53,991 nt of DNA from Pseudomonadota bacterium (GCA_039033275.1 JBCCCX010000001.1:1-53991), one strand, 5' to 3'. Shown: positions 1 through 53,991, numbered from the stretch's first letter. Numbers and translations: made by a program. Notes: generated by a model not told the origin, from the letters alone.

Positions 1-210
1 TCCGCTCATCCCGGCGACAGGACCGCGCCAGCGCGTCCTGTCGCCGGGGTGAGCGGGGAAAAGGAGAAGAGGTTGGACAACATGCCGGTCGGGCTTGTGA
101 AGATAGGCTCCCTTCGCGCCCTTTCAGGACGCGTGTCCGTTCCGGACAGGATTTGCTTCCGGTCCGCTTTGCGGCCCGGAGACCGCTACCGCGGAAGCAA
201 ATCCGTGGGG

Positions 211-1071
211 CTAGCCTCCAAGTGGCTGCGTCGCGACCACTTTCGCGTCCTTGCGCATCCGCGTGTAGCCGTCGCGGCGCCACTTCGACAGCTCGCTGCG
301 ATCCTTGCGGAAGGCTTCCGAGCGGATGAACTCCGTACCGGAGAACTCGACCATTGTGATGACGATTTCGTCTTTCGTCACCTCGATATGGTTGAAGGCC
401 GGATTGTTGTCGCGGCGGCGCGTGGACAGCGTGCCCGACGAAATGGACAGCAGTTCGCTTCCGCCCGGCTCGCGCTCCACCACGAACGGCACGTGGATGT
501 GTCCGGACATGACGACATCGCAATTCCCGTCCGCGAGACGCCGCAGCCCTTCGGGTCCATTGTCCGTTTCCTTCTGGAGCGGGCTTTCGGGCGGGTAGAT
601 GAATGGGTGGTGGACGTTGAGGAATTTCAGCTTCCCCCAGTCGCTTTGGTCGAATTCCGCAATGATCCGGTCCAACTCCTCGAGGTTCACGACCCCGACC
701 GACCAGTCCAGCTTCATCTGCACGCCGCGGGCCGTGTTCATCGACAGGATGACCACATCGTCGTCCTCGTACCGGTCCGCGCCAAGCGGATCGATATAGT
801 CGGCATAGCGGTCGAAGGGCGCGACAACCCGGTCGATGATGCCGTACATGGGCGTATCGTGGTTGCCCGGCGTGATGACCTTGGGACCCGCCAGCCCTTC
901 GATCCAGCGTGCGGCCGCCTCGAACTCCTCTTCGGAACCGGTCTGGGTGATGTCGCCGGAGATGACCGACACATCGGGCTCTAGCGTGTCGATGGTGGCG
1001 GCGAGGCTTTTCAGGGCGGCCTCGTCCTCCACGCCGAAATGGATGTCGGCGAAATGCAGAATGGATGTCAT
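211..1071 (-). CDS. Metallophosphoesterase (Icc/CpdA-like)
   Basis: Motifs FADIHFG, SGDITQ, PGNHD, HHP, GHIH. ATG 1071 overlaps the upstream stop (ATGA). Confidence 0.85.
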   Translation of the reverse strand: MTSILHFADIHFGVEDEAALKSLAATIDTLEPDVSVISGDITQTGSEEEFEAAARWIEGLAGPKVITPGNHDTPMYGIIDRVVAPFDRYADYIDPLGADRYEDDDVVILSMNTARGVQMKLDWSVGVVNLEELDRIIAEFDQSDWGKLKFLNVHHPFIYPPESPLQKETDNGPEGLRRLADGNCDVVMSGHIHVPFVVEREPGGSELLSISSGTLSTRRRDNNPAFNHIEVTKDEIVITMVEFSGTEFIRSEAFRKDRSELSKWRRDGYTRMRKDAKVVATQPLGG

Positions 1072-2027
1072 GCGGCGGCGATCCTCGATGTAGTGTCCGT
1101 CGCGCTGGGCGAGACGTGGGATGCGGGGAAGCTTATGGCGGGCCAGGGGGCCATCACCTGTCCGCACGACTTGTCGAGCCGTACGGTCACTTCCCCGTCG
1201 AATGTATGCGGCTCGCCATCCAGCAACGCCGCGATGGGGCGGTCGGCGCGCAGGCGGAAGCTATTGGTCCTGACGGTCTCCACCGCCTCGCTCTGGCGCA
1301 GATTGCCCAGCATGGCGGCCAGCCCCAGCGACAGGGTCGTTCCGCCCGTGACAGTCTCGAACAGGGTCAGGTCCAACACGTCCGGGTCCAGTGCTTCGCC
1401 ATCCATAAACGGGCAGGTGACGTTGACCAGTTCCAGCGCCCGGCCGTCATAATCGCCATCCGTCAGGGCGAAATGGAGTGGCGGCGCGTCCGCCGTACGT
1501 TGCAGCGCCTCGACCGCGCCGCGCGCCGCTTCGACGACGCGGCCCTCGCGCAACTCCTCGCGCGCCTCGCTCATGCGGGTGGGCTTGCCGAACATAGCCC
1601 CAACCATGAAGGGGTGTTCGTCGCCCTCGGCGTCCGTCACCACGCCGGCCGTCATCGGCCGGGGCTGTGCGACGGCCAGGCCGCGCAACAGGCAGTCCTG
1701 CCAGCCGTCTGACCCGTAAAGTCCCTGCATCAGCATGTTCATGGTTCCGCCGGGCAGGGCGATGAAGGGCACGCTTTGCTCGCGCGCGATGGACGCGACG
1801 GCGGCCGCCGTCCCGTCGCCGCCATAGGATACGAGCAGGTCGCCCCCCGCCTCGCGCATCCCGTCCATCATCGTGCCCATGTCGTCGGATGTGCCGGTAA
1901 ACAGGGTTGGCCGGGCATAGCCGTAACGTTCGAACAGCGATGCCAACTGCCCGGAAAGGTCTTCCGAAGAGGAAGAGGACAGGTTCGTCAGCACGACGGG
2001 TTTTCGCAAATGGGGTCTGGAATTCAA
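1068..2027 (-). CDS. Diacylglycerol/lipid kinase family protein
   Basis: YGGDGT, LPGGTMN and LDGE motifs. Probable TTG start overlaps the cls stop (TTGA). Confidence 0.85.
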   Translation of the reverse strand: MNSRPHLRKPVVLTNLSSSSSEDLSGQLASLFERYGYARPTLFTGTSDDMGTMMDGMREAGGDLLVSYGGDGTAAAVASIAREQSVPFIALPGGTMNMLMQGLYGSDGWQDCLLRGLAVAQPRPMTAGVVTDAEGDEHPFMVGAMFGKPTRMSEAREELREGRVVEAARGAVEALQRTADAPPLHFALTDGDYDGRALELVNVTCPFMDGEALDPDVLDLTLFETVTGGTTLSLGLAAMLGNLRQSEAVETVRTNSFRLRADRPIAALLDGEPHTFDGEVTVRLDKSCGQVMAPWPAISFPASHVSPSATDTTSRIAAA

Positions 2028-3487
2028 AGCAAAGGGCTCGCAAGTCGCAGGAGGTTCTCTTTCCAACGGAGAAAGGCCCCGCGCTGTTCCCACTTCTGCG
2101 GATCGAGCATTTCGGAGTCTGCCACATAGCTTTCGATGAGCTTGCCGATCTCGGCGGCGAATTCCGTATCGTAGACGCACAGGGTCATTTCGAGATTGAG
2201 GTAGAAACTGCGCATATCGACATTGGCCGTCCCGATCAGCGTCATCTGGTCGTCCACATGGACCAGCTTGGTGTGCAGCATGCCGCCGGTGAAGCGGTGG
2301 ATCTCGATTCCGGCACCGGACAGGCTGTCAAAGGTCGCCTCGCCGGCATGGCGCGCCATGATGGAATCGACACGCCGCGGCACGATGAGCCGCACGCTCA
2401 CACCGCGATGAGCGGCATTGACGAGCGCGAGCTGGATGGTCTCGTCGGGCACGAAATAAGGCGTGACGATCGTGACGCTGCGGCGTGCACCGAAGATGGC
2501 GGCCGTGATGAGTTCGTGAATGACGGAGCGCTGCATCTCCGGACCCGAAGGTACGAGCTGCATCGCCACGCCGTCTTCGTATTCCGGGGCGTCGTCGCCA
2601 TCGTCCGACAGCTCGGCCAAGTCCTCGTCCGTATAGTCCAGGCCCTGGCTGTCGAAGATATAGTCTGTGTTGAAGACGGTGGAGAGTGAGGACACGATAT
2701 GGCCCTCCAGCCGCAGCATCACGTCGACCCACTCGCCATAGCCCTGTCCCTGCTTGAACTTGACAGGATCGGTTAGGTTGAAGCTGCCCGTATAGCCGAT
2801 CTCCTGGTCGATCACGATGAGCTTGCGGTGGTTGCGCAGATCCGTGCGCTTGGAGAACGCCTTGACAGGATTGACCGACAGCGAGTGGACGACATCCACG
2901 CCGGCCGCGACGAGGCGTTCATCCCAGTCCGAGCGGAAGAAAGGGCGCCCGCCGAAATCGTCCACCATGAGGCGCGTATCCACGCCCCGCCCGGCCGCGC
3001 GTTCCAGCGCCTCGAGCACGTCGACGATCAGCCCTTGCGGATCGACGATGTAGAATTCGAAATAGACGCTGTCCTGTGCGGCATCGATATCTTGCACGAT
3101 CGCCTCGATCAGGGGCGGGGCCGCCGTGTAAAGCCTATAGCGATTGCCCGCGGCGGGAAAGAAGCCCGTCTGGATCGACAGCATCCAGGACAGTTCCTGG
3201 AAATAGTCGTCCACGGGCAGTTCCTCGCGCGCGACCCGGCGCCTGCCAATGCCGAAGTCTCGTTGGTAGAACTGTCGGATCGCCCAGCCCGTCCGCATGC
3301 GCTTGCGGCCCAGCGACTGGTTGCCGAAAAGGAAGTAGAGCACGGGCCCAACGATCGGCAGTACGGCCAGCACGATGATCCAGGACAGTGTCGTGGCGAC
3401 GTTCAGGCGGCGCCCGATGATCATGACCGCCAGGCCGACCGTGACAAGAATGTGCAGCAGCGTCAAAAACGGGCTGGTCGCCAGCAT
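2024..3487 (-). CDS. cls: Cardiolipin synthase
   Basis: Two N-terminal TM helices and two HKD motifs (RNHRKLIVID, LHTKLVHVD). Confidence 0.93.
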   Translation of the reverse strand: MLATSPFLTLLHILVTVGLAVMIIGRRLNVATTLSWIIVLAVLPIVGPVLYFLFGNQSLGRKRMRTGWAIRQFYQRDFGIGRRRVAREELPVDDYFQELSWMLSIQTGFFPAAGNRYRLYTAAPPLIEAIVQDIDAAQDSVYFEFYIVDPQGLIVDVLEALERAAGRGVDTRLMVDDFGGRPFFRSDWDERLVAAGVDVVHSLSVNPVKAFSKRTDLRNHRKLIVIDQEIGYTGSFNLTDPVKFKQGQGYGEWVDVMLRLEGHIVSSLSTVFNTDYIFDSQGLDYTDEDLAELSDDGDDAPEYEDGVAMQLVPSGPEMQRSVIHELITAAIFGARRSVTIVTPYFVPDETIQLALVNAAHRGVSVRLIVPRRVDSIMARHAGEATFDSLSGAGIEIHRFTGGMLHTKLVHVDDQMTLIGTANVDMRSFYLNLEMTLCVYDTEFAAEIGKLIESYVADSEMLDPQKWEQRGAFLRWKENLLRLASPLL

Positions 3488-3541
3488 ATGTCTTTTCCCA
3501 ACCCTCTTTCGGCCCTACGCACGGCCATCCGGCTCATTCGG

Positions 3542-3566
3542 AACGGCTGGCCGCGTGCCGGGTTCC
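3542..3566 (-). promoter_or_regulatory. EcfG/SigT-type promoter for the cls operon
   Basis: GGAAC-N16-CGTT on the minus strand, 54 nt before the cls ATG. An overlapping plus-strand GGAAC-N16-GGTT (3540-3564) faces the EEP gene. Confidence 0.65.
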
Positions 3567-3647
3567 TGCTAATTGGGCGCAGCCAGCCTGTCCCGACAAG
3601 GCGGCAGTCCGGACTGGGCAGGAAATAGAGCGAAGGCGAACATAGCG

Positions 3648-4427
3648 ATGAGCCAGACCATTTCCGTCCTGTCTTACAATATCCAGGCCGGCATCGGGAC
3701 GCAGCGTGCCCATCATTATGTCACGCGTGCCCACCATCAGCTGATGTCCACCAAGGCCAAGCGCCAGCGCCTGCGCTCTATCGGCAAGTTCGTCGCGGGC
3801 TTCGACGTGGTCTGCCTGCAGGAGGTCGATCCGGGCGGGCGGCGTGCGGGCTTCCAGAATCAGGGCGAGCTCTTGCGCGAAACGAGCCGTCATCCCTACC
3901 ACGTCCATCAGGAGAACCGGTCGGTTCGCGCCATCTCCCGGCACGGCAACGCCATATTGAGCCGCGTGCCGATCAAGAATTGCGAGGATCTGAAGCTGCC
4001 CGGACGCATCGGCGGGCGCGGCGCGCTCGTCGTGGAGCTGGATATGGAGCCATCCACGGTCGTGGCCTGCGTGCACCTGTCGCTGGGGCCCGACGACCAG
4101 ACCGAGCAGCTGGAGTTTCTGGCCGACCACCTGAACCTCCCGCGCTACGGCCGGGCACGGTCCATCGTCTGCGGGGACATGAACTGTCCGGCCCAGTCCG
4201 CGCCGCTCAACCGCTTTCGCGAAATGACGGGGCTGCGCGTGCTCACGTCCGGCCAGCACAAGACATTCCCCAGCTGGTCGCCGCGGCTTGGCCTCGACCA
4301 CATATTGACGGATGATGGCCGCTCTTCCCACCAGGTCCAGGTCGAGGAGGCGTCCTTCTCGGACCACCTGCCCGTCTCGGCCGAATTCCGCGTCGCCGCC
4401 GTGCAGCGGCCTCCGCGCATCGAGTAG
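3648..4427 (+). CDS. Endonuclease/exonuclease/phosphatase family protein (YbhP-like)
   Basis: SYNI, LQEV, GNAILS, HLSL, GDMN, LDHI and SDHLPV motifs. Confidence 0.88.
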   Translation: MSQTISVLSYNIQAGIGTQRAHHYVTRAHHQLMSTKAKRQRLRSIGKFVAGFDVVCLQEVDPGGRRAGFQNQGELLRETSRHPYHVHQENRSVRAISRHGNAILSRVPIKNCEDLKLPGRIGGRGALVVELDMEPSTVVACVHLSLGPDDQTEQLEFLADHLNLPRYGRARSIVCGDMNCPAQSAPLNRFREMTGLRVLTSGQHKTFPSWSPRLGLDHILTDDGRSSHQVQVEEASFSDHLPVSAEFRVAAVQRPPRIE

Positions 4428-4436
4428 GGCCGGGTC

Positions 4437-5039
4437 TTATCCGATGATTTCGTAGTCGATGGGCTTGTAGGCGAAATTGTTGCTCTGCCCGGCGGAACAC
4501 GCCGTCATGGCAACGATCAGGTCCATTTTCGCCTCGAACTCCACACTGTCTCCGGCGCGGCTCTTGGGTGGCAGGACGCGAATCTCCCCCGTCTTCGAAT
4601 CGACATCCACATGCATGAACACGTTGAAGGCGATCGGCACGCGGTCCGGCCCTATCCCGTAAGGGGCGAGCGCGGCTTCCAGATTGCCTTGGCATCCGGG
4701 CAGGATCGGATGGTCGTCATAGAGGATGCGGAACGTGTCGCGCGAACACGGTGTCAGCGTGAAGTCGTGGCGTCCCACATCGTCGCGACCGATCTCGAAC
4801 ATCGGGTTGGAGCGGTTGGAGTAGAGCAGGTCGCCCGTGGAGAGGAACATGCGCGATGCGTAGTCGATCGACCGGCCGGACGAGAGGTATTCCTCAGGGT
4901 CATGGGCGTTGAAGGCGACGAGGTCGGAGACTTGCTGACCTTCCGGATCGGTCACGCGCAGGAGTTCGCCGCGCTTGAGCTCGAACGCCGTGCCGCTCTT
5001 GGGCGCGATGCGCTCCAGCGTCGTGGAGGCGGCGCTCAC
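4437..5039 (-). CDS. DUF1989 / urea-carboxylase-associated family protein (YcgI-like)
   Basis: DPEGQQVSD, GRHDF..TPC, GCQGN, FNVFM and TACS motifs. GTGA overlap with the upstream gene. Confidence 0.85.
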   Translation of the reverse strand: MSAASTTLERIAPKSGTAFELKRGELLRVTDPEGQQVSDLVAFNAHDPEEYLSSGRSIDYASRMFLSTGDLLYSNRSNPMFEIGRDDVGRHDFTLTPCSRDTFRILYDDHPILPGCQGNLEAALAPYGIGPDRVPIAFNVFMHVDVDSKTGEIRVLPPKSRAGDSVEFEAKMDLIVAMTACSAGQSNNFAYKPIDYEIIG

Positions 5040-5767
5040 TCGGCTGCCTCAATGAACGGCTCGGGCCTAACCGGCAGGTCGACGGCCTGTCGGGCCGTGA
5101 ACGGGCAGGACCAGTCGTCCCCAACCCTGCGGCCGCTATATTGGGCCGCCTCAGAGCCCTGGCCGAAGTCCTTGAGCATCGGATTGATCGATCCTGCCAG
5201 CGCTTCGTCGCGCTCGCGGATGATGCGCTTCATCTGGTCGTAGCGGCCATCCGCGCGCAGGGCCTCGAACTGGGCGTTGGAGTTGAAGACGAGCGCCGCG
5301 TGGTCGAACCGGCGTGCGGGCCGGGACGCGCCCGGATGCAGCCCGATGACGAAGAAGCTTTCTCCCGCGACAGATAGGGAGAAATTGTTGGATGCCGGAT
5401 CGTTCGACGTGTCGTCGGACCAGCGCTGGCCCATCTGCGTGTCGACGTAATGCAGTCCCTGCAGCCGGCTCCATAGAGCGTGCTCGAAGCCTGTTTCGGA
5501 CAAAGGCGGCGTGTCGGGGAAGATGACGACGAAGGACTGCACCACCATGCAGCCGGGTTCCAGCCGCTCCGCGAAATCCGAGAGGGCGAGCCATAGGGCG
5601 AGGTCATCGGCATTGGACTGCAGATTGCCCAGGGTCTTGGTCTCCAGCGCGCCGCGCACAAGGGCCGCCTTCGCGCCCACGCAAGGAAAGGCCTTGTCGT
5701 GGACGAATGTCTCGAAGCGGCTTTGCGCCCTGTTGTTCTCTTGCTGGCTTCGATGCGGGCAGGGCAA
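5036..5767 (-). CDS. YqcI/YcgG family heme-dependent N-hydroxylase (GntA/DcsA-like)
   Basis: FPCVGAK, FSLS..GESFFVIGLHP..SR.AR and EA.QYSGR motifs. AGGAG SD before a TTG start. Confidence 0.82.
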   Translation of the reverse strand: MPCPHRSQQENNRAQSRFETFVHDKAFPCVGAKAALVRGALETKTLGNLQSNADDLALWLALSDFAERLEPGCMVVQSFVVIFPDTPPLSETGFEHALWSRLQGLHYVDTQMGQRWSDDTSNDPASNNFSLSVAGESFFVIGLHPGASRPARRFDHAALVFNSNAQFEALRADGRYDQMKRIIRERDEALAGSINPMLKDFGQGSEAAQYSGRRVGDDWSCPFTARQAVDLPVRPEPFIEAAE

Positions 5768-5828
5768 TGGAGGTTCTCCTTAGGATCGTTTCGGTAACGA
5801 TCCATTTTCGGCGTGTCGGGAGTCTACC

Positions 5829-5854
5829 TACGGGAACATTCATCAAACCGTTCC
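5829..5854 (-). promoter_or_regulatory. ECF (EcfG-like) promoter candidate for the YqcI/YcgG-DUF1989 pair
   Basis: GGAAC-N17-CGTA on the minus strand; one mismatch to CGTT. Confidence 0.45.
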
Positions 5855-6223
5855 AAAAAGGCTTATATGGGCCGAGTCCGTATGCTGTGAGCAAGCTTCC
5901 TGATGCTGGTGCGAAAGAGAACGCTTGAAAGCTAATTCCGCCAGATGGTCCCATCCCATGGATATCGTCGCATCCAAAAATCAAAGCGGGCCCAGCTTTC
6001 GCCAGGCCCGCAATAGTGAGAACTCGCAAGGGAACGGGGAAGGCCAAAACGAGTCCCGTATCAGCTAGCGTCGCCACTTTCGACATAACTGATGCCCCGA
6101 CCCTATCGTCCGGGTGGAATCGGGACCATAACCACGGCTACGGCTTTTCATCTAAATTGGCGCAAACGCGCGACAAACACGGCCAAACTCACTTCTTTTT
6201 ATTCTGGATATAGAATTTTGACT

Positions 6224-6281
6224 TCGCACTTAACCATGAGCACAAATTCTTTGCAGAGAGATTATCATTAGTTAAGTGCGA
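6224..6281. repeat. 11-bp perfect inverted repeat upstream of Crp paralogue 1 (candidate operator pair)
   Basis: TCGCACTTAAC (6224-6234) and GTTAAGTGCGA (6271-6281), 36-bp spacer, in AT-rich intergenic DNA. Confidence 0.6.
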
Positions 6282-6420
6282 CCTGGTTTTAATCTGCTAA
6301 AAGAAGGGGAACGGCAGGGATCCTATATTGGGTCTGCCAAACGGGAAAACTCGGATCACACCCTCTGGACGGACATCGCGGGCCGCGGTGCAGGGGTTGG
6401 GTGCGGGCACGAAGACGATC

Positions 6421-7194
6421 ATGGCCACAACACGACAAAGCCTCGCCAACACCCTTGTGGAGCCCGCCTCCTTCCGCAAGCTCGCCGCCCTTTCCGACAT
6501 ATCCAGGGACGATCTCCAGTCCCTGTCTTCCATTCCCTACAACGACCTGACGGTTGCGCGGAACCGCTCGCTGGTGGACCATGTCAACGACCCGCTGAAA
6601 TGCTTCATCGTCGCGACCGGCTGGGCCTACTCCTTCGCCGTCATGCCGAACGGGCGGCGGCAGGTCTTCCAAATCTACCAGGAAGGCGATTTGATCGGGT
6701 TCGAGGACCTGATGTTCAAGCGCAACGTCTTTTCGGTCAACGCCATCACCAATTGCCGCCTCGCCAATGTGGCGACGGAGCAGATGCGGGCCTTCCTGGC
6801 GCGCAATGTGCGCCTGTCCTCATACCTCTACGCCATGAGCAACCTGAACCAGATCGTCCTTATGGACCGGATGCAGGTGATCGCGCGACTGGAGCCGAAG
6901 CCGCGCATGGCTCATTTCCTTATGGAGATCATGAGCCGCACCCGTGTCACGTCGGAATTCCACAATGGCCGGCGCGCCAACTCCATGGTCTTTAACCTGC
7001 CGATGCGCCAGGGACTGATCGCAGACTGCATCGGCATGAGCGCCGTGCACGTGTCGCGCACCCTGTCCTGGTTCGTGGATGAAAAGATCATCTCCCGGCC
7101 GGCGCGCCATATTTTCGAGGTCCATGAAGAAGAGAGGCTGCGCGAGATGAGCGGCTTCAAGAATCGTTACGAGACGGTTGCTCGCATGGCGTGA
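6421..7194 (+). CDS. Crp/Fnr family regulator (paralogue 1)
   Basis: cNMP-fold GWA..GRRQV..GDLIG; HTH LPMRQ..IADCIGMSAVHVSR. Confidence 0.9.
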   Translation: MATTRQSLANTLVEPASFRKLAALSDISRDDLQSLSSIPYNDLTVARNRSLVDHVNDPLKCFIVATGWAYSFAVMPNGRRQVFQIYQEGDLIGFEDLMFKRNVFSVNAITNCRLANVATEQMRAFLARNVRLSSYLYAMSNLNQIVLMDRMQVIARLEPKPRMAHFLMEIMSRTRVTSEFHNGRRANSMVFNLPMRQGLIADCIGMSAVHVSRTLSWFVDEKIISRPARHIFEVHEEERLREMSGFKNRYETVARMA

Positions 7195-7256
7195 CCGCAC
7201 CGGAGTCATTCCCACAACCTCCGTAAAGGGTGCAAGAAAGCTTCATAAAATACGTG

Positions 7257-7270
7257 TTGATCTGAATTAA
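7257..7270. promoter_or_regulatory. FNR/FixK-like box upstream of Crp paralogue 2
   Basis: TTGAT-CTGA-ATTAA; one mismatch to TTGAT-N4-ATCAA. Confidence 0.4.
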
Positions 7271-7415
7271 AGTGCGACAATAGCTAACTGCAAGCAATTT
7301 GCGAGCCTTAACGTGTTATAACGACAGCGGGGGGACTTTGTTCCTAAGGAAGAACTATTGGCGGATGCCGTTCGGGCGGGACGGGTCCCAGGGGATTTGA
7401 AAAGAACAGACCATA

Positions 7416-8183
7416 ATGCATCCGTTCATCCGTAAGATATCCAACTTCGCCGACATCGCGCCGGCCGAAGCCGACATGCTGCTCGACCTTTTCAGCCACG
7501 ACAAGGCTTTCGAAGACGGCGACGCGGTATTCGAGGAGGGCGAGGAGCAATCGACCTTCTACGTGGTGCTCGAAGGTTGGTTCTACTCCTATGCTATTCT
7601 GCCCGACGGGTCGCGTCAGATACACGATGTCTATCATGCTGGAGACGTGATCGGTCTCGACCATCTGTCCTGGTCCATTTCGACCATGTCCGTTTCCGCC
7701 GCATCCAATGGCCGCCTGGCCGTCGCCCCGCTGCTGCCGGCCCGGCGGATGATGTTCCGCAACCCCCATCTGTCGGCAATCTTCTACAGCCTACATATGT
7801 TGACGAATGTCCAGCTGCTCGACCGGATCACGGCCGTGGCACGCCTGGCCGCCTATGAAAGCCTCGCCTACTTCATCTCGGACGCGATTGCGCGCCGCAG
7901 GGTCATGGACTCGGATTATCCTTCGGAACTCTACCTACCTCTGTCGCAGAAATTCATCGCCGACTGTCTCGGCCTCTCGGCCGTCCATGTGTCGCGGCAG
8001 TTCAACAAGCTGATCGAGAACAAGCTGTTGCGGCGTTTGTCGCGCTCCTCTATCCAGATCCTCGACGAAGACCGGCTTCGCAAGATTGGGGACTATAATG
8101 ACCGGTACGCCAATCTCGACCGCCAGCGCTTCGAGCGCGAGCTGGGGCGCGCCCTTGCCGACCAGAATCTACCGGCTGAATAG
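7416..8183 (+). CDS. Crp/Fnr family regulator (paralogue 2)
   Basis: EGWF..DGSRQI..GDVIG; HTH LPLSQ..IADCLGLSAVHVSR. Confidence 0.9.
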   Translation: MHPFIRKISNFADIAPAEADMLLDLFSHDKAFEDGDAVFEEGEEQSTFYVVLEGWFYSYAILPDGSRQIHDVYHAGDVIGLDHLSWSISTMSVSAASNGRLAVAPLLPARRMMFRNPHLSAIFYSLHMLTNVQLLDRITAVARLAAYESLAYFISDAIARRRVMDSDYPSELYLPLSQKFIADCLGLSAVHVSRQFNKLIENKLLRRLSRSSIQILDEDRLRKIGDYNDRYANLDRQRFERELGRALADQNLPAE

Positions 8184-8210
8184 GATCGCTTCCATTAGGT
8201 TCATCGGGTT

Positions 8211-9260
8211 GTGACGGCCCCGCGCGACATCATGCTCGACTCCGAGCATCCCGATCTTAACATGGACATGAGCGGTTTCTTCCGTGCCACGTCCATCTCC
8301 TTCGTCGTGGCCGATCCCAACCGTCCCGACACACCTATCGTCTATGTCAACCGCGCTTTCGAGCTGACCACAGGCTACTCGCACCGTTTCGTGGTGGGGC
8401 GGAATTGCCGTTTCCTCCAAGGGCCGGACACCGATCCGGAAGCGGTCAAGAACATCGCCATCGCCCTGTCACGCAAGGAGGGCGTGCGCCAGAAGATCCT
8501 GAACTACCGGGCAGACGGATCCACATTCATCAACGATCTCGTCATCACCCCCATCAAGGATGCAGACGGGAAAGTGGCCTATTTCGTCGGGGTGCAGCGC
8601 GAGCTGAGTTCCACCGAGGAGGCCAATGAAGACGAACTGCGCCGCCGCACGGTCGATATTGTGCGCCAGCAAGTGCAGATCCACTTGTCAGTGGTGATGG
8701 AGATGTCCCGCATTCACGCCGAGGACGGCGACGATGACGGGCCGGTCGATTTCGTCAGCCTCTTGCGGCGTCTCGAAATCCTCGATCTTCTTTACGAGAA
8801 CCTGAACGAATCGTCGTTGCGCGACGAGCTGCTCGATGCCGGCGCCTATGTCAGCCAGATCGCCGCCAAGCTTGTCGCCAAGAGCCCGCAGCCCGGCGTT
8901 CGCATCAACATATCCACGGAACCCGCCGTCGTGCCGCTCGACATCGCCGTGCGGTTGGGTGTGGTCTTGGCGGAGTTGCTGGACGCTTCGCTCACCACCT
9001 CATTCAATGGTCTGGACTCAGGCCAGTTGGAAGTCATCCTGCGCAATGACGGCGATCGTGTGAAACTGTCAGTCTATGATGATGGGCACGGCGACCCGAG
9101 TGCGTCGGACTGGCTGGATTCCGGCGATCTAACCCTCAGGGTGATCCGGCGCCTGCTGAACGATATGGACGCCGAGATCGAAGCCCCCGAAGTTGATCAG
9201 GGGCGGGAGATCAACGTCATCGTGCCGATTGGGCCGAAGGTGCCGGAGCGGAAGCGCTAG
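8211..9260 (+). CDS. LOV blue-light sensor with degenerate HisKA_2/HWE-like kinase domain
   Basis: Canonical GRNCRFLQG LOV motif, NYRADG and FVGVQ; C-terminal VYDDGHG box. Start uncertain (8211 GTG or a later ATG). Confidence 0.9.
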   Translation: MTAPRDIMLDSEHPDLNMDMSGFFRATSISFVVADPNRPDTPIVYVNRAFELTTGYSHRFVVGRNCRFLQGPDTDPEAVKNIAIALSRKEGVRQKILNYRADGSTFINDLVITPIKDADGKVAYFVGVQRELSSTEEANEDELRRRTVDIVRQQVQIHLSVVMEMSRIHAEDGDDDGPVDFVSLLRRLEILDLLYENLNESSLRDELLDAGAYVSQIAAKLVAKSPQPGVRINISTEPAVVPLDIAVRLGVVLAELLDASLTTSFNGLDSGQLEVILRNDGDRVKLSVYDDGHGDPSASDWLDSGDLTLRVIRRLLNDMDAEIEAPEVDQGREINVIVPIGPKVPERKR

Positions 9261-9987
9261 CTTCGCGCGTCGGCATGGCGACGATTTCTTCCAGCTGCAT
9301 GCCGCAGATTTCCGATAGCGCCTCGGCGTCGTGCACCACGATCCGGTTGCGACCGTAGTCGATCAGGCCCTCTTTACGGAAAGCGCTCATCAACTTGGAG
9401 ATCGATACGTTGGTCAGGCCGAGCATGTTGCCGATCTCTTCCTGCGTCATGGGCAGCCGTATCGTCTTGTGAAGGGCGGTTTCACCCATCTGCTGGGCGA
9501 CGTCGAGAATGCGGAGCATCACGAAGGCTAGGCGCCCGCGTGCGGGGAGCTGACCCAATGCTGTGAGGTGGCGCTGCGTGCGCTGCGTCTGGCGGGCCAG
9601 CGTCTCGGCGAGCCAACGCGACAGCGCCTCGTCACCGGCGCAGACATGTTGCAACGTGTCGATATCGATCCTGTAGGCCTTGGCATCCTGCAGAGCGATG
9701 GCGGAAAAATCCGATCCGATTTCGTCGAGCTGGCTCAGACCGGCAAAGCTGCCGGGGCCGAGTATGTCGAGTATCTGCGTGTCGCCCGTGTCGATGGACA
9801 TCTTCGAAACGGCATAGCCTTCGGATATCAGAAAGACGGCCGTCACGGGCCGGCCGTCGGCGATGATGGAGCGGCCGCGGCCAATGTCCGAACGCCTGTG
9901 CTTGGAGAGCTGCAAGCCCTCCACCAGTGCGGAGGGAAGCCGATCTAGAACCGGATCGTTGTGATAATGTTGGTCTGCAGCTGTCAT
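9217..9987 (-). CDS. Crp/Fnr family regulator (paralogue 3)
   Basis: EGYA..GDTQIL..GPG; HTH LPMTQEEIGNMLGLTNVSISK. Its 3' end overlaps the LOV gene by 44 bp. Confidence 0.88.
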   Translation of the reverse strand: MTAADQHYHNDPVLDRLPSALVEGLQLSKHRRSDIGRGRSIIADGRPVTAVFLISEGYAVSKMSIDTGDTQILDILGPGSFAGLSQLDEIGSDFSAIALQDAKAYRIDIDTLQHVCAGDEALSRWLAETLARQTQRTQRHLTALGQLPARGRLAFVMLRILDVAQQMGETALHKTIRLPMTQEEIGNMLGLTNVSISKLMSAFRKEGLIDYGRNRIVVHDAEALSEICGMQLEEIVAMPTREASASAPAPSAQSAR

Positions 9988-10151
9988 AATGCGGATTTCG
10001 GTCCGACGGACGAGGTAGCCCGCCTCTTAAAATAGTTTATCTCACCTTCACAACGTTTCTGCAAGACATTCCGTTCCTGTAATGGCGCCACCTTTTTGCG
10101 TTAAGTTGAGAAACGCGATTTTTTTGACTGTCTGCGAGACGCCGGAAATGC

Positions 10152-10181
10152 GCTGCTGCACAAACTGCTGCTGCACAAACT
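10152..10181. repeat. 15-bp tandem duplication
   Basis: GCTGCTGCACAAACT twice, in intergenic DNA upstream of Crp paralogue 3. Confidence 0.8.
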
Positions 10182-10196
10182 GTGGAGCAATGCGCA

Positions 10197-10916
10197 TCAG
10201 GCTGGCGCGCGAAACCGGTTCCCGACCATATGCAGGCGGGCCGGCCCGCGCAGACGGCGACCGTGTGAGGTCGTTTTCAAGGCTTCGACCATGGCGATCG
10301 CTTCTGCGACATGATCGTTGTGGAACTCTTGCGGAACGCAGAGCACGGCATGGCCGCGGCGCCGCGCTTCGGATGAGCCCTCGCCCGCGCGGCCGATCCA
10401 CAGGCCTTTCGGTCCGGCGCCCAACGAGGCCCTATCGATCGGCTCGAGAATTTGGCTGTCATGTATGTGCGGCAGAACCGTGGAGAGCAGTACATCCAGA
10501 AGCGAGCCCGACCAGTTGCATATAACGTCGATCCTCGCTCTCCTGTCGATCAGCCCGTCCAGAAACGCGGCCATCGCCTCGTTGACGCGCGGGACACCGA
10601 GCAAAAGCTGGGTGCCTATCTCGATGTGATAGTGCCGGATCACCTTGGGCCAGAGTTCGCGCCAATAGGGGCCTTGGCGCGGGTCGGACTGCACGAGCGC
10701 GCGCAATAGATCCATCTTGTGTTCGGATAGGCACCCTGCCGCCAGGAACCGTGTCACGGCCTGTCCGAGTTCGCCCTTGTCGAGCTTGAAGACCTGCACG
10801 GTGGCTTCCAGTGCCTTCATCTGCACAGAGGCGAAGTCCCCGAAAAGATAGGGCGAGGCGATGATGACGCGGTCCTGCCGGGTAGGGCGGCTGACCCGAT
10901 TTGTAAGCTGACTCAT
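10197..10916 (-). CDS. Hypothetical protein
   Basis: 239-codon ORF with globular-looking composition, GAAGGA SD-like sequence, fills the gap; no recognised motif. Confidence 0.6.
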   Translation of the reverse strand: MSQLTNRVSRPTRQDRVIIASPYLFGDFASVQMKALEATVQVFKLDKGELGQAVTRFLAAGCLSEHKMDLLRALVQSDPRQGPYWRELWPKVIRHYHIEIGTQLLLGVPRVNEAMAAFLDGLIDRRARIDVICNWSGSLLDVLLSTVLPHIHDSQILEPIDRASLGAGPKGLWIGRAGEGSSEARRRGHAVLCVPQEFHNDHVAEAIAMVEALKTTSHGRRLRGPARLHMVGNRFRAPA

Positions 10917-11063
10917 AGCGTCCTTCCCAGGACAAGGTCGATGTGAGTCTTGTGCGCTCCAGCCTGGGGCGTGTCCTTAACATCAATCACGCTTTCAGAC
11001 GGTATTTCGCTCCCGGATCGCCGGAATCCTGGCATTGTCGTGCAAGATGCTAACGATAAGCGC

Positions 11064-12551
11064 ATGATTCCGGATGATTTTGTCGCCGCGCTCGATCCTT
11101 TTCCGACCCTCATGGACCGTATCCATGTCATGGCGGAACGGCCCGTCCGGCGACCCGCACGCTATGTGCTGTGCTGGATCCAGCAGGCGCTACGATGCGA
11201 CCAGAACCCTCTGGTCGAGGCCGCGCAGGCGATCGGCAATGCGCTCGGCCTGCCCGTCCTGGTCTATCACGGCATCTCGCAGACCTATCCGCACGCATCC
11301 GATCGGCTGCACTGGATGCTGCTGGGCGGCAGCCGAGAAATGGCGCGGGGCCTGTCGGAGCGCGGCATCCGGACGGTCTGCCATGTCGTGCGCCCCGGCC
11401 ATGTCGAGAAGGGGCTGGTCTACCGCTTGGCGGACCATGCGGCCTGCGTGGTCCTGGAGGACCATCCGACTTTCGTCGCCAGCTGGCAGAGTCGGTCATT
11501 CGCCGCAAAGGCCGACTGCCCCGTTCTGGCGGTAGATGCCGCAAGGCTCGTCCCCTACCGGACCCTGCCGGCCGGTCTGCGTACGACAAAGGCGTTCCGG
11601 AAGGCATCCGGCGAACGGCGCGCATCCTATCTGGACGGCATTCCGCGAACCGAGGTGCCATGCCCGCCCTACGACGGCCCGCTGCCATTTACGCCCACCC
11701 AGATCGAAGAAGCCGACGACGCATCGCTCTCAACCCTCATGAAGGCTTGCGACATTGACCACTCGCTGCCCGTTTGCGAAGCGCATCCTCCGTCCCGAAA
11801 GGTCGCCCTGAACCGGATGGAGCGCTTCGTCGCGCAAAGCTTGGCGCGCTACAAGTGGGAGCGCAACAACCCCGCCTCGCCCCATGCGGGTTCGGAACTC
11901 TCGCCCTATCTTCACTTCGGCATGATCGCGCCCTGGGAGGTCGCTGCCGCCGTGCGGGCCTCCAATGTTCATGCCGCGGCCAAGTGGAAATTCCTCGACG
12001 AATTGCTGACCTGGCGGGAATGGTTCCACTACCAGGCCCTGCACATGCCGGGATTTGAGCGGTTCGAGACGCTGGCCGCCCGGCCCCGGGACAGCCTGCT
12101 GGCCCATGCCGACGATCCGCGCGAGACGCTCTATAGCATGGACGAATTGCTGCACGGCCGCACGGAGGACGAAACGTGGAACGCCGCGCAGCGGCAATGG
12201 CTTCTGGACGGCTACATGCACAATAATCTGCGCATGTATTGGGGCAAGAAGCTCATCGGATGGACGCCCGATCCAGAGACGGCCTGGAATGTCGCTTGCT
12301 ATATAAACGACCGGATCAGCCTGGATGGCCGTGACCCGGCGACCTACGGCAATATGCGGTGGTGCTTCGGGGACGCGCGCCCGGCCTACAGGGAGGCTGC
12401 GGTCTATGGCTGGGTCGCACCGAAGACGGACCGTGCGCTGAGGAAGCGCACGGGCGTGCCGGAATGGCTGTCGCGGATGGCATCGCGCGAGGGGCCGCGC
12501 ATCGATGCCCCGAATGCCTACCCCGATGCGCCCCGTCCCAGCTTGGACTGA
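11064..12551 (+). CDS. Class II CPD photolyase-like protein
   Basis: YVLCW..ALR..NP, LSPYLHFG, FLDELLTWRE, WNAAQ..GYMHNNLRMYWGKK and LDGRDP..YG..WCFG motifs. Confidence 0.85.
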   Translation: MIPDDFVAALDPFPTLMDRIHVMAERPVRRPARYVLCWIQQALRCDQNPLVEAAQAIGNALGLPVLVYHGISQTYPHASDRLHWMLLGGSREMARGLSERGIRTVCHVVRPGHVEKGLVYRLADHAACVVLEDHPTFVASWQSRSFAAKADCPVLAVDAARLVPYRTLPAGLRTTKAFRKASGERRASYLDGIPRTEVPCPPYDGPLPFTPTQIEEADDASLSTLMKACDIDHSLPVCEAHPPSRKVALNRMERFVAQSLARYKWERNNPASPHAGSELSPYLHFGMIAPWEVAAAVRASNVHAAAKWKFLDELLTWREWFHYQALHMPGFERFETLAARPRDSLLAHADDPRETLYSMDELLHGRTEDETWNAAQRQWLLDGYMHNNLRMYWGKKLIGWTPDPETAWNVACYINDRISLDGRDPATYGNMRWCFGDARPAYREAAVYGWVAPKTDRALRKRTGVPEWLSRMASREGPRIDAPNAYPDAPRPSLD

Positions 12552-12587
12552 ACCCATCCGACCGGGCCGCGAGGCGGCGCGGTCGGA

Positions 12588-12767
12588 TCAGTCGAAGCGG
12601 TTGCCTTCGGGCAGGGACTGGTCTCCCGCACCATCGCTGCGCGTTTCGGCATCGTCGTTCAAGGCGGGCGAGCTGGTCAGTTCGGCTTCATTGGCCTCGT
12701 CCCGCATCTTCTTGAACTCGGCTTCCATCTCGTCAGAATTCTTTTCGGGCTTGGTCGCGATCGTCAT
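12588..12767 (-). CDS. Small acidic hydrophilic protein (59 aa)
   Basis: AAGGAG SD before ATG; perfect EcfG-type promoter upstream; sequence MTIATKPEKN..EGNRFD. Confidence 0.65.
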   Translation of the reverse strand: MTIATKPEKNSDEMEAEFKKMRDEANEAELTSSPALNDDAETRSDGAGDQSLPEGNRFD

Positions 12768-12804
12768 GGCCTGTCTCCTTGCTGTCTTTCGGCTTGCACC
12801 CATC

Positions 12805-12830
12805 AACGGGCGCCACCGCTTCGGAGTTCC
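12805..12830 (-). promoter_or_regulatory. EcfG/SigT-type promoter for the small protein
   Basis: GGAAC-N17-CGTT. Confidence 0.7.
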
Positions 12831-12926
12831 GGCGCGGCGTCTCCGAGCGGCGGTCCATGCCATCGAAAAGCGGCCATTTCCGGTTTTGCTCGCAGTCAAC
12901 GCCTCGCGCCGCCTTGCGGACGTGCC

Positions 12927-12952
12927 GGAACGTCTTCCGCCGTCTTCCCGTT
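12927..12952 (+). promoter_or_regulatory. EcfG/SigT-type promoter for Crp paralogue 4
   Basis: GGAAC-N17-CGTT. Confidence 0.7.
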
Positions 12953-13046
12953 GGTGCTGTGTCGGTGCAACCCATCGGTAAAGCCAGGCGATGTCGAGCG
13001 GCGTCTGACTGGCACGACCGCAACGAAACACGATGAGGTGCAAGAC

Positions 13047-13808
13047 ATGGTCCTGCAAATGACAATGGACGAGGCATGCGGCACCAGCTGCCTGGTCGAA
13101 AAGCTGTCGCACTATGTCGAGCTCGACGATCGCGAGCGCATGGCCGTCAACAAGATGCAGTCCGTCGAAAGGCATTTCGAGCGCGACGAGCTTATATTCT
13201 CCACCGCGGATAGCAATCAGGACCTCTACATCGTCCAGGAAGGGTGGCTGTTTAACTCCATCGACACACCGGATGGTCGCCGACAGATTGTCAACATCTA
13301 CCATCCAGGCGACGTTATCGGCTTTCCGGACGTGGCCCTTCCCGAACGCACGACCAACCTATTTGCAGTCGAGAAAGGCTCGCTCTGTCCCTTCCCCAAA
13401 AGCGGCCTGGGGGCCGTGTTTCGGGACTGCCCGCGCCTGGCGGCACTGCTGTTGACGATCGCCCTGCGGGAGGAGACGATCCTGATCGATCGCCTGCGCA
13501 TCTTCTCGCGCATGAGCGCACAGGCGCGTGTCGGCTATCTGTTCCTGGAACTGGAAGCGCGACTGAATGTCGGGTCCAAAGACCCGGGGCGGACAATCTA
13601 CATGCCGCTGAATCAGCAGGAAATGGGGGATATGGTCGGACTGACCAATGTTAGCGTGTCCCGCGCCATCACCGCCATGGAGGCGGCGGGACTCATCCGG
13701 ACTGCGCCAAAGGCCGTCACACTGCTCCGAAAGACCGAACTGGTGGAACTCTGCGATTTCAAGGATCGCTATTCGACCATGCAAACGGAATGGTTCCCAA
13801 TGGGGTGA
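13047..13808 (+). CDS. Crp/Fnr family regulator (paralogue 4)
   Basis: EGWL..DGRRQIV..PGDVIG; HTH MPLNQQEMGDMVGLTNVSVSR; GAGGTG SD. Confidence 0.9.
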   Translation: MVLQMTMDEACGTSCLVEKLSHYVELDDRERMAVNKMQSVERHFERDELIFSTADSNQDLYIVQEGWLFNSIDTPDGRRQIVNIYHPGDVIGFPDVALPERTTNLFAVEKGSLCPFPKSGLGAVFRDCPRLAALLLTIALREETILIDRLRIFSRMSAQARVGYLFLELEARLNVGSKDPGRTIYMPLNQQEMGDMVGLTNVSVSRAITAMEAAGLIRTAPKAVTLLRKTELVELCDFKDRYSTMQTEWFPMG

Positions 13809-13854
13809 AGCGTGCCGAGGCGCCGAACGAATGTCCGGTCTGGAATTTTAGGGC

Positions 13855-14130
13855 CTAGCCAAGCAAGGAAAGCTGGTCGCCGCCGGGGTGAGAACCAGGC
13901 ACTGAGCGCGCCGCGACGCCGGGCGGAATGGAAGACGGCAGGTCGGCTCCGAACCCGCCGGACGAGGCTTTGCGCCAGCTATAGACTTTGGCGAGGGCGG
14001 AGCCGGGTGGGCAGTACCACCGTTTCACGGATGCATCCCAGCGCGCGCCGAGGCGCTTGGCCATTTCTCGGTCTTTGTAAGCGACATTGATATAGCGTTT
14101 GGTCACAACCATTCCCCTCTGTTCGGCCAT
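13855..14130 (-). CDS. Stand-alone DUF5710-like small protein
   Basis: YINVAYKDREMAKRLGARWD...KRWY motif. Start uncertain (14130, 14112 or 14106). Confidence 0.72.
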   Translation of the reverse strand: MAEQRGMVVTKRYINVAYKDREMAKRLGARWDASVKRWYCPPGSALAKVYSWRKASSGGFGADLPSSIPPGVAARSVPGSHPGGDQLSLLG

Positions 14131-14131
14131 A

Positions 14132-14146
14132 GAACATAGTAAGAAC
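14132..14146. promoter_or_regulatory. Alphaproteobacterial LexA (SOS) box
   Basis: GAAC-ATAGTAA-GAAC (GTTC-N7-GTTC on minus), overlapping a TTGATC-N17-TATGTT promoter-like sequence. Confidence 0.7.
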
Positions 14147-14333
14147 ACTCGGGTGGATCAAGGAATTTATTCTTAGCATAGGTCAAGTCCGCAGAGCGTA
14201 CAGTCTGCGTTCATTTTCGCCGTCAAGAGGAGAGACAACCCCGTCGTGCAAAAATGAAATTTTTAACTGTTTGAAACTAGTTTGGAGCTAGAAGGTTTCT
14301 GTAGTATTGGAAGTTTTCAACCTGTGAGAATGT

Positions 14334-14723
14334 GTGACCCTATCCAATCCTCATAATGGCAGCAAACGCGTTATCGTCGTCGAAGACGAGCCGCTGATCG
14401 CTTATGATCTCGTTGCCGAGATCGAGGCGAGTCACCACGAGGTCGTTGGGCAATGCGGGTCGGCTGTCGATGCCATCGCCCTGACCGAAAAGCTCCGGCC
14501 CGATGTCGTCATCATGGATATCGGCCTGCTGGGGGACCAGAACGGCCTCGAAGCCGCTCGGGAGATCCGCAAGAGTTTCGGCATAGGATGCGTATTCGTG
14601 TCCGCGACTCTCGACCGTGTCGACGACGATATGTGGGGTGATATCAAGCCCGTCGCCTTGATCCGCAAGCCTTACCGCGACAAGGCGCTGAGCGAGGCCA
14701 TATCCAGTAGCGATGCGGCCTGA
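14334..14723 (+). CDS. Single-domain response regulator (receiver)
   Basis: VVEDE, PDVVIMDI (phospho-acceptor Asp), FVSA and KPY motifs. Confidence 0.9.
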   Translation: MTLSNPHNGSKRVIVVEDEPLIAYDLVAEIEASHHEVVGQCGSAVDAIALTEKLRPDVVIMDIGLLGDQNGLEAAREIRKSFGIGCVFVSATLDRVDDDMWGDIKPVALIRKPYRDKALSEAISSSDAA

Positions 14724-14903
14724 CGGACAGGGTCTTCAACCCCAGCTCGATTGTCGGAAGCGTGCAGAAGCCGCAAGGCCTCATCCTAAACTGCGACAAA
14801 TGACAACATATGTTGGAAAACGCTTGAAAAATTAACTTGGACTAATATCCGGCGTTGAATTCCTTTTCACGAAAGCCCGTCGCTTTCGACAACGGCCGGG
14901 ATC

Positions 14904-15650
14904 ATGATGGACGACGCCAAGCTGCAGTTGCAAGCCCTCTTGCCTCCGGCCATTCGCCATCGGTCCTGGATCGACGACATGGCCTTGCGCCAACACGATC
15001 TCGCCCCGCGAGACCTTCTTTTCCGGCCGGACGGAAGCCCCCAGCGCCTGTATTTCGTCGCCAAAGGTTGGCTGCATGGCACGACGGCCCTATCGGAGCG
15101 GCTGCGTCCGATCAGCACGCTGCGCATACGCGGCGACATGATCGGCCTGTCCTGGATCGACAGGCCGAACCGGCTGGAAGACGTCAGTGCCATCACGCAT
15201 GCCGAACTGATCAGCGTCCAGGCGGAGGAGTTCCGCGACGCCATGCGACAGGATCCGGAGCTACAGGCTTTCGCGTTCGACGAACTCGTGCGCGACATGA
15301 TGAACCTGCGGATGATGAGCGCGGTCGTCGGACACATGAAAGCGCCGGATCGGCTCGCCTACTTCCTCTTCATCATGCTCAACCGTTGCCGCCGGACCTA
15401 CCAGACCCGGCTGAACACGCTTTCCCTGCCCATGACGCAGGAAGAAATCGGGCGCATACTCGGCCTCACCAACGTGTCGGTGAACAGGGCCTTCCGTTCG
15501 CTGGAAACGGATGGGCTGATCCAGACGGGGCGCCAAGCCGTGACGTTTCTGGACGAGGATCGGTTCGCACGGCGCTTCGATATGCATGACCGTGCGGAGC
15601 TGATAAACCAGCTCGTCGGATCGCGGCTCGGATCGATTCAGGCAGCCTGA
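14904..15650 (+). CDS. Crp/Fnr family regulator (paralogue 5)
   Basis: KGWL..GDMIG; HTH LPMTQEEIGRILGLTNVSVNR. Confidence 0.9.
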   Translation: MMDDAKLQLQALLPPAIRHRSWIDDMALRQHDLAPRDLLFRPDGSPQRLYFVAKGWLHGTTALSERLRPISTLRIRGDMIGLSWIDRPNRLEDVSAITHAELISVQAEEFRDAMRQDPELQAFAFDELVRDMMNLRMMSAVVGHMKAPDRLAYFLFIMLNRCRRTYQTRLNTLSLPMTQEEIGRILGLTNVSVNRAFRSLETDGLIQTGRQAVTFLDEDRFARRFDMHDRAELINQLVGSRLGSIQAA

Positions 15651-15803
15651 GAGGTTGTTCAAAGCAGTTTAAACTGTGCTCTGAGTTATTGTTCGCAATT
15701 CGCTGCGAAACCGCTTATATGACTGTGCATTCTTACTGTCGGACCGGTTACGGTCCGGCACGACCATGCGATCCCGCTCGAGTGCCCACGGATAGGAGCC
15801 AAA

Positions 15804-16841
15804 TTGCCGGACGACAGCGACATGCGCGCTGCCAAAGAGCAGCTCGAGCGACGTCGTCTCGCACGTCTGGTCGACGCTCTGCCCGTTTTTTCGGGTTTCG
15901 CTTCGCCGGATGGCCATCTCATGCAGGCTCGCCCGCAAACATCCGAATCCTTTCTATGGTCCTTGCCCGAATTCGCCTACGCGCACGATTCCGTCACACA
16001 AGTCGTGGACATGTGCGAGAAGGCGTCCAAGGGCGAGCGCGTGCAGGTCGAACGGCCCTATCTGAAGGAAACGGTCGGGCAGAGTGCTCTGTACGGGCGC
16101 GGCCTGCTGACCCTGTCACCGATCCTGGACGATAAAGGTCATGTTGAGGAACTGGCCGTCACGCTGCTCGACTGCGACGAAGCCGGGCTGACGCCGCACG
16201 ACGCGTTCGCCAAGTCGCGCCTGTCGGAAGCCAATGCCCGCATCGAATCCATGTTGAGCCTTGCTCAGACCGTTGTGGAAGTCTCCCATCCCCTGATCGG
16301 CACAGCTGAGGGGCGCGATCGCCTGTCCGACCGGTTGGACGCACTGGCCGCCGTCATCGAAACCGTGAGCGAACCCGACCTCGCCGACATGCCCATCGAG
16401 GCCCTCATCGAGACGGCGTTGGAGGGTATGGACAGCGGTCGGCGGACCCATCGGCTGCAGCTTATGATGGGAGGTGGCGCGGTGCCGATCACCTATGTTC
16501 CGCTTGTCATGCTGCTGCTGTCGGAACTCGTGACCAATGCTTGCCTCCACGGCGCATGGCGCGACGATTCAGGCGACCGACAGGGCACGGTCGCCGTGCA
16601 GTCCGAAGTGCTCGACAGCGTGAGCGGGCGCGTCCTGCGCCTGCATTGGATAGAGGACGGAGGCCCGCCGGTCTCCGCCGTGCTGGGCCGGGGCTTCGGT
16701 TTCACACTCGGCGAGCGCCTATTCCCTCAAATCACGGGCGGAACGGCGCGGCTGCTCAACTCCGAGGACGGAATCAGCTGGACGTTCGAGCTGCCCATTC
16801 CGGACACGGACGATTTCGATTTTGACGGGATCGACGCGTGA
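15804..16841 (+). CDS. PAS + HWE-type kinase-like protein lacking the phospho-acceptor His
   Basis: LSELVTNACLHGA, WIEDGGP and GFG retained; the H-box position reads EANARIES. AGGAG SD. Confidence 0.8.
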   Translation: MPDDSDMRAAKEQLERRRLARLVDALPVFSGFASPDGHLMQARPQTSESFLWSLPEFAYAHDSVTQVVDMCEKASKGERVQVERPYLKETVGQSALYGRGLLTLSPILDDKGHVEELAVTLLDCDEAGLTPHDAFAKSRLSEANARIESMLSLAQTVVEVSHPLIGTAEGRDRLSDRLDALAAVIETVSEPDLADMPIEALIETALEGMDSGRRTHRLQLMMGGGAVPITYVPLVMLLLSELVTNACLHGAWRDDSGDRQGTVAVQSEVLDSVSGRVLRLHWIEDGGPPVSAVLGRGFGFTLGERLFPQITGGTARLLNSEDGISWTFELPIPDTDDFDFDGIDA

Positions 16842-17821
16842 AGACGCCCACCGTCGTCCGGCCCAGCGCCTTTCACTCACCTGTCCGGAAGACCCGGCTC
16901 CTATTGGCGAGCCTGCCTCTGTTCGCCGGTCTGCTGTCGGAAGACGGACGTGTGCTGGAGTGCAATTTCGGGCCGCTCGGCGGTCCGCTGGAAGAGCGCA
17001 CGGATTGGATCGGCCATCCTTTTGAGACGGGTCCCTGGTGGAGCTATTCGGAAAGCTCCCGCGCCGAGATTCTGATCATGTTGGGCCGGGCGCAGCGCGG
17101 CGAGGCCGTGTCCAAGGAACGGCTCTACAAGAAACCAGACGGATCGATGGGCGTGATGATGCTGTCGCTCAAACCGTTATTCGCCCCCTACGGTCAGCCC
17201 GACGCCATTCTGGTGACGGCGGTGGACGTCACGGAGCGTCGACGGGAAACGGACACGGCCGACCGGATCGCCCACGACATGGCCCACCGTCTGCGCAACA
17301 GCTTCACCATCATGCGCACGCTGGCGACGCGTTCTGATCCGGACGAAGACGCCGCGCGCATTCTGTCCCGCCGCCTGTCGCGCGTGCGCGATGGCCATGC
17401 CCTGTCCTACCGCTATCTGTTCTTCGACGTGCCGGTGCAGGACATCGTCGCGGCGGCGGTGGACGATCCGTCCCAGCTGTCACGCTACGAATACGACCCC
17501 GTCGGTATTCCGGCCGATCACGTCGAGACGCTGATGCTGGCGCTGGGCGAACTCGCCTTACCGGGACGCAAGGCCGAGCTTCTGGCTCAGCGCATCGGTA
17601 GCGATCGTCTGTCCCTGCAGTGGACGGAAGACACGCCGCGATCCGAAGCCGACATGCCGAAGGGCCTTTCAAACGTCCTCATCCGCGTCGTCCCCGAACA
17701 GAAGACGGGCGGAACCGTAACCCTGGAGAACGGACCCGACGTCTTCATCTGGCGTTTCGAGTTCGGCATAGATATTCAAGACGACCTCACGGGGACACCA
17801 CAGATCGTCGCTTCGGCCTAA
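16838..17821 (+). CDS. PAS + HWE-type kinase-like protein with H-box but degenerate ATP-binding domain
   Basis: PAS ends VDVTERR; DMAHRLRN H-box and WTE present; no N-box Asn or GFG. GTGA overlap with the upstream gene. Confidence 0.78.
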   Translation: MKTPTVVRPSAFHSPVRKTRLLLASLPLFAGLLSEDGRVLECNFGPLGGPLEERTDWIGHPFETGPWWSYSESSRAEILIMLGRAQRGEAVSKERLYKKPDGSMGVMMLSLKPLFAPYGQPDAILVTAVDVTERRRETDTADRIAHDMAHRLRNSFTIMRTLATRSDPDEDAARILSRRLSRVRDGHALSYRYLFFDVPVQDIVAAAVDDPSQLSRYEYDPVGIPADHVETLMLALGELALPGRKAELLAQRIGSDRLSLQWTEDTPRSEADMPKGLSNVLIRVVPEQKTGGTVTLENGPDVFIWRFEFGIDIQDDLTGTPQIVASA

Positions 17822-17824
17822 ATT

Positions 17825-19198
17825 TTACGCCTGGAAGTTGGGTAGCGCAGGACTTTCCGGCGTTGCCGCGATCTGGCTGGCTTGCGGCCAGGCGCAGTAG
17901 TCTGCGGCGTAGTAGGCTCCGGGTCGGAAGTTGCCTGATAGTCCGGGTCCGCCGAACGGCATGGAACTGGCGGCACCCGTGGTAGGCTTGTTCCAGTTGG
18001 CGATGCCAGCGCGCAGGCGGGGGCGAGTGTAATCCCAAAGGTCCGCATCGTCGCTGACGAGCCCGGCCGCCAAACCGAAGCGGGTGGTGTTGGCCGCCGC
18101 GATCTGTGCGTCGATCCCGTCTATGCGATGAACCTGTAGGAAGGGGGCGAAGATCTCCTCGTCCGGGGAGTCCGCGTCCGTCACGTCCATCATTCCAGGT
18201 CTCAGAAACGCCCCGTCGCGTTCCAGGCCGACGATGGACCGTCCGCCCTTTTTCGCCAGATCGGCTTCGAAAGCCACAGCAGCCTTGGCCGCGCCCTCGG
18301 ATACGACCGAGCCGATGAATACGTCCTCGTCCGGCGCACCGATGCTCAGGGCCGCGATGCGGGCGCTCATGCGCTCCAGCACCGCATCGCCGAACGCGCC
18401 TGTGGGCAGGATCAGCCGCCGTGCGCACGAACAGCGCTGGCCCGCGCTGATGAAGGCGGAAACGATGGCGATGTCGGCGGCGGCCTCCATGTCGGCCGCG
18501 TCGTGGACGATCAGCGGATTATTGCCACCCATCTCCAGCGCGAGGATCACGCCCGGCCGTCCGGCGAAGTGGCGGTGGAAGAACGTTCCAGTCGCTGCGC
18601 TGCCCGTGAAGAGCAGACCGTCAATGTCGGCCTCCAGCAGCGCTGCACCGGTCTCGCGCCCTCCTTGCACGACGCTCAGCACACTGTCCGGCAGGCCCGC
18701 CGCATCGGCCAGTTCCGTGAAGATCGCGCCGACGCTCGGCGCCAATTCGCTCGGCTTGAACACCACTGTGTTGCCGGCCAGCAGGGCGGGCACGATGTGG
18801 CCGTTGGGCAGGTGGCCGGGGAAGTTGAACGGGCCGAGCACGGCCATGACGCCGTGCGGGCGGTGATGCAGGCTCATCGCCTCGGACTCGGACGACCCGG
18901 CGCGCTCCGCCTGCGCCCGGATGGAGTGGGCGACCTTGCCCGCCATCGCACCCGCTTCGGTCCGGGCTTCCCACATCGGCTTGCCGATCTCGTCTGAAAT
19001 GGCGCGGGCGATCTCCTCCTTGCGCGCAGTCACGGCCTCCGCCCAGCGCTCCATCATGGCGATGCGCTCTGTCAGGGGTGTCAGGGAGAAGGTGTGGAAG
19101 GCGTCGCGTGCATGCGCGACGGCGGTCCGTACCGTATCCGCCGAGGCGGCTTCGCCCTCCCAGACAGGCGCGCCGGTGATCGGGTTCGTGCTTTTCAT
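17825..19198 (-). CDS. astD: N-succinylglutamate 5-semialdehyde dehydrogenase
   Basis: HRPHGVMAVLGPFNFPGHLPNGH, LEMGGNNP, GQRCSC and YAADYCAWP motifs. Confidence 0.92.
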   Translation of the reverse strand: MKSTNPITGAPVWEGEAASADTVRTAVAHARDAFHTFSLTPLTERIAMMERWAEAVTARKEEIARAISDEIGKPMWEARTEAGAMAGKVAHSIRAQAERAGSSESEAMSLHHRPHGVMAVLGPFNFPGHLPNGHIVPALLAGNTVVFKPSELAPSVGAIFTELADAAGLPDSVLSVVQGGRETGAALLEADIDGLLFTGSAATGTFFHRHFAGRPGVILALEMGGNNPLIVHDAADMEAAADIAIVSAFISAGQRCSCARRLILPTGAFGDAVLERMSARIAALSIGAPDEDVFIGSVVSEGAAKAAVAFEADLAKKGGRSIVGLERDGAFLRPGMMDVTDADSPDEEIFAPFLQVHRIDGIDAQIAAANTTRFGLAAGLVSDDADLWDYTRPRLRAGIANWNKPTTGAASSMPFGGPGLSGNFRPGAYYAADYCAWPQASQIAATPESPALPNFQA

Positions 19199-20448
19199 AT
19201 CGACATGAGCTTCTTGATGGCGGGGCCGTCCATGCGGCCATCCGCCAGGCGGTTGAGGATGAGCGCGGACAGGCCCGCCCGTTCGGACAGGCTATCCACG
19301 ACCATGAATTCGTCCGCTGAATGAATGCGCCCGCCCCGGACACCCAGCGTGTCGATATTGGGCGTCCCGGCGGCGAAGACGTTGTTGCCTTCGCATACAC
19401 CGCCTGTGTCCTTGAAGGATAGCTCCAGCCCGATGCCGAGGGCCGTCTCGCGCACCTCGCCGATAAGGCGGTCCTGGGCCGCATTGCGCGGCTTGGGCGG
19501 GCGGTAGAAGCCGCCATGGACGTGCGCTGTTATGCCGTCGCGTTTCAGCACTTCTGCCAGCGCGGCCTTGATCTGCGCTTCCGCCCATTCGGCGGCCTCC
19601 GGGTCCGGCGCGCGGGAGCCGAGGCGCAGCACCGCATTGTCCGGGACGATATTGACGGCCGCGCCGCCGTCGATCTTGCCGACATTGAAGACCACGCCCT
19701 CGCGCTCGCCCATCATGGCTTCGACCTTGAGCGCCATCTCGCAAGCGGCCCATACGGCCGAGCGGCCCTTCTCCGGCTCGCGACCCGCATGGGCGGAGCG
19801 GCCCCGGAAGACGATGTCCCAGATGCCGGAGCCCTTGCGCGCGCCCGCCAGCGAGCCGTCCTCCATTGCGGGTTCGAACGTCAGCCCGACATGGGCGCGG
19901 GTCGCCGCCTCGCGCAGGAAAGGATCGGAAGCGAAGTTGCCCGTTTCCTCATCCGGCGTCAGGATGACCGTATAGCCCAGGCCGTTCGTCCGTCCATAAG
20001 CCTCGAACGCTTTCAGCGCCTCGATCATGACGGTGATGCCGCCCTTCATGTCCGCCAGGCCCGGGCCGTTCAGCTTGCCGTCGCCCATCTCCGTAACGTC
20101 CGTGAACGTGCCGGGCGGGAAAACCGTGTCGTAGTGTCCGGTCAGCACGACCTGCACGGCCGCCTCGGGGCGCTGGACGGCGCGCAGCACCGGGCCTGTG
20201 TCGAACGCGTCAACCTCGCCCTTGGCGTCGATGGTCTCGATGGGCGGGGTGTCGACGATCTCCACGACGGCGCCCGTTTCGCGCAGCGCGTCGGCGATGC
20301 GGGGGGCGAGGTTGCGCAGCCCGTCCGCGTTCCAGCTGCCCGTATTGGTTTTCGCCCAGCCGACCACCCGGTCGAGCATGGCGTCCTGCCGCGTCGCCAG
20401 ATGGTCCAGCGCGGCCCGGTCGGCGTCGTTCAGGTCGGAGAGGGTCAT
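19195..20448 (-). CDS. M20 family metallo-hydrolase in the ast operon
   Basis: GHYDTV, GPGLADMKGG, DEE, FEP and IHSADE motifs; ATGA-coupled to both astB and astD. Confidence 0.85.
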   Translation of the reverse strand: MTLSDLNDADRAALDHLATRQDAMLDRVVGWAKTNTGSWNADGLRNLAPRIADALRETGAVVEIVDTPPIETIDAKGEVDAFDTGPVLRAVQRPEAAVQVVLTGHYDTVFPPGTFTDVTEMGDGKLNGPGLADMKGGITVMIEALKAFEAYGRTNGLGYTVILTPDEETGNFASDPFLREAATRAHVGLTFEPAMEDGSLAGARKGSGIWDIVFRGRSAHAGREPEKGRSAVWAACEMALKVEAMMGEREGVVFNVGKIDGGAAVNIVPDNAVLRLGSRAPDPEAAEWAEAQIKAALAEVLKRDGITAHVHGGFYRPPKPRNAAQDRLIGEVRETALGIGLELSFKDTGGVCEGNNVFAAGTPNIDTLGVRGGRIHSADEFMVVDSLSERAGLSALILNRLADGRMDGPAIKKLMSI

Positions 20449-21797
20449 GCAGCGGCTTTCTGGAAATCGTAAAGGTCCGGCAGGTCGAGCGCCCGGCTCA
20501 GCGCGTCGAGCGCCGCGCGGCTCTCCGACAGGAAGGCCGGATCGGCAATGTCGTCCAACGTCAACCGGTCGCGATAATGGTTGGAGACCACGTCGCGCAG
20601 GGTCGCGATCTTCTCCCGCGTCATGACGACGCCGGGATGTATGGCCGCCATGGCTGCGTCGCTCAGGACGACGCGCAGGCGCAGGCAGGCGGGCCCGCCG
20701 CCATTGCTCATGGATTGACGCAGATCGAGATAGTGCGCGTCCCGGATCACGCCCTCGTTCAGCAGCCGGTCCACATAGGCCTTGGCACTGGGAGTTTCTT
20801 CCGTCTCGGTCGGCAGGATCATGGCCATGCCGTCGTCTGGAAGGCTCACCAGCTGCGAGTTGAAGACATAGGACGAGATCGCGTCGCCCATCGACATGCC
20901 GGCCCGGGCGAAACGCGGTGCGAAGCCCAATGGTTCGCAAGCCTTGGCGAGCGCGGTCTCCATGCCGGCCGGATCCTGGAAGGCGAGCGCGTGGTAGAGC
21001 ATCACATCCTCGTTCACCACGCAGACGACATCGTTGTGGAACGCACCCGCATCGATGGCAGCCGGGTTTTGGCGCTGGAAACGCGCTCCTCCTCTTTCCG
21101 GAGACAGGCCGTGGCGGCTGGCGAGCGCGTGGACGGACTCCAGCGTCTGGCGTGCCGGGAAGGCCGGATCGTCGGAGGCCGGATTCAGTGCCGCGCGGCC
21201 ATAGACGAAGACTTCCAGGCCGGGCGCGCCGTGGCTCCGGCACAGACGATTGTGGTTGGCCGCGCCCTCGTCGCCCAGCATGGGGTTCATGGGAAGCGCG
21301 TCGTGGACAGCGAAATGGGTTTCGTCGGCGAAGATGCGGCGCAGGATGCGCGTGGTCAGCCCGTGTTCCAGCGCGCGGTGCGGCATGGAGATCAGGTTGG
21401 CAGGCGTGAAATGCACCCGGCCGTCCGCCGTGTCCGGCGCGGGCGATACGGTCGCCGCATTGGCCGTCCACATGGAGGAGGCGGAACTGACATTGGCCAG
21501 CAGCGCCGGATTGGCCTTGTGAGCGGCCTGCACGATCTGCGCGTCCGTGCCGGAGAAGCCCAGTGCGCGCAGCACTTGCGTCCGCGGACCATCATGGGGC
21601 GGGATCACGCCTTGGGGCAGGCCCAGATCGATCAGCCGCTCCATCTTGTTGAGACCTTGCAGAGCGGCGGCCCGCGGATTGGACACGCGGCCCTTGTGGG
21701 CGGCCGATGCGATATTGCCCCGGCTCAGCCCCGCATAGTTGTGGGTCGGCCCGACCAGCCCGTCGAAATTCATCTCGCGCATCGGATCCGCCGCCAT
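20445..21797 (-). CDS. astB: N-succinylarginine dihydrolase
   Basis: NFDGLVGPTHNYAGLS, MWTANAATV, FHNDV and SMSNGGGPACLRLRV motifs. Confidence 0.95.
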   Translation of the reverse strand: MAADPMREMNFDGLVGPTHNYAGLSRGNIASAAHKGRVSNPRAAALQGLNKMERLIDLGLPQGVIPPHDGPRTQVLRALGFSGTDAQIVQAAHKANPALLANVSSASSMWTANAATVSPAPDTADGRVHFTPANLISMPHRALEHGLTTRILRRIFADETHFAVHDALPMNPMLGDEGAANHNRLCRSHGAPGLEVFVYGRAALNPASDDPAFPARQTLESVHALASRHGLSPERGGARFQRQNPAAIDAGAFHNDVVCVVNEDVMLYHALAFQDPAGMETALAKACEPLGFAPRFARAGMSMGDAISSYVFNSQLVSLPDDGMAMILPTETEETPSAKAYVDRLLNEGVIRDAHYLDLRQSMSNGGGPACLRLRVVLSDAAMAAIHPGVVMTREKIATLRDVVSNHYRDRLTLDDIADPAFLSESRAALDALSRALDLPDLYDFQKAAA

Positions 21798-21801
21798 GGC
21801 C

Positions 21802-22773
21802 TCAGCCCCTGTCCTCGGCCAGGGCGAGACGTTCCGCGCCGAAGGCCCGCACGCCTTCGGCCAGCGTGCCGGCCTGGACGTCGCCCATCGTCAGCGTGGC
21901 CAGAAAGTCCGCGCCTTCGCCCTTATAGGCAAGCACGCGCTGCGTGCCGATGCCGTGGAAGGAAACGGTGCGGGCGGTCTGCGCGATCAGCGTCTGATCC
22001 ACCCGGCACTGTATGGCCGGACCGCCGTCGAAGATGTCGCACAGCTCCGTCTCCTCGAAGCCCGCGCCGAACAGAAGGTTCATGGCCCCGCGCGACACGT
22101 CGTGCGGGCGGCCCACGCAGATGCGGGCCGCATCCGGCAAGAGGTTCATCAGGATGGGCAGGGAGGGCAGCAGCTCCATGATGAAGCGCCCGTCGCTCGC
22201 CGACAGCCGGTCGGCCACGTCGAAATCGGTGTCGATGAACTTGCTGGTCAGGTGTGTCCAGAACGGGCTGACGCCCGCTTCGTCCACCCAGCCGCGAATG
22301 TCGGCCATCAGCTTGCCGTCGAACATGTCGCGGTGGCTGTCCACGAAGCAGAGCCGGCCCAGCGATAGGAGGCGCGCCACGCCCTTGCCGCGCCCTTCCG
22401 GGGCGAGATAGATGGAGGCCAGTTCGCTCCAGCCGTCGAAATCGGTGGTGAGTTGCAGGGTCTCGTACTCGGTGCGAAGGTCGAGCTGAGAGGAGCGCCG
22501 GGCATGGCGCGAGCGCTTGAACGAATAGAAGGGCCGCTCCAGGCCCAGCTTCGGGATGATGCCGGAAATTCCCATGACCCGGCCGTCCCGCTCTACGACG
22601 AACAATAGCCGGTTGGCTGTCTCGTCTCCAGCAAGGAAGGCCTGGCAAGCGGCGATATAGTCGTCCACCCGGTCGCGCGTGCGCGGCACGGTCGTCAGCC
22701 CGATCTCGGCGCGGCTCGTGAACTGAGTGATGGCTTCGGCGTCGTCGGGCGTCGCCAGGCGGAAGATGTCCAA
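21802..22773 (-). CDS. astA: Arginine N-succinyltransferase
   Basis: PFYSF, SELASIYL, LLSLGR, RGWVDEAGVSPFW and DIFDGGP motifs. Confidence 0.88.
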   Translation of the reverse strand: MDIFRLATPDDAEAITQFTSRAEIGLTTVPRTRDRVDDYIAACQAFLAGDETANRLLFVVERDGRVMGISGIIPKLGLERPFYSFKRSRHARRSSQLDLRTEYETLQLTTDFDGWSELASIYLAPEGRGKGVARLLSLGRLCFVDSHRDMFDGKLMADIRGWVDEAGVSPFWTHLTSKFIDTDFDVADRLSASDGRFIMELLPSLPILMNLLPDAARICVGRPHDVSRGAMNLLFGAGFEETELCDIFDGGPAIQCRVDQTLIAQTARTVSFHGIGTQRVLAYKGEGADFLATLTMGDVQAGTLAEGVRAFGAERLALAEDRG

Positions 22774-22908
22774 GGCGGTGATCTCGTCGCTTGCGTCTCC
22801 GCGAGCCGGTCCGGTGAGGCACAGCAGTCGGTCGGGACGTGTTCAACCTAGCGGGCGGCGATGACGGTTTCAAGCATGGCGGGAAAAGAGATGGGCTCTG
22901 GCGGTCAG

Positions 22909-22924
22909 CGTGATGGCAATCACA
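22909..22924. promoter_or_regulatory. CRP/FNR-like palindrome between divergent astA and usp
   Basis: CGTGA-TGGCAA-TCACA; one mismatch to TGTGA-N6-TCACA. Confidence 0.5.
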
Positions 22925-23075
22925 GCGCGATGGGCACGGCAGGATATGTGCAGAACGATAAGCACAGCCTATGAAGCTCATTGAGGGTTTGGATTTCCGG
23001 GAAGTGCGACATTTTGGCATGATGGCGGTATCGGTGACACGACAAGCCGGATGTCGTCCCGTCCAGGAGTCCGCC

Positions 23076-24053
23076 ATGCGTCAGTTCAGCAACATCCTCT
23101 ACGTCGTCCCGGACGAGGACCCGCAGGCGGGGCTGGATCGCGCCGTGTCCCTGGCCCAGGCGGATGGCGCCGTGCTGACGCTGGTCTCGGTCGTTGAGAC
23201 GATGGTCAGCGCGGCGTCCGCGGGCCGCTTCCACGACGAATTGGCCGAAGCCTTCGAGGCGTTGCGCCGCAAACGGCTGGAGCGTCTGCGAGAGCTTGCG
23301 GCCGGCGTTAAGGGCTCAGTGGAGACGGTCTGCGAGGTGATGGATGGTTTGGCCTATTTAAAGGTGATAAAACGGGTCCAGCTCTACAAGCACGATCTGG
23401 TCGTCGCCCACACGGCAGGGCACGGAGGGCCGATGGCGCGCCTGTTCGTCAGCGAGGAGATGCAGCTGCTGCGCAAATGCCCGTGCCCGGTCCTGCTGCT
23501 GAAACCGCTTCATCAGAACGGTTTCGATCGCATCGTGGCCACTGTCGATTTCGATCATCAGGACGATCCGGATGGCCGGGCCGTCAAGACGGCTCTGAAT
23601 GCTGATATCGTCGATCTCGCCGCGACCCTGGCCGAACAGGACCGCGCGAAACTGGATGTGCTCAACATCTTCACCGTTCCGGGCGAGGCGTCCATGGTCG
23701 CGGGCTGGATCCCGATGACACCCGAAAATCTGTCCGACTATGCGAAGCGGTGCCGCGGCGAGGCGGAAACGCAGCTCCAGGCCGTGGTGAAGGACAGCCG
23801 CGACCGCACGGGTCTCGACGTGCTGAACGGAGAGGATGTGACAACGCATATCGTCAAGGGCCGTCCCCGGGTGGAAATCCCCCACTTCGTGCGCGAGCAT
23901 GAGGCTGACCTCGTCGTGATGGGGACGGTCGGACGTGTGGGCGTGCCCGGCTTCCTGATCGGCAATACGGCGGAGACGATTCTGACTTCGATCGACTGTT
24001 CGGTGTTGGCCCTCAAGCCTCATGGCTTCGAAAGTCCGGTGACGGTGGATTAA
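23076..24053 (+). CDS. Tandem universal stress protein (UspE-like)
   Basis: LLRKCPCPVLL and DLVVMGTVGR.G..G..IGNTAE..L..IDCSVL motifs; AGGAG SD. Confidence 0.9.
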   Translation: MRQFSNILYVVPDEDPQAGLDRAVSLAQADGAVLTLVSVVETMVSAASAGRFHDELAEAFEALRRKRLERLRELAAGVKGSVETVCEVMDGLAYLKVIKRVQLYKHDLVVAHTAGHGGPMARLFVSEEMQLLRKCPCPVLLLKPLHQNGFDRIVATVDFDHQDDPDGRAVKTALNADIVDLAATLAEQDRAKLDVLNIFTVPGEASMVAGWIPMTPENLSDYAKRCRGEAETQLQAVVKDSRDRTGLDVLNGEDVTTHIVKGRPRVEIPHFVREHEADLVVMGTVGRVGVPGFLIGNTAETILTSIDCSVLALKPHGFESPVTVD

Positions 24054-24156
24054 AGGGCCTTCGGTACTTTTCTTCCGTCGGCTGGCACCTCCGGCGCATC
24101 GCGATTTTTGATGTCCCCAATCAAAAGTTCCGCCAGAGGGCGGATTGCGATGCGCG

Positions 24157-24239
24157 TACCGGTGGTCGGGCTCGAACCGACACGCTCCAGGAGCACGGGA
24201 TTTTGAATCCCGCGTGTCTACCAATTCCACCACACCGGC
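24157..24239 (-). tRNA. tRNA-Leu (CAA)
   Basis: GCCGGTGTGGTGGAATTGGTAGAC..CGGGA-TT-CAA-AA-TCCCG..GGTTCGAGCCC..CACCGGTA; long variable arm; CCA not encoded. Confidence 0.95.
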
Positions 24240-24288
24240 ACGCGGGAACGCGCTTTAAGGCCCGGTGCGGGCGGGTCAACGCCCAAGG

Positions 24289-25140
24289 TCACTCAATGCC
24301 GGATTCGGTCCCAGGCTTTTCAGCATCCATCGCTGTACCAAACCTGCCGATAATCGGCGCAAAACCGTAACGGTCGAAGGTGCCCCGCCGTGCCGTGTCA
24401 TCATCCGGCCCCGTAAGATAGGCTGCGCCGCTCCCCGATAAGACGCGACTTGGCGTGACACCGCGCAGCACGTGCTCGACCCGGCGCGCCACGGCGTCGC
24501 CGCTGTCGATCCAAGTGACCGGGTAGGGCGCGGCCGCGGCCAGCGCATCGGTCAGCAGCGGAAAATGCGTGCAGGCCAGGACCACCGCGTCGATCGGCTC
24601 GCCCGCAAAGAGCGGGGCGATCTCCGATCCGATCACGGCCATGTCCAGGCTCCTTCCACGCAACCGCCGCTCCGCCTGTTCCACTAGGGCAACCGACCCT
24701 TGCAGCCGCACCTCGCACCCGTCTGCATAGTCTTCGATCAGTCCGTCGACATAATCGCGCTGCACGGTCCCCGGCGTGCCCAGGACGCCGATCCGCCGCA
24801 GGGCCGATCTGGCCGCGGCCGGCTTGATCGCGGGCACGACGCCCACGACCGGAACGTCCAGCGCCGCACGGATGGCGGGCAGCGCCGTGGTCGAGGCCGT
24901 GTTGCAGGCGATGACGACGATGTCCGGATCAAGCCTGTTGTAGAGGCTCTCAAGCAATGCGGGAATGCGCGCGCGCAAGACGGCTTCGGGTTTGTCGCCA
25001 TAGGGGCGGAACGCATCATCGGCGAGGTAGCTCTGGACCAGATCGGGCATGCGGGTCCGCATAGCCCCGCTGACAGACAGGCCGCCCACACCCGAATCGA
25101 AGACGAGCGCATGATGATGCCGGCCCGGTTCAATCGGCAC
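24289..25140 (-). CDS. murI: Glutamate racemase
   Basis: FDSGVGGLS, PYG, IACNTAS, VPAIKPA and VLACTHFP motifs. Confidence 0.95.
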   Translation of the reverse strand: MPIEPGRHHHALVFDSGVGGLSVSGAMRTRMPDLVQSYLADDAFRPYGDKPEAVLRARIPALLESLYNRLDPDIVVIACNTASTTALPAIRAALDVPVVGVVPAIKPAAARSALRRIGVLGTPGTVQRDYVDGLIEDYADGCEVRLQGSVALVEQAERRLRGRSLDMAVIGSEIAPLFAGEPIDAVVLACTHFPLLTDALAAAAPYPVTWIDSGDAVARRVEHVLRGVTPSRVLSGSGAAYLTGPDDDTARRGTFDRYGFAPIIGRFGTAMDAEKPGTESGIE

Positions 25141-25256
25141 GGGCGCGCAGTCGTATTGGAAGGGAGTGCCGGGTCATTGGACGGCCTTGCAAGCGAAAGA
25201 GGTTTCTTTTGCGGCAATGGTTCCGTAGCGCAAGGGCATGCGCGAACGGGGCGACA

Positions 25257-26764
25257 TGAGCGACGGGCTGGAGACCCACAGCGCGTGGCTTGGGGTCCCG
25301 TGGACGGTCTGGGCCGCAGCCGCGTTGGCGATGCTGCTCGTCTTCCGGGTGGCGCTGCTTCTGCTCAATCCGCTCGGCCTGCACGGCGACGAGGCGCAAT
25401 ACTGGGCTTGGGCGCAGGACCCGGCCTTCGGATATTACAGCAAGCCGCCGCTGATCGCGTGGATCATCGCGGCCACGACCGCCCTGTTCGGCGACGCGAC
25501 TTGGGCGGTGCGGCTGGCCTCGCCCGTGATGCACACGGCGACGGCCGTGATCGTGTTCGCGACGGCGCGCCGTCTCTACGGCGTGGAGGCCGGATTGTTC
25601 GCCGGGGCGGCTTACGCGCTCATGCCGGGCGTGGCGCTGTCATCGGCCCTGATCAGCACGGATGCAGCGCTGCTCCTGTTCGTGGCGCTGTTCGTTCATG
25701 CCTGGGTGCGGCTGAGGGAACGCGCCTCCTTGGGCTGGGCGCTGACATTGGGCGCCGCGTTGGGGCTCGGCCTTCTGGCGAAATATGCAATGGTCTACGT
25801 CTTGCCGGCCTTTGCGCTGGCGGTGCTGCTCGATGCGCCGACCCGGCGCGCGATCCTGGGCATATTGGGCGCGGCCGCTGCGCTCCTTGCCGGGGCCATC
25901 GTCGCGCCCAATCTGGCATGGAATGCGCGCAACGATTTCGCAACGCTGGTCCATACGGGCGACAATGCGAATCTGCAGGACGGCGCGTCGCTGCGTCCCG
26001 CGGAGCTGGGCGAGTTCTGGCTCGGCCAGTTCGGCGTGTTCGGCCCGCTCGCCTTCGCGATGCTGCTGGTCGCGCTCTGGGCGGCGTTACGCGCCGTGCG
26101 GACGGACCGGTACGGGTTCACGTTCTGGCTGGTCGTACTCGTCGCGACGCCCCTGCTGGTGATCTCCGTCCAAGCCCTGATCAGCCGCGCCAATGCCAAC
26201 TGGGCCGCCGCCGCCTATGCCAGCGCGCCCGTGCTACTGGCGGGCTGGGCCGCCTCAAGGCGTGTGCGCCGCCGCTGGCTGATGGGCGCGCTCGCGCTCA
26301 ACGGGCTGATCTGCACCGTGCCGGGCCTCGTCATGACGTCGCCCGCTCTGACCGACCGGCTCGGCTTCTCCAATGCGGTGAAACGGCTGCGCGGCTGGCC
26401 GGAGACGGTCGCGGCGATCGAGACGGCCTTCGCCGCGGGCGACTACGAGGCGGTGGCCGTGGACAACCGCCTGCTCTTCTACGACCTCACCTATTACGGC
26501 CTGGAGGAGACGGCCCCACTCTTCATGTGGCGGTTCGAGCCACGGCTGAACAGCCATGCGGAGATGACCCGCCCGCTGCCCGAGAATGATCGCCGGGTTC
26601 TGCTCGTCTCCTATTTCGAGACCTACGCGCCCTATTTCGAGCGCGACTTCGAGCGGATCGAGCGGCTCGGCACAATCGAGATCGCGCTGGGCGGCGGACA
26701 GGTGCGGCGGCTATCCACCTACGCCGCGTCCGGCTATCGCGGCCCGGTCTTCAGGGATGATTGA
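25257..26764 (+). CDS. ArnT/PMT-like GT-C glycosyltransferase
   Basis: DEAQYW.W..GYYSKPPL and LLAKY motifs; many TM helices. Confidence 0.85.
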
Positions 26765-26767
26765 GCC

Positions 26768-27499
26768 TTATTTCCCGCCATGCGCCGCGTCGCCCCACAG
26801 GCGCTTCAGGCGCGCATCGCGGCGGCATCCTGCCCGGTAGGCGCGGTAACGGATCGGGTTCTTCTTGTAATAATCCTGATGATAGTCTTCCGCGTCGTAG
26901 AAAGTCACTGCATCCAGCACGGGGGTGACGATGTCTTCGTCGAACGGCTTGGTTTCCAGCAGCCGGTCGAGACTAGCGTCCGCGTCGGCGCGCTGTTCCG
27001 GCGTGGCGAAGACGGCCGTGCGGTAGGAAGAGCCCTTGTCGCAGAACTGCCCGTCCGGATCGGTCGGATCCACGGTCGTCCAATAGAAGTCGACCAATTC
27101 GCGGTAGCTCACCACGCTGGGATCATACAGGACTTCCGCCGCCTCGTAATGGCCGGTCTCCGTATAGCTGACCGTCTTGTAGTCCGGATCGTCCAGCGTC
27201 CCGCCCGTATAGCCGGACGTGACGTCCACCACGCCGTCCAGCGCCTCGAAGTCCTTCTCCACGCACCAGAAGCAGCCGCCTGCAAAGATCGCGGTCGCCA
27301 AGCCCTCGGGCGCGTCGGGCATGTAGGGCGCCAGCGGTCCGGACACGGCGGACGCCACCATGGTCTTGGGTTCGGCGCGGGGTTCGGTCGTCTCACCTTC
27401 GCTCTGCACCCGCGACGGGGCTTCCGCGCAGGCGGATAGGAGTGCCGTAGAGGACAGACAGAGGGCGGCGAAGGCGGCGAGGAGGGCGGAATGTTTCAT
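26768..27499 (-). CDS. msrA: Peptide methionine sulfoxide reductase A with lipoprotein signal
   Basis: GGCFWC, SGYTGG, GHYE and AEDYHQDYY motifs; N-terminal LLSAC lipobox. Confidence 0.92.
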   Translation of the reverse strand: MKHSALLAAFAALCLSSTALLSACAEAPSRVQSEGETTEPRAEPKTMVASAVSGPLAPYMPDAPEGLATAIFAGGCFWCVEKDFEALDGVVDVTSGYTGGTLDDPDYKTVSYTETGHYEAAEVLYDPSVVSYRELVDFYWTTVDPTDPDGQFCDKGSSYRTAVFATPEQRADADASLDRLLETKPFDEDIVTPVLDAVTFYDAEDYHQDYYKKNPIRYRAYRAGCRRDARLKRLWGDAAHGGK

Positions 27500-27571
27500 G
27501 CAGGTACTATGGAAAGGGCGGGGGGCTTGTTCCAATGAAGTTGCGGTGAGGTTCAGGTGATGGGCGCAGGC

Positions 27572-28996
27572 TCACGCCGCTTCGCGCGCCTCCTTGTAGG
27601 CGCCCAGCACGCGTTCGCGCGCCTGTTTGTGGTCCACGATGGGCTCCGGATAGTCGCGGCCCAGTTCGACCCCGGCCTTGTCCAGCGTCTCTTTGGGCGC
27701 GGTCCAGGGCTGGTGGATATAGCGGTTGGGCAGCTTGGCGATTTCCGGCACCCAGCGGCGCACATAGTCGCCCTTGGGGTCGAACTTCTCGCCCTGGCCG
27801 AACGGGTTGAAGACCCGGAAATATGGCGCGGCGTCCGCGCCCGTGCCCGCCACCCACTGCCAGGAGGCGGCGTTGGCGGCCAGGTCGGCCTCTAGCAGCG
27901 TGTCCCAGAACCAGCCCTCGCCGTCGCGCCAGTCGATCATCAGGTGCTTGATGAGGAAACTGGCCACGACCATGCGCACCCGGTTGTGCATCCAGCCCGT
28001 CTCCCAGAGCTGGCGCATACCGGCATCCACGAAGGGGTAGCCGGTCTTGCCCTTGGTCCACGCCTCGAACACCTGTTCGTCATGGTCCCACGCCATGGCG
28101 TCATAGCCGTCGGCGAAATTTTCGGTCGCCAGCGTCGGATTGTAGTAGAGCAGCGTGTAGGAAAATTCGCGCCATCCGATTTCGGACAGGAATTTGCGCG
28201 ACGTGAACTCATTGTCCTTGCAGGCGTCCCAGACCATGCGCGGACTGATCTCGCCGTGGGCAAGGTGGGGCGAGAGCTTCGACGTGAGGTCGAGGTCGGG
28301 TCGGTCGCGCCCTTCCGCATAGTCCTCGATGGGACCGGCCAGGAAGTCGTCCAGGCGTGTCTTCGCGCCCCCCTCTCCGGGTGTATGGTAGACCATCATC
28401 TTGGACCCCCAGTCCGGTTTCGTCGGCAGGAGGGTCCAGTCGTCCAAATCGTCGGTTCCGACATTGCCGCCGACGCAATCGAGGCTTTCCGGTGCGGGGA
28501 GCGGCTCTCCGACCTCCATTGTCTCCTTGGCAGCGCGCCAGAAGGGGGTGAAGACGCGGTACGGCCCGCCCGATTTTGTCTCCACTTCCCATGGCTCGAC
28601 CAGCAGGTTGCCCTTGAAACTCTCCGCGTGGATGCCCCGCTCGGTCAGGCTCTCCTTGATGGCGGCGTCGCGGTTGCGGTCGGGCGCGTGGTAGCGGCGG
28701 TTCCAGAACACGGCACCCGCGCCCGTCTCCTCCACCAGCGCGTCGATCACGCCAGCCGCTGGTCCCTTGCGCAGGACAAGCCGCCCGCCCCGGCTCTCAA
28801 TGTCTTTCTTAAATGCCGCCAGGGAGTGATGAAGCCAGACGGCCCGCGCTCCGCCCGGCACCCGGTCGGCGTCGTCCTCCAGCACGAAGAGCAGCACCAT
28901 CGGCGCCCCGCGTTCCACGGCGGCGTACAGAGCCGGATGGTCGGACAGGCGGCGGTCATTGCGGAACCAGACGATGGAGGGGGCTTGATCGGTCAT
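27572..28996 (-). CDS. phrB: Deoxyribodipyrimidine photolyase (class I/III CPD)
   Basis: VWFRND.RL.D, SKLSPHLAHGEIS, TGYPFVDAGMRQL..TGWMHNRVRM and WQWVAG.G.DAAPYFR motifs. Confidence 0.92.
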   Translation of the reverse strand: MTDQAPSIVWFRNDRRLSDHPALYAAVERGAPMVLLFVLEDDADRVPGGARAVWLHHSLAAFKKDIESRGGRLVLRKGPAAGVIDALVEETGAGAVFWNRRYHAPDRNRDAAIKESLTERGIHAESFKGNLLVEPWEVETKSGGPYRVFTPFWRAAKETMEVGEPLPAPESLDCVGGNVGTDDLDDWTLLPTKPDWGSKMMVYHTPGEGGAKTRLDDFLAGPIEDYAEGRDRPDLDLTSKLSPHLAHGEISPRMVWDACKDNEFTSRKFLSEIGWREFSYTLLYYNPTLATENFADGYDAMAWDHDEQVFEAWTKGKTGYPFVDAGMRQLWETGWMHNRVRMVVASFLIKHLMIDWRDGEGWFWDTLLEADLAANAASWQWVAGTGADAAPYFRVFNPFGQGEKFDPKGDYVRRWVPEIAKLPNRYIHQPWTAPKETLDKAGVELGRDYPEPIVDHKQARERVLGAYKEAREAA

Positions 28997-29227
28997 GCAC
29001 TGGATACGGCTATGGGGGCGGCTTTGTTTCCAATTTGGGGGAGAGGGGGTCTTGTCCGCCTTCGTTCGTGACGTCTTCCGTCCGCTTGGATTGGGTGTGT
29101 CGCGCCGCCGCTTTGGTGCAAAGCCCTGCCCGGGGGCGTGGAAACGTACGGGGCGGATCAGAGAAACGCGGTCGTCGGCTTCAAATCCGGGCTTTTGTCT
29201 GCGTGCAAGACAACAGTATTTTTTCGT

Positions 29228-29337
29228 CTGCCGTCCCCGGCATTTATTGCCGGGGTCTGGTGGATGGCTTGTTCACAAGCCGTGTCTTGTGAGGAACTGA
29301 GATGACAGGCCTCGGCAATAAATGCCGGGGACAGCGG
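29228..29337. repeat. REP/RPE-like cruciform palindromic element
   Basis: GTCCCCGGCATTTATTGCCG (29233-29252) and its exact reverse complement (29313-29332); each arm is itself a hairpin. Confidence 0.75.
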
Positions 29338-29697
29338 TGCTGTTGTGTGTTGGATTTGTTCGACGACCAAGACCCGCGCTTTCGTCCTACCAAACGACGG
29401 CTCGATAAATCGGGGGCGGCATTTCATTGGTCAATAGCCGTATTCGCTGTAACCGGTGTCGTTGACGGCTGAGCCGACCCGCGGCACCACCGTTCCGCCG
29501 GATCGCCAGCCTCCGCAATCGCCAAAGGCAACGTCGAAATGACGAGTTTCGACGACAGGCGCACACATGTTCCGGTCTCCCATGGGCGTTGGGCCGAATA
29601 GCTGCGAAACGCGTCGGACGCGAGGACTTTTACGCCCTTCCACGCTCCGTCCCAGCGCGTTATGGGGCGCGCGCAATTCTTCAAAGGCGCGTCATCC

Positions 29698-30927
29698 ATG
29701 TCTTCACCCAAAAAAGTCGTCCTCGCCTATTCGGGCGGTCTGGACACGTCGATCATCCTGAAATGGCTGCAAGAGGAGAAGGGCTGCGAGGTCGTGACCT
29801 TCACCGCCGATCTGGGCCAGGGCGAGGAGTTGGAACCCGCGCGGCAGAAGGCGCTGGATGCGGGCGTAAAGCCCGAGAACATCTACATCGACGATCTGCG
29901 CGAGGAATTCGTGGCAGACTTCGTCTATCCGATGATGCGCGCCAACACGGTCTATGAGGGGCTCTACCTGCTCGGCACGTCCATCGCCCGGCCGCTCATC
30001 TCCAAGCGCCAGATCGAAATCGCCCACGAAGTCGGCGCGGACGCGGTCTGTCACGGCGCGACCGGAAAGGGCAACGACCAGGTCCGGTTCGAGCTGGGCT
30101 ATTACGCGCTCGACCCGGACATCACCGTGATCGCCCCGTGGCGCGAATGGGATCTGCAGTCGCGCGAGAAGCTGCTGGAATATGCGGAGGCGCACGGAAT
30201 CGAGATCGCCAAGGACAAGCGCGGCGAAGCGCCGTTCTCGGTGGATGCGAATCTGCTGCACACCAGCTCGGAAGGAAAGGTGCTGGAGGACCCGAACGAC
30301 GACGCGCCGGAATATGTCTATCAACGCACGGTCAGCCCCGAAGACGCGCCGGACAAGGCCACGGTCATCGAAATCGGGTTCGAGCGCGGCGACGCCGTGT
30401 CGATCGACGGCGAAGCGATGAGTCCCGCGACCCTGCTGACCAGGCTCAACGAGTTGGGCGGGGCCAATGGCATCGGCCGCCTTGACCTGCTGGAGAACCG
30501 GTTCGTCGGCATGAAGAGCCGCGGTGTCTACGAGACGCCCGGCGGGACGATCCTGCTCATGGCGCATCGGGGCATTGAACAGATCACGCTGGACAAGGGC
30601 GCGGCGCATCTGAAGGACGAGCTGATGCCGCGCTATGCGGAGCTGATCTATAACGGTTTCTGGTTTTCGCCCGAGCGCGAGATGCTCCAGGCCGCGATCG
30701 ACAACTCCCAGGCGCTGGTCACGGGTACGGTGCGGCTGAAGCTCTACAAGGGAAACGTGGACGTGGTCGGCCGCGCCAGCCCTCACTCCCTCTACTCGCA
30801 GGAACACGTCACCTTCGAAGAAGACGATGTCTACGACCAGGCCGACGCGGAAGGCTTCATCAAGATCAACGCGCTGCGTTTGAGACTGCTGGCCGCCCGC
30901 GACCGGAAGGCGGGGATGAACCGCTAA
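29698..30927 (+). CDS. argG: Argininosuccinate synthase
   Basis: [23 protein letters not shown] and [12 protein letters not shown] motifs. Confidence 0.97.
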
Positions 30928-30939
30928 GGGGGCTTTCGC

Positions 30940-31674
30940 TCAATCCGGCGTCTCCAGCCCTTCGACACGGTCGAGGAAGGCGACGCCGGTGCTGTCCGGG
31001 TCGTCCTCGGCGGGAGTCGCCGCAGGCGTTGTCGGAGCCATGAGAGGCGGGGCGGCGTAGCTGTAATCCGGCACGGGCGTGGCTGCGCGGAAAATCTGTC
31101 CCAGCAGGAGCACGACCGTCGCGCCGCTCAGCAGGCCAAGCAGAAAAGCCTTGCGCGTCGCTTGACCCGTCGAAGGCTTGGGCGCGGTTGCGGTCGTTTC
31201 CTGTGCTGAGGTGCCAGAACCGCGCCGACGCAGCCGTGCGAACAGGCCGCCCTTTTGCGGACCCGTGTCATCGCTCTGCATGTGCGGCGCGCCGGCCTGC
31301 GCGGGCTCCGCCCATCCGGGCTGGGCTGCGGGCGCCGCAACGGTCGGCGCGACGGTGGAGGGATGCGAGGCGTGTCTCGGATAGGGCGGCGGAGCCGCTG
31401 CAGGCTGGGCGACGGCGTTGCGGGGATCGAAGCGCGGCGGAGCGGGCGCATGGCCCGATGAGGGATGCGGGGCATGTGGGTAGGAGTTGGCAAAAGGCTG
31501 CGCCTGGGCATGGGTCTGAGAATGGGCGTGAGCAGGCGCGGTCATCGGGAACTGGCCGGGATGGGGCGCGGGCGGGCGGTAGGGCTCGGGCGCCCAGCTC
31601 TGCTCAGGCCGCCGGGTCTGCGCTGGTGTATCGGTCGGCTGGGGCACGAAGGGCGGCGGGGCGGGGTCGGTCAT
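30940..31674 (-). CDS. Pro/Ala-rich disordered protein with one C-terminal TM helix
   Basis: Low-complexity N-terminus; KKGGLFARLRR-type basic patch (QKGGLFARLRRR); hydrophobic AFLLGLLSGATVVLLLG. Confidence 0.7.
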   Translation of the reverse strand: MTDPAPPPFVPQPTDTPAQTRRPEQSWAPEPYRPPAPHPGQFPMTAPAHAHSQTHAQAQPFANSYPHAPHPSSGHAPAPPRFDPRNAVAQPAAAPPPYPRHASHPSTVAPTVAAPAAQPGWAEPAQAGAPHMQSDDTGPQKGGLFARLRRRGSGTSAQETTATAPKPSTGQATRKAFLLGLLSGATVVLLLGQIFRAATPVPDYSYAAPPLMAPTTPAATPAEDDPDSTGVAFLDRVEGLETPD

Positions 31675-31773
31675 GGTCCGGGCTCTCGGGTCCTTCAGGC
31701 GATATCGCCGCGGGCCGTCACGGGTGACGCGGGCGATGGGTTGTGCATGGCCGGGGTCCCTAGCACCAACGCT

Positions 31774-31788
31774 CTAAGAGCCTGTTAA
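31774..31788 (-). promoter_or_regulatory. CtrA-like binding site
   Basis: TTAA-CAGGCTC-TTAG on minus, followed 9 nt later by GCTAGGGAC (-10-like). Confidence 0.5.
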
Positions 31789-31970
31789 GGCGCGCGCGAT
31801 AGCGGGTATCCGCAACTCAGGGCGGCATGGTTTTTCCGCCGGAAGAGGGTTTTTTGGCAGGGACAGGGCGCGGGCTCCGCGCTATGGCGCTCGGAAAAGA
31901 CGTCGATACGGACGGTGGGGAAAAGTGCGCCGTTCCCGCAACCGCGGCATGACCCGCAAGGAGGCCCGTC

Positions 31971-33404
31971 ATGGCCAAGCATCGCAACCCCCAAGCCCAT
32001 ACCGGGGAATTGGGCTTCCGCGAATCGGTCGAACTCATGTTCAACCGCGCCGCCAGCTTCATGGATCTTTCGCCCGCCCTGATCGAGAAGATCCGGGTCT
32101 GCAACGCGACCTATATCGTGCGTTTCGGGGTCAAACTCCGCGGTGAGATCAAGACCTTTGTCGGCTACCGCAGCGTCCATTCCGAGCACCGCGAGCCGGT
32201 CAAGGGCGGCATCCGCTATTCCTCCCACGTCAACCAGGACGAAGTGGAGGCGCTGGCCGCGCTGATGACCTATAAATGCGCGCTGGTCGAAGTGCCGTTC
32301 GGCGGCTCCAAAGGGGGCTTGTGCATCAATCCCAACGATTGGAACGAAGAAGAGCTGGAGCGCATCACGCGGCGCTTCACGTTCGAACTCTCGCGCCGCG
32401 ACCTGATCCATCCGTCGCTCAACGTGCCTGCCCCCGACATGGGGACGGGCGAGCGCGAGATGAGCTGGATGATGGACGAGTACCGCCGCCTGCATAACGA
32501 CAATATCGACAACCGGGCCTGCGTCACCGGCAAGCCCGTCCATCTGGGCGGGATCGAGGGCCGGGTCGAAGCCACGGGCCGGGGCGTGCAATATGCGCTG
32601 CAGGAATTCTTCCGCCACCCGGAGGACGTGGAAGCGACCGGCCTGCGCGGCGATCTGGAAGACAAGACCGTGGTCGTGCAGGGCCTCGGCAATGTGGGCT
32701 ACCATGCGGCCAAGTTCGTGTCCGAGGAGGACAAGGCGAAGGTCACGGCCGTGATCGAGCGCGAGGGCGTCATCCGCAACCCGGACGGGCTGGACATCGA
32801 AGCGCTGAAGATGCACCTGATGGCGGGCCGCCCGCTGGCTGAATTCGAAGGCGGCGAGTTCGACGAAGACGGCCGCACTGCGCTGACCGATCCGTGCGAC
32901 ATCCTGATCCCGGCCGCGCTGGAAGGCCAGATCAACCTCGACAACGCCTACAAGGTCCGCGCCAAGCTGATCATCGAGGCCGCCAACGGCCCCGTCACGG
33001 CCAAGGCGGACAAGATCCTGCGCGACCGCGGCGTGACCATCATCCCGGACATGTACGCCAATGCGGGCGGCGTGACCGTGTCGTACTTCGAATGGGTCAA
33101 GAACATCAGCCACATCCGCTTCGGCCGGATGCAGCGCCGCAACGAAGAAGCCCGCAACCGCCACCTGATCGAGGCGCTGGAAAAGAACGGAATCACCTTC
33201 TCCGACGAATTCAAGACGGAATTCATGGACGGCGCGGACGAACTCGACCTCGTCCGGGCCGGCCTGGACGACACGATGCGCCTCGCCTACCAGAACATCC
33301 GCGCCGCATTAAAGGAAAAGCCGGAGCTCGAAGACCTGCGCACGGCGGCCTTCTACGTGGCGATCAGCGACATCGCGCTGCATTATCAGAGCATCGGGCT
33401 CTGA
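31971..33404 (+). CDS. gdhA: Glutamate dehydrogenase (Glu/Leu/Phe/Val DH family)
   Basis: KGGIRY, VPFGGSKGG, PAPDMGT, GRVEATGRG, QGLGNVG and NAGGVTVSYFEW motifs. Confidence 0.92.
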   Translation: MAKHRNPQAHTGELGFRESVELMFNRAASFMDLSPALIEKIRVCNATYIVRFGVKLRGEIKTFVGYRSVHSEHREPVKGGIRYSSHVNQDEVEALAALMTYKCALVEVPFGGSKGGLCINPNDWNEEELERITRRFTFELSRRDLIHPSLNVPAPDMGTGEREMSWMMDEYRRLHNDNIDNRACVTGKPVHLGGIEGRVEATGRGVQYALQEFFRHPEDVEATGLRGDLEDKTVVVQGLGNVGYHAAKFVSEEDKAKVTAVIEREGVIRNPDGLDIEALKMHLMAGRPLAEFEGGEFDEDGRTALTDPCDILIPAALEGQINLDNAYKVRAKLIIEAANGPVTAKADKILRDRGVTIIPDMYANAGGVTVSYFEWVKNISHIRFGRMQRRNEEARNRHLIEALEKNGITFSDEFKTEFMDGADELDLVRAGLDDTMRLAYQNIRAALKEKPELEDLRTAAFYVAISDIALHYQSIGL

Positions 33405-33506
33405 TAGTGTCCGAAGGGCTGTAAACCTTGCCGCGCGCATACCGTTGACGGCCGTTATGCGGCTTCATAGAGGTCCGTGGACACAGTTTCCGAAAGACCC
33501 CAGACC

Positions 33507-35438
33507 ATGACACGATCCGAAACGCCGCGTCTCCGCTTCGCCCTCGCCCTCCTGGCTGGAACGGCCATGCTTGCGTCCTGCCAGCCCGATACGGATGCGC
33601 CCGAAGTGCAAGTCGAGTCCGAAACCGTCGCGGCGGCGGACACGGTTCAGGACACGGCGTCGACCGCACCCAGGGCGACCATCAGCTCGTCCGAGGACGT
33701 GCCGCGCTTTTCCTACGACATCGATATGTTGCCGTCGGAGCTGCTGACAAGCGACGCTTTGCTCACCGATTACGGCCCGCGTCTGCGCACCGATATCGAA
33801 TCCGTTCTGGCCGACTACGACATCTCCGATCCGGCGACCGAGTCGGGCCTGATAAATACGCTGGTTGCGCTCGACCTGCTGGCTGGGGACAATGAATCCG
33901 TGTTGGAGCGCCTGGACCGCAGAACGGAACTGGCCGAAAAGCCGGCCGAGAAATACACGACCGGACTGTTTTCGGGCACGATGGCCGAAGCCGCCCGGTC
34001 CGGCCGCACGGTCGAAGCCGTGATGACGGAAAAGCTGGACGCCATGCCGTTTGCCGTCGTCCAGGAAGACATTGAAGGCGCCAAGGGCCAGTTGGAGATC
34101 TACAGCGAGAACCTGCTCAAGGGGATCGTCCAGAGCCGGTTCGATGATGGCGCGGTGGAACGCGGCACGATCAGCAATGAAATCCTCTCCACCTTGGTCA
34201 ATATCCGCTACCAGCTCGACCACGTCATTCCAAACAAGGCCGGCCTGATCGCGCCCATGACCGCCTATATCGACGCCAACGCCGTGGAGCGCCCCGACAT
34301 CTGGGCGGACCGGGACGTCTCGTTGGACGGACGCGAAGGCCTGTCCGAGGTCATCGTGGTGGCGTGGGACAGCGGCGTGGACGTGCCGCTCTTCGAAGGC
34401 CAGCTCTGGTCCAACCCTGACGAAACCCTCAATGGAGAAGATGAGGACGGCAACGGTTTTGTCGATGACGTCCACGGCATCGCCTTCGATTTGAAGGGCA
34501 ACCGGATTAGCGAACTGCTCCATCCCTTGGATGCGATGAACGCACCCGAGGCGGACGTTCGGGCGAACGTGAAAGGGTGGCTGGATGTGTCGTCCAATAT
34601 CAACTCGGCCGAAGCGTCGGCCTTGCGGGAGACGCTGGGCGCGCTGGAGCCCGAAAATGTGCAGCCTTTCCTCGAAGACCTGAACCTCTACGGCAACATA
34701 TCGCATGGCACGCATGTGGCCGGGATCATGCTGGAGGGCAATCCGGCGACACGTCTGATGACGGCGCGCCTGACCTTCGACTACAAGTCCAAGCCCGACG
34801 CAATTCTTGAAGACGATGCCGAGAAACTCTCCGCAATGATGCGGGACACGGTTGATTATTTCAAAGCCAATGGGGCCCGCGTGGTCAACATGTCCTGGGG
34901 CTTCACCCCGGAAGACATCGAAGCCACGTTGGAGGTCAACAATATCGAGACGGACGCCGATGCCCGCCGGGAACGCGCCTACCGCATCTTCGACATCGCC
35001 AAGGAAGGGCTGGAGGATGCGATCCTGGGCGCGCCCGACATCCTTTTCGTGGCCGCTGCCGGGAATAGCGACGGCGATGCGTCCTTCTCGAACATGCTGC
35101 CGTCCGGCATCGTGGCCGATAACATGGTCACGGTCGGCGCGGTCGATCAGGCCGGGGACGAAACGGGCTTTACTAGCTACGGTCCGACTGTCGTGCTGCA
35201 CGCCAACGGCTACGAGGTCGTAAGCGAGGTTCCGGGCGGGCAGGAAATGGCCTTTTCCGGCACGTCAATGGCCGCGCCCAATGCGGCGAACCTGGCCGGT
35301 AAGATCCTGGCGATCGATCCGGAACTGAGCGTCGCGGACATGATCGCCATCATGCGCGATACGGCGGAAACGACCGAGGACGGCCGCCGCTTCCTGATCC
35401 ACCCGGCCAATGCGGTGGCGCGCGTCTCGGCGGGGTAG
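33507..35438 (+). CDS. S8 subtilisin-like lipoprotein protease
   Basis: LASC lipobox; catalytic triad DSG, HGTHVAG and SGTSMAAP; AAAGN. Confidence 0.88.
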   Translation: MTRSETPRLRFALALLAGTAMLASCQPDTDAPEVQVESETVAAADTVQDTASTAPRATISSSEDVPRFSYDIDMLPSELLTSDALLTDYGPRLRTDIESVLADYDISDPATESGLINTLVALDLLAGDNESVLERLDRRTELAEKPAEKYTTGLFSGTMAEAARSGRTVEAVMTEKLDAMPFAVVQEDIEGAKGQLEIYSENLLKGIVQSRFDDGAVERGTISNEILSTLVNIRYQLDHVIPNKAGLIAPMTAYIDANAVERPDIWADRDVSLDGREGLSEVIVVAWDSGVDVPLFEGQLWSNPDETLNGEDEDGNGFVDDVHGIAFDLKGNRISELLHPLDAMNAPEADVRANVKGWLDVSSNINSAEASALRETLGALEPENVQPFLEDLNLYGNISHGTHVAGIMLEGNPATRLMTARLTFDYKSKPDAILEDDAEKLSAMMRDTVDYFKANGARVVNMSWGFTPEDIEATLEVNNIETDADARRERAYRIFDIAKEGLEDAILGAPDILFVAAAGNSDGDASFSNMLPSGIVADNMVTVGAVDQAGDETGFTSYGPTVVLHANGYEVVSEVPGGQEMAFSGTSMAAPNAANLAGKILAIDPELSVADMIAIMRDTAETTEDGRRFLIHPANAVARVSAG

Positions 35439-35465
35439 TGCTTTCAGGTGCGGTCCGGCCTTGCG

Positions 35466-36764
35466 TCAGCCGCGCTCCAATCTCTCCAACCAAGCCTTGT
35501 AGCGCTTCGTCTGCACCGCTTGGTTCTTCTGCTGCACCAGGCTCGCCAGCACGGGGTTGATCTTCGCCTTGGGCGCCTCTCCCCGGCTCATGCGGCGCAG
35601 GTTGGCCTTGGCCAGGGCCATGTTGGCGAGGCTGCGCAGGGCCGGGTTCTTCCAGCGCACCGTCTGGACGGGGCCGGACACGTCTTCGCCCGCCTTCCAG
35701 CGGTTCGGCAGGTTCGGTGTGATGATGAGCGCACGGGCCAGTCCGGCCAGTTCCACGCCCGGCGTGGCCAGCACGCGCTCCACCGTGTCGCGCCGCGTGA
35801 TGCCGCCCGTCACCATGAGCGGCATCGTCGCGGCAGCGGCGATGTCTTCGGCGAACTCCAGGAAGTAGGCTTCGCGCGTGATGGTGCTTTGTGAAATGCG
35901 GCCGTCCTGGCTGTCGCCCATCATGGCGGCGGCGGACTCGTAAGTGCCGCCGCTCACTTCCACGAAATCGACAGCTTCCGCGCCGAGCCATTCCACGACC
36001 CGGGCGGCGTCCGCCACGTCGAAGCCGCCTTTCTGGAAATCAGCCGAATTGAGTTTCACGCCTATCACGAAGTCCGGCCCTGTGCGGTCCCGCACGCTGC
36101 GCACGATGTCCAGCAGCAGGCGGGCGCGGTTTTCCAGCGCCCCGCCCCAGGCATCACTGCGGCGGTTGGTCAGCGGCGACAGGAATTGCGCCAGCAGGTA
36201 GCCATGCGCGGCGTGGATCTCCACCCCGTCGAAGCCGCAGCCCTTGGCCGCAACGGCGGTTTCCGCAAAGCGGCGGATGATGCCGCGGATCTCGTCTTCG
36301 GTCAGGGCGCGGGCCGGGGCGAACAGTTTGGAGAGGGTCTCGCTGCCCATGTCGAGGCGCGTGTCCGATGCGCTGACGGCCTCCACCCCTTGCGCGGCAT
36401 AGAGCTGGCGTCCGGGATGGCTGATCTGCATGATCAGGGTCGCCCCGCCGCGCTTGCCGGCCGCCGCCCAGCGCTCGAACCGGTCTCGCACCGTGTCGTC
36501 GTCCAGCGTGCCCTCGCGAAGCACGACCGCGCCCGGTCCCGTCAGGGCGCGTTCGTCCACCATGACTTTGCCGGGGATCAGCATCCCCGCCCCGCCATCC
36601 GCCCAAGCGCCATACAGATTGGTCAGCCGCTCGCCCGGGACCTGCCCCACGCCGTCCGGCAAGCCGGATTGATCGGCCATGTTCTCCTCCATCGCCGCCT
36701 TGGCGATGCGGTTGGGCACGACATGGCCGCAGGGCAGGGTGAGCGGGGCGAACGGGTCGGACAT
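35466..36764 (-). CDS. NADH:flavin oxidoreductase (old yellow enzyme family)
   Basis: NRIAKAAMEE, QISHPGRQ, GFDGVEIHAAHGYLLAQFLSP and WGG.LENR motifs. Confidence 0.92.
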   Translation of the reverse strand: MSDPFAPLTLPCGHVVPNRIAKAAMEENMADQSGLPDGVGQVPGERLTNLYGAWADGGAGMLIPGKVMVDERALTGPGAVVLREGTLDDDTVRDRFERWAAAGKRGGATLIMQISHPGRQLYAAQGVEAVSASDTRLDMGSETLSKLFAPARALTEDEIRGIIRRFAETAVAAKGCGFDGVEIHAAHGYLLAQFLSPLTNRRSDAWGGALENRARLLLDIVRSVRDRTGPDFVIGVKLNSADFQKGGFDVADAARVVEWLGAEAVDFVEVSGGTYESAAAMMGDSQDGRISQSTITREAYFLEFAEDIAAAATMPLMVTGGITRRDTVERVLATPGVELAGLARALIITPNLPNRWKAGEDVSGPVQTVRWKNPALRSLANMALAKANLRRMSRGEAPKAKINPVLASLVQQKNQAVQTKRYKAWLERLERG

Positions 36765-36772
36765 GGCCTGGG

Positions 36773-36800
36773 GTTCTAGCCCATCGCAAGCGGCTGGCAA
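36773..36800 (-). promoter_or_regulatory. Caulobacter-type housekeeping promoter (probably leaderless mRNA)
   Basis: TTGCCA-N14-GCTAGAAC ending 8 nt before the OYE ATG. Confidence 0.45.
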
Positions 36801-36804
36801 ACGA

Positions 36805-37053
36805 TCATGGGGCCGTGCGTCGCCGCCACGCCTTCCACAGGCCGAACAGGCTGATGGCGAGCCAAACCACTTCGATCACGAAGCTGGCGAGATTGAAAGT
36901 GTGGTGCAGCGACACGAGGATCAGCACCGCACCCATCGCATTGACGGCGGAAAACCGCCAGTCCTCGGCTTTGAGGCGTTCCGTCTGCAAGGCCCAGTAG
37001 GCGAACAGCACGCAGGCCACGCCGGAAAGGCCGATCATGTCGGGCAGTGTCAT
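36805..37053 (-). CDS. Small 3-TM membrane protein (CBU_0592-like)
   Basis: G..G..L.AY..LQ...N..GA.LILVSL...FNLASFVIE..W pattern. Confidence 0.75.
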   Translation of the reverse strand: MTLPDMIGLSGVACVLFAYWALQTERLKAEDWRFSAVNAMGAVLILVSLHHTFNLASFVIEVVWLAISLFGLWKAWRRRTAP

Positions 37054-37101
37054 GGCGCGGCGCTAGTCCGCGCGGCGCGGCAGCGCAAGCCGATGGTCCG
37101 G

Positions 37102-37623
37102 TCAGCGGGCGTTTATGGTGCGGACCGTGTCTCCCGCGGCCTCGCTCAGCAGGTCTTCCATCGTGTCGTGAATGCGCGCGATCTGCGGGACGAGCTGGGC
37201 GCTCACGCCGTGCGTTTGGGCGGCTTCGCCCGGATGGCTGTAGGCAAGATGGGTGGTGCCGTCGGGCGCGTCGTGGATCAGGATCTTCAGCGGCAGGTGC
37301 AGCCCCATCTGCGGGTCGGCGCGCATGAAGGCCGTGCCGATGCGCGGATTGCCGACGAGAAACAGCTTGGATTGCCCGATCGGCATATTGACGGATCGTG
37401 CGCCCTCGCCATGGTCCACCACGGTGAACAGCGTCAGCGGACGGTCCGCGATGGCATCGCGCAGCCGCGCCTCCACGACGGCGAAGGCGTCATCGGATAT
37501 GTAGACGGTGTGCTGTTCCGGCGTGGCGGCAATGCTGGCCGGAGCGGGCAGCGTCGTGGACTGCGCGGTGGCGCAGGCGGCCAGTGTTGCGGCGGTGATG
37601 GACAGGGCGGCGGTGCGGATCAT
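37102..37623 (-). CDS. DUF302 family lipoprotein
   Basis: LAAC lipobox; VDH..GA and GNPRIGT..M..P..GL.LPLKIL motifs. Confidence 0.82.
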   Translation of the reverse strand: MIRTAALSITAATLAACATAQSTTLPAPASIAATPEQHTVYISDDAFAVVEARLRDAIADRPLTLFTVVDHGEGARSVNMPIGQSKLFLVGNPRIGTAFMRADPQMGLHLPLKILIHDAPDGTTHLAYSHPGEAAQTHGVSAQLVPQIARIHDTMEDLLSEAAGDTVRTINAR

Positions 37624-37712
37624 CGGAGGTCTCCTCGGCAGGGTTCCCAGAGAGGACGCGCCCGCTCGGCCTTAAGTTCCAGAATGGCGTTCCAGCATGG
37701 GTATTCCAGCAT

Positions 37713-38345
37713 TCAGCCGGGGGCACCCACGACGCGCATCGTCAGGTTGATGCGCCCGCCGCGGGGCACGAGCGCGCTCTGCCCGTAATGGATCCGCGGC
37801 ACGCCGTGGTGGCAGCGCCGGGCCTCTCCGGCCAGCACGACCACATCGCCGGAGTGCAGGCGCAAGCCCTGGGTCCTGCCGCCCCGGACGGGTCCGCCGA
37901 TGCGGAAATCCGCCGGATCGCCCAGACTGACCGATACAACTGGGGCGTCTGTGGCGTGCTCGTCGCGGTCCACATGCATCCCCATGCGTGCGCCTTCGCG
38001 ATACCAGTTGATCAGGCAAGCCTCCGGCGGGCCGGGCCAGTCCGTCACCGCGTCCCACAGCTTCAGCAGACGCTCCGGCAGAGGTGGCCACGGCGCGCCT
38101 GTCTTGGGATGGACTGCCTCGTACCGGTATCCGCCCGCCCGGTCCGTGACCCAGCCCAGCGGTCCGAAATTGCTCATCACGACGGAAAGCGGCGCGCCCG
38201 TGCGCGGCATGGTCGGCTGGAAGAAGGGCGCCTGCGCGATTCCCGCCGCCACCGCATCGATAAGGGTTCGCTGCTCTGCCGGATCGAAATAGAGTGGGTA
38301 GTGGGCGAAGCCGGGCGGGAAGGCCCTGGAGGCGTGTCCCGTCAC
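37713..38345 (-). CDS. alkB: Alpha-ketoglutarate-dependent dioxygenase AlkB
   Basis: GWVTD..GYRY, ACLINWY, HVD, HGV and RINLTMR motifs. Confidence 0.93.
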   Translation of the reverse strand: MTGHASRAFPPGFAHYPLYFDPAEQRTLIDAVAAGIAQAPFFQPTMPRTGAPLSVVMSNFGPLGWVTDRAGGYRYEAVHPKTGAPWPPLPERLLKLWDAVTDWPGPPEACLINWYREGARMGMHVDRDEHATDAPVVSVSLGDPADFRIGGPVRGGRTQGLRLHSGDVVVLAGEARRCHHGVPRIHYGQSALVPRGGRINLTMRVVGAPG

Positions 38346-39745
38346 GGGTCCGTGTCCGGCCGGGGCACGCGGATGACCTGTCCGACATAGACCTTGTCCG
38401 GGTCGGGGACGGTCCCGGCATTCATCGTGTGAAGCTCCTTCCAGCGCGCGGCAGAGCCCATGAACGTTTCCGCGACCGAGCCGAGCGTGTCGCCCTTGAT
38501 AATGGTGTAGAACATATAGTCGCCGCCACCCCGGCGTTCGTCCCGCAGGCCGCGTTCCGCCTTGACGTGGTAGGGCGCGTCGAAGCGGAGTACGTCCAGC
38601 GTCGCGGACAGAGAGGCCAGGTTGGCGGGTCTATAGGGTCCGTTCTCGCCCCGGAGGACCCAGCGGCGCTGCGCGCTCTCATGGACCTGGTGCAAACCGC
38701 CGGGTGCGTGGGCGCGGTCCCGCTTGCGCATGTTCATGACACTGACCTTCTTGGGCGGCGCGGACGTGTTGCGCAGCGGCGCGCGGAAATCCGGGAAGAT
38801 CGAGTAGACGGCCGAGGATGGCGAGGCGTCCAGCACGAGACCGGCCTGCTTGGCGCCGTCCAGCACCCAGGCGAAGGCCCCGTCCGACAGGCCTCTAATG
38901 TCCCCGCCACCCCCGACGGAGCCGTGGTCGCCCGGAAAGAACTGCTCCTGTATGGGTCGGTCCGGATCGTTTGGCCCGTAGCCCAGCCTCGCATTGGCCT
39001 TTTGCAGATCACCCCACGGCTCGGAGTGGAAATAGCGCCGCCGTTCGTCCAGCGCCACGGCGTGCCGCCCCGCCACGACGATGCCGCTCAGCCGGTGGTC
39101 GTGATAGTCATAGTCGGAATCCGTGAAGCTCTTGTCCTTGCGGTTCTTGAATGTGGACTTGGCGAGGTTGCCTAACCCCAGCGACTCCACCGTGTCCCAT
39201 AGGCCGACATAGCGGAACTTGAAGGGCAGGGACGATCCTGGCTGGTAGCCTTCCACAGTGTTGCATCGGTGCGTCTCGTCTTCGCCGCAGGTCGAGACAT
39301 GGCCGGAATATCGTGCGCGAAAGTCTAGCAGGTCGGGATGGGCGAAGCCCTTGCGCTTGCGGTAGAGCCGGATGCCCTCATTGACCTTGCCGATATGGTA
39401 GCGCTGGATGATGCCGATGCTGCGCACCAGCCCGACGAAGGACCGGGCGGTAAAGGCTCCGCGCGAAAAGCCGAACACGTAGACGTCGTCATGCGGCTCG
39501 TAGTTGAACATGAGGAAGCGGTAGGCTTCCGACAGGTTCTGCAGCACGCCGAAGCCGAAGCCGCCATCCACTAGCCGCCGGACCTTGCTGCCTTCCGTTC
39601 CCACGCCCTCGTCATAATGGACGATCTGGCTGGTTCCGCGGGACGTGATGGGCGCAACTCCCGTCGCCAGCATCAGCACGTTGGTGGGTTCTTCGGCGTC
39701 GATGCGGTTCCATGTGCCGTCGAAACAGATGACGATGCGCTTCAT
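38342..39745 (-). CDS. DUF2235 (Tle1-like alpha/beta hydrolase) with C-terminal LysM domain
   Basis: CFDGTWN, GFSRGAFTAR, GLWDTV and FPGDHGSVGGG motifs; LysM YTIIKGDTL..N..PDKVYVGQVIRVP. Confidence 0.85.
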   Translation of the reverse strand: MKRIVICFDGTWNRIDAEEPTNVLMLATGVAPITSRGTSQIVHYDEGVGTEGSKVRRLVDGGFGFGVLQNLSEAYRFLMFNYEPHDDVYVFGFSRGAFTARSFVGLVRSIGIIQRYHIGKVNEGIRLYRKRKGFAHPDLLDFRARYSGHVSTCGEDETHRCNTVEGYQPGSSLPFKFRYVGLWDTVESLGLGNLAKSTFKNRKDKSFTDSDYDYHDHRLSGIVVAGRHAVALDERRRYFHSEPWGDLQKANARLGYGPNDPDRPIQEQFFPGDHGSVGGGGDIRGLSDGAFAWVLDGAKQAGLVLDASPSSAVYSIFPDFRAPLRNTSAPPKKVSVMNMRKRDRAHAPGGLHQVHESAQRRWVLRGENGPYRPANLASLSATLDVLRFDAPYHVKAERGLRDERRGGGDYMFYTIIKGDTLGSVAETFMGSAARWKELHTMNAGTVPDPDKVYVGQVIRVPRPDTDP

Positions 39746-39898
39746 ACAGGTCTCCGGCGTGTGTCATTCGTTTGCTGTGGGCGCGAGTTCGCGCGGCAAT
39801 GGCCCCCGTTTTCGTCCTAGCAGATCGCGCGCTTCGGATCATCCGTGTCAATGGACCATCGTTAGCCGGAACTCACCGCAAGAATCTGGCGTCTTTCC

Positions 39899-39926
39899 CT
39901 TGCAGGCTGGAAATCCCCTCCCATAT
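39899..39926 (+). promoter_or_regulatory. RpoH (sigma32) promoter of dnaK
   Basis: CTTGCA-N14-TCCCATAT. Confidence 0.75.
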
Positions 39927-40032
39927 CGGTCTCTGAACGCTCCTGCCGGGCCTTTTGAAGGACGTCGGGAACTCGCATCATATTGATTTCGTTGGACGCT
40001 GCGAAGTGCAGGTCCGAAAGAGGAGAAACCCC

Positions 40033-41961
<1,929 letters not shown>

Positions 41962-41974
41962 GTCGCGTCAGATC

Positions 41975-42003
41975 AGGCCCCGCCGGCAACGGCGGGGCCT
42001 TTT
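41975..42003 (+). terminator. Intrinsic terminator after dnaK
   Basis: AGGCCCCGCCG-GCAA-CGGCGGGGCCT followed by TTT. Confidence 0.8.
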
Positions 42004-42044
42004 GCATGGGCCGCACCGCGTTTTCGCATGCCGTCCGCTGCACA

Positions 42045-42869
42045 ATGGGGACCCCGACACACGACCGGCCATTCGGCCATTTCGCCCTGCCGCCGGCGCG
42101 CGAGCGCATCCGCGCGGGCGCGGACGCATGCGCGGACACGCGCCTCGGGCGCTGGGCCATCAGCGCCCGGCGCAAGCGTGCCGTCCGGGGCCTGACCGAG
42201 CCGTTCGACGTCGCAGTCGCACCCCATGTACGGGCGCGCCTCTACCCGTCGGACAATCGTTGCGAAAAACGCGCCTTGGCCGGGGTGCAGGTCTGGGACG
42301 CGGATGAACGCCGCGCCCTTCGGAAAGCTGTCGAAAACGGTTCCGGCTCGTTCGTCTTCCTGGATGTCGGTTCCAATGCCGGGCTCTATACCTTGTTCGT
42401 CCATGCCTATGCCCGCGCCGCAGACCGCCCCGTGAGGCTCATCGCCGTCGAGCCGAGCGCGGAGATGGCGGCGCGCCTGCAAGTCAATGCGGCAGCATCC
42501 GGCGCTGCCGTGGAGCTGGTCAGATCCGCTGTGTCCGATGCGCCGGGTGAAGCCCTTCTCTCCGACGGGGACGGCAACCGGGGCGAAGCCAGGATTTCGG
42601 ACGAGGGCGCATCCGTTCCGGTCGAAACGCTGGCGGGGCTGTGCGCACGTCTGGGTGTCGCGCGCATCGACGCGATGAAGATCGACATAGAGGGCCACGA
42701 CGAACGCGCCCTACGAGCCTTCGTCGCAGACGCGCCCGCCTCGCTGCACCCGCATCTGCTGATCGCCGAAACTGCAAGCGGGGACAGTCCCATCGTTGAA
42801 CTGACCCGCGCGCAAAACTATCTCTTGGCGGACGCCACGTCTCTCAACGCCATTCTGAAGAAACGCTAG
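42045..42869 (+). CDS. FkbM family methyltransferase
   Basis: FLDVGSNAGLY, AVEP and MKIDIEGH motifs. Confidence 0.85.
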   Translation: MGTPTHDRPFGHFALPPARERIRAGADACADTRLGRWAISARRKRAVRGLTEPFDVAVAPHVRARLYPSDNRCEKRALAGVQVWDADERRALRKAVENGSGSFVFLDVGSNAGLYTLFVHAYARAADRPVRLIAVEPSAEMAARLQVNAAASGAAVELVRSAVSDAPGEALLSDGDGNRGEARISDEGASVPVETLAGLCARLGVARIDAMKIDIEGHDERALRAFVADAPASLHPHLLIAETASGDSPIVELTRAQNYLLADATSLNAILKKR

Positions 42870-42882
42870 GTCAGGACCTGCC

Positions 42883-44049
42883 ATGTCCAAACGCGACTAT
42901 TACGACGTGCTGGGGGTCGCCCGCGACGCCGACGCCAAGCAACTGAAATCCGCCTTTCGCAAGAAGGCGATGGAGTGCCACCCGGACCGCCATCCGGACG
43001 ATCCCGAAGCCGAGGGACGGTTTAAGGAACTCAACGAAGCTTATGGCATTCTGTCCGACGACCAGAAGCGCGCCGCCTATGACCGGATGGGCCACGCGGC
43101 CTTCCAGGGCGGGATGGGTGGCGGCGGCGGCTTCCAGGATTTTGGCGACATCTTCAGCCAGATTTTCGGACAAGGGGCTGCGGGCGGTGCCGCCGGCGGG
43201 TTTGCGGACATGTTCGGCGGGCGCACGGGCGGTCGGGCGCAGACCGTCACGCGCGGCAACGACCTGCGCTACGAGATGGAGATCACGCTGGAGGAAGCCT
43301 TCCGCGGCAAGGATGTGGATATTGAAGTGCCCATCGCCGAGGATTGCGAGCGTTGCGATGGCGAGGGTGCGGAACCCGGTGCCAGCGTGGAGACCTGTGG
43401 GACCTGCAACGGCGCGGGCCGCGTGCGCACGCAACAGGGCTTCTTCACCATGGAACGGCCGTGCCCGACCTGCGGCGGCCAGGGCGAATATGTCTCGGAC
43501 CCGTGCCGCGAATGCGACGGCCAGGGCCTGGTCCGCCAGCCCACGGCGCTCGATGTGTCGATCCCGGCGGGCGTCGAGGACGGAACCCGTATTCGGCTTT
43601 CCGGTCAGGGCGACCAGGCCCCGAAGCGCGGCAGTACCAACCGTCAACGCGGCGACCTCTACCTATTCGTGTCCGTCCGCCCGCATGACATGTTCGAGCG
43701 CGAAGGCGCGAACCTGTTCATGCGTGCGCCCGTTCCCATGACGGTGGCGGCGCTAGGCGGCGATATCGAGATCCCGACCATCGACGGCGGCCGCACCAAG
43801 ATCAAGATCGAGGAAGGCAGCCAGCCGGGCCGCCGCCTGCGCCTGCGCGGCAAGGGCATGAGCGTGCTGCGCAGCCAGCAACGCGGGGACATGTATGTCG
43901 ACCTCGCCGTGGAAACGCCCTCGCGCCTATCCGCGCGTCAGCGCGAACTGCTGGAGGAGTTCGCCGCGCTCTCCGGCGACGATGTCAGTCCCGAAAGCCA
44001 GGGCTTCCTGAATAAGGCGAAGCGGTTTTGGGACGAGCTGGTGGACTGA
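42883..44049 (+). CDS. dnaJ: Co-chaperone DnaJ
   Basis: J domain with HPD, G/F-rich region, four CxxCxGxG repeats. Confidence 0.97.
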   Translation: MSKRDYYDVLGVARDADAKQLKSAFRKKAMECHPDRHPDDPEAEGRFKELNEAYGILSDDQKRAAYDRMGHAAFQGGMGGGGGFQDFGDIFSQIFGQGAAGGAAGGFADMFGGRTGGRAQTVTRGNDLRYEMEITLEEAFRGKDVDIEVPIAEDCERCDGEGAEPGASVETCGTCNGAGRVRTQQGFFTMERPCPTCGGQGEYVSDPCRECDGQGLVRQPTALDVSIPAGVEDGTRIRLSGQGDQAPKRGSTNRQRGDLYLFVSVRPHDMFEREGANLFMRAPVPMTVAALGGDIEIPTIDGGRTKIKIEEGSQPGRRLRLRGKGMSVLRSQQRGDMYVDLAVETPSRLSARQRELLEEFAALSGDDVSPESQGFLNKAKRFWDELVD

Positions 44050-44119
44050 CGGACGGCAGCCGGGCGCGCAACACGGCTTTGTGATGAAACCCGGCCAGAG
44101 GGTTGCCTATTGTCGCGCT

Positions 44120-44845
44120 ATGACTTCCGAGACCGCTCCCGACTATTCCGGCCTATCGGCCCTTTTCTTCAATTGTTCGCTCAAGGCCGACAAAGCCGAC
44201 AGTCATACCCAGACGCTGATGGAGGCTTCCATGTCGCTGATGGAAGAGGCAAGCGTGTCGGTGAAGACGGTCCATATGCGCGACCACAACGTCGCCTTCG
44301 GCGTCCAGCCCGACATGACGGAACACGGCGCGGCGCGCGACGATTGGCCGGACCTCTGGACCGAGGTCGAGGCGGCCGACATTCTCGTCATCGCCACGCC
44401 GATCTGGCTGGGTGAGCCGTCTTCCGTATGCCGCCTGCTAATCGAGCGCCTCTACGCCATGTCCGGCAAACTCAATGCGCGCGGCCAGTCCGTTTTCTAC
44501 GGCAAGGTCGGCGGCACTGTCGTCACTGGCAATGAGGATGGGGTAAAGCAGTGCGCGACCAGCATTCTCTATGCGCTGTCGCATCTGGGCTGCACCATCC
44601 CACCTCAGGCCGACTGCGGCTGGATTGGCCCCATCGGGCCGGGTCCCAGTTATGGCGACATAGGCGACGACGGCTCAGTCGTAGGCGCCGATAACGGCTT
44701 CACGAAAAAGAATACGACGATCATGTCCTGGAACCTGATGCACCTCGCCCACATGCTGCGCGGCGGCATTCCGGCCTATGGCAACGACCGCAGGGCTTGG
44801 AAGGATGGCAATCGTTTCGGCTTCGAGAACCCAGAGTATCGTTGA
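44120..44845 (+). CDS. Flavodoxin / NADPH-dependent FMN reductase-like protein
   Basis: NCSLK..SHT, ADILVIATPIWLG and TGNEDG motifs. Confidence 0.85.
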   Translation: MTSETAPDYSGLSALFFNCSLKADKADSHTQTLMEASMSLMEEASVSVKTVHMRDHNVAFGVQPDMTEHGAARDDWPDLWTEVEAADILVIATPIWLGEPSSVCRLLIERLYAMSGKLNARGQSVFYGKVGGTVVTGNEDGVKQCATSILYALSHLGCTIPPQADCGWIGPIGPGPSYGDIGDDGSVVGADNGFTKKNTTIMSWNLMHLAHMLRGGIPAYGNDRRAWKDGNRFGFENPEYR

Positions 44846-45003
44846 ATTTGGCGCGTCCTACGGCAGACCGGGCTGGTCACGCCCATGGCGCGTTTCACGG
44901 TTTCCTGCCTTTTCGTCCTCTCTGCTCCGCGCGTGCGGTCCGGCATGTAATTGTCGAGGGAGAAACGATCGTCGCGGTTGGGTCTTCCCCGTGAGAAGGA
45001 GGC

Positions 45004-45432
45004 TCAGTCGGAACCTTGCAGCAGGACAGAGTCCGCTCGCCTGAAGGTCGCGGCTCCGGCGTTTATTGTCTTCCAGAGATCTTCCGCCTCCTGTTCGTCC
45101 GGTATGTCCTTGGTATAGTGCCATAGCGTGCGGATGAAGGGGCCGTTTTCATCCTCTGAAAGCTGCCCAGACCAGCTGGTGATGGATCCGAAACCGGTAA
45201 AGCGGACGGAAAACGCCACTACGTCGCCCTGCACCCACCCGGTGAGCGGGAACCGGCTGTCGGCGTCGGGTGCGCCCAGTTCGGTCCGGTAGGCCCCGGA
45301 CAGGCGACCAGCCTCCCCCACGCGTAGTTCGACGGCCGAGCCGGCTTCGTTGACCCACACGCCGTCCAGCGGCTGCGCTTGAGCCGCGGTGGCCGTCAGG
45401 GCGAGCAAGGCGACGAGGGCGAATCTACGCAT
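45004..45432 (-). CDS. Secreted avidin/streptavidin family protein
   Basis: Signal peptide (AQA); G.W.N..GS, LSG.Y.T, PLTG, SITSWSGQ, T.W and WK....G..TF motifs. Confidence 0.85.
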   Translation of the reverse strand: MRRFALVALLALTATAAQAQPLDGVWVNEAGSAVELRVGEAGRLSGAYRTELGAPDADSRFPLTGWVQGDVVAFSVRFTGFGSITSWSGQLSEDENGPFIRTLWHYTKDIPDEQEAEDLWKTINAGAATFRRADSVLLQGSD

Positions 45433-46879
45433 TGAGGGTTCCGAGGATAAGATAGATCACCACCGTCAGGCCGCCTGCGATCAGAGCGTAGGGGAGCTGG
45501 GTTCTCACATGGTCGATATGGTCCGAACCGCTTGCCATGGAGGCGATGATGGATGTGTCGCTGGTCGGGCTGCAATGATCGCCGAATACGCCGCCGCCGA
45601 TAGCGGCCGCGATGGCGAGCGACGGGTCGAGACCGTAGCTCGCCGCGAGCGGCACGGCGATCGGGATCATGATGGCGAAGGTGCCCCAGCTGGTGCCGGT
45701 CGAAAACGCAACGAAGCAGCTGATGAGGAAGACCAGCGCGGGCATCAGGGCGGGCGATAGGAATTGGCTGGTCACGTCTGCCGTGAAGACGCCCGTTCCC
45801 AGCGTGCGGCACAGGCTGCCCAGCGCGAAAGCCAGCAGCATGAGAATGGCCAGCGGCAGCATGCCGCCCATCCCTTTCAGTACCGTGTCCGCGCTCTCCC
45901 GCACACCCAGAATGCCCTGCGCCTTGTAAAGCACGATCGCCAACGCCACGGAAAGCGAGGTGGCGTAGAGCACGGCCGTGGAGCCTGATCCGTCCTGCAT
46001 GCGCGCGAACCACGTCGCGCCCTCGCCCGTCATGACTAGAAAAGACGGGACGCCGATGACGAGGGCAAGGATCGGCACGATCATGTTCAGCGCGCGCGGC
46101 GTCGCGCCTGGTACGGGCGGGATGTCGGCGGCGTCCTCGGATATCATCGGCACGGCCCCGTCCCTCAACAGTGTTCCCCGCGCCTCTGCCGCCTTCATCT
46201 CGCCCACGTCGCGGCGGGTGAGGATGACGACGAGGAGAACGCCAATAATCAGCATGGGATAGACATTGAGCATGGCAGCCTGGACGAGCTGCGAGAAGGG
46301 CTGGCTGAGTCCCTCGGCGGCGATCAGGCCCATTAGGTAGGCCCCCCAGGCGTTGAACGGGATCAGCACGCTGGAGGGCGCGCTTCCTGTATCGGCGATG
46401 AAGGCCAGCTTTTCGCGCGGCATGCCGAGCTTATCCGCCACGGGCCGGAACAGCGTGCCGACCGTGAGGATGGAGATGTTGCTCTCGATGAATAGCAGCA
46501 ATCCCGTGGCCAGCGCGAGCAACTCCACCACCACGCGCTGGTTCTTGGCGTCGGCCGTCTTTGTGCGCCGTTCCAGCCATGCGAGCAATCCGGCGATGAA
46601 ACCTGCCACCCCGCCGGAACGCTGGATCAGCGCGATCAGCGCGCCGACGACCAGGGTGAACAGGATGATGCGTGTATTGCCCGCATCGGAAAAGACGGCG
46701 ACGGCTGCGTCGATCGTGTCGAATGTGGCCGCGACCGGATTGCCACCGGCCAGAATCAGATATCCTGACGCGATGCCCAGTCCGAGGCTCAAATAGACCT
46801 GCCGCGTCCACAGGGCGAGACCGATAGCGAGAACGGGCGGGAGCAGCGACCACCATCCGGCTGTATGGGAAACGTCCAT
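45425..46879 (-). CDS. NhaC family Na+/H+ antiporter or solute transporter
   Basis: SLLPP.LAI.LA, REKLA..AD, FSTGTSWGTFAI and FGDHCSP.SD motifs. Confidence 0.88.
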   Translation of the reverse strand: MDVSHTAGWWSLLPPVLAIGLALWTRQVYLSLGLGIASGYLILAGGNPVAATFDTIDAAVAVFSDAGNTRIILFTLVVGALIALIQRSGGVAGFIAGLLAWLERRTKTADAKNQRVVVELLALATGLLLFIESNISILTVGTLFRPVADKLGMPREKLAFIADTGSAPSSVLIPFNAWGAYLMGLIAAEGLSQPFSQLVQAAMLNVYPMLIIGVLLVVILTRRDVGEMKAAEARGTLLRDGAVPMISEDAADIPPVPGATPRALNMIVPILALVIGVPSFLVMTGEGATWFARMQDGSGSTAVLYATSLSVALAIVLYKAQGILGVRESADTVLKGMGGMLPLAILMLLAFALGSLCRTLGTGVFTADVTSQFLSPALMPALVFLISCFVAFSTGTSWGTFAIMIPIAVPLAASYGLDPSLAIAAAIGGGVFGDHCSPTSDTSIIASMASGSDHIDHVRTQLPYALIAGGLTVVIYLILGTLNA

Positions 46880-46981
46880 ACCCGTCGCCTTGCCTTTGAC
46901 GCAGTGTCTTTACAAGCGGACGCGCCGCGCTAGGCGTGGGCAAAAGGCGGCGGTGGGGGCTGCACGTCCGTTGGGGAAACT

Positions 46982-47173
46982 ATGAGCCAGCTATTCCGCA
47001 AGGAAGCCATGGAGCGCCGCTCGCGCGCCTTGTTCGGCGAAGTCATCCTGCGTGGGCCCCTGTCCGGCTGGGCCGTGGGCGGACTGATGCTCGCGACAAG
47101 CGCACTGATCGGGTTCATCCTGTTCGGGATCGAGGTGGGCGAGCAAACGGTCTGGAGCTGGCTGCGTGGTTGA
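46982..47173 (+). CDS. 63-aa protein resembling the N-terminus of CvaA/HlyD adaptors
   Basis: LFRKEA..R..LFGEV.L..P followed by one TM helix; lies upstream of the C39 ABC gene. Confidence 0.6.
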   Translation: MSQLFRKEAMERRSRALFGEVILRGPLSGWAVGGLMLATSALIGFILFGIEVGEQTVWSWLRG

Positions 47174-47251
47174 TTGCCTGTTTCGTTCCTCCGCTTTTGC
47201 CGGCTCGACTGATAGTGGTAAAAGTGGGATCAAGCCCGGCGAGGTAAGGCC

Positions 47252-48500
47252 GTGAAGCCTCTTTTCGCAAAGCGCCTGCCAGTCATCCTTCAGACGGAAA
47301 TGACGGAGTGCGGACTGGCCTGCCTCGCCATGGTCGCGCGCCATCATGGCCACGATGTCGATCTGAACAGCCTGCGCGCCAAGCATCTTCTATCCATGCG
47401 CGGCACGTCGCTGAAGCAGATCATCAAGATCGCGGGCGAGCTGTCCTTGTCGCCGCGCGCCTTGCGCGTCGATCTGGAGCAGCTGGACAAGCTCGCCCTG
47501 CCGGCGATCCTGCATTGGGACCTGAACCATTTCGTCGTGTTGGAGCGGGTGCACGGCGATCGTGTGATGATCGTCGATCCGGGCATCGGCCGGCGCGTCA
47601 TGCCCCTGTCCAAGATATCCGACCATTTCACCGGGGTGGCGCTGGAACTCACGCCGGCTGCCGATTTCCAACCGGTCACGGATCGCATCCGGCCGAAGCT
47701 GACCGACCTCTGGTCGTCCCTGGTCGGGGCGAAGCGGGCTGTGGCGCAGACGTTGTTCCTGTCGCTGGCGCTGCTCGCGACGATCTTGCTCTCGCCCTTT
47801 CTGTTCCAGCTTGTGGTCGATGCCGTTCTGCCTGTGCCGGGCGAGACTGGGGGCGACAGGTCATTGTTGATCGCGCTGGCGCTGGGCTTCGGGGGGCTGG
47901 CCGTGATGCGCGCGGTGGTGGAAGCGGCGCGCGGCTACACCATCGTCACCTTCGGTGCGCAACTGTCGCGCCAAATGGTCGGCAACATCTTCCGCCACCT
48001 CGTACGCCTGCCGGTGCGCTATTTCGAGCGCCGCCATGTGGGCGACATTATCAGCCGGATGAATTCGACCCAGCCGATCCAGGAAGCGTTGTCGCAATCG
48101 GTCGTGTCCGTTCTGATCGACGGGGCCATGGCGGCACTCATGCTGGTGGTGATGTTTGCCTTCTCGCCATTATTGGCGGCGATCGTGGTCGGCACTACGC
48201 TGCTGCTCGTGGCGGCGACCCTGCTCATCTATCCGAAGCTCAGAGCCGCAAAGGAGGAAGCCATCTATATGCGCGCGCTGGAAAACAGCCATGTCATCGA
48301 AAGCATCCGCGCTTCCACGACCGTGAAGCTGTTTGGGCGAGAGGCGGAGCGTGAGGCGAGCTGGGCCAATCTTTTCGCTGACTTCGTCAATGCCGATGTC
48401 GGTCACCAGCGCTGGCAGGTCGCGCAGACCTTCTCCCAGACGCTGATCATCGGTCTGCAGGTCGTGGCGGTCGTCGTGGCGGCGGCTTGGATGATGACGG
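47252..48500 (+). pseudogene. C39-peptidase ABC transporter (CvaB-like), truncated before the ATPase domain
   Basis: LQTEMTECGLACL, LHWDLNHFVV and YFERRHVGDI motifs. The TM domain breaks after AAAWMMT and reads through unrelated DNA to 48682. Confidence 0.85.
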
Positions 48501-48596
48501 CTCGGCATAGATGGCTCCCACCGAAGGCTGGGGTGATAACAGGGTGCCATTCAGGTCAATGGAAATGGCTCGAATTTTTGAAGGATCAAATCGCAT
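48501..48596 (-). pseudogene. 5' fragment of a HAD-superfamily hydrolase gene
   Basis: Manual translation MRFDPSKIRAISIDLNGTLLSPQPSVGAIYAE (HAD motif I-like DxxGTL), ending at the junction. Confidence 0.65.
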
Positions 48597-48712
48597 CTAT
48601 CAGGATGTGTAGGCTGAGTATGTATTCGCGACTGCGCAAGGGTGGTCTGGTCCGCGGAAACGTATTTCTAGGTTGCCATTGAAGGTGGTTCAACGAGTGC
48701 TATACCTCGGTA

Positions 48713-49723
48713 ATGAAGAAACTACTGCAAATCAATGGATTCTTGATTGGGGTGATGGTGGCCGTAGGGCTGGCTTGGCTACTGCCTGATTTGGGCGCAA
48801 AGGGCGGGCTGTTGCGGAGTGAAATCAGCACGAGAATCGGCGTCTTCATCATTTTCGTAATTCAGGGCCTGACCTTGCCGACAAACGAATTGAAGCAGGG
48901 ATTGTTGCAAGTGAGACTGCATGCGGTGTGTCAACTGAGTATCTTTCTATGGGCGCCAATCCTTTTATGGTTGGTCCTTTGTATTTCCGAATCATTCATC
49001 GAAGTTCCCTCTGATTTGCGAGTGGGGTTTTATTTTTTAGCAATTTTGCCCACGACGGTATCAACGGCGATTGTTTTCACGAGTAAGGCGGAAGGTAATG
49101 TCGCTGGCGCGCTTTTCAATACTTCGGTAGCCAATGTGTTGGGGGTTTTCATTGTGCCCCTCTTTATGACTTTCGTTCTTAAAGATACGGTGGCGGGTGC
49201 AGATGCGGGGCAAGTTCTGAATTTATTAGGCAAAATCTCTCAAATAATTTTAGTACCTTTGATCATAGGACAGGTATTGCGTATCTGGTACGCGGATTGG
49301 GCGAAAGCTAAGAAAAAAGCACTGAGCAAAGTGAATGTTTACATCATCTATTTCATGATCTATGCGGCTTTTTGTAACTCGGTTAAAAAGGGCTTATGGA
49401 ACGATTACGGCTTGGATACCGTCGGGATCGCCTTTGGGTTGAGTCTTTTGTTTCTACTGCTTATGACTGGATCGGTCTACTTGTTTTCCCGTATCCTAAA
49501 GTTTGATACAAAAAACCAGACAACGATCCTTTTTTGCGGAGCGCAAAAGACTTTGGCTGCCGGTGTTCCGATGGCCAACACAATTTTTATCGCAGAGCGT
49601 CCAGAGCTTGGTCTGGTGTTGCTCCCCATTATGTTTTACCACCCAAGTCAAATATTACTCGGATCCTATTTGATGAGCTTTTTCGAGAAGAAGGTGAAAG
49701 CGGAGCAAAAGCGAGCAAGCTAA
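48713..49723 (+). CDS. Bile acid:sodium symporter family protein (YfeH-like)
   Basis: LPTTVS..FT..A.GN..ALFN, FCGAQKTLAAGVPM and PIMFYH..Q motifs. Confidence 0.88.
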   Translation: MKKLLQINGFLIGVMVAVGLAWLLPDLGAKGGLLRSEISTRIGVFIIFVIQGLTLPTNELKQGLLQVRLHAVCQLSIFLWAPILLWLVLCISESFIEVPSDLRVGFYFLAILPTTVSTAIVFTSKAEGNVAGALFNTSVANVLGVFIVPLFMTFVLKDTVAGADAGQVLNLLGKISQIILVPLIIGQVLRIWYADWAKAKKKALSKVNVYIIYFMIYAAFCNSVKKGLWNDYGLDTVGIAFGLSLLFLLLMTGSVYLFSRILKFDTKNQTTILFCGAQKTLAAGVPMANTIFIAERPELGLVLLPIMFYHPSQILLGSYLMSFFEKKVKAEQKRAS

Positions 49724-49817
49724 ACTAAACAGCCATTTAGAGTTATAAACGGGACGCTGTGCATTCAGCTTGATTCATGGCGTTTTTCTGGAATTTCGAA
49801 TCTTGCAAACTTTTGAT

Positions 49818-50615
49818 TTAGGCTTCGTGGAACGCTTTGACCAGTGCTTCGGGGTCCTCGGCTTTCATGAGGGCTTCACCCACGAGGATAGCATTGGCTC
49901 CGCAAGCGCTGGCACGTTCGGCATCTTCGGAGTCGAAAATGCCACTTTCGCTGATCGCGATGATCTCGTCGGGAATTTGCGGAATAATTGTTTCAGAGAT
50001 GGCTAGATCCGTGACGAATCGCGAGAGGTCGCGGTTGTTGACCCCGACGATTTTGGGATCGAATGTCAGCGCGCGTTCGAGTTCGGATTCGGTATGGACT
50101 TCAAACAACGAGTCGAGCCCAGCGATGCTGGCGCACTCGTAGAGTTTTTTGATTTCGTCGTCCTCAAGGGCTCGAACGATGATGAGAATACAGCGCGCCC
50201 CGGCTTCGGCAGCTTCGATGATTTGGATCGGGTCGACCATGAAGTCTTTGCGTAAACACGGGGTCGGGCGTTGATGTTCCTCGATGAAGTCTACGACATT
50301 CCACAAGTCCTGAAGGGTACCTCCAAAGTACTTTTCGTCGGTCAGAACAGAAAATGCATCGGCCTCGGCGTTTAGGTAGAGTCGGGCCTGTTCAGCGGCA
50401 TCGGGCAATTGTTTGATCTCCCCGGCCGAGGGGGACTTACGCTTGATCTCGGCAATTACGGCGAGCCCTTCATCATCCCGCTTCAATGCTTCACGGAAGG
50501 GACGACTGAAGCGTTGCATGGTGCTGAGGTGCGAAAGTTCGCGTTCGGTGACCGGGCGTATCCTGGAGGCGATTTCCTGGCGTTTCCAAGCCATGATTTC
50601 AGCGAGTTTATCCAT
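49818..50615 (-). CDS. trpC: Indole-3-glycerol phosphate synthase
   Basis: IAEIKRKSPS, SVLTD..YF.G, LRKDF, GVNNRDL and SESGI motifs. Confidence 0.95.
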   Translation of the reverse strand: MDKLAEIMAWKRQEIASRIRPVTERELSHLSTMQRFSRPFREALKRDDEGLAVIAEIKRKSPSAGEIKQLPDAAEQARLYLNAEADAFSVLTDEKYFGGTLQDLWNVVDFIEEHQRPTPCLRKDFMVDPIQIIEAAEAGARCILIIVRALEDDEIKKLYECASIAGLDSLFEVHTESELERALTFDPKIVGVNNRDLSRFVTDLAISETIIPQIPDEIIAISESGIFDSEDAERASACGANAILVGEALMKAEDPEALVKAFHEA

Positions 50616-50722
50616 CTGTATTTTGTGCGTTGATCTCGTTTGCAATTTTTTATTATTCCTAGGCGCAGTTGGTATTTGCAACCCGCGATATTAGTAGATT
50701 CACCCTTTTAACTTTCGATTCC

Positions 50723-51394
50723 TTGAGCGCTATTGAAGATCTGATTCACACAGTTTCCTGTTTGCGGGCCCCTGATGGTTGCCCGTGGGATAAGGAGCAG
50801 ACCCATCAAAGTCTGGCTCAGTGCTTGATTGATGAGTGTTCGGAGCTTTTGGAAACCATCGACTTGGATGATAAAGAGCATATGCGCGAGGAACTGGGCG
50901 ACGTGCTGTGTCAGGTGGTGATGCATGCCCAGATGGCCAATGAAGATGGACATTTCGATTTTGAAGATGTGGCGCACGATATTAATGAAAAATTGGTGCG
51001 TCGACACCCTCATGTGTTTGGAGAGGTGGATGCCCAAGTCGATAGTTCTGGCAAAGTCTTGAAACTCTGGGACGAGATCAAAGCACAAGAGAAGGGACGC
51101 CCACAGCCAAAGGGACTGTTTAAGGATTTACCGCCTCAATTGCCGGCTCTCTTGTATGCAGACGCGGTTATTAAGCAGGTGAACAAACAGTTGATTCCGA
51201 CTGAGTCTTTTCTCGATAGAGGCAAAGTCGAGTCAGCTGCTCAGACGATTGATGCGTCTTCGGTCGGCAGAGAGCTTTTTCACTTGGTCGCTTGTTGCCG
51301 TGCGGCGGGAATCGATCCGGAATCCGCGCTGCGGCGTTACACTACTGAACTCGTTGAAACTTGTGAAACCGAACACGCTCAGCACGACGCGTAG
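50723..51394 (+). CDS. mazG: MazG family nucleotide pyrophosphohydrolase
   Basis: LRAPDGCPWD.EQTH, EELGDVL and KLVRRHPHVF motifs; second domain degenerate. Start approximate. Confidence 0.88.
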   Translation: MSAIEDLIHTVSCLRAPDGCPWDKEQTHQSLAQCLIDECSELLETIDLDDKEHMREELGDVLCQVVMHAQMANEDGHFDFEDVAHDINEKLVRRHPHVFGEVDAQVDSSGKVLKLWDEIKAQEKGRPQPKGLFKDLPPQLPALLYADAVIKQVNKQLIPTESFLDRGKVESAAQTIDASSVGRELFHLVACCRAAGIDPESALRRYTTELVETCETEHAQHDA

Positions 51395-52136
51395 CCTCAT
51401 TGTTTCACTCAAAATTGATTGTTCCGGTGAATGCTTACCGGTCGACGTGGAGCTGCGCCGGCAGCCTAGGGCTCGTTATTTTCGACTTCGTGCCAAAACA
51501 CGCAGTAAGGCCCTGCTAACCTTGCCTTGGCATGCAAGCTATGAGGAAGCACAGGACTTTTTAGAAAAAAATCTGGAATGGCTTGGCCAGCATCTCGCCA
51601 CTAAGCCTGGCCCTGATTCCTTGGCTAGCTATATGAATGAGCATGCCAGTGTAGCGATCCGGGGGCGGGTGTATCCGATAACCTTCAGCGAAGGATTCAC
51701 TCAAGGGCGCCTGCGGACCACAGTGGACCGCGACTCAGAATCGGTCATCATCCATTTGGCATCGGGAGACTCAAAATTTGAAACAGAGACTTGGGTGGAA
51801 ATCTTGAAATCGATTGCCAAAGTGCAGTTGGATCTGAGGGTTTGTGATTTGTCGGAACGGCTTTCCATAAAAATCCCCGGGGTATCGGTTCGTGATCAGG
51901 AATCACGTTGGGGCAGTTGCTCAAGCTCCGGCCGATTGAGCCTCAATTGGCGATTGATCATCCTGCCGCCGGTATTGCAAGACTATGTAATCTACCATGA
52001 ATTAGCCCACCTTTCGGAACACAACCACAGTTCGAGATTCTGGGATTTATTGCATCGATATGATCCACGGGCGGGTCGACATGATCAGTCTTTGAGTCGC
52101 GATTATGGATTCTTGATGAACTTCGGGAGAGGGTGA
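51363..52136 (+). CDS. M48/YgjP-like (DUF45) metallopeptidase
   Basis: SRWGSCS, LNWRL and YVIYHELAHL..NHS..FW motifs. Start approximate. Confidence 0.85.
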   Translation: MKPNTLSTTRSLIVSLKIDCSGECLPVDVELRRQPRARYFRLRAKTRSKALLTLPWHASYEEAQDFLEKNLEWLGQHLATKPGPDSLASYMNEHASVAIRGRVYPITFSEGFTQGRLRTTVDRDSESVIIHLASGDSKFETETWVEILKSIAKVQLDLRVCDLSERLSIKIPGVSVRDQESRWGSCSSSGRLSLNWRLIILPPVLQDYVIYHELAHLSEHNHSSRFWDLLHRYDPRAGRHDQSLSRDYGFLMNFGRG

Positions 52137-52191
52137 GGGAGGGGCCACGTTAATTCGATGGCTCAGGATTGATTGCGGTTCAGAAAGGCCC

Positions 52192-52683
52192 TTAGCAATT
52201 GATCGTTTTACTCATCACGGTGTGAGGGATGATTCCAAACAAGCGGTGGCCTGGAGCTTGAACAACGTATCCGCACTTCTTGTAAAAGGGCACAGCCGTG
52301 TCGCGCGAATTCAGCTCGATGGTGCAAGATCGGTGTATCGAACAGATTTGGGTTTCTAGCGCACTCAGGATTCTGCGACCGAGACCGCGTCGCTCAAATT
52401 CAGGGTGGACTGCCATATATCGGACCTGGGCGATCCCGTCTTCTCGGATATGTATTCGCCCGACTCCGACTACATTTCCCGCCTCGGTTCGCGCCATAAT
52501 GTGATGCGCAGATTCCTCATTTTCATCTTTCTCACTGCCTTTTGATTTGTAGTGGGGTTTGCGCAATATTTCCCAACGGAAGGCGTAGTAGGCCTGATAA
52601 TCTGCTGGGGAGCGCGGCGCGCGAATCTCGATATCCGCCGAAGATCTCGCTGAAGCAATGTTTTCTAAAGGGTCCGTAGTCAT
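52192..52683 (-). CDS. GNAT acetyltransferase
   Basis: RWEILRKP, QVRYMAV..RRGLG and AVPFY.K.GY motifs. Confidence 0.85.
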   Translation of the reverse strand: MTTDPLENIASARSSADIEIRAPRSPADYQAYYAFRWEILRKPHYKSKGSEKDENEESAHHIMARTEAGNVVGVGRIHIREDGIAQVRYMAVHPEFERRGLGRRILSALETQICSIHRSCTIELNSRDTAVPFYKKCGYVVQAPGHRLFGIIPHTVMSKTINC

Positions 52684-52694
52684 CTCCCAAGGCC

Positions 52695-53910
52695 TTATTG
52701 AGTCACACGATATTGAGTGTTACCAACGGATCGTTCAAAATTGGCCACGGCGATGAGGTGACTGTAATTTGCTTGCAGTTGATTCGTCCGAGCATCGGTG
52801 AGAGCGAAGCGGGCGCTGAGCACATTTAGCTGCGTACCCGCACCTGCCGAATACCGCGCGTCGGCCAGACGTAAAGCCTCCTCGGCTTGTTCTACGACTT
52901 TGGTGGCTGCCTCGACAAGTTCCTCGGCCTCCTGAAGCGAAGAAATTGCCCGACGCACCTCGACTTCGATGGCCAGCTTAGTTTCGTCGACTTGAAGTTC
53001 CGCTTGGCGGAGTTGTGATCTTGCTTGCACCACTCGGCCCCGGGTCGCCCGGCCATCCCAAACCGCCCAGCTTGCTTGCAAGCCGATGTTCCATCCGTGA
53101 AGGTATTCACGAAGGCTCGCGAAATCAGTGTCGCTGCGGAAATCGTAACCTGCGACCAGGTCGACGTTCGGTCGGTAGCCGGACCGAGCATTGTCAACTG
53201 CTGATTCTTGGGCATCGATTATGAAATCGAGTTGATTGATTTCGGGGCGTTTGCTTAGTGCCGTGTTTAAGGCATCAATGAGTTCATACTCGATCGGTTC
53301 GTAAAAAAGTTCTCCGAGAAACTCCGGGACTTTTGCGACATTCTGGCGGTCGGTATTCTGGTATCCAATCGCGCGGCGAAATTCATCGAGAGCGATGCGG
53401 TAACTGTTGCGCGCTCGTATCAGAGCCGGTCGAGCATTGGCCACGGTGACTTCGGCTTGAAGCACATCGAATCGAGAGACGGAACCTGCCTCAAAGCGAT
53501 TACGCGCATTGGTGAGTTGATCATTCAGGAGGACAATATTCTCCTCTTGGACTTCGATGCTCTCACGTGCTAGGAGAACGTCGTAATAGCGTATCTTGAC
53601 GTCTAGGACAACTTGTTCGATGACAGTTTGCAAATCATAGAGCGCGGCTTCCCTTACCGCATCCTGAGCGCGAATCGCAGCACTGAGACCGCCTCCGCTG
53701 TAAAGGGCCTGGCGCACCTGTATCCCGACCGCCCAACTATTCTCGTTAGTCTCGGGCTGTAGCAGGTCTTCATCTATAGTGCTCGTCGAGGCGTTGACAG
53801 TGGCTCGCGGCAATACGACAGACTTCACCTCTAATATCAAACCGTCTTGCTCTCGAATGCGTTCTTGAGCCTGCTGGATAGCAAAGCTGTGCTCGAGTGC
53901 GTACCGTATC
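52695..53910 (-). CDS. TolC family outer-membrane efflux protein, 5'-truncated
   Basis: Two OEP repeats (RFEAG..SRFDVLQA; RYSAG.GTQL.VL.A). The frame extends up to IRYALEHSFAIQQA but has no credible start or signal peptide. Confidence 0.85.
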
Positions 53911-53991
53911 GAGCTGCTTCGCGCTCTCGCCCCAGGGGCGATGCAGGCGCAGCGGAAACGGACCCAGCCCGCTCAGGCTCTTGGCCAGAAA

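Follow-up and report, generated by a model that had tools for sequence, protein, structure and literature searches.

Does a stretch of genome that gathers five Crp/Fnr regulators, a light sensor and parts of a phosphorelay encode one light-response circuit, or several separately controlled units? The question is raised by 11.4 kb (positions 6,421 to 17,821) of a 53,991-nt window, the whole stretch of DNA analysed, from a Pseudomonadota bacterium (GCA_039033275.1, JBCCCX010000001.1:1-53991). Crp genes are already known as neighbours of phyR, receivers and HWE kinases and as members of EcfG regulons: the accessible parts of three reports describe an HWE kinase-CRP-single-domain receiver operon in E. 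litoralis DSM 8509 (bioRxiv 10.1101/641647), a Crp-Fnr gene downstream of phyR in Rhodobacter sphaeroides (PMC5830050), and the EcfG-regulated Crp #0072 of S. melonis (PMC6599016). All are single Crp genes of putative function, akin to the EcfG-linked part of the present locus, whereas the tandem Crp1-Crp2 genes with a LOV pseudokinase, and the complementary pair of dead HWE proteins, occur here and not in those parts of the three reports. A preliminary description read the region as one dedicated blue-light/UV circuit, an interpretation that is partly supported by the present analysis. The locus is not one circuit: modules under separate control are grouped about a conserved crp1-crp2-lov core, within which the LOV pseudokinase may gate Crp1 and Crp2 by direct binding, a tentative reading to which we give slightly less than an even chance.

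The inventory on which the preliminary description was built largely stands (Table 1). It left out the loss of catalytic residues from each of the three kinase-like proteins, the gene of a 239-aa protein, and the predicted structured RNA that lies just ahead of its first coordinate. All five putative Crp/Fnr genes carry both cNMP_binding and HTH_Crp_2 domains above the Pfam cut-offs, with 20-30% pairwise protein identity; the LOV sensor displays the motif GRNCRFLQG, the lone receiver matches Response_reg with 50 bits, both HWE-like proteins are found, and a profile search adds a DUF5710 gene. The intergenic spacers, described as AT-rich, have 41-56% G+C in six of the seven cases longer than 60 nt (64% in the seventh), the genes being at 59-65% and the genome at 63.8%. 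Of 47 congeners, 8 share the gene order (marine alphaproteobacteria of the Litorimonas/Algimonas group); these form one clade with one loss, and a literature search found no description of a five-Crp/LOV/HWE gene layout, as had been claimed.

Table 1. Features of the locus and of the region just upstream (positions in the window).
Feature	Position	Strand	Remark
Predicted ~118-nt small RNA, divergent from crp1	5976..6093	-	just upstream of 6421
Predicted small-RNA promoter -10	6100-6105	-	
14-bp dyad nTAnC-N4-GTTAT	6128..6141	-	centred at -41.5 of predicted small-RNA promoter
14-bp dyad TTA[AT]C-N4-GTTAA	6262..6275	+	centred at -41.5 of predicted crp1 promoter
Predicted crp1 extended -10	6295-6303	+	
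crp1, Crp/Fnr regulator, core gene	6421..7194	+	recognition helix SAVHVSR
Putative conserved crp2 promoter elements	7284..7321	+	alignment of 5 genomes
crp2 dyad-like site	7284-7297	+	
crp2 TTAAC-N4-TATAA over extended -10	7308-7321	+	TGCGAC just upstream
crp2, Crp/Fnr regulator, core gene	7416..8183	+	directly upstream of lov; recognition helix SAVHVSR
lov, EL346-type (LOV-DHp-CA) pseudokinase	8211..9260	+	start 8211 or 8232
crp3, Crp/Fnr regulator	9217..9987	-	EcfG-type promoter motif
EcfG-type promoter GGAAC-N17-CGTT, crp3	10052..10077	-	5/8 carriers, also G149
239-aa accessory protein, predicted HAD-like fold	10197..10916	-	3/8 carriers
Class II CPD photolyase-like gene, accessory	11064..12551	+	4/8 carriers with region assembled
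59-aa acidic protein gene	12588..12767	-	8/8 carriers with region assembled
EcfG-type promoter, 59-aa gene	12805..12830	-	6/7 carriers
EcfG-type promoter, crp4	12927..12952	+	3/7 carriers
crp4, Crp/Fnr regulator	13047..13808	+	7/8 carriers
DUF5710 gene under LexA box	13855..14127	-	start uncertain
Alphaproteobacterial LexA box GTTC-N7-GTTC	14132..14146	-	overlaps DUF5710-gene -10; 9/9 carriers
Single-domain receiver	14334..14723	+	Asp62 and Lys112 intact
TTAAC-N4-R[CA]TAA, predicted crp5 promoter	14832..14845	+	between -35 and -10; TGCGAC upstream
crp5, Crp/Fnr regulator	14904..15650	+	9/9 carriers
HweA, HWE-family PAS-DHp-CA protein	15804..16841	+	
HweB, PAS-DHp-degenerate CA protein	16838..17821	+	stop-start overlap with hweA

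The region sits between astD and eep, and this site could be an insertion hot spot where stress regulators have accumulated, the link of lov to crp1 and crp2 then reflecting shared history with no functional tie. The G+C content of the region (60.8%) lies below that of its flanks (63.6% and 67.1%), its content differs among relatives, an insertion-sequence-like gene occupies the site in genome G149, and a phylogeny of the five Crps does not place them in one clade but requires at least three separate origins on the tree. Nevertheless, reading frames are intact across all carriers, crp5 always lies directly upstream of hweA-hweB in a unit unbroken in 9/9 carriers, and the order and promoter geometry of crp1-crp2-lov have outlasted a protein divergence of approximately 50-60% and a move to another locus; we regard this explanation as very improbable. 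The modules do sort independently, since G002 and G149 retain only duf5710-(59-aa)-crp3 at the same site, with crp3 present in the absence of the other Crps, and the DUF5710 gene adjoins astD in these two genomes as well as in G024, all non-carriers.

Conservation centres on the crp1-crp2-lov core. Of the genus genomes that encode a full-length protein of this LOV group, 9/9 have its gene directly behind crp2, namely 8 carriers and the distant G176 (99% complete, 2 contigs), where the three genes stand at a different locus, with identities of 46, 49 and 39%, and without the HWE pair, receiver or photolyase; neither PhyR nor HweB was found in G176, whose LOV protein also lacks the phospho-His. 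Crp1 (84-94% identity in 6 relatives) and Crp2 (80-93% in 7) equal the flanking astD enzyme (82-87%) in conservation, and the two genes can persist alone: G139 has crp1 and G243 has crp2, each without lov. The core is accompanied by no constant gene for photoprotection; rhodopsins are found in 3/5 carriers, not in this genome. The Crp proteins score at most 62 bits against the FNR/FnrL, FixK, CRP and NtcA families (cut-offs 180-400), and all five have Val at the recognition-helix position that holds Glu in FNR, FixK and CRP, so these identities were rejected; that position sets the specificity of Crp/Fnr proteins, according to the accessible part of PMC2677863. Crp/Fnr genes with a VHVSR/VSVSR helix lie beside phyR at 18 of 29 phyR loci in the genus, and beside phyR/HWE kinase genes in 5 of 13 class-level matches (Alphaproteobacteria); a literature search found no input, binding site or target for such Crps.

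The best PDB match of the LOV protein, over its full length, is EL346 of Erythrobacter litoralis (4r3a, E 1e-61), its closest full-length structural relative, and the LOV-DHp-CA architecture with GRNCRFLQ is present in 27/27 orthologues, as are the photoactive residues Cys66 and Gln129. Unlike EL346, this group has lost the equivalents of His142 and of the N-box Asn: the phospho-His position of HRxxN is occupied by Gln in 24 orthologues, including that of this genome, by Asn in 1 and by His in 2 of 27, while the Asn required for Mg-ATP binding is present in 1/27. The protein was thus rejected as a working EL346-type histidine kinase (phospho-His lost in 25/27, N-box Asn in 26/27), and this pattern of retention and loss therefore suggests selection as a sensor, not as a kinase. 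The earlier assignment as a light sensor is upheld by the photoactive residues, from which the protein likely senses blue light, and we infer an FMN photocycle. Redox state is another signal to which LOV proteins can respond. Elsewhere, a Crp gene is seldom seen close to an intact EL346-type kinase (1 weak match in the 20 closest loci, 2/80 overall).

For a pseudokinase that is gated by light and acts by binding a transcription factor, the nearest model is LdaP (Dshi_1135) of Dinoroseobacter shibae, an EL346-like LOV-DHp-CA protein that has likewise lost its phospho-His and that binds the repressor PpsR in a light-dependent manner. As far as the accessible part of that report describes it (PMC10890935), LdaP is the product of an orphan gene, acts on PpsR/photosynthesis genes and has relatives that keep the N-box Asn, whereas the lov gene discussed here is tied to two Crp genes and its products lack that Asn. 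A quick tree with long branches places this LOV group and the Roseobacter His-less proteins on separate branches (support 100 and 97), which excludes it from the LdaP clade. An EL346-type kinase has here been turned into a pseudokinase a second time, independently. A PF00124 search found reaction-centre genes in 0/48 genus genomes; the photosynthesis gene cluster was consequently discarded as a target, and the LOV protein therefore needs one other than photosynthesis genes. In the reading we favour, the pseudokinase, devoid of phospho-His and N-box Asn, would sense blue light and bind Crp1 and/or Crp2, as LdaP does PpsR, without phosphotransfer. The two Crps, as homo- or heterodimers carrying Val in place of the recognition Glu, would bind a 14-bp dyad at -41.5, whose occupancy would autoactivate crp1 and switch on a divergent small RNA, the main visible output.

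The crp1 dyad is matched in 7/8 carriers with a fixed 19-nt gap to the TG, and the same geometry is seen upstream of crp1 in G176, at a chance of 1 in 20,000 shuffles for a pattern that was widened after sight of that site. The small-RNA dyad precedes a conserved TA by exactly 22 nt in 7/8 carriers and by 21 nt in the eighth. The only 2 matches to the pattern in G128, and 2 of the 3 in G158, are these two promoters; since the dyad is not enriched genome-wide, reversed-pattern controls being equally frequent, no regulon supports it. Both dyads are candidates for a Crp1/Crp2 site of their own or for a CtrA site, and the element in the crp5 promoter, kept in 7/9 carriers, is a candidate CtrA/SciP-like or Crp site.

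A CtrA site would suit a different account, in which CtrA/SciP would time the core as a unit and the LOV protein would bind other HWE/HisKA_2 kinases (HweA/HweB, or intact ones elsewhere), tuning phosphate to receivers and PhyR, the Crps being co-expressed and not direct targets. The crp1 dyad equals in spacing and position the CtrA motif of Caulobacter podJ P1, given in the accessible part of PMC4287350 as TTAA-N6-TTAA at -49 with an upstream GCGAC, TTAACAT being a CtrA half motif. TTAAC and GCGAC also precede crp2 and crp5, sciP is present in 5/5 genomes tested, this genome has a phyR-nepR-ecfG locus and encodes seven further HRxxN proteins, and the DHp-like helix pair of the LOV protein is kept, invariant within its group. 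However, the small-RNA site has no TTAA, yet shares dyad and spacing; the strict TTAA-N7-TTAA box, expected near -39, is found in 0/12 cluster stretches, with one relaxed box in one (N6 forms occur in 10/12); in the sciP promoter of this genome the usual N7 box lies at a much shorter distance from the -10; and neither PhyR nor HweB accompanies the core in G176. We consider this account unlikely.

The small RNA that would be the output of the favoured LOV-Crp switch is predicted to fold into three hairpins, with an invariant C/U-rich loop and a terminal, terminator-like hairpin; 13 of 31 pairs changed on both sides among 7 sequences (controls: 0/500 shuffles, slid controls at most 2). Its 18-nt loop pattern occurs in 7/251 family genomes, in 6 of them beside crp1, and Rfam holds no family for it, the best match (E 0.053) covering the terminator only. 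In size and exposed C-rich loop it resembles Caulobacter GsrN (~100-120 nt), but GsrN is sigma-T/EcfG driven, as stated in the accessible part of PMC5869019, whereas the promoter here has the -41.5 dyad and no EcfG motif; a GsrN-type EcfG RNA was rejected on the grounds of promoter and Rfam search.

EcfG- and LexA-type motifs are seen around the core. The genome-wide rate predicts 0.36 copies of GGAAC-N15-18-CGTT in 11.4 kb, where 4 are present. Three of the four, all with a 17-nt spacer, point towards a gene start, in keeping with the EcfG-type promoters described earlier; the fourth (7320-7344) runs antisense and lacks conservation. The proposal that EcfG drives the Crp outputs is matched by motifs at crp3 and sometimes at crp4, but not at crp1, crp2 or crp5: among the carriers, no strict GGAAC-N16/17-[CG]GTT motif precedes any core gene, nor the photolyase, receiver, crp5 or hweA. 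The crp4 type also occurs in stress-gene neighbourhoods elsewhere, and we infer that the 59-aa protein is a typical small EcfG-regulon product. The SOS box is a LexA box that faces only the DUF5710 gene. As for the photolyase, 6/6 PDB matches are class II (E 2e-49), but its 256 bits fall below the TIGR00591 cut-off of 550; a second copy lies elsewhere in this genome. The 239-aa protein has no visible DxD motif and no Pfam or NCBIfam match, its Atlas structural look-alikes being HAD proteins (TM 0.54-0.66). In the composite reading, crp3, the 59-aa gene and often crp4 would form a separate EcfG-driven module, LexA would drive the DUF5710 gene, and the photolyase would be optional.

The HWE pair raises the issue of phosphotransfer. 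HweA (model pLDDT 83, fold matching 6ph4/5epv) has the phospho-His of the HRxxN H-box in 1/28 sequences, and in 28/28 keeps its ATP-binding motifs (Arg146, Glu241, Asn245, Gly250, Trp282, Glu284, Phe298-Gly299), including the N-box E/N, WxE and G2 motifs. HweB (pLDDT 80) keeps HRxxN (His and Asn154 each in 27/29), has the N-box Asn in at most 1/29, and has lost the G-boxes, an NAxKYG segment being deleted relative to 5epv. Each was rejected as a complete HWE histidine kinase, HweA for want of the phospho-His and HweB for loss of the ATP-binding N-box and G boxes; judged by sequence, none of the LOV protein, HweA and HweB is a complete kinase. HRxxN with a degenerate ATPase domain is also described for PhyT (PhyP of Sphingomonas melonis) in the accessible parts of PMC5898713 and PMC5964349; in comparison with PhyT/PhyK proteins as presented there, including Caulobacter PhyK, HweB is a soluble PAS protein with no membrane anchor, is encoded away from the phyR locus, and its gene overlaps that of a His-less partner. 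In this genome phyR is found on a different contig, where a PhyK-type kinase gene of its own stands beside ecfG. The receiver, absent in 2 carriers and undetermined in 1, has FVSATL in 6/6 and was rejected as a FATGUY type (MrrA, SdrG). In the favoured reading, crp5-hweA-hweB would be a further unit with an optional receiver, with HweB taking the part of a PhyT/PhyK-like phosphotransferase or phosphate sink, and HweA that of a partner able to bind ATP but not to be phosphorylated. A bolder version, which we hold improbable, combines a phosphorylation-free LOV switch on a Crp1-Crp2 heterodimer, with a new TTAAC-N4-GTTAA class II site and a new small RNA, and HweA and HweB, with one ATP site and one His, jointly rebuilding a kinase or relay.

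These data bear directly on the single circuit, in which LOV and HWE kinases would phosphorylate the receiver and PhyR, and EcfG would drive five Crps and the photolyase. The order kept in one clade of 8 congeners with one loss, the EcfG motifs, the nearby photolyase and LexA box, and the one His and one ATP site that HweA and HweB hold together are all consistent with it. The LOV/HWE kinases that were to feed PhyR, however, each miss catalytic elements, and cis autophosphorylation of a solved HWE kinase, reported in the accessible part of PMC8092228, argues against simple trans complementation. The photolyase (4/8 carriers) and receiver (6/9) are dispensed with in several carriers, EcfG motifs are missing where listed above, and the core occurs without PhyR, HWE pair, receiver or photolyase. 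The single light/UV circuit is thus not borne out, and as a whole it seems highly doubtful.

The locus nonetheless offers, for Crps of this kind, a candidate input (the light sensor encoded alongside), a candidate binding site (the -41.5 dyad) and a candidate output (the small RNA). HweA and HweB offer a natural test of whether each of two half-dead HWE kinases can supply what the other has lost. The second pseudokinase conversion suggests that light control by binding, and not by phosphotransfer, recurs in marine bacteria, those without reaction centres among them.

The cluster, 11.4 kb in length, comprises 13 genes, five of which, named crp1 to crp5 in order, encode proteins with cNMP_binding and HTH_Crp_2 domains and a mutual identity of 20-30%, and the other eight encode a LOV protein, a 239-aa orphan, a photolyase, a 59-aa protein, a DUF5710 protein, a receiver, HweA and HweB. 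The content listed in the preliminary description (five Crp/Fnr genes, LOV, photolyase, receiver and two HWE-like genes, EcfG-like motifs, a LexA box, AT-rich spacers) was confirmed; EcfG-like motifs number four against 0.36 expected, most cluster spacers are AT-rich, and the gene order from eep/yqcI to astD is kept in 8/8 relatives as far as assembled. The preliminary description knew of no such layout, and a literature search covering mainly papers outside subscription found no description of it. The interpretation offered with it, a dedicated blue-light/UV circuit, is supported in part.

Features of the cluster and its surroundings, with occurrence in carriers (congeners with the cluster) unless stated otherwise
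Feature	Position	Strand	Occurrence
YqcI/YcgG and DUF1989 genes	4437-5767
RNA element	5976-6093	-
RNA promoter dyad	6128-6141	-	7/8
crp1 promoter dyad	6262-6275	+	7/8
G[GA]ACGG, crp1 leader	6367-6372
crp1	6421-7194
Fourth EcfG-like motif	7320-7344
G[GA]ACGG, crp2 leader	7379-7384
crp2	7416-8183
lov	8211-9260
crp3	9217-9987	-	strict EcfG motif 5/8
239-aa orphan	10197-10916	-	3/8
Photolyase	11064-12551		4/8
59-aa gene	12588-12767	-	strict EcfG motif 6/7
crp4	13047-13808		7/8; strict EcfG motif 3/7
Crp4 SC[LV] cysteine	13047-13100
DUF5710 gene	13855-14127	-
LexA box	14132-14146		9/9
Near-palindrome	14165-14179		6/6 aligned genomes
Receiver	14334-14723		6/9
crp5	14904-15650		9/9
hweA	15804-16841		9/9
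hweB	16838-17821		9/9
Low-G+C right end	48500-53991

Promoters divide the locus into modules. Of the EcfG-type promoters in the preliminary description, strict motifs precede crp3, the 59-aa gene and crp4, and the carrier comparison found none before the remaining cluster genes; the fourth EcfG-like motif, antisense and unconserved, was dismissed. The LexA box faces the DUF5710 gene, and the conserved near-palindrome AAGGAAT-n-ATTCTT lies just upstream of the -35 of that gene.

The range of the system is narrow. Full-length hweB orthologues occur in 9/48 genus genomes, the source genome included; a search of 182 genomes sampled from the family's other genera found none and yielded three weak matches. 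Carriers and genome G149 form one branch of the PhyR+EcfG tree, and close homologues carry the source names Litorimonas and Algimonas. Parts of the cluster also occur separately: G149 and G002 hold only duf5710-(59-aa)-crp3 at the cluster's site, and G176 holds only crp1-crp2-lov, with identities of 46, 49 and 39%, at another place next to what we take to be a radical-SAM operon. PhyR was not found in G176 (99% complete, 2 contigs). At this second locus, crp1 stands by itself in G139, and crp2 in G243 is accompanied by another Crp and a receiver. Here (L316:6748-9486, L317:8258-10992, L320:4854-7579) the Crp genes lie just upstream of the radical-SAM and partner operon, presumably the TIGR03916/TIGR03915 DNA-repair pair, and Crp content differs among all three genomes. 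That the cluster's site is a hot spot for genes without functional ties is judged improbable. Six carriers have the YqcI/YcgG and DUF1989 genes alongside the cluster, a place where G158, G149 and G002 lack them. Towards the window's right end G+C drops to 44-55% with strong skew, which suggests foreign DNA.

The phylogeny proposed for the five Crp proteins does not place them in one clade (five changes on the tree, at least three forced), and their 20-30% identity and at least three origins led to rejection of the idea that a single Crp gene had recently been duplicated in tandem. Crp1 stands at the head of one old group and Crp2 of another. A Crp1 profile gave strong matches in this genus only among 400 genomes of the order, two matches elsewhere being crp4-like, and further Crp1 and Crp2 relatives turned up when 1.8 billion representatives were searched by profile; one such relative, P0180, and the His-less LOV protein P0088, sister to the LOV group here, are listed with contigs of equal length, which suggests that the same pairing may exist elsewhere. 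Metagenome scans returned no match for Crp2 and, with the Crp1 alignment, 80 distant loci (25-33% identity), of which one has a pair of Crp genes; the cluster is absent from all of them.

As judged from conserved residues, no complete kinase is found among the LOV protein, HweA and HweB. The LOV protein has EL346 as its nearest relative. Across 27 orthologues of the LOV protein, Cys66 and Gln129 are invariant; at the phospho-His position 24 have Gln, 1 has Asn and 2 have His, and 1 retains the Asn of the N-box. Its precedent is LdaP, likewise His-less and EL346-like, which binds PpsR in a light-dependent manner (PMC10890935). A quick tree covering 71 proteins, which carries a long-branch warning, separates the LdaP-like group from the present one, so that loss of the His looks independent. 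The LOV protein probably acts like LdaP, without being orthologous to it. A Crp gene is seldom found close to an intact EL346-type kinase gene (one weak case of 20 loci, two of 80). Photosynthesis genes were rejected as a target, a search for reaction-centre genes having found none in the genus (0/48 genomes). In a carrier genome, L334 (G241:C233:1118-2050) encodes another LOV-kinase-like protein without a recognisable HRxxN box, and G128 has a copy with intact HRVKNHL (L335). Three of five carriers tested (G128, G214, G016) hold 2-3 microbial rhodopsins each, and none were found in the other two, the source genome and G158.

HweA keeps its N-box, WxE and G2 residues in 28/28 orthologues and its His in 1/28, and HweB keeps HRxxN in 27/29, its N-box and G boxes being lost. 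Both AlphaFold models show the PAS-DHp-CA fold, and the two genes overlap by 4 nt in the source genome. In its anatomy HweB thus matches the phosphotransferase PhyT, in which HRxxN is combined with an ATPase domain that is degenerate (PMC5898713), the PhyK counterpart being covered in PMC5964349. Complementation between HweA and HweB is possible, against which stands a solved HWE kinase that phosphorylates in cis (PMC8092228). In the source genome (91% complete), a contig other than that of the cluster carries phyR-nepR-ecfG together with a gene of PhyK type. The single phosphorelay circuit of the preliminary description has little likelihood.

Upstream of crp1, TTA[AT]CATTAGTTAA occurs 19 nt before TGnTA, a spacing that yields a 14-bp dyad centred at -41.5, the class II position of CRP/FNR activators. 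This geometry is repeated on the opposite strand for the divergent RNA, one carrier having 21 instead of 22 nt, and is present upstream of crp1 in G176, the pattern having been widened after that site was seen. Transcription is predicted to start near 6310 (plus) for crp1 and near 6093 (minus) for the RNA. All five Crps have Val at the FNR recognition-Glu position, which is a specificity position (PMC2677863), making an altered FNR-like box plausible; a regulon was sought and not found, the dyad not being enriched genome-wide. CtrA is a real rival, since the Caulobacter promoter podJ P1 combines TTAA-N6-TTAA at -49 with a half site for SciP (PMC4287350), sciP is present in 5/5 genomes tested, and the crp2 and crp5 promoters are marked by TTAAC with TGCGAC upstream. 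For the predicted sites at crp1 and the RNA, a Crp has about an even chance of being the owner and CtrA a smaller, still considerable one; the crp2 and crp5 promoters more likely belong to CtrA/SciP. The broader alternative, a CtrA-timed unit in which the LOV protein tunes other HWE kinases, appears unlikely, yet worth weighing. In three non-carrier genomes, a perfect TTAAC-N4-GTTAA lies between convergent HWE kinase and receiver genes, near phyR (L156:7080, L157:6955, L158:9747), which the facing stop codons alone may explain.

The predicted RNA element, of ~118 nt, lies between yqcI and crp1 and has three hairpins and an invariant C/U-rich loop. Across seven genomes, 13/31 pairs changed on both sides, as matched by 0/500 shuffles and with slid controls at 2 or fewer, controls that flatter the covariation somewhat since the structure was derived from the same seven sequences. 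Rfam gave no match above threshold; the loop pattern occurs in 7/251 family genomes, adjoining crp1 in six, the copy in G023 is diverged, and none was seen by crp1 of G176. A search of sequencing runs yielded no RNA holder. Its size and loop resemble those of GsrN (PMC5869019); unlike GsrN, it has no EcfG promoter. A guanidine-type riboswitch for yqcI/DUF1989 was rejected (no Rfam match, and the RNA accompanies crp1 in G158, where those genes are missing), as was an encoded peptide, start codon and frame being unconserved. The motif G[GA]ACGG, found in 154/1998 genes as background, precedes the start of crp1 by 46-57 nt and that of crp2 by 32-44 nt (8/8 each), and may be read as a shared post-transcriptional element. 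Its pairing with the RNA was unsupported: energy ranks were 129 and 365 of 1998, and G023, whose RNA loop is different, retains the element.

Proteins like Crp4 occur in 13/300 class genomes, always as single genes, five within ~7 kb of phyR or ecfG, and also in stress-gene neighbourhoods on plasmids; the N-terminal cysteine of Crp4, common to several of them, is possibly a redox or metal site. A Crp adjoins phyR within 1.5 kb in 18/29 genus loci, and a sixth Crp of the same kind (L025:8346-9098, source contig C99) is convergent with phyR. A Crp beside phyR (PMC5830050), an HWE-CRP-receiver operon (10.1101/641647) and an EcfG-controlled Crp (PMC6599016) are already in print, so that the EcfG-linked part of the locus is of known kind. 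The literature searched yielded neither the crp1-crp2 and LOV pairing nor the complementary dead HWE pair nor the RNA; regulon tables of the cited papers could bear on these Crp genes. The orphan has a predicted HAD-like fold and no visible catalytic DxD motif, and could possibly be a fourth pseudoenzyme in the locus. A second class II photolyase-like gene (L026:474-1889, source contig C394) is 59% identical to the cluster copy, whose type was found in 5/48 genus genomes, all carriers.

Residue losses, gene linkage, footprints and covariation are observed, and beyond them we infer a photocycle, in which the LOV protein would bind FMN and change shape in blue light; a binding partner, Crp1/Crp2, which it would then bind or release; a site owner, with Crp1/Crp2 acting at the -41.5 dyad; and an output, the control of crp1 and the small RNA. 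Taken whole, this mechanism is the most likely reading, held tentatively at slightly under an even chance. The remaining modules would bring in further inputs, namely stress through EcfG, DNA damage through LexA and possibly the cell cycle, and HweB would serve as a phosphate relay or sink.
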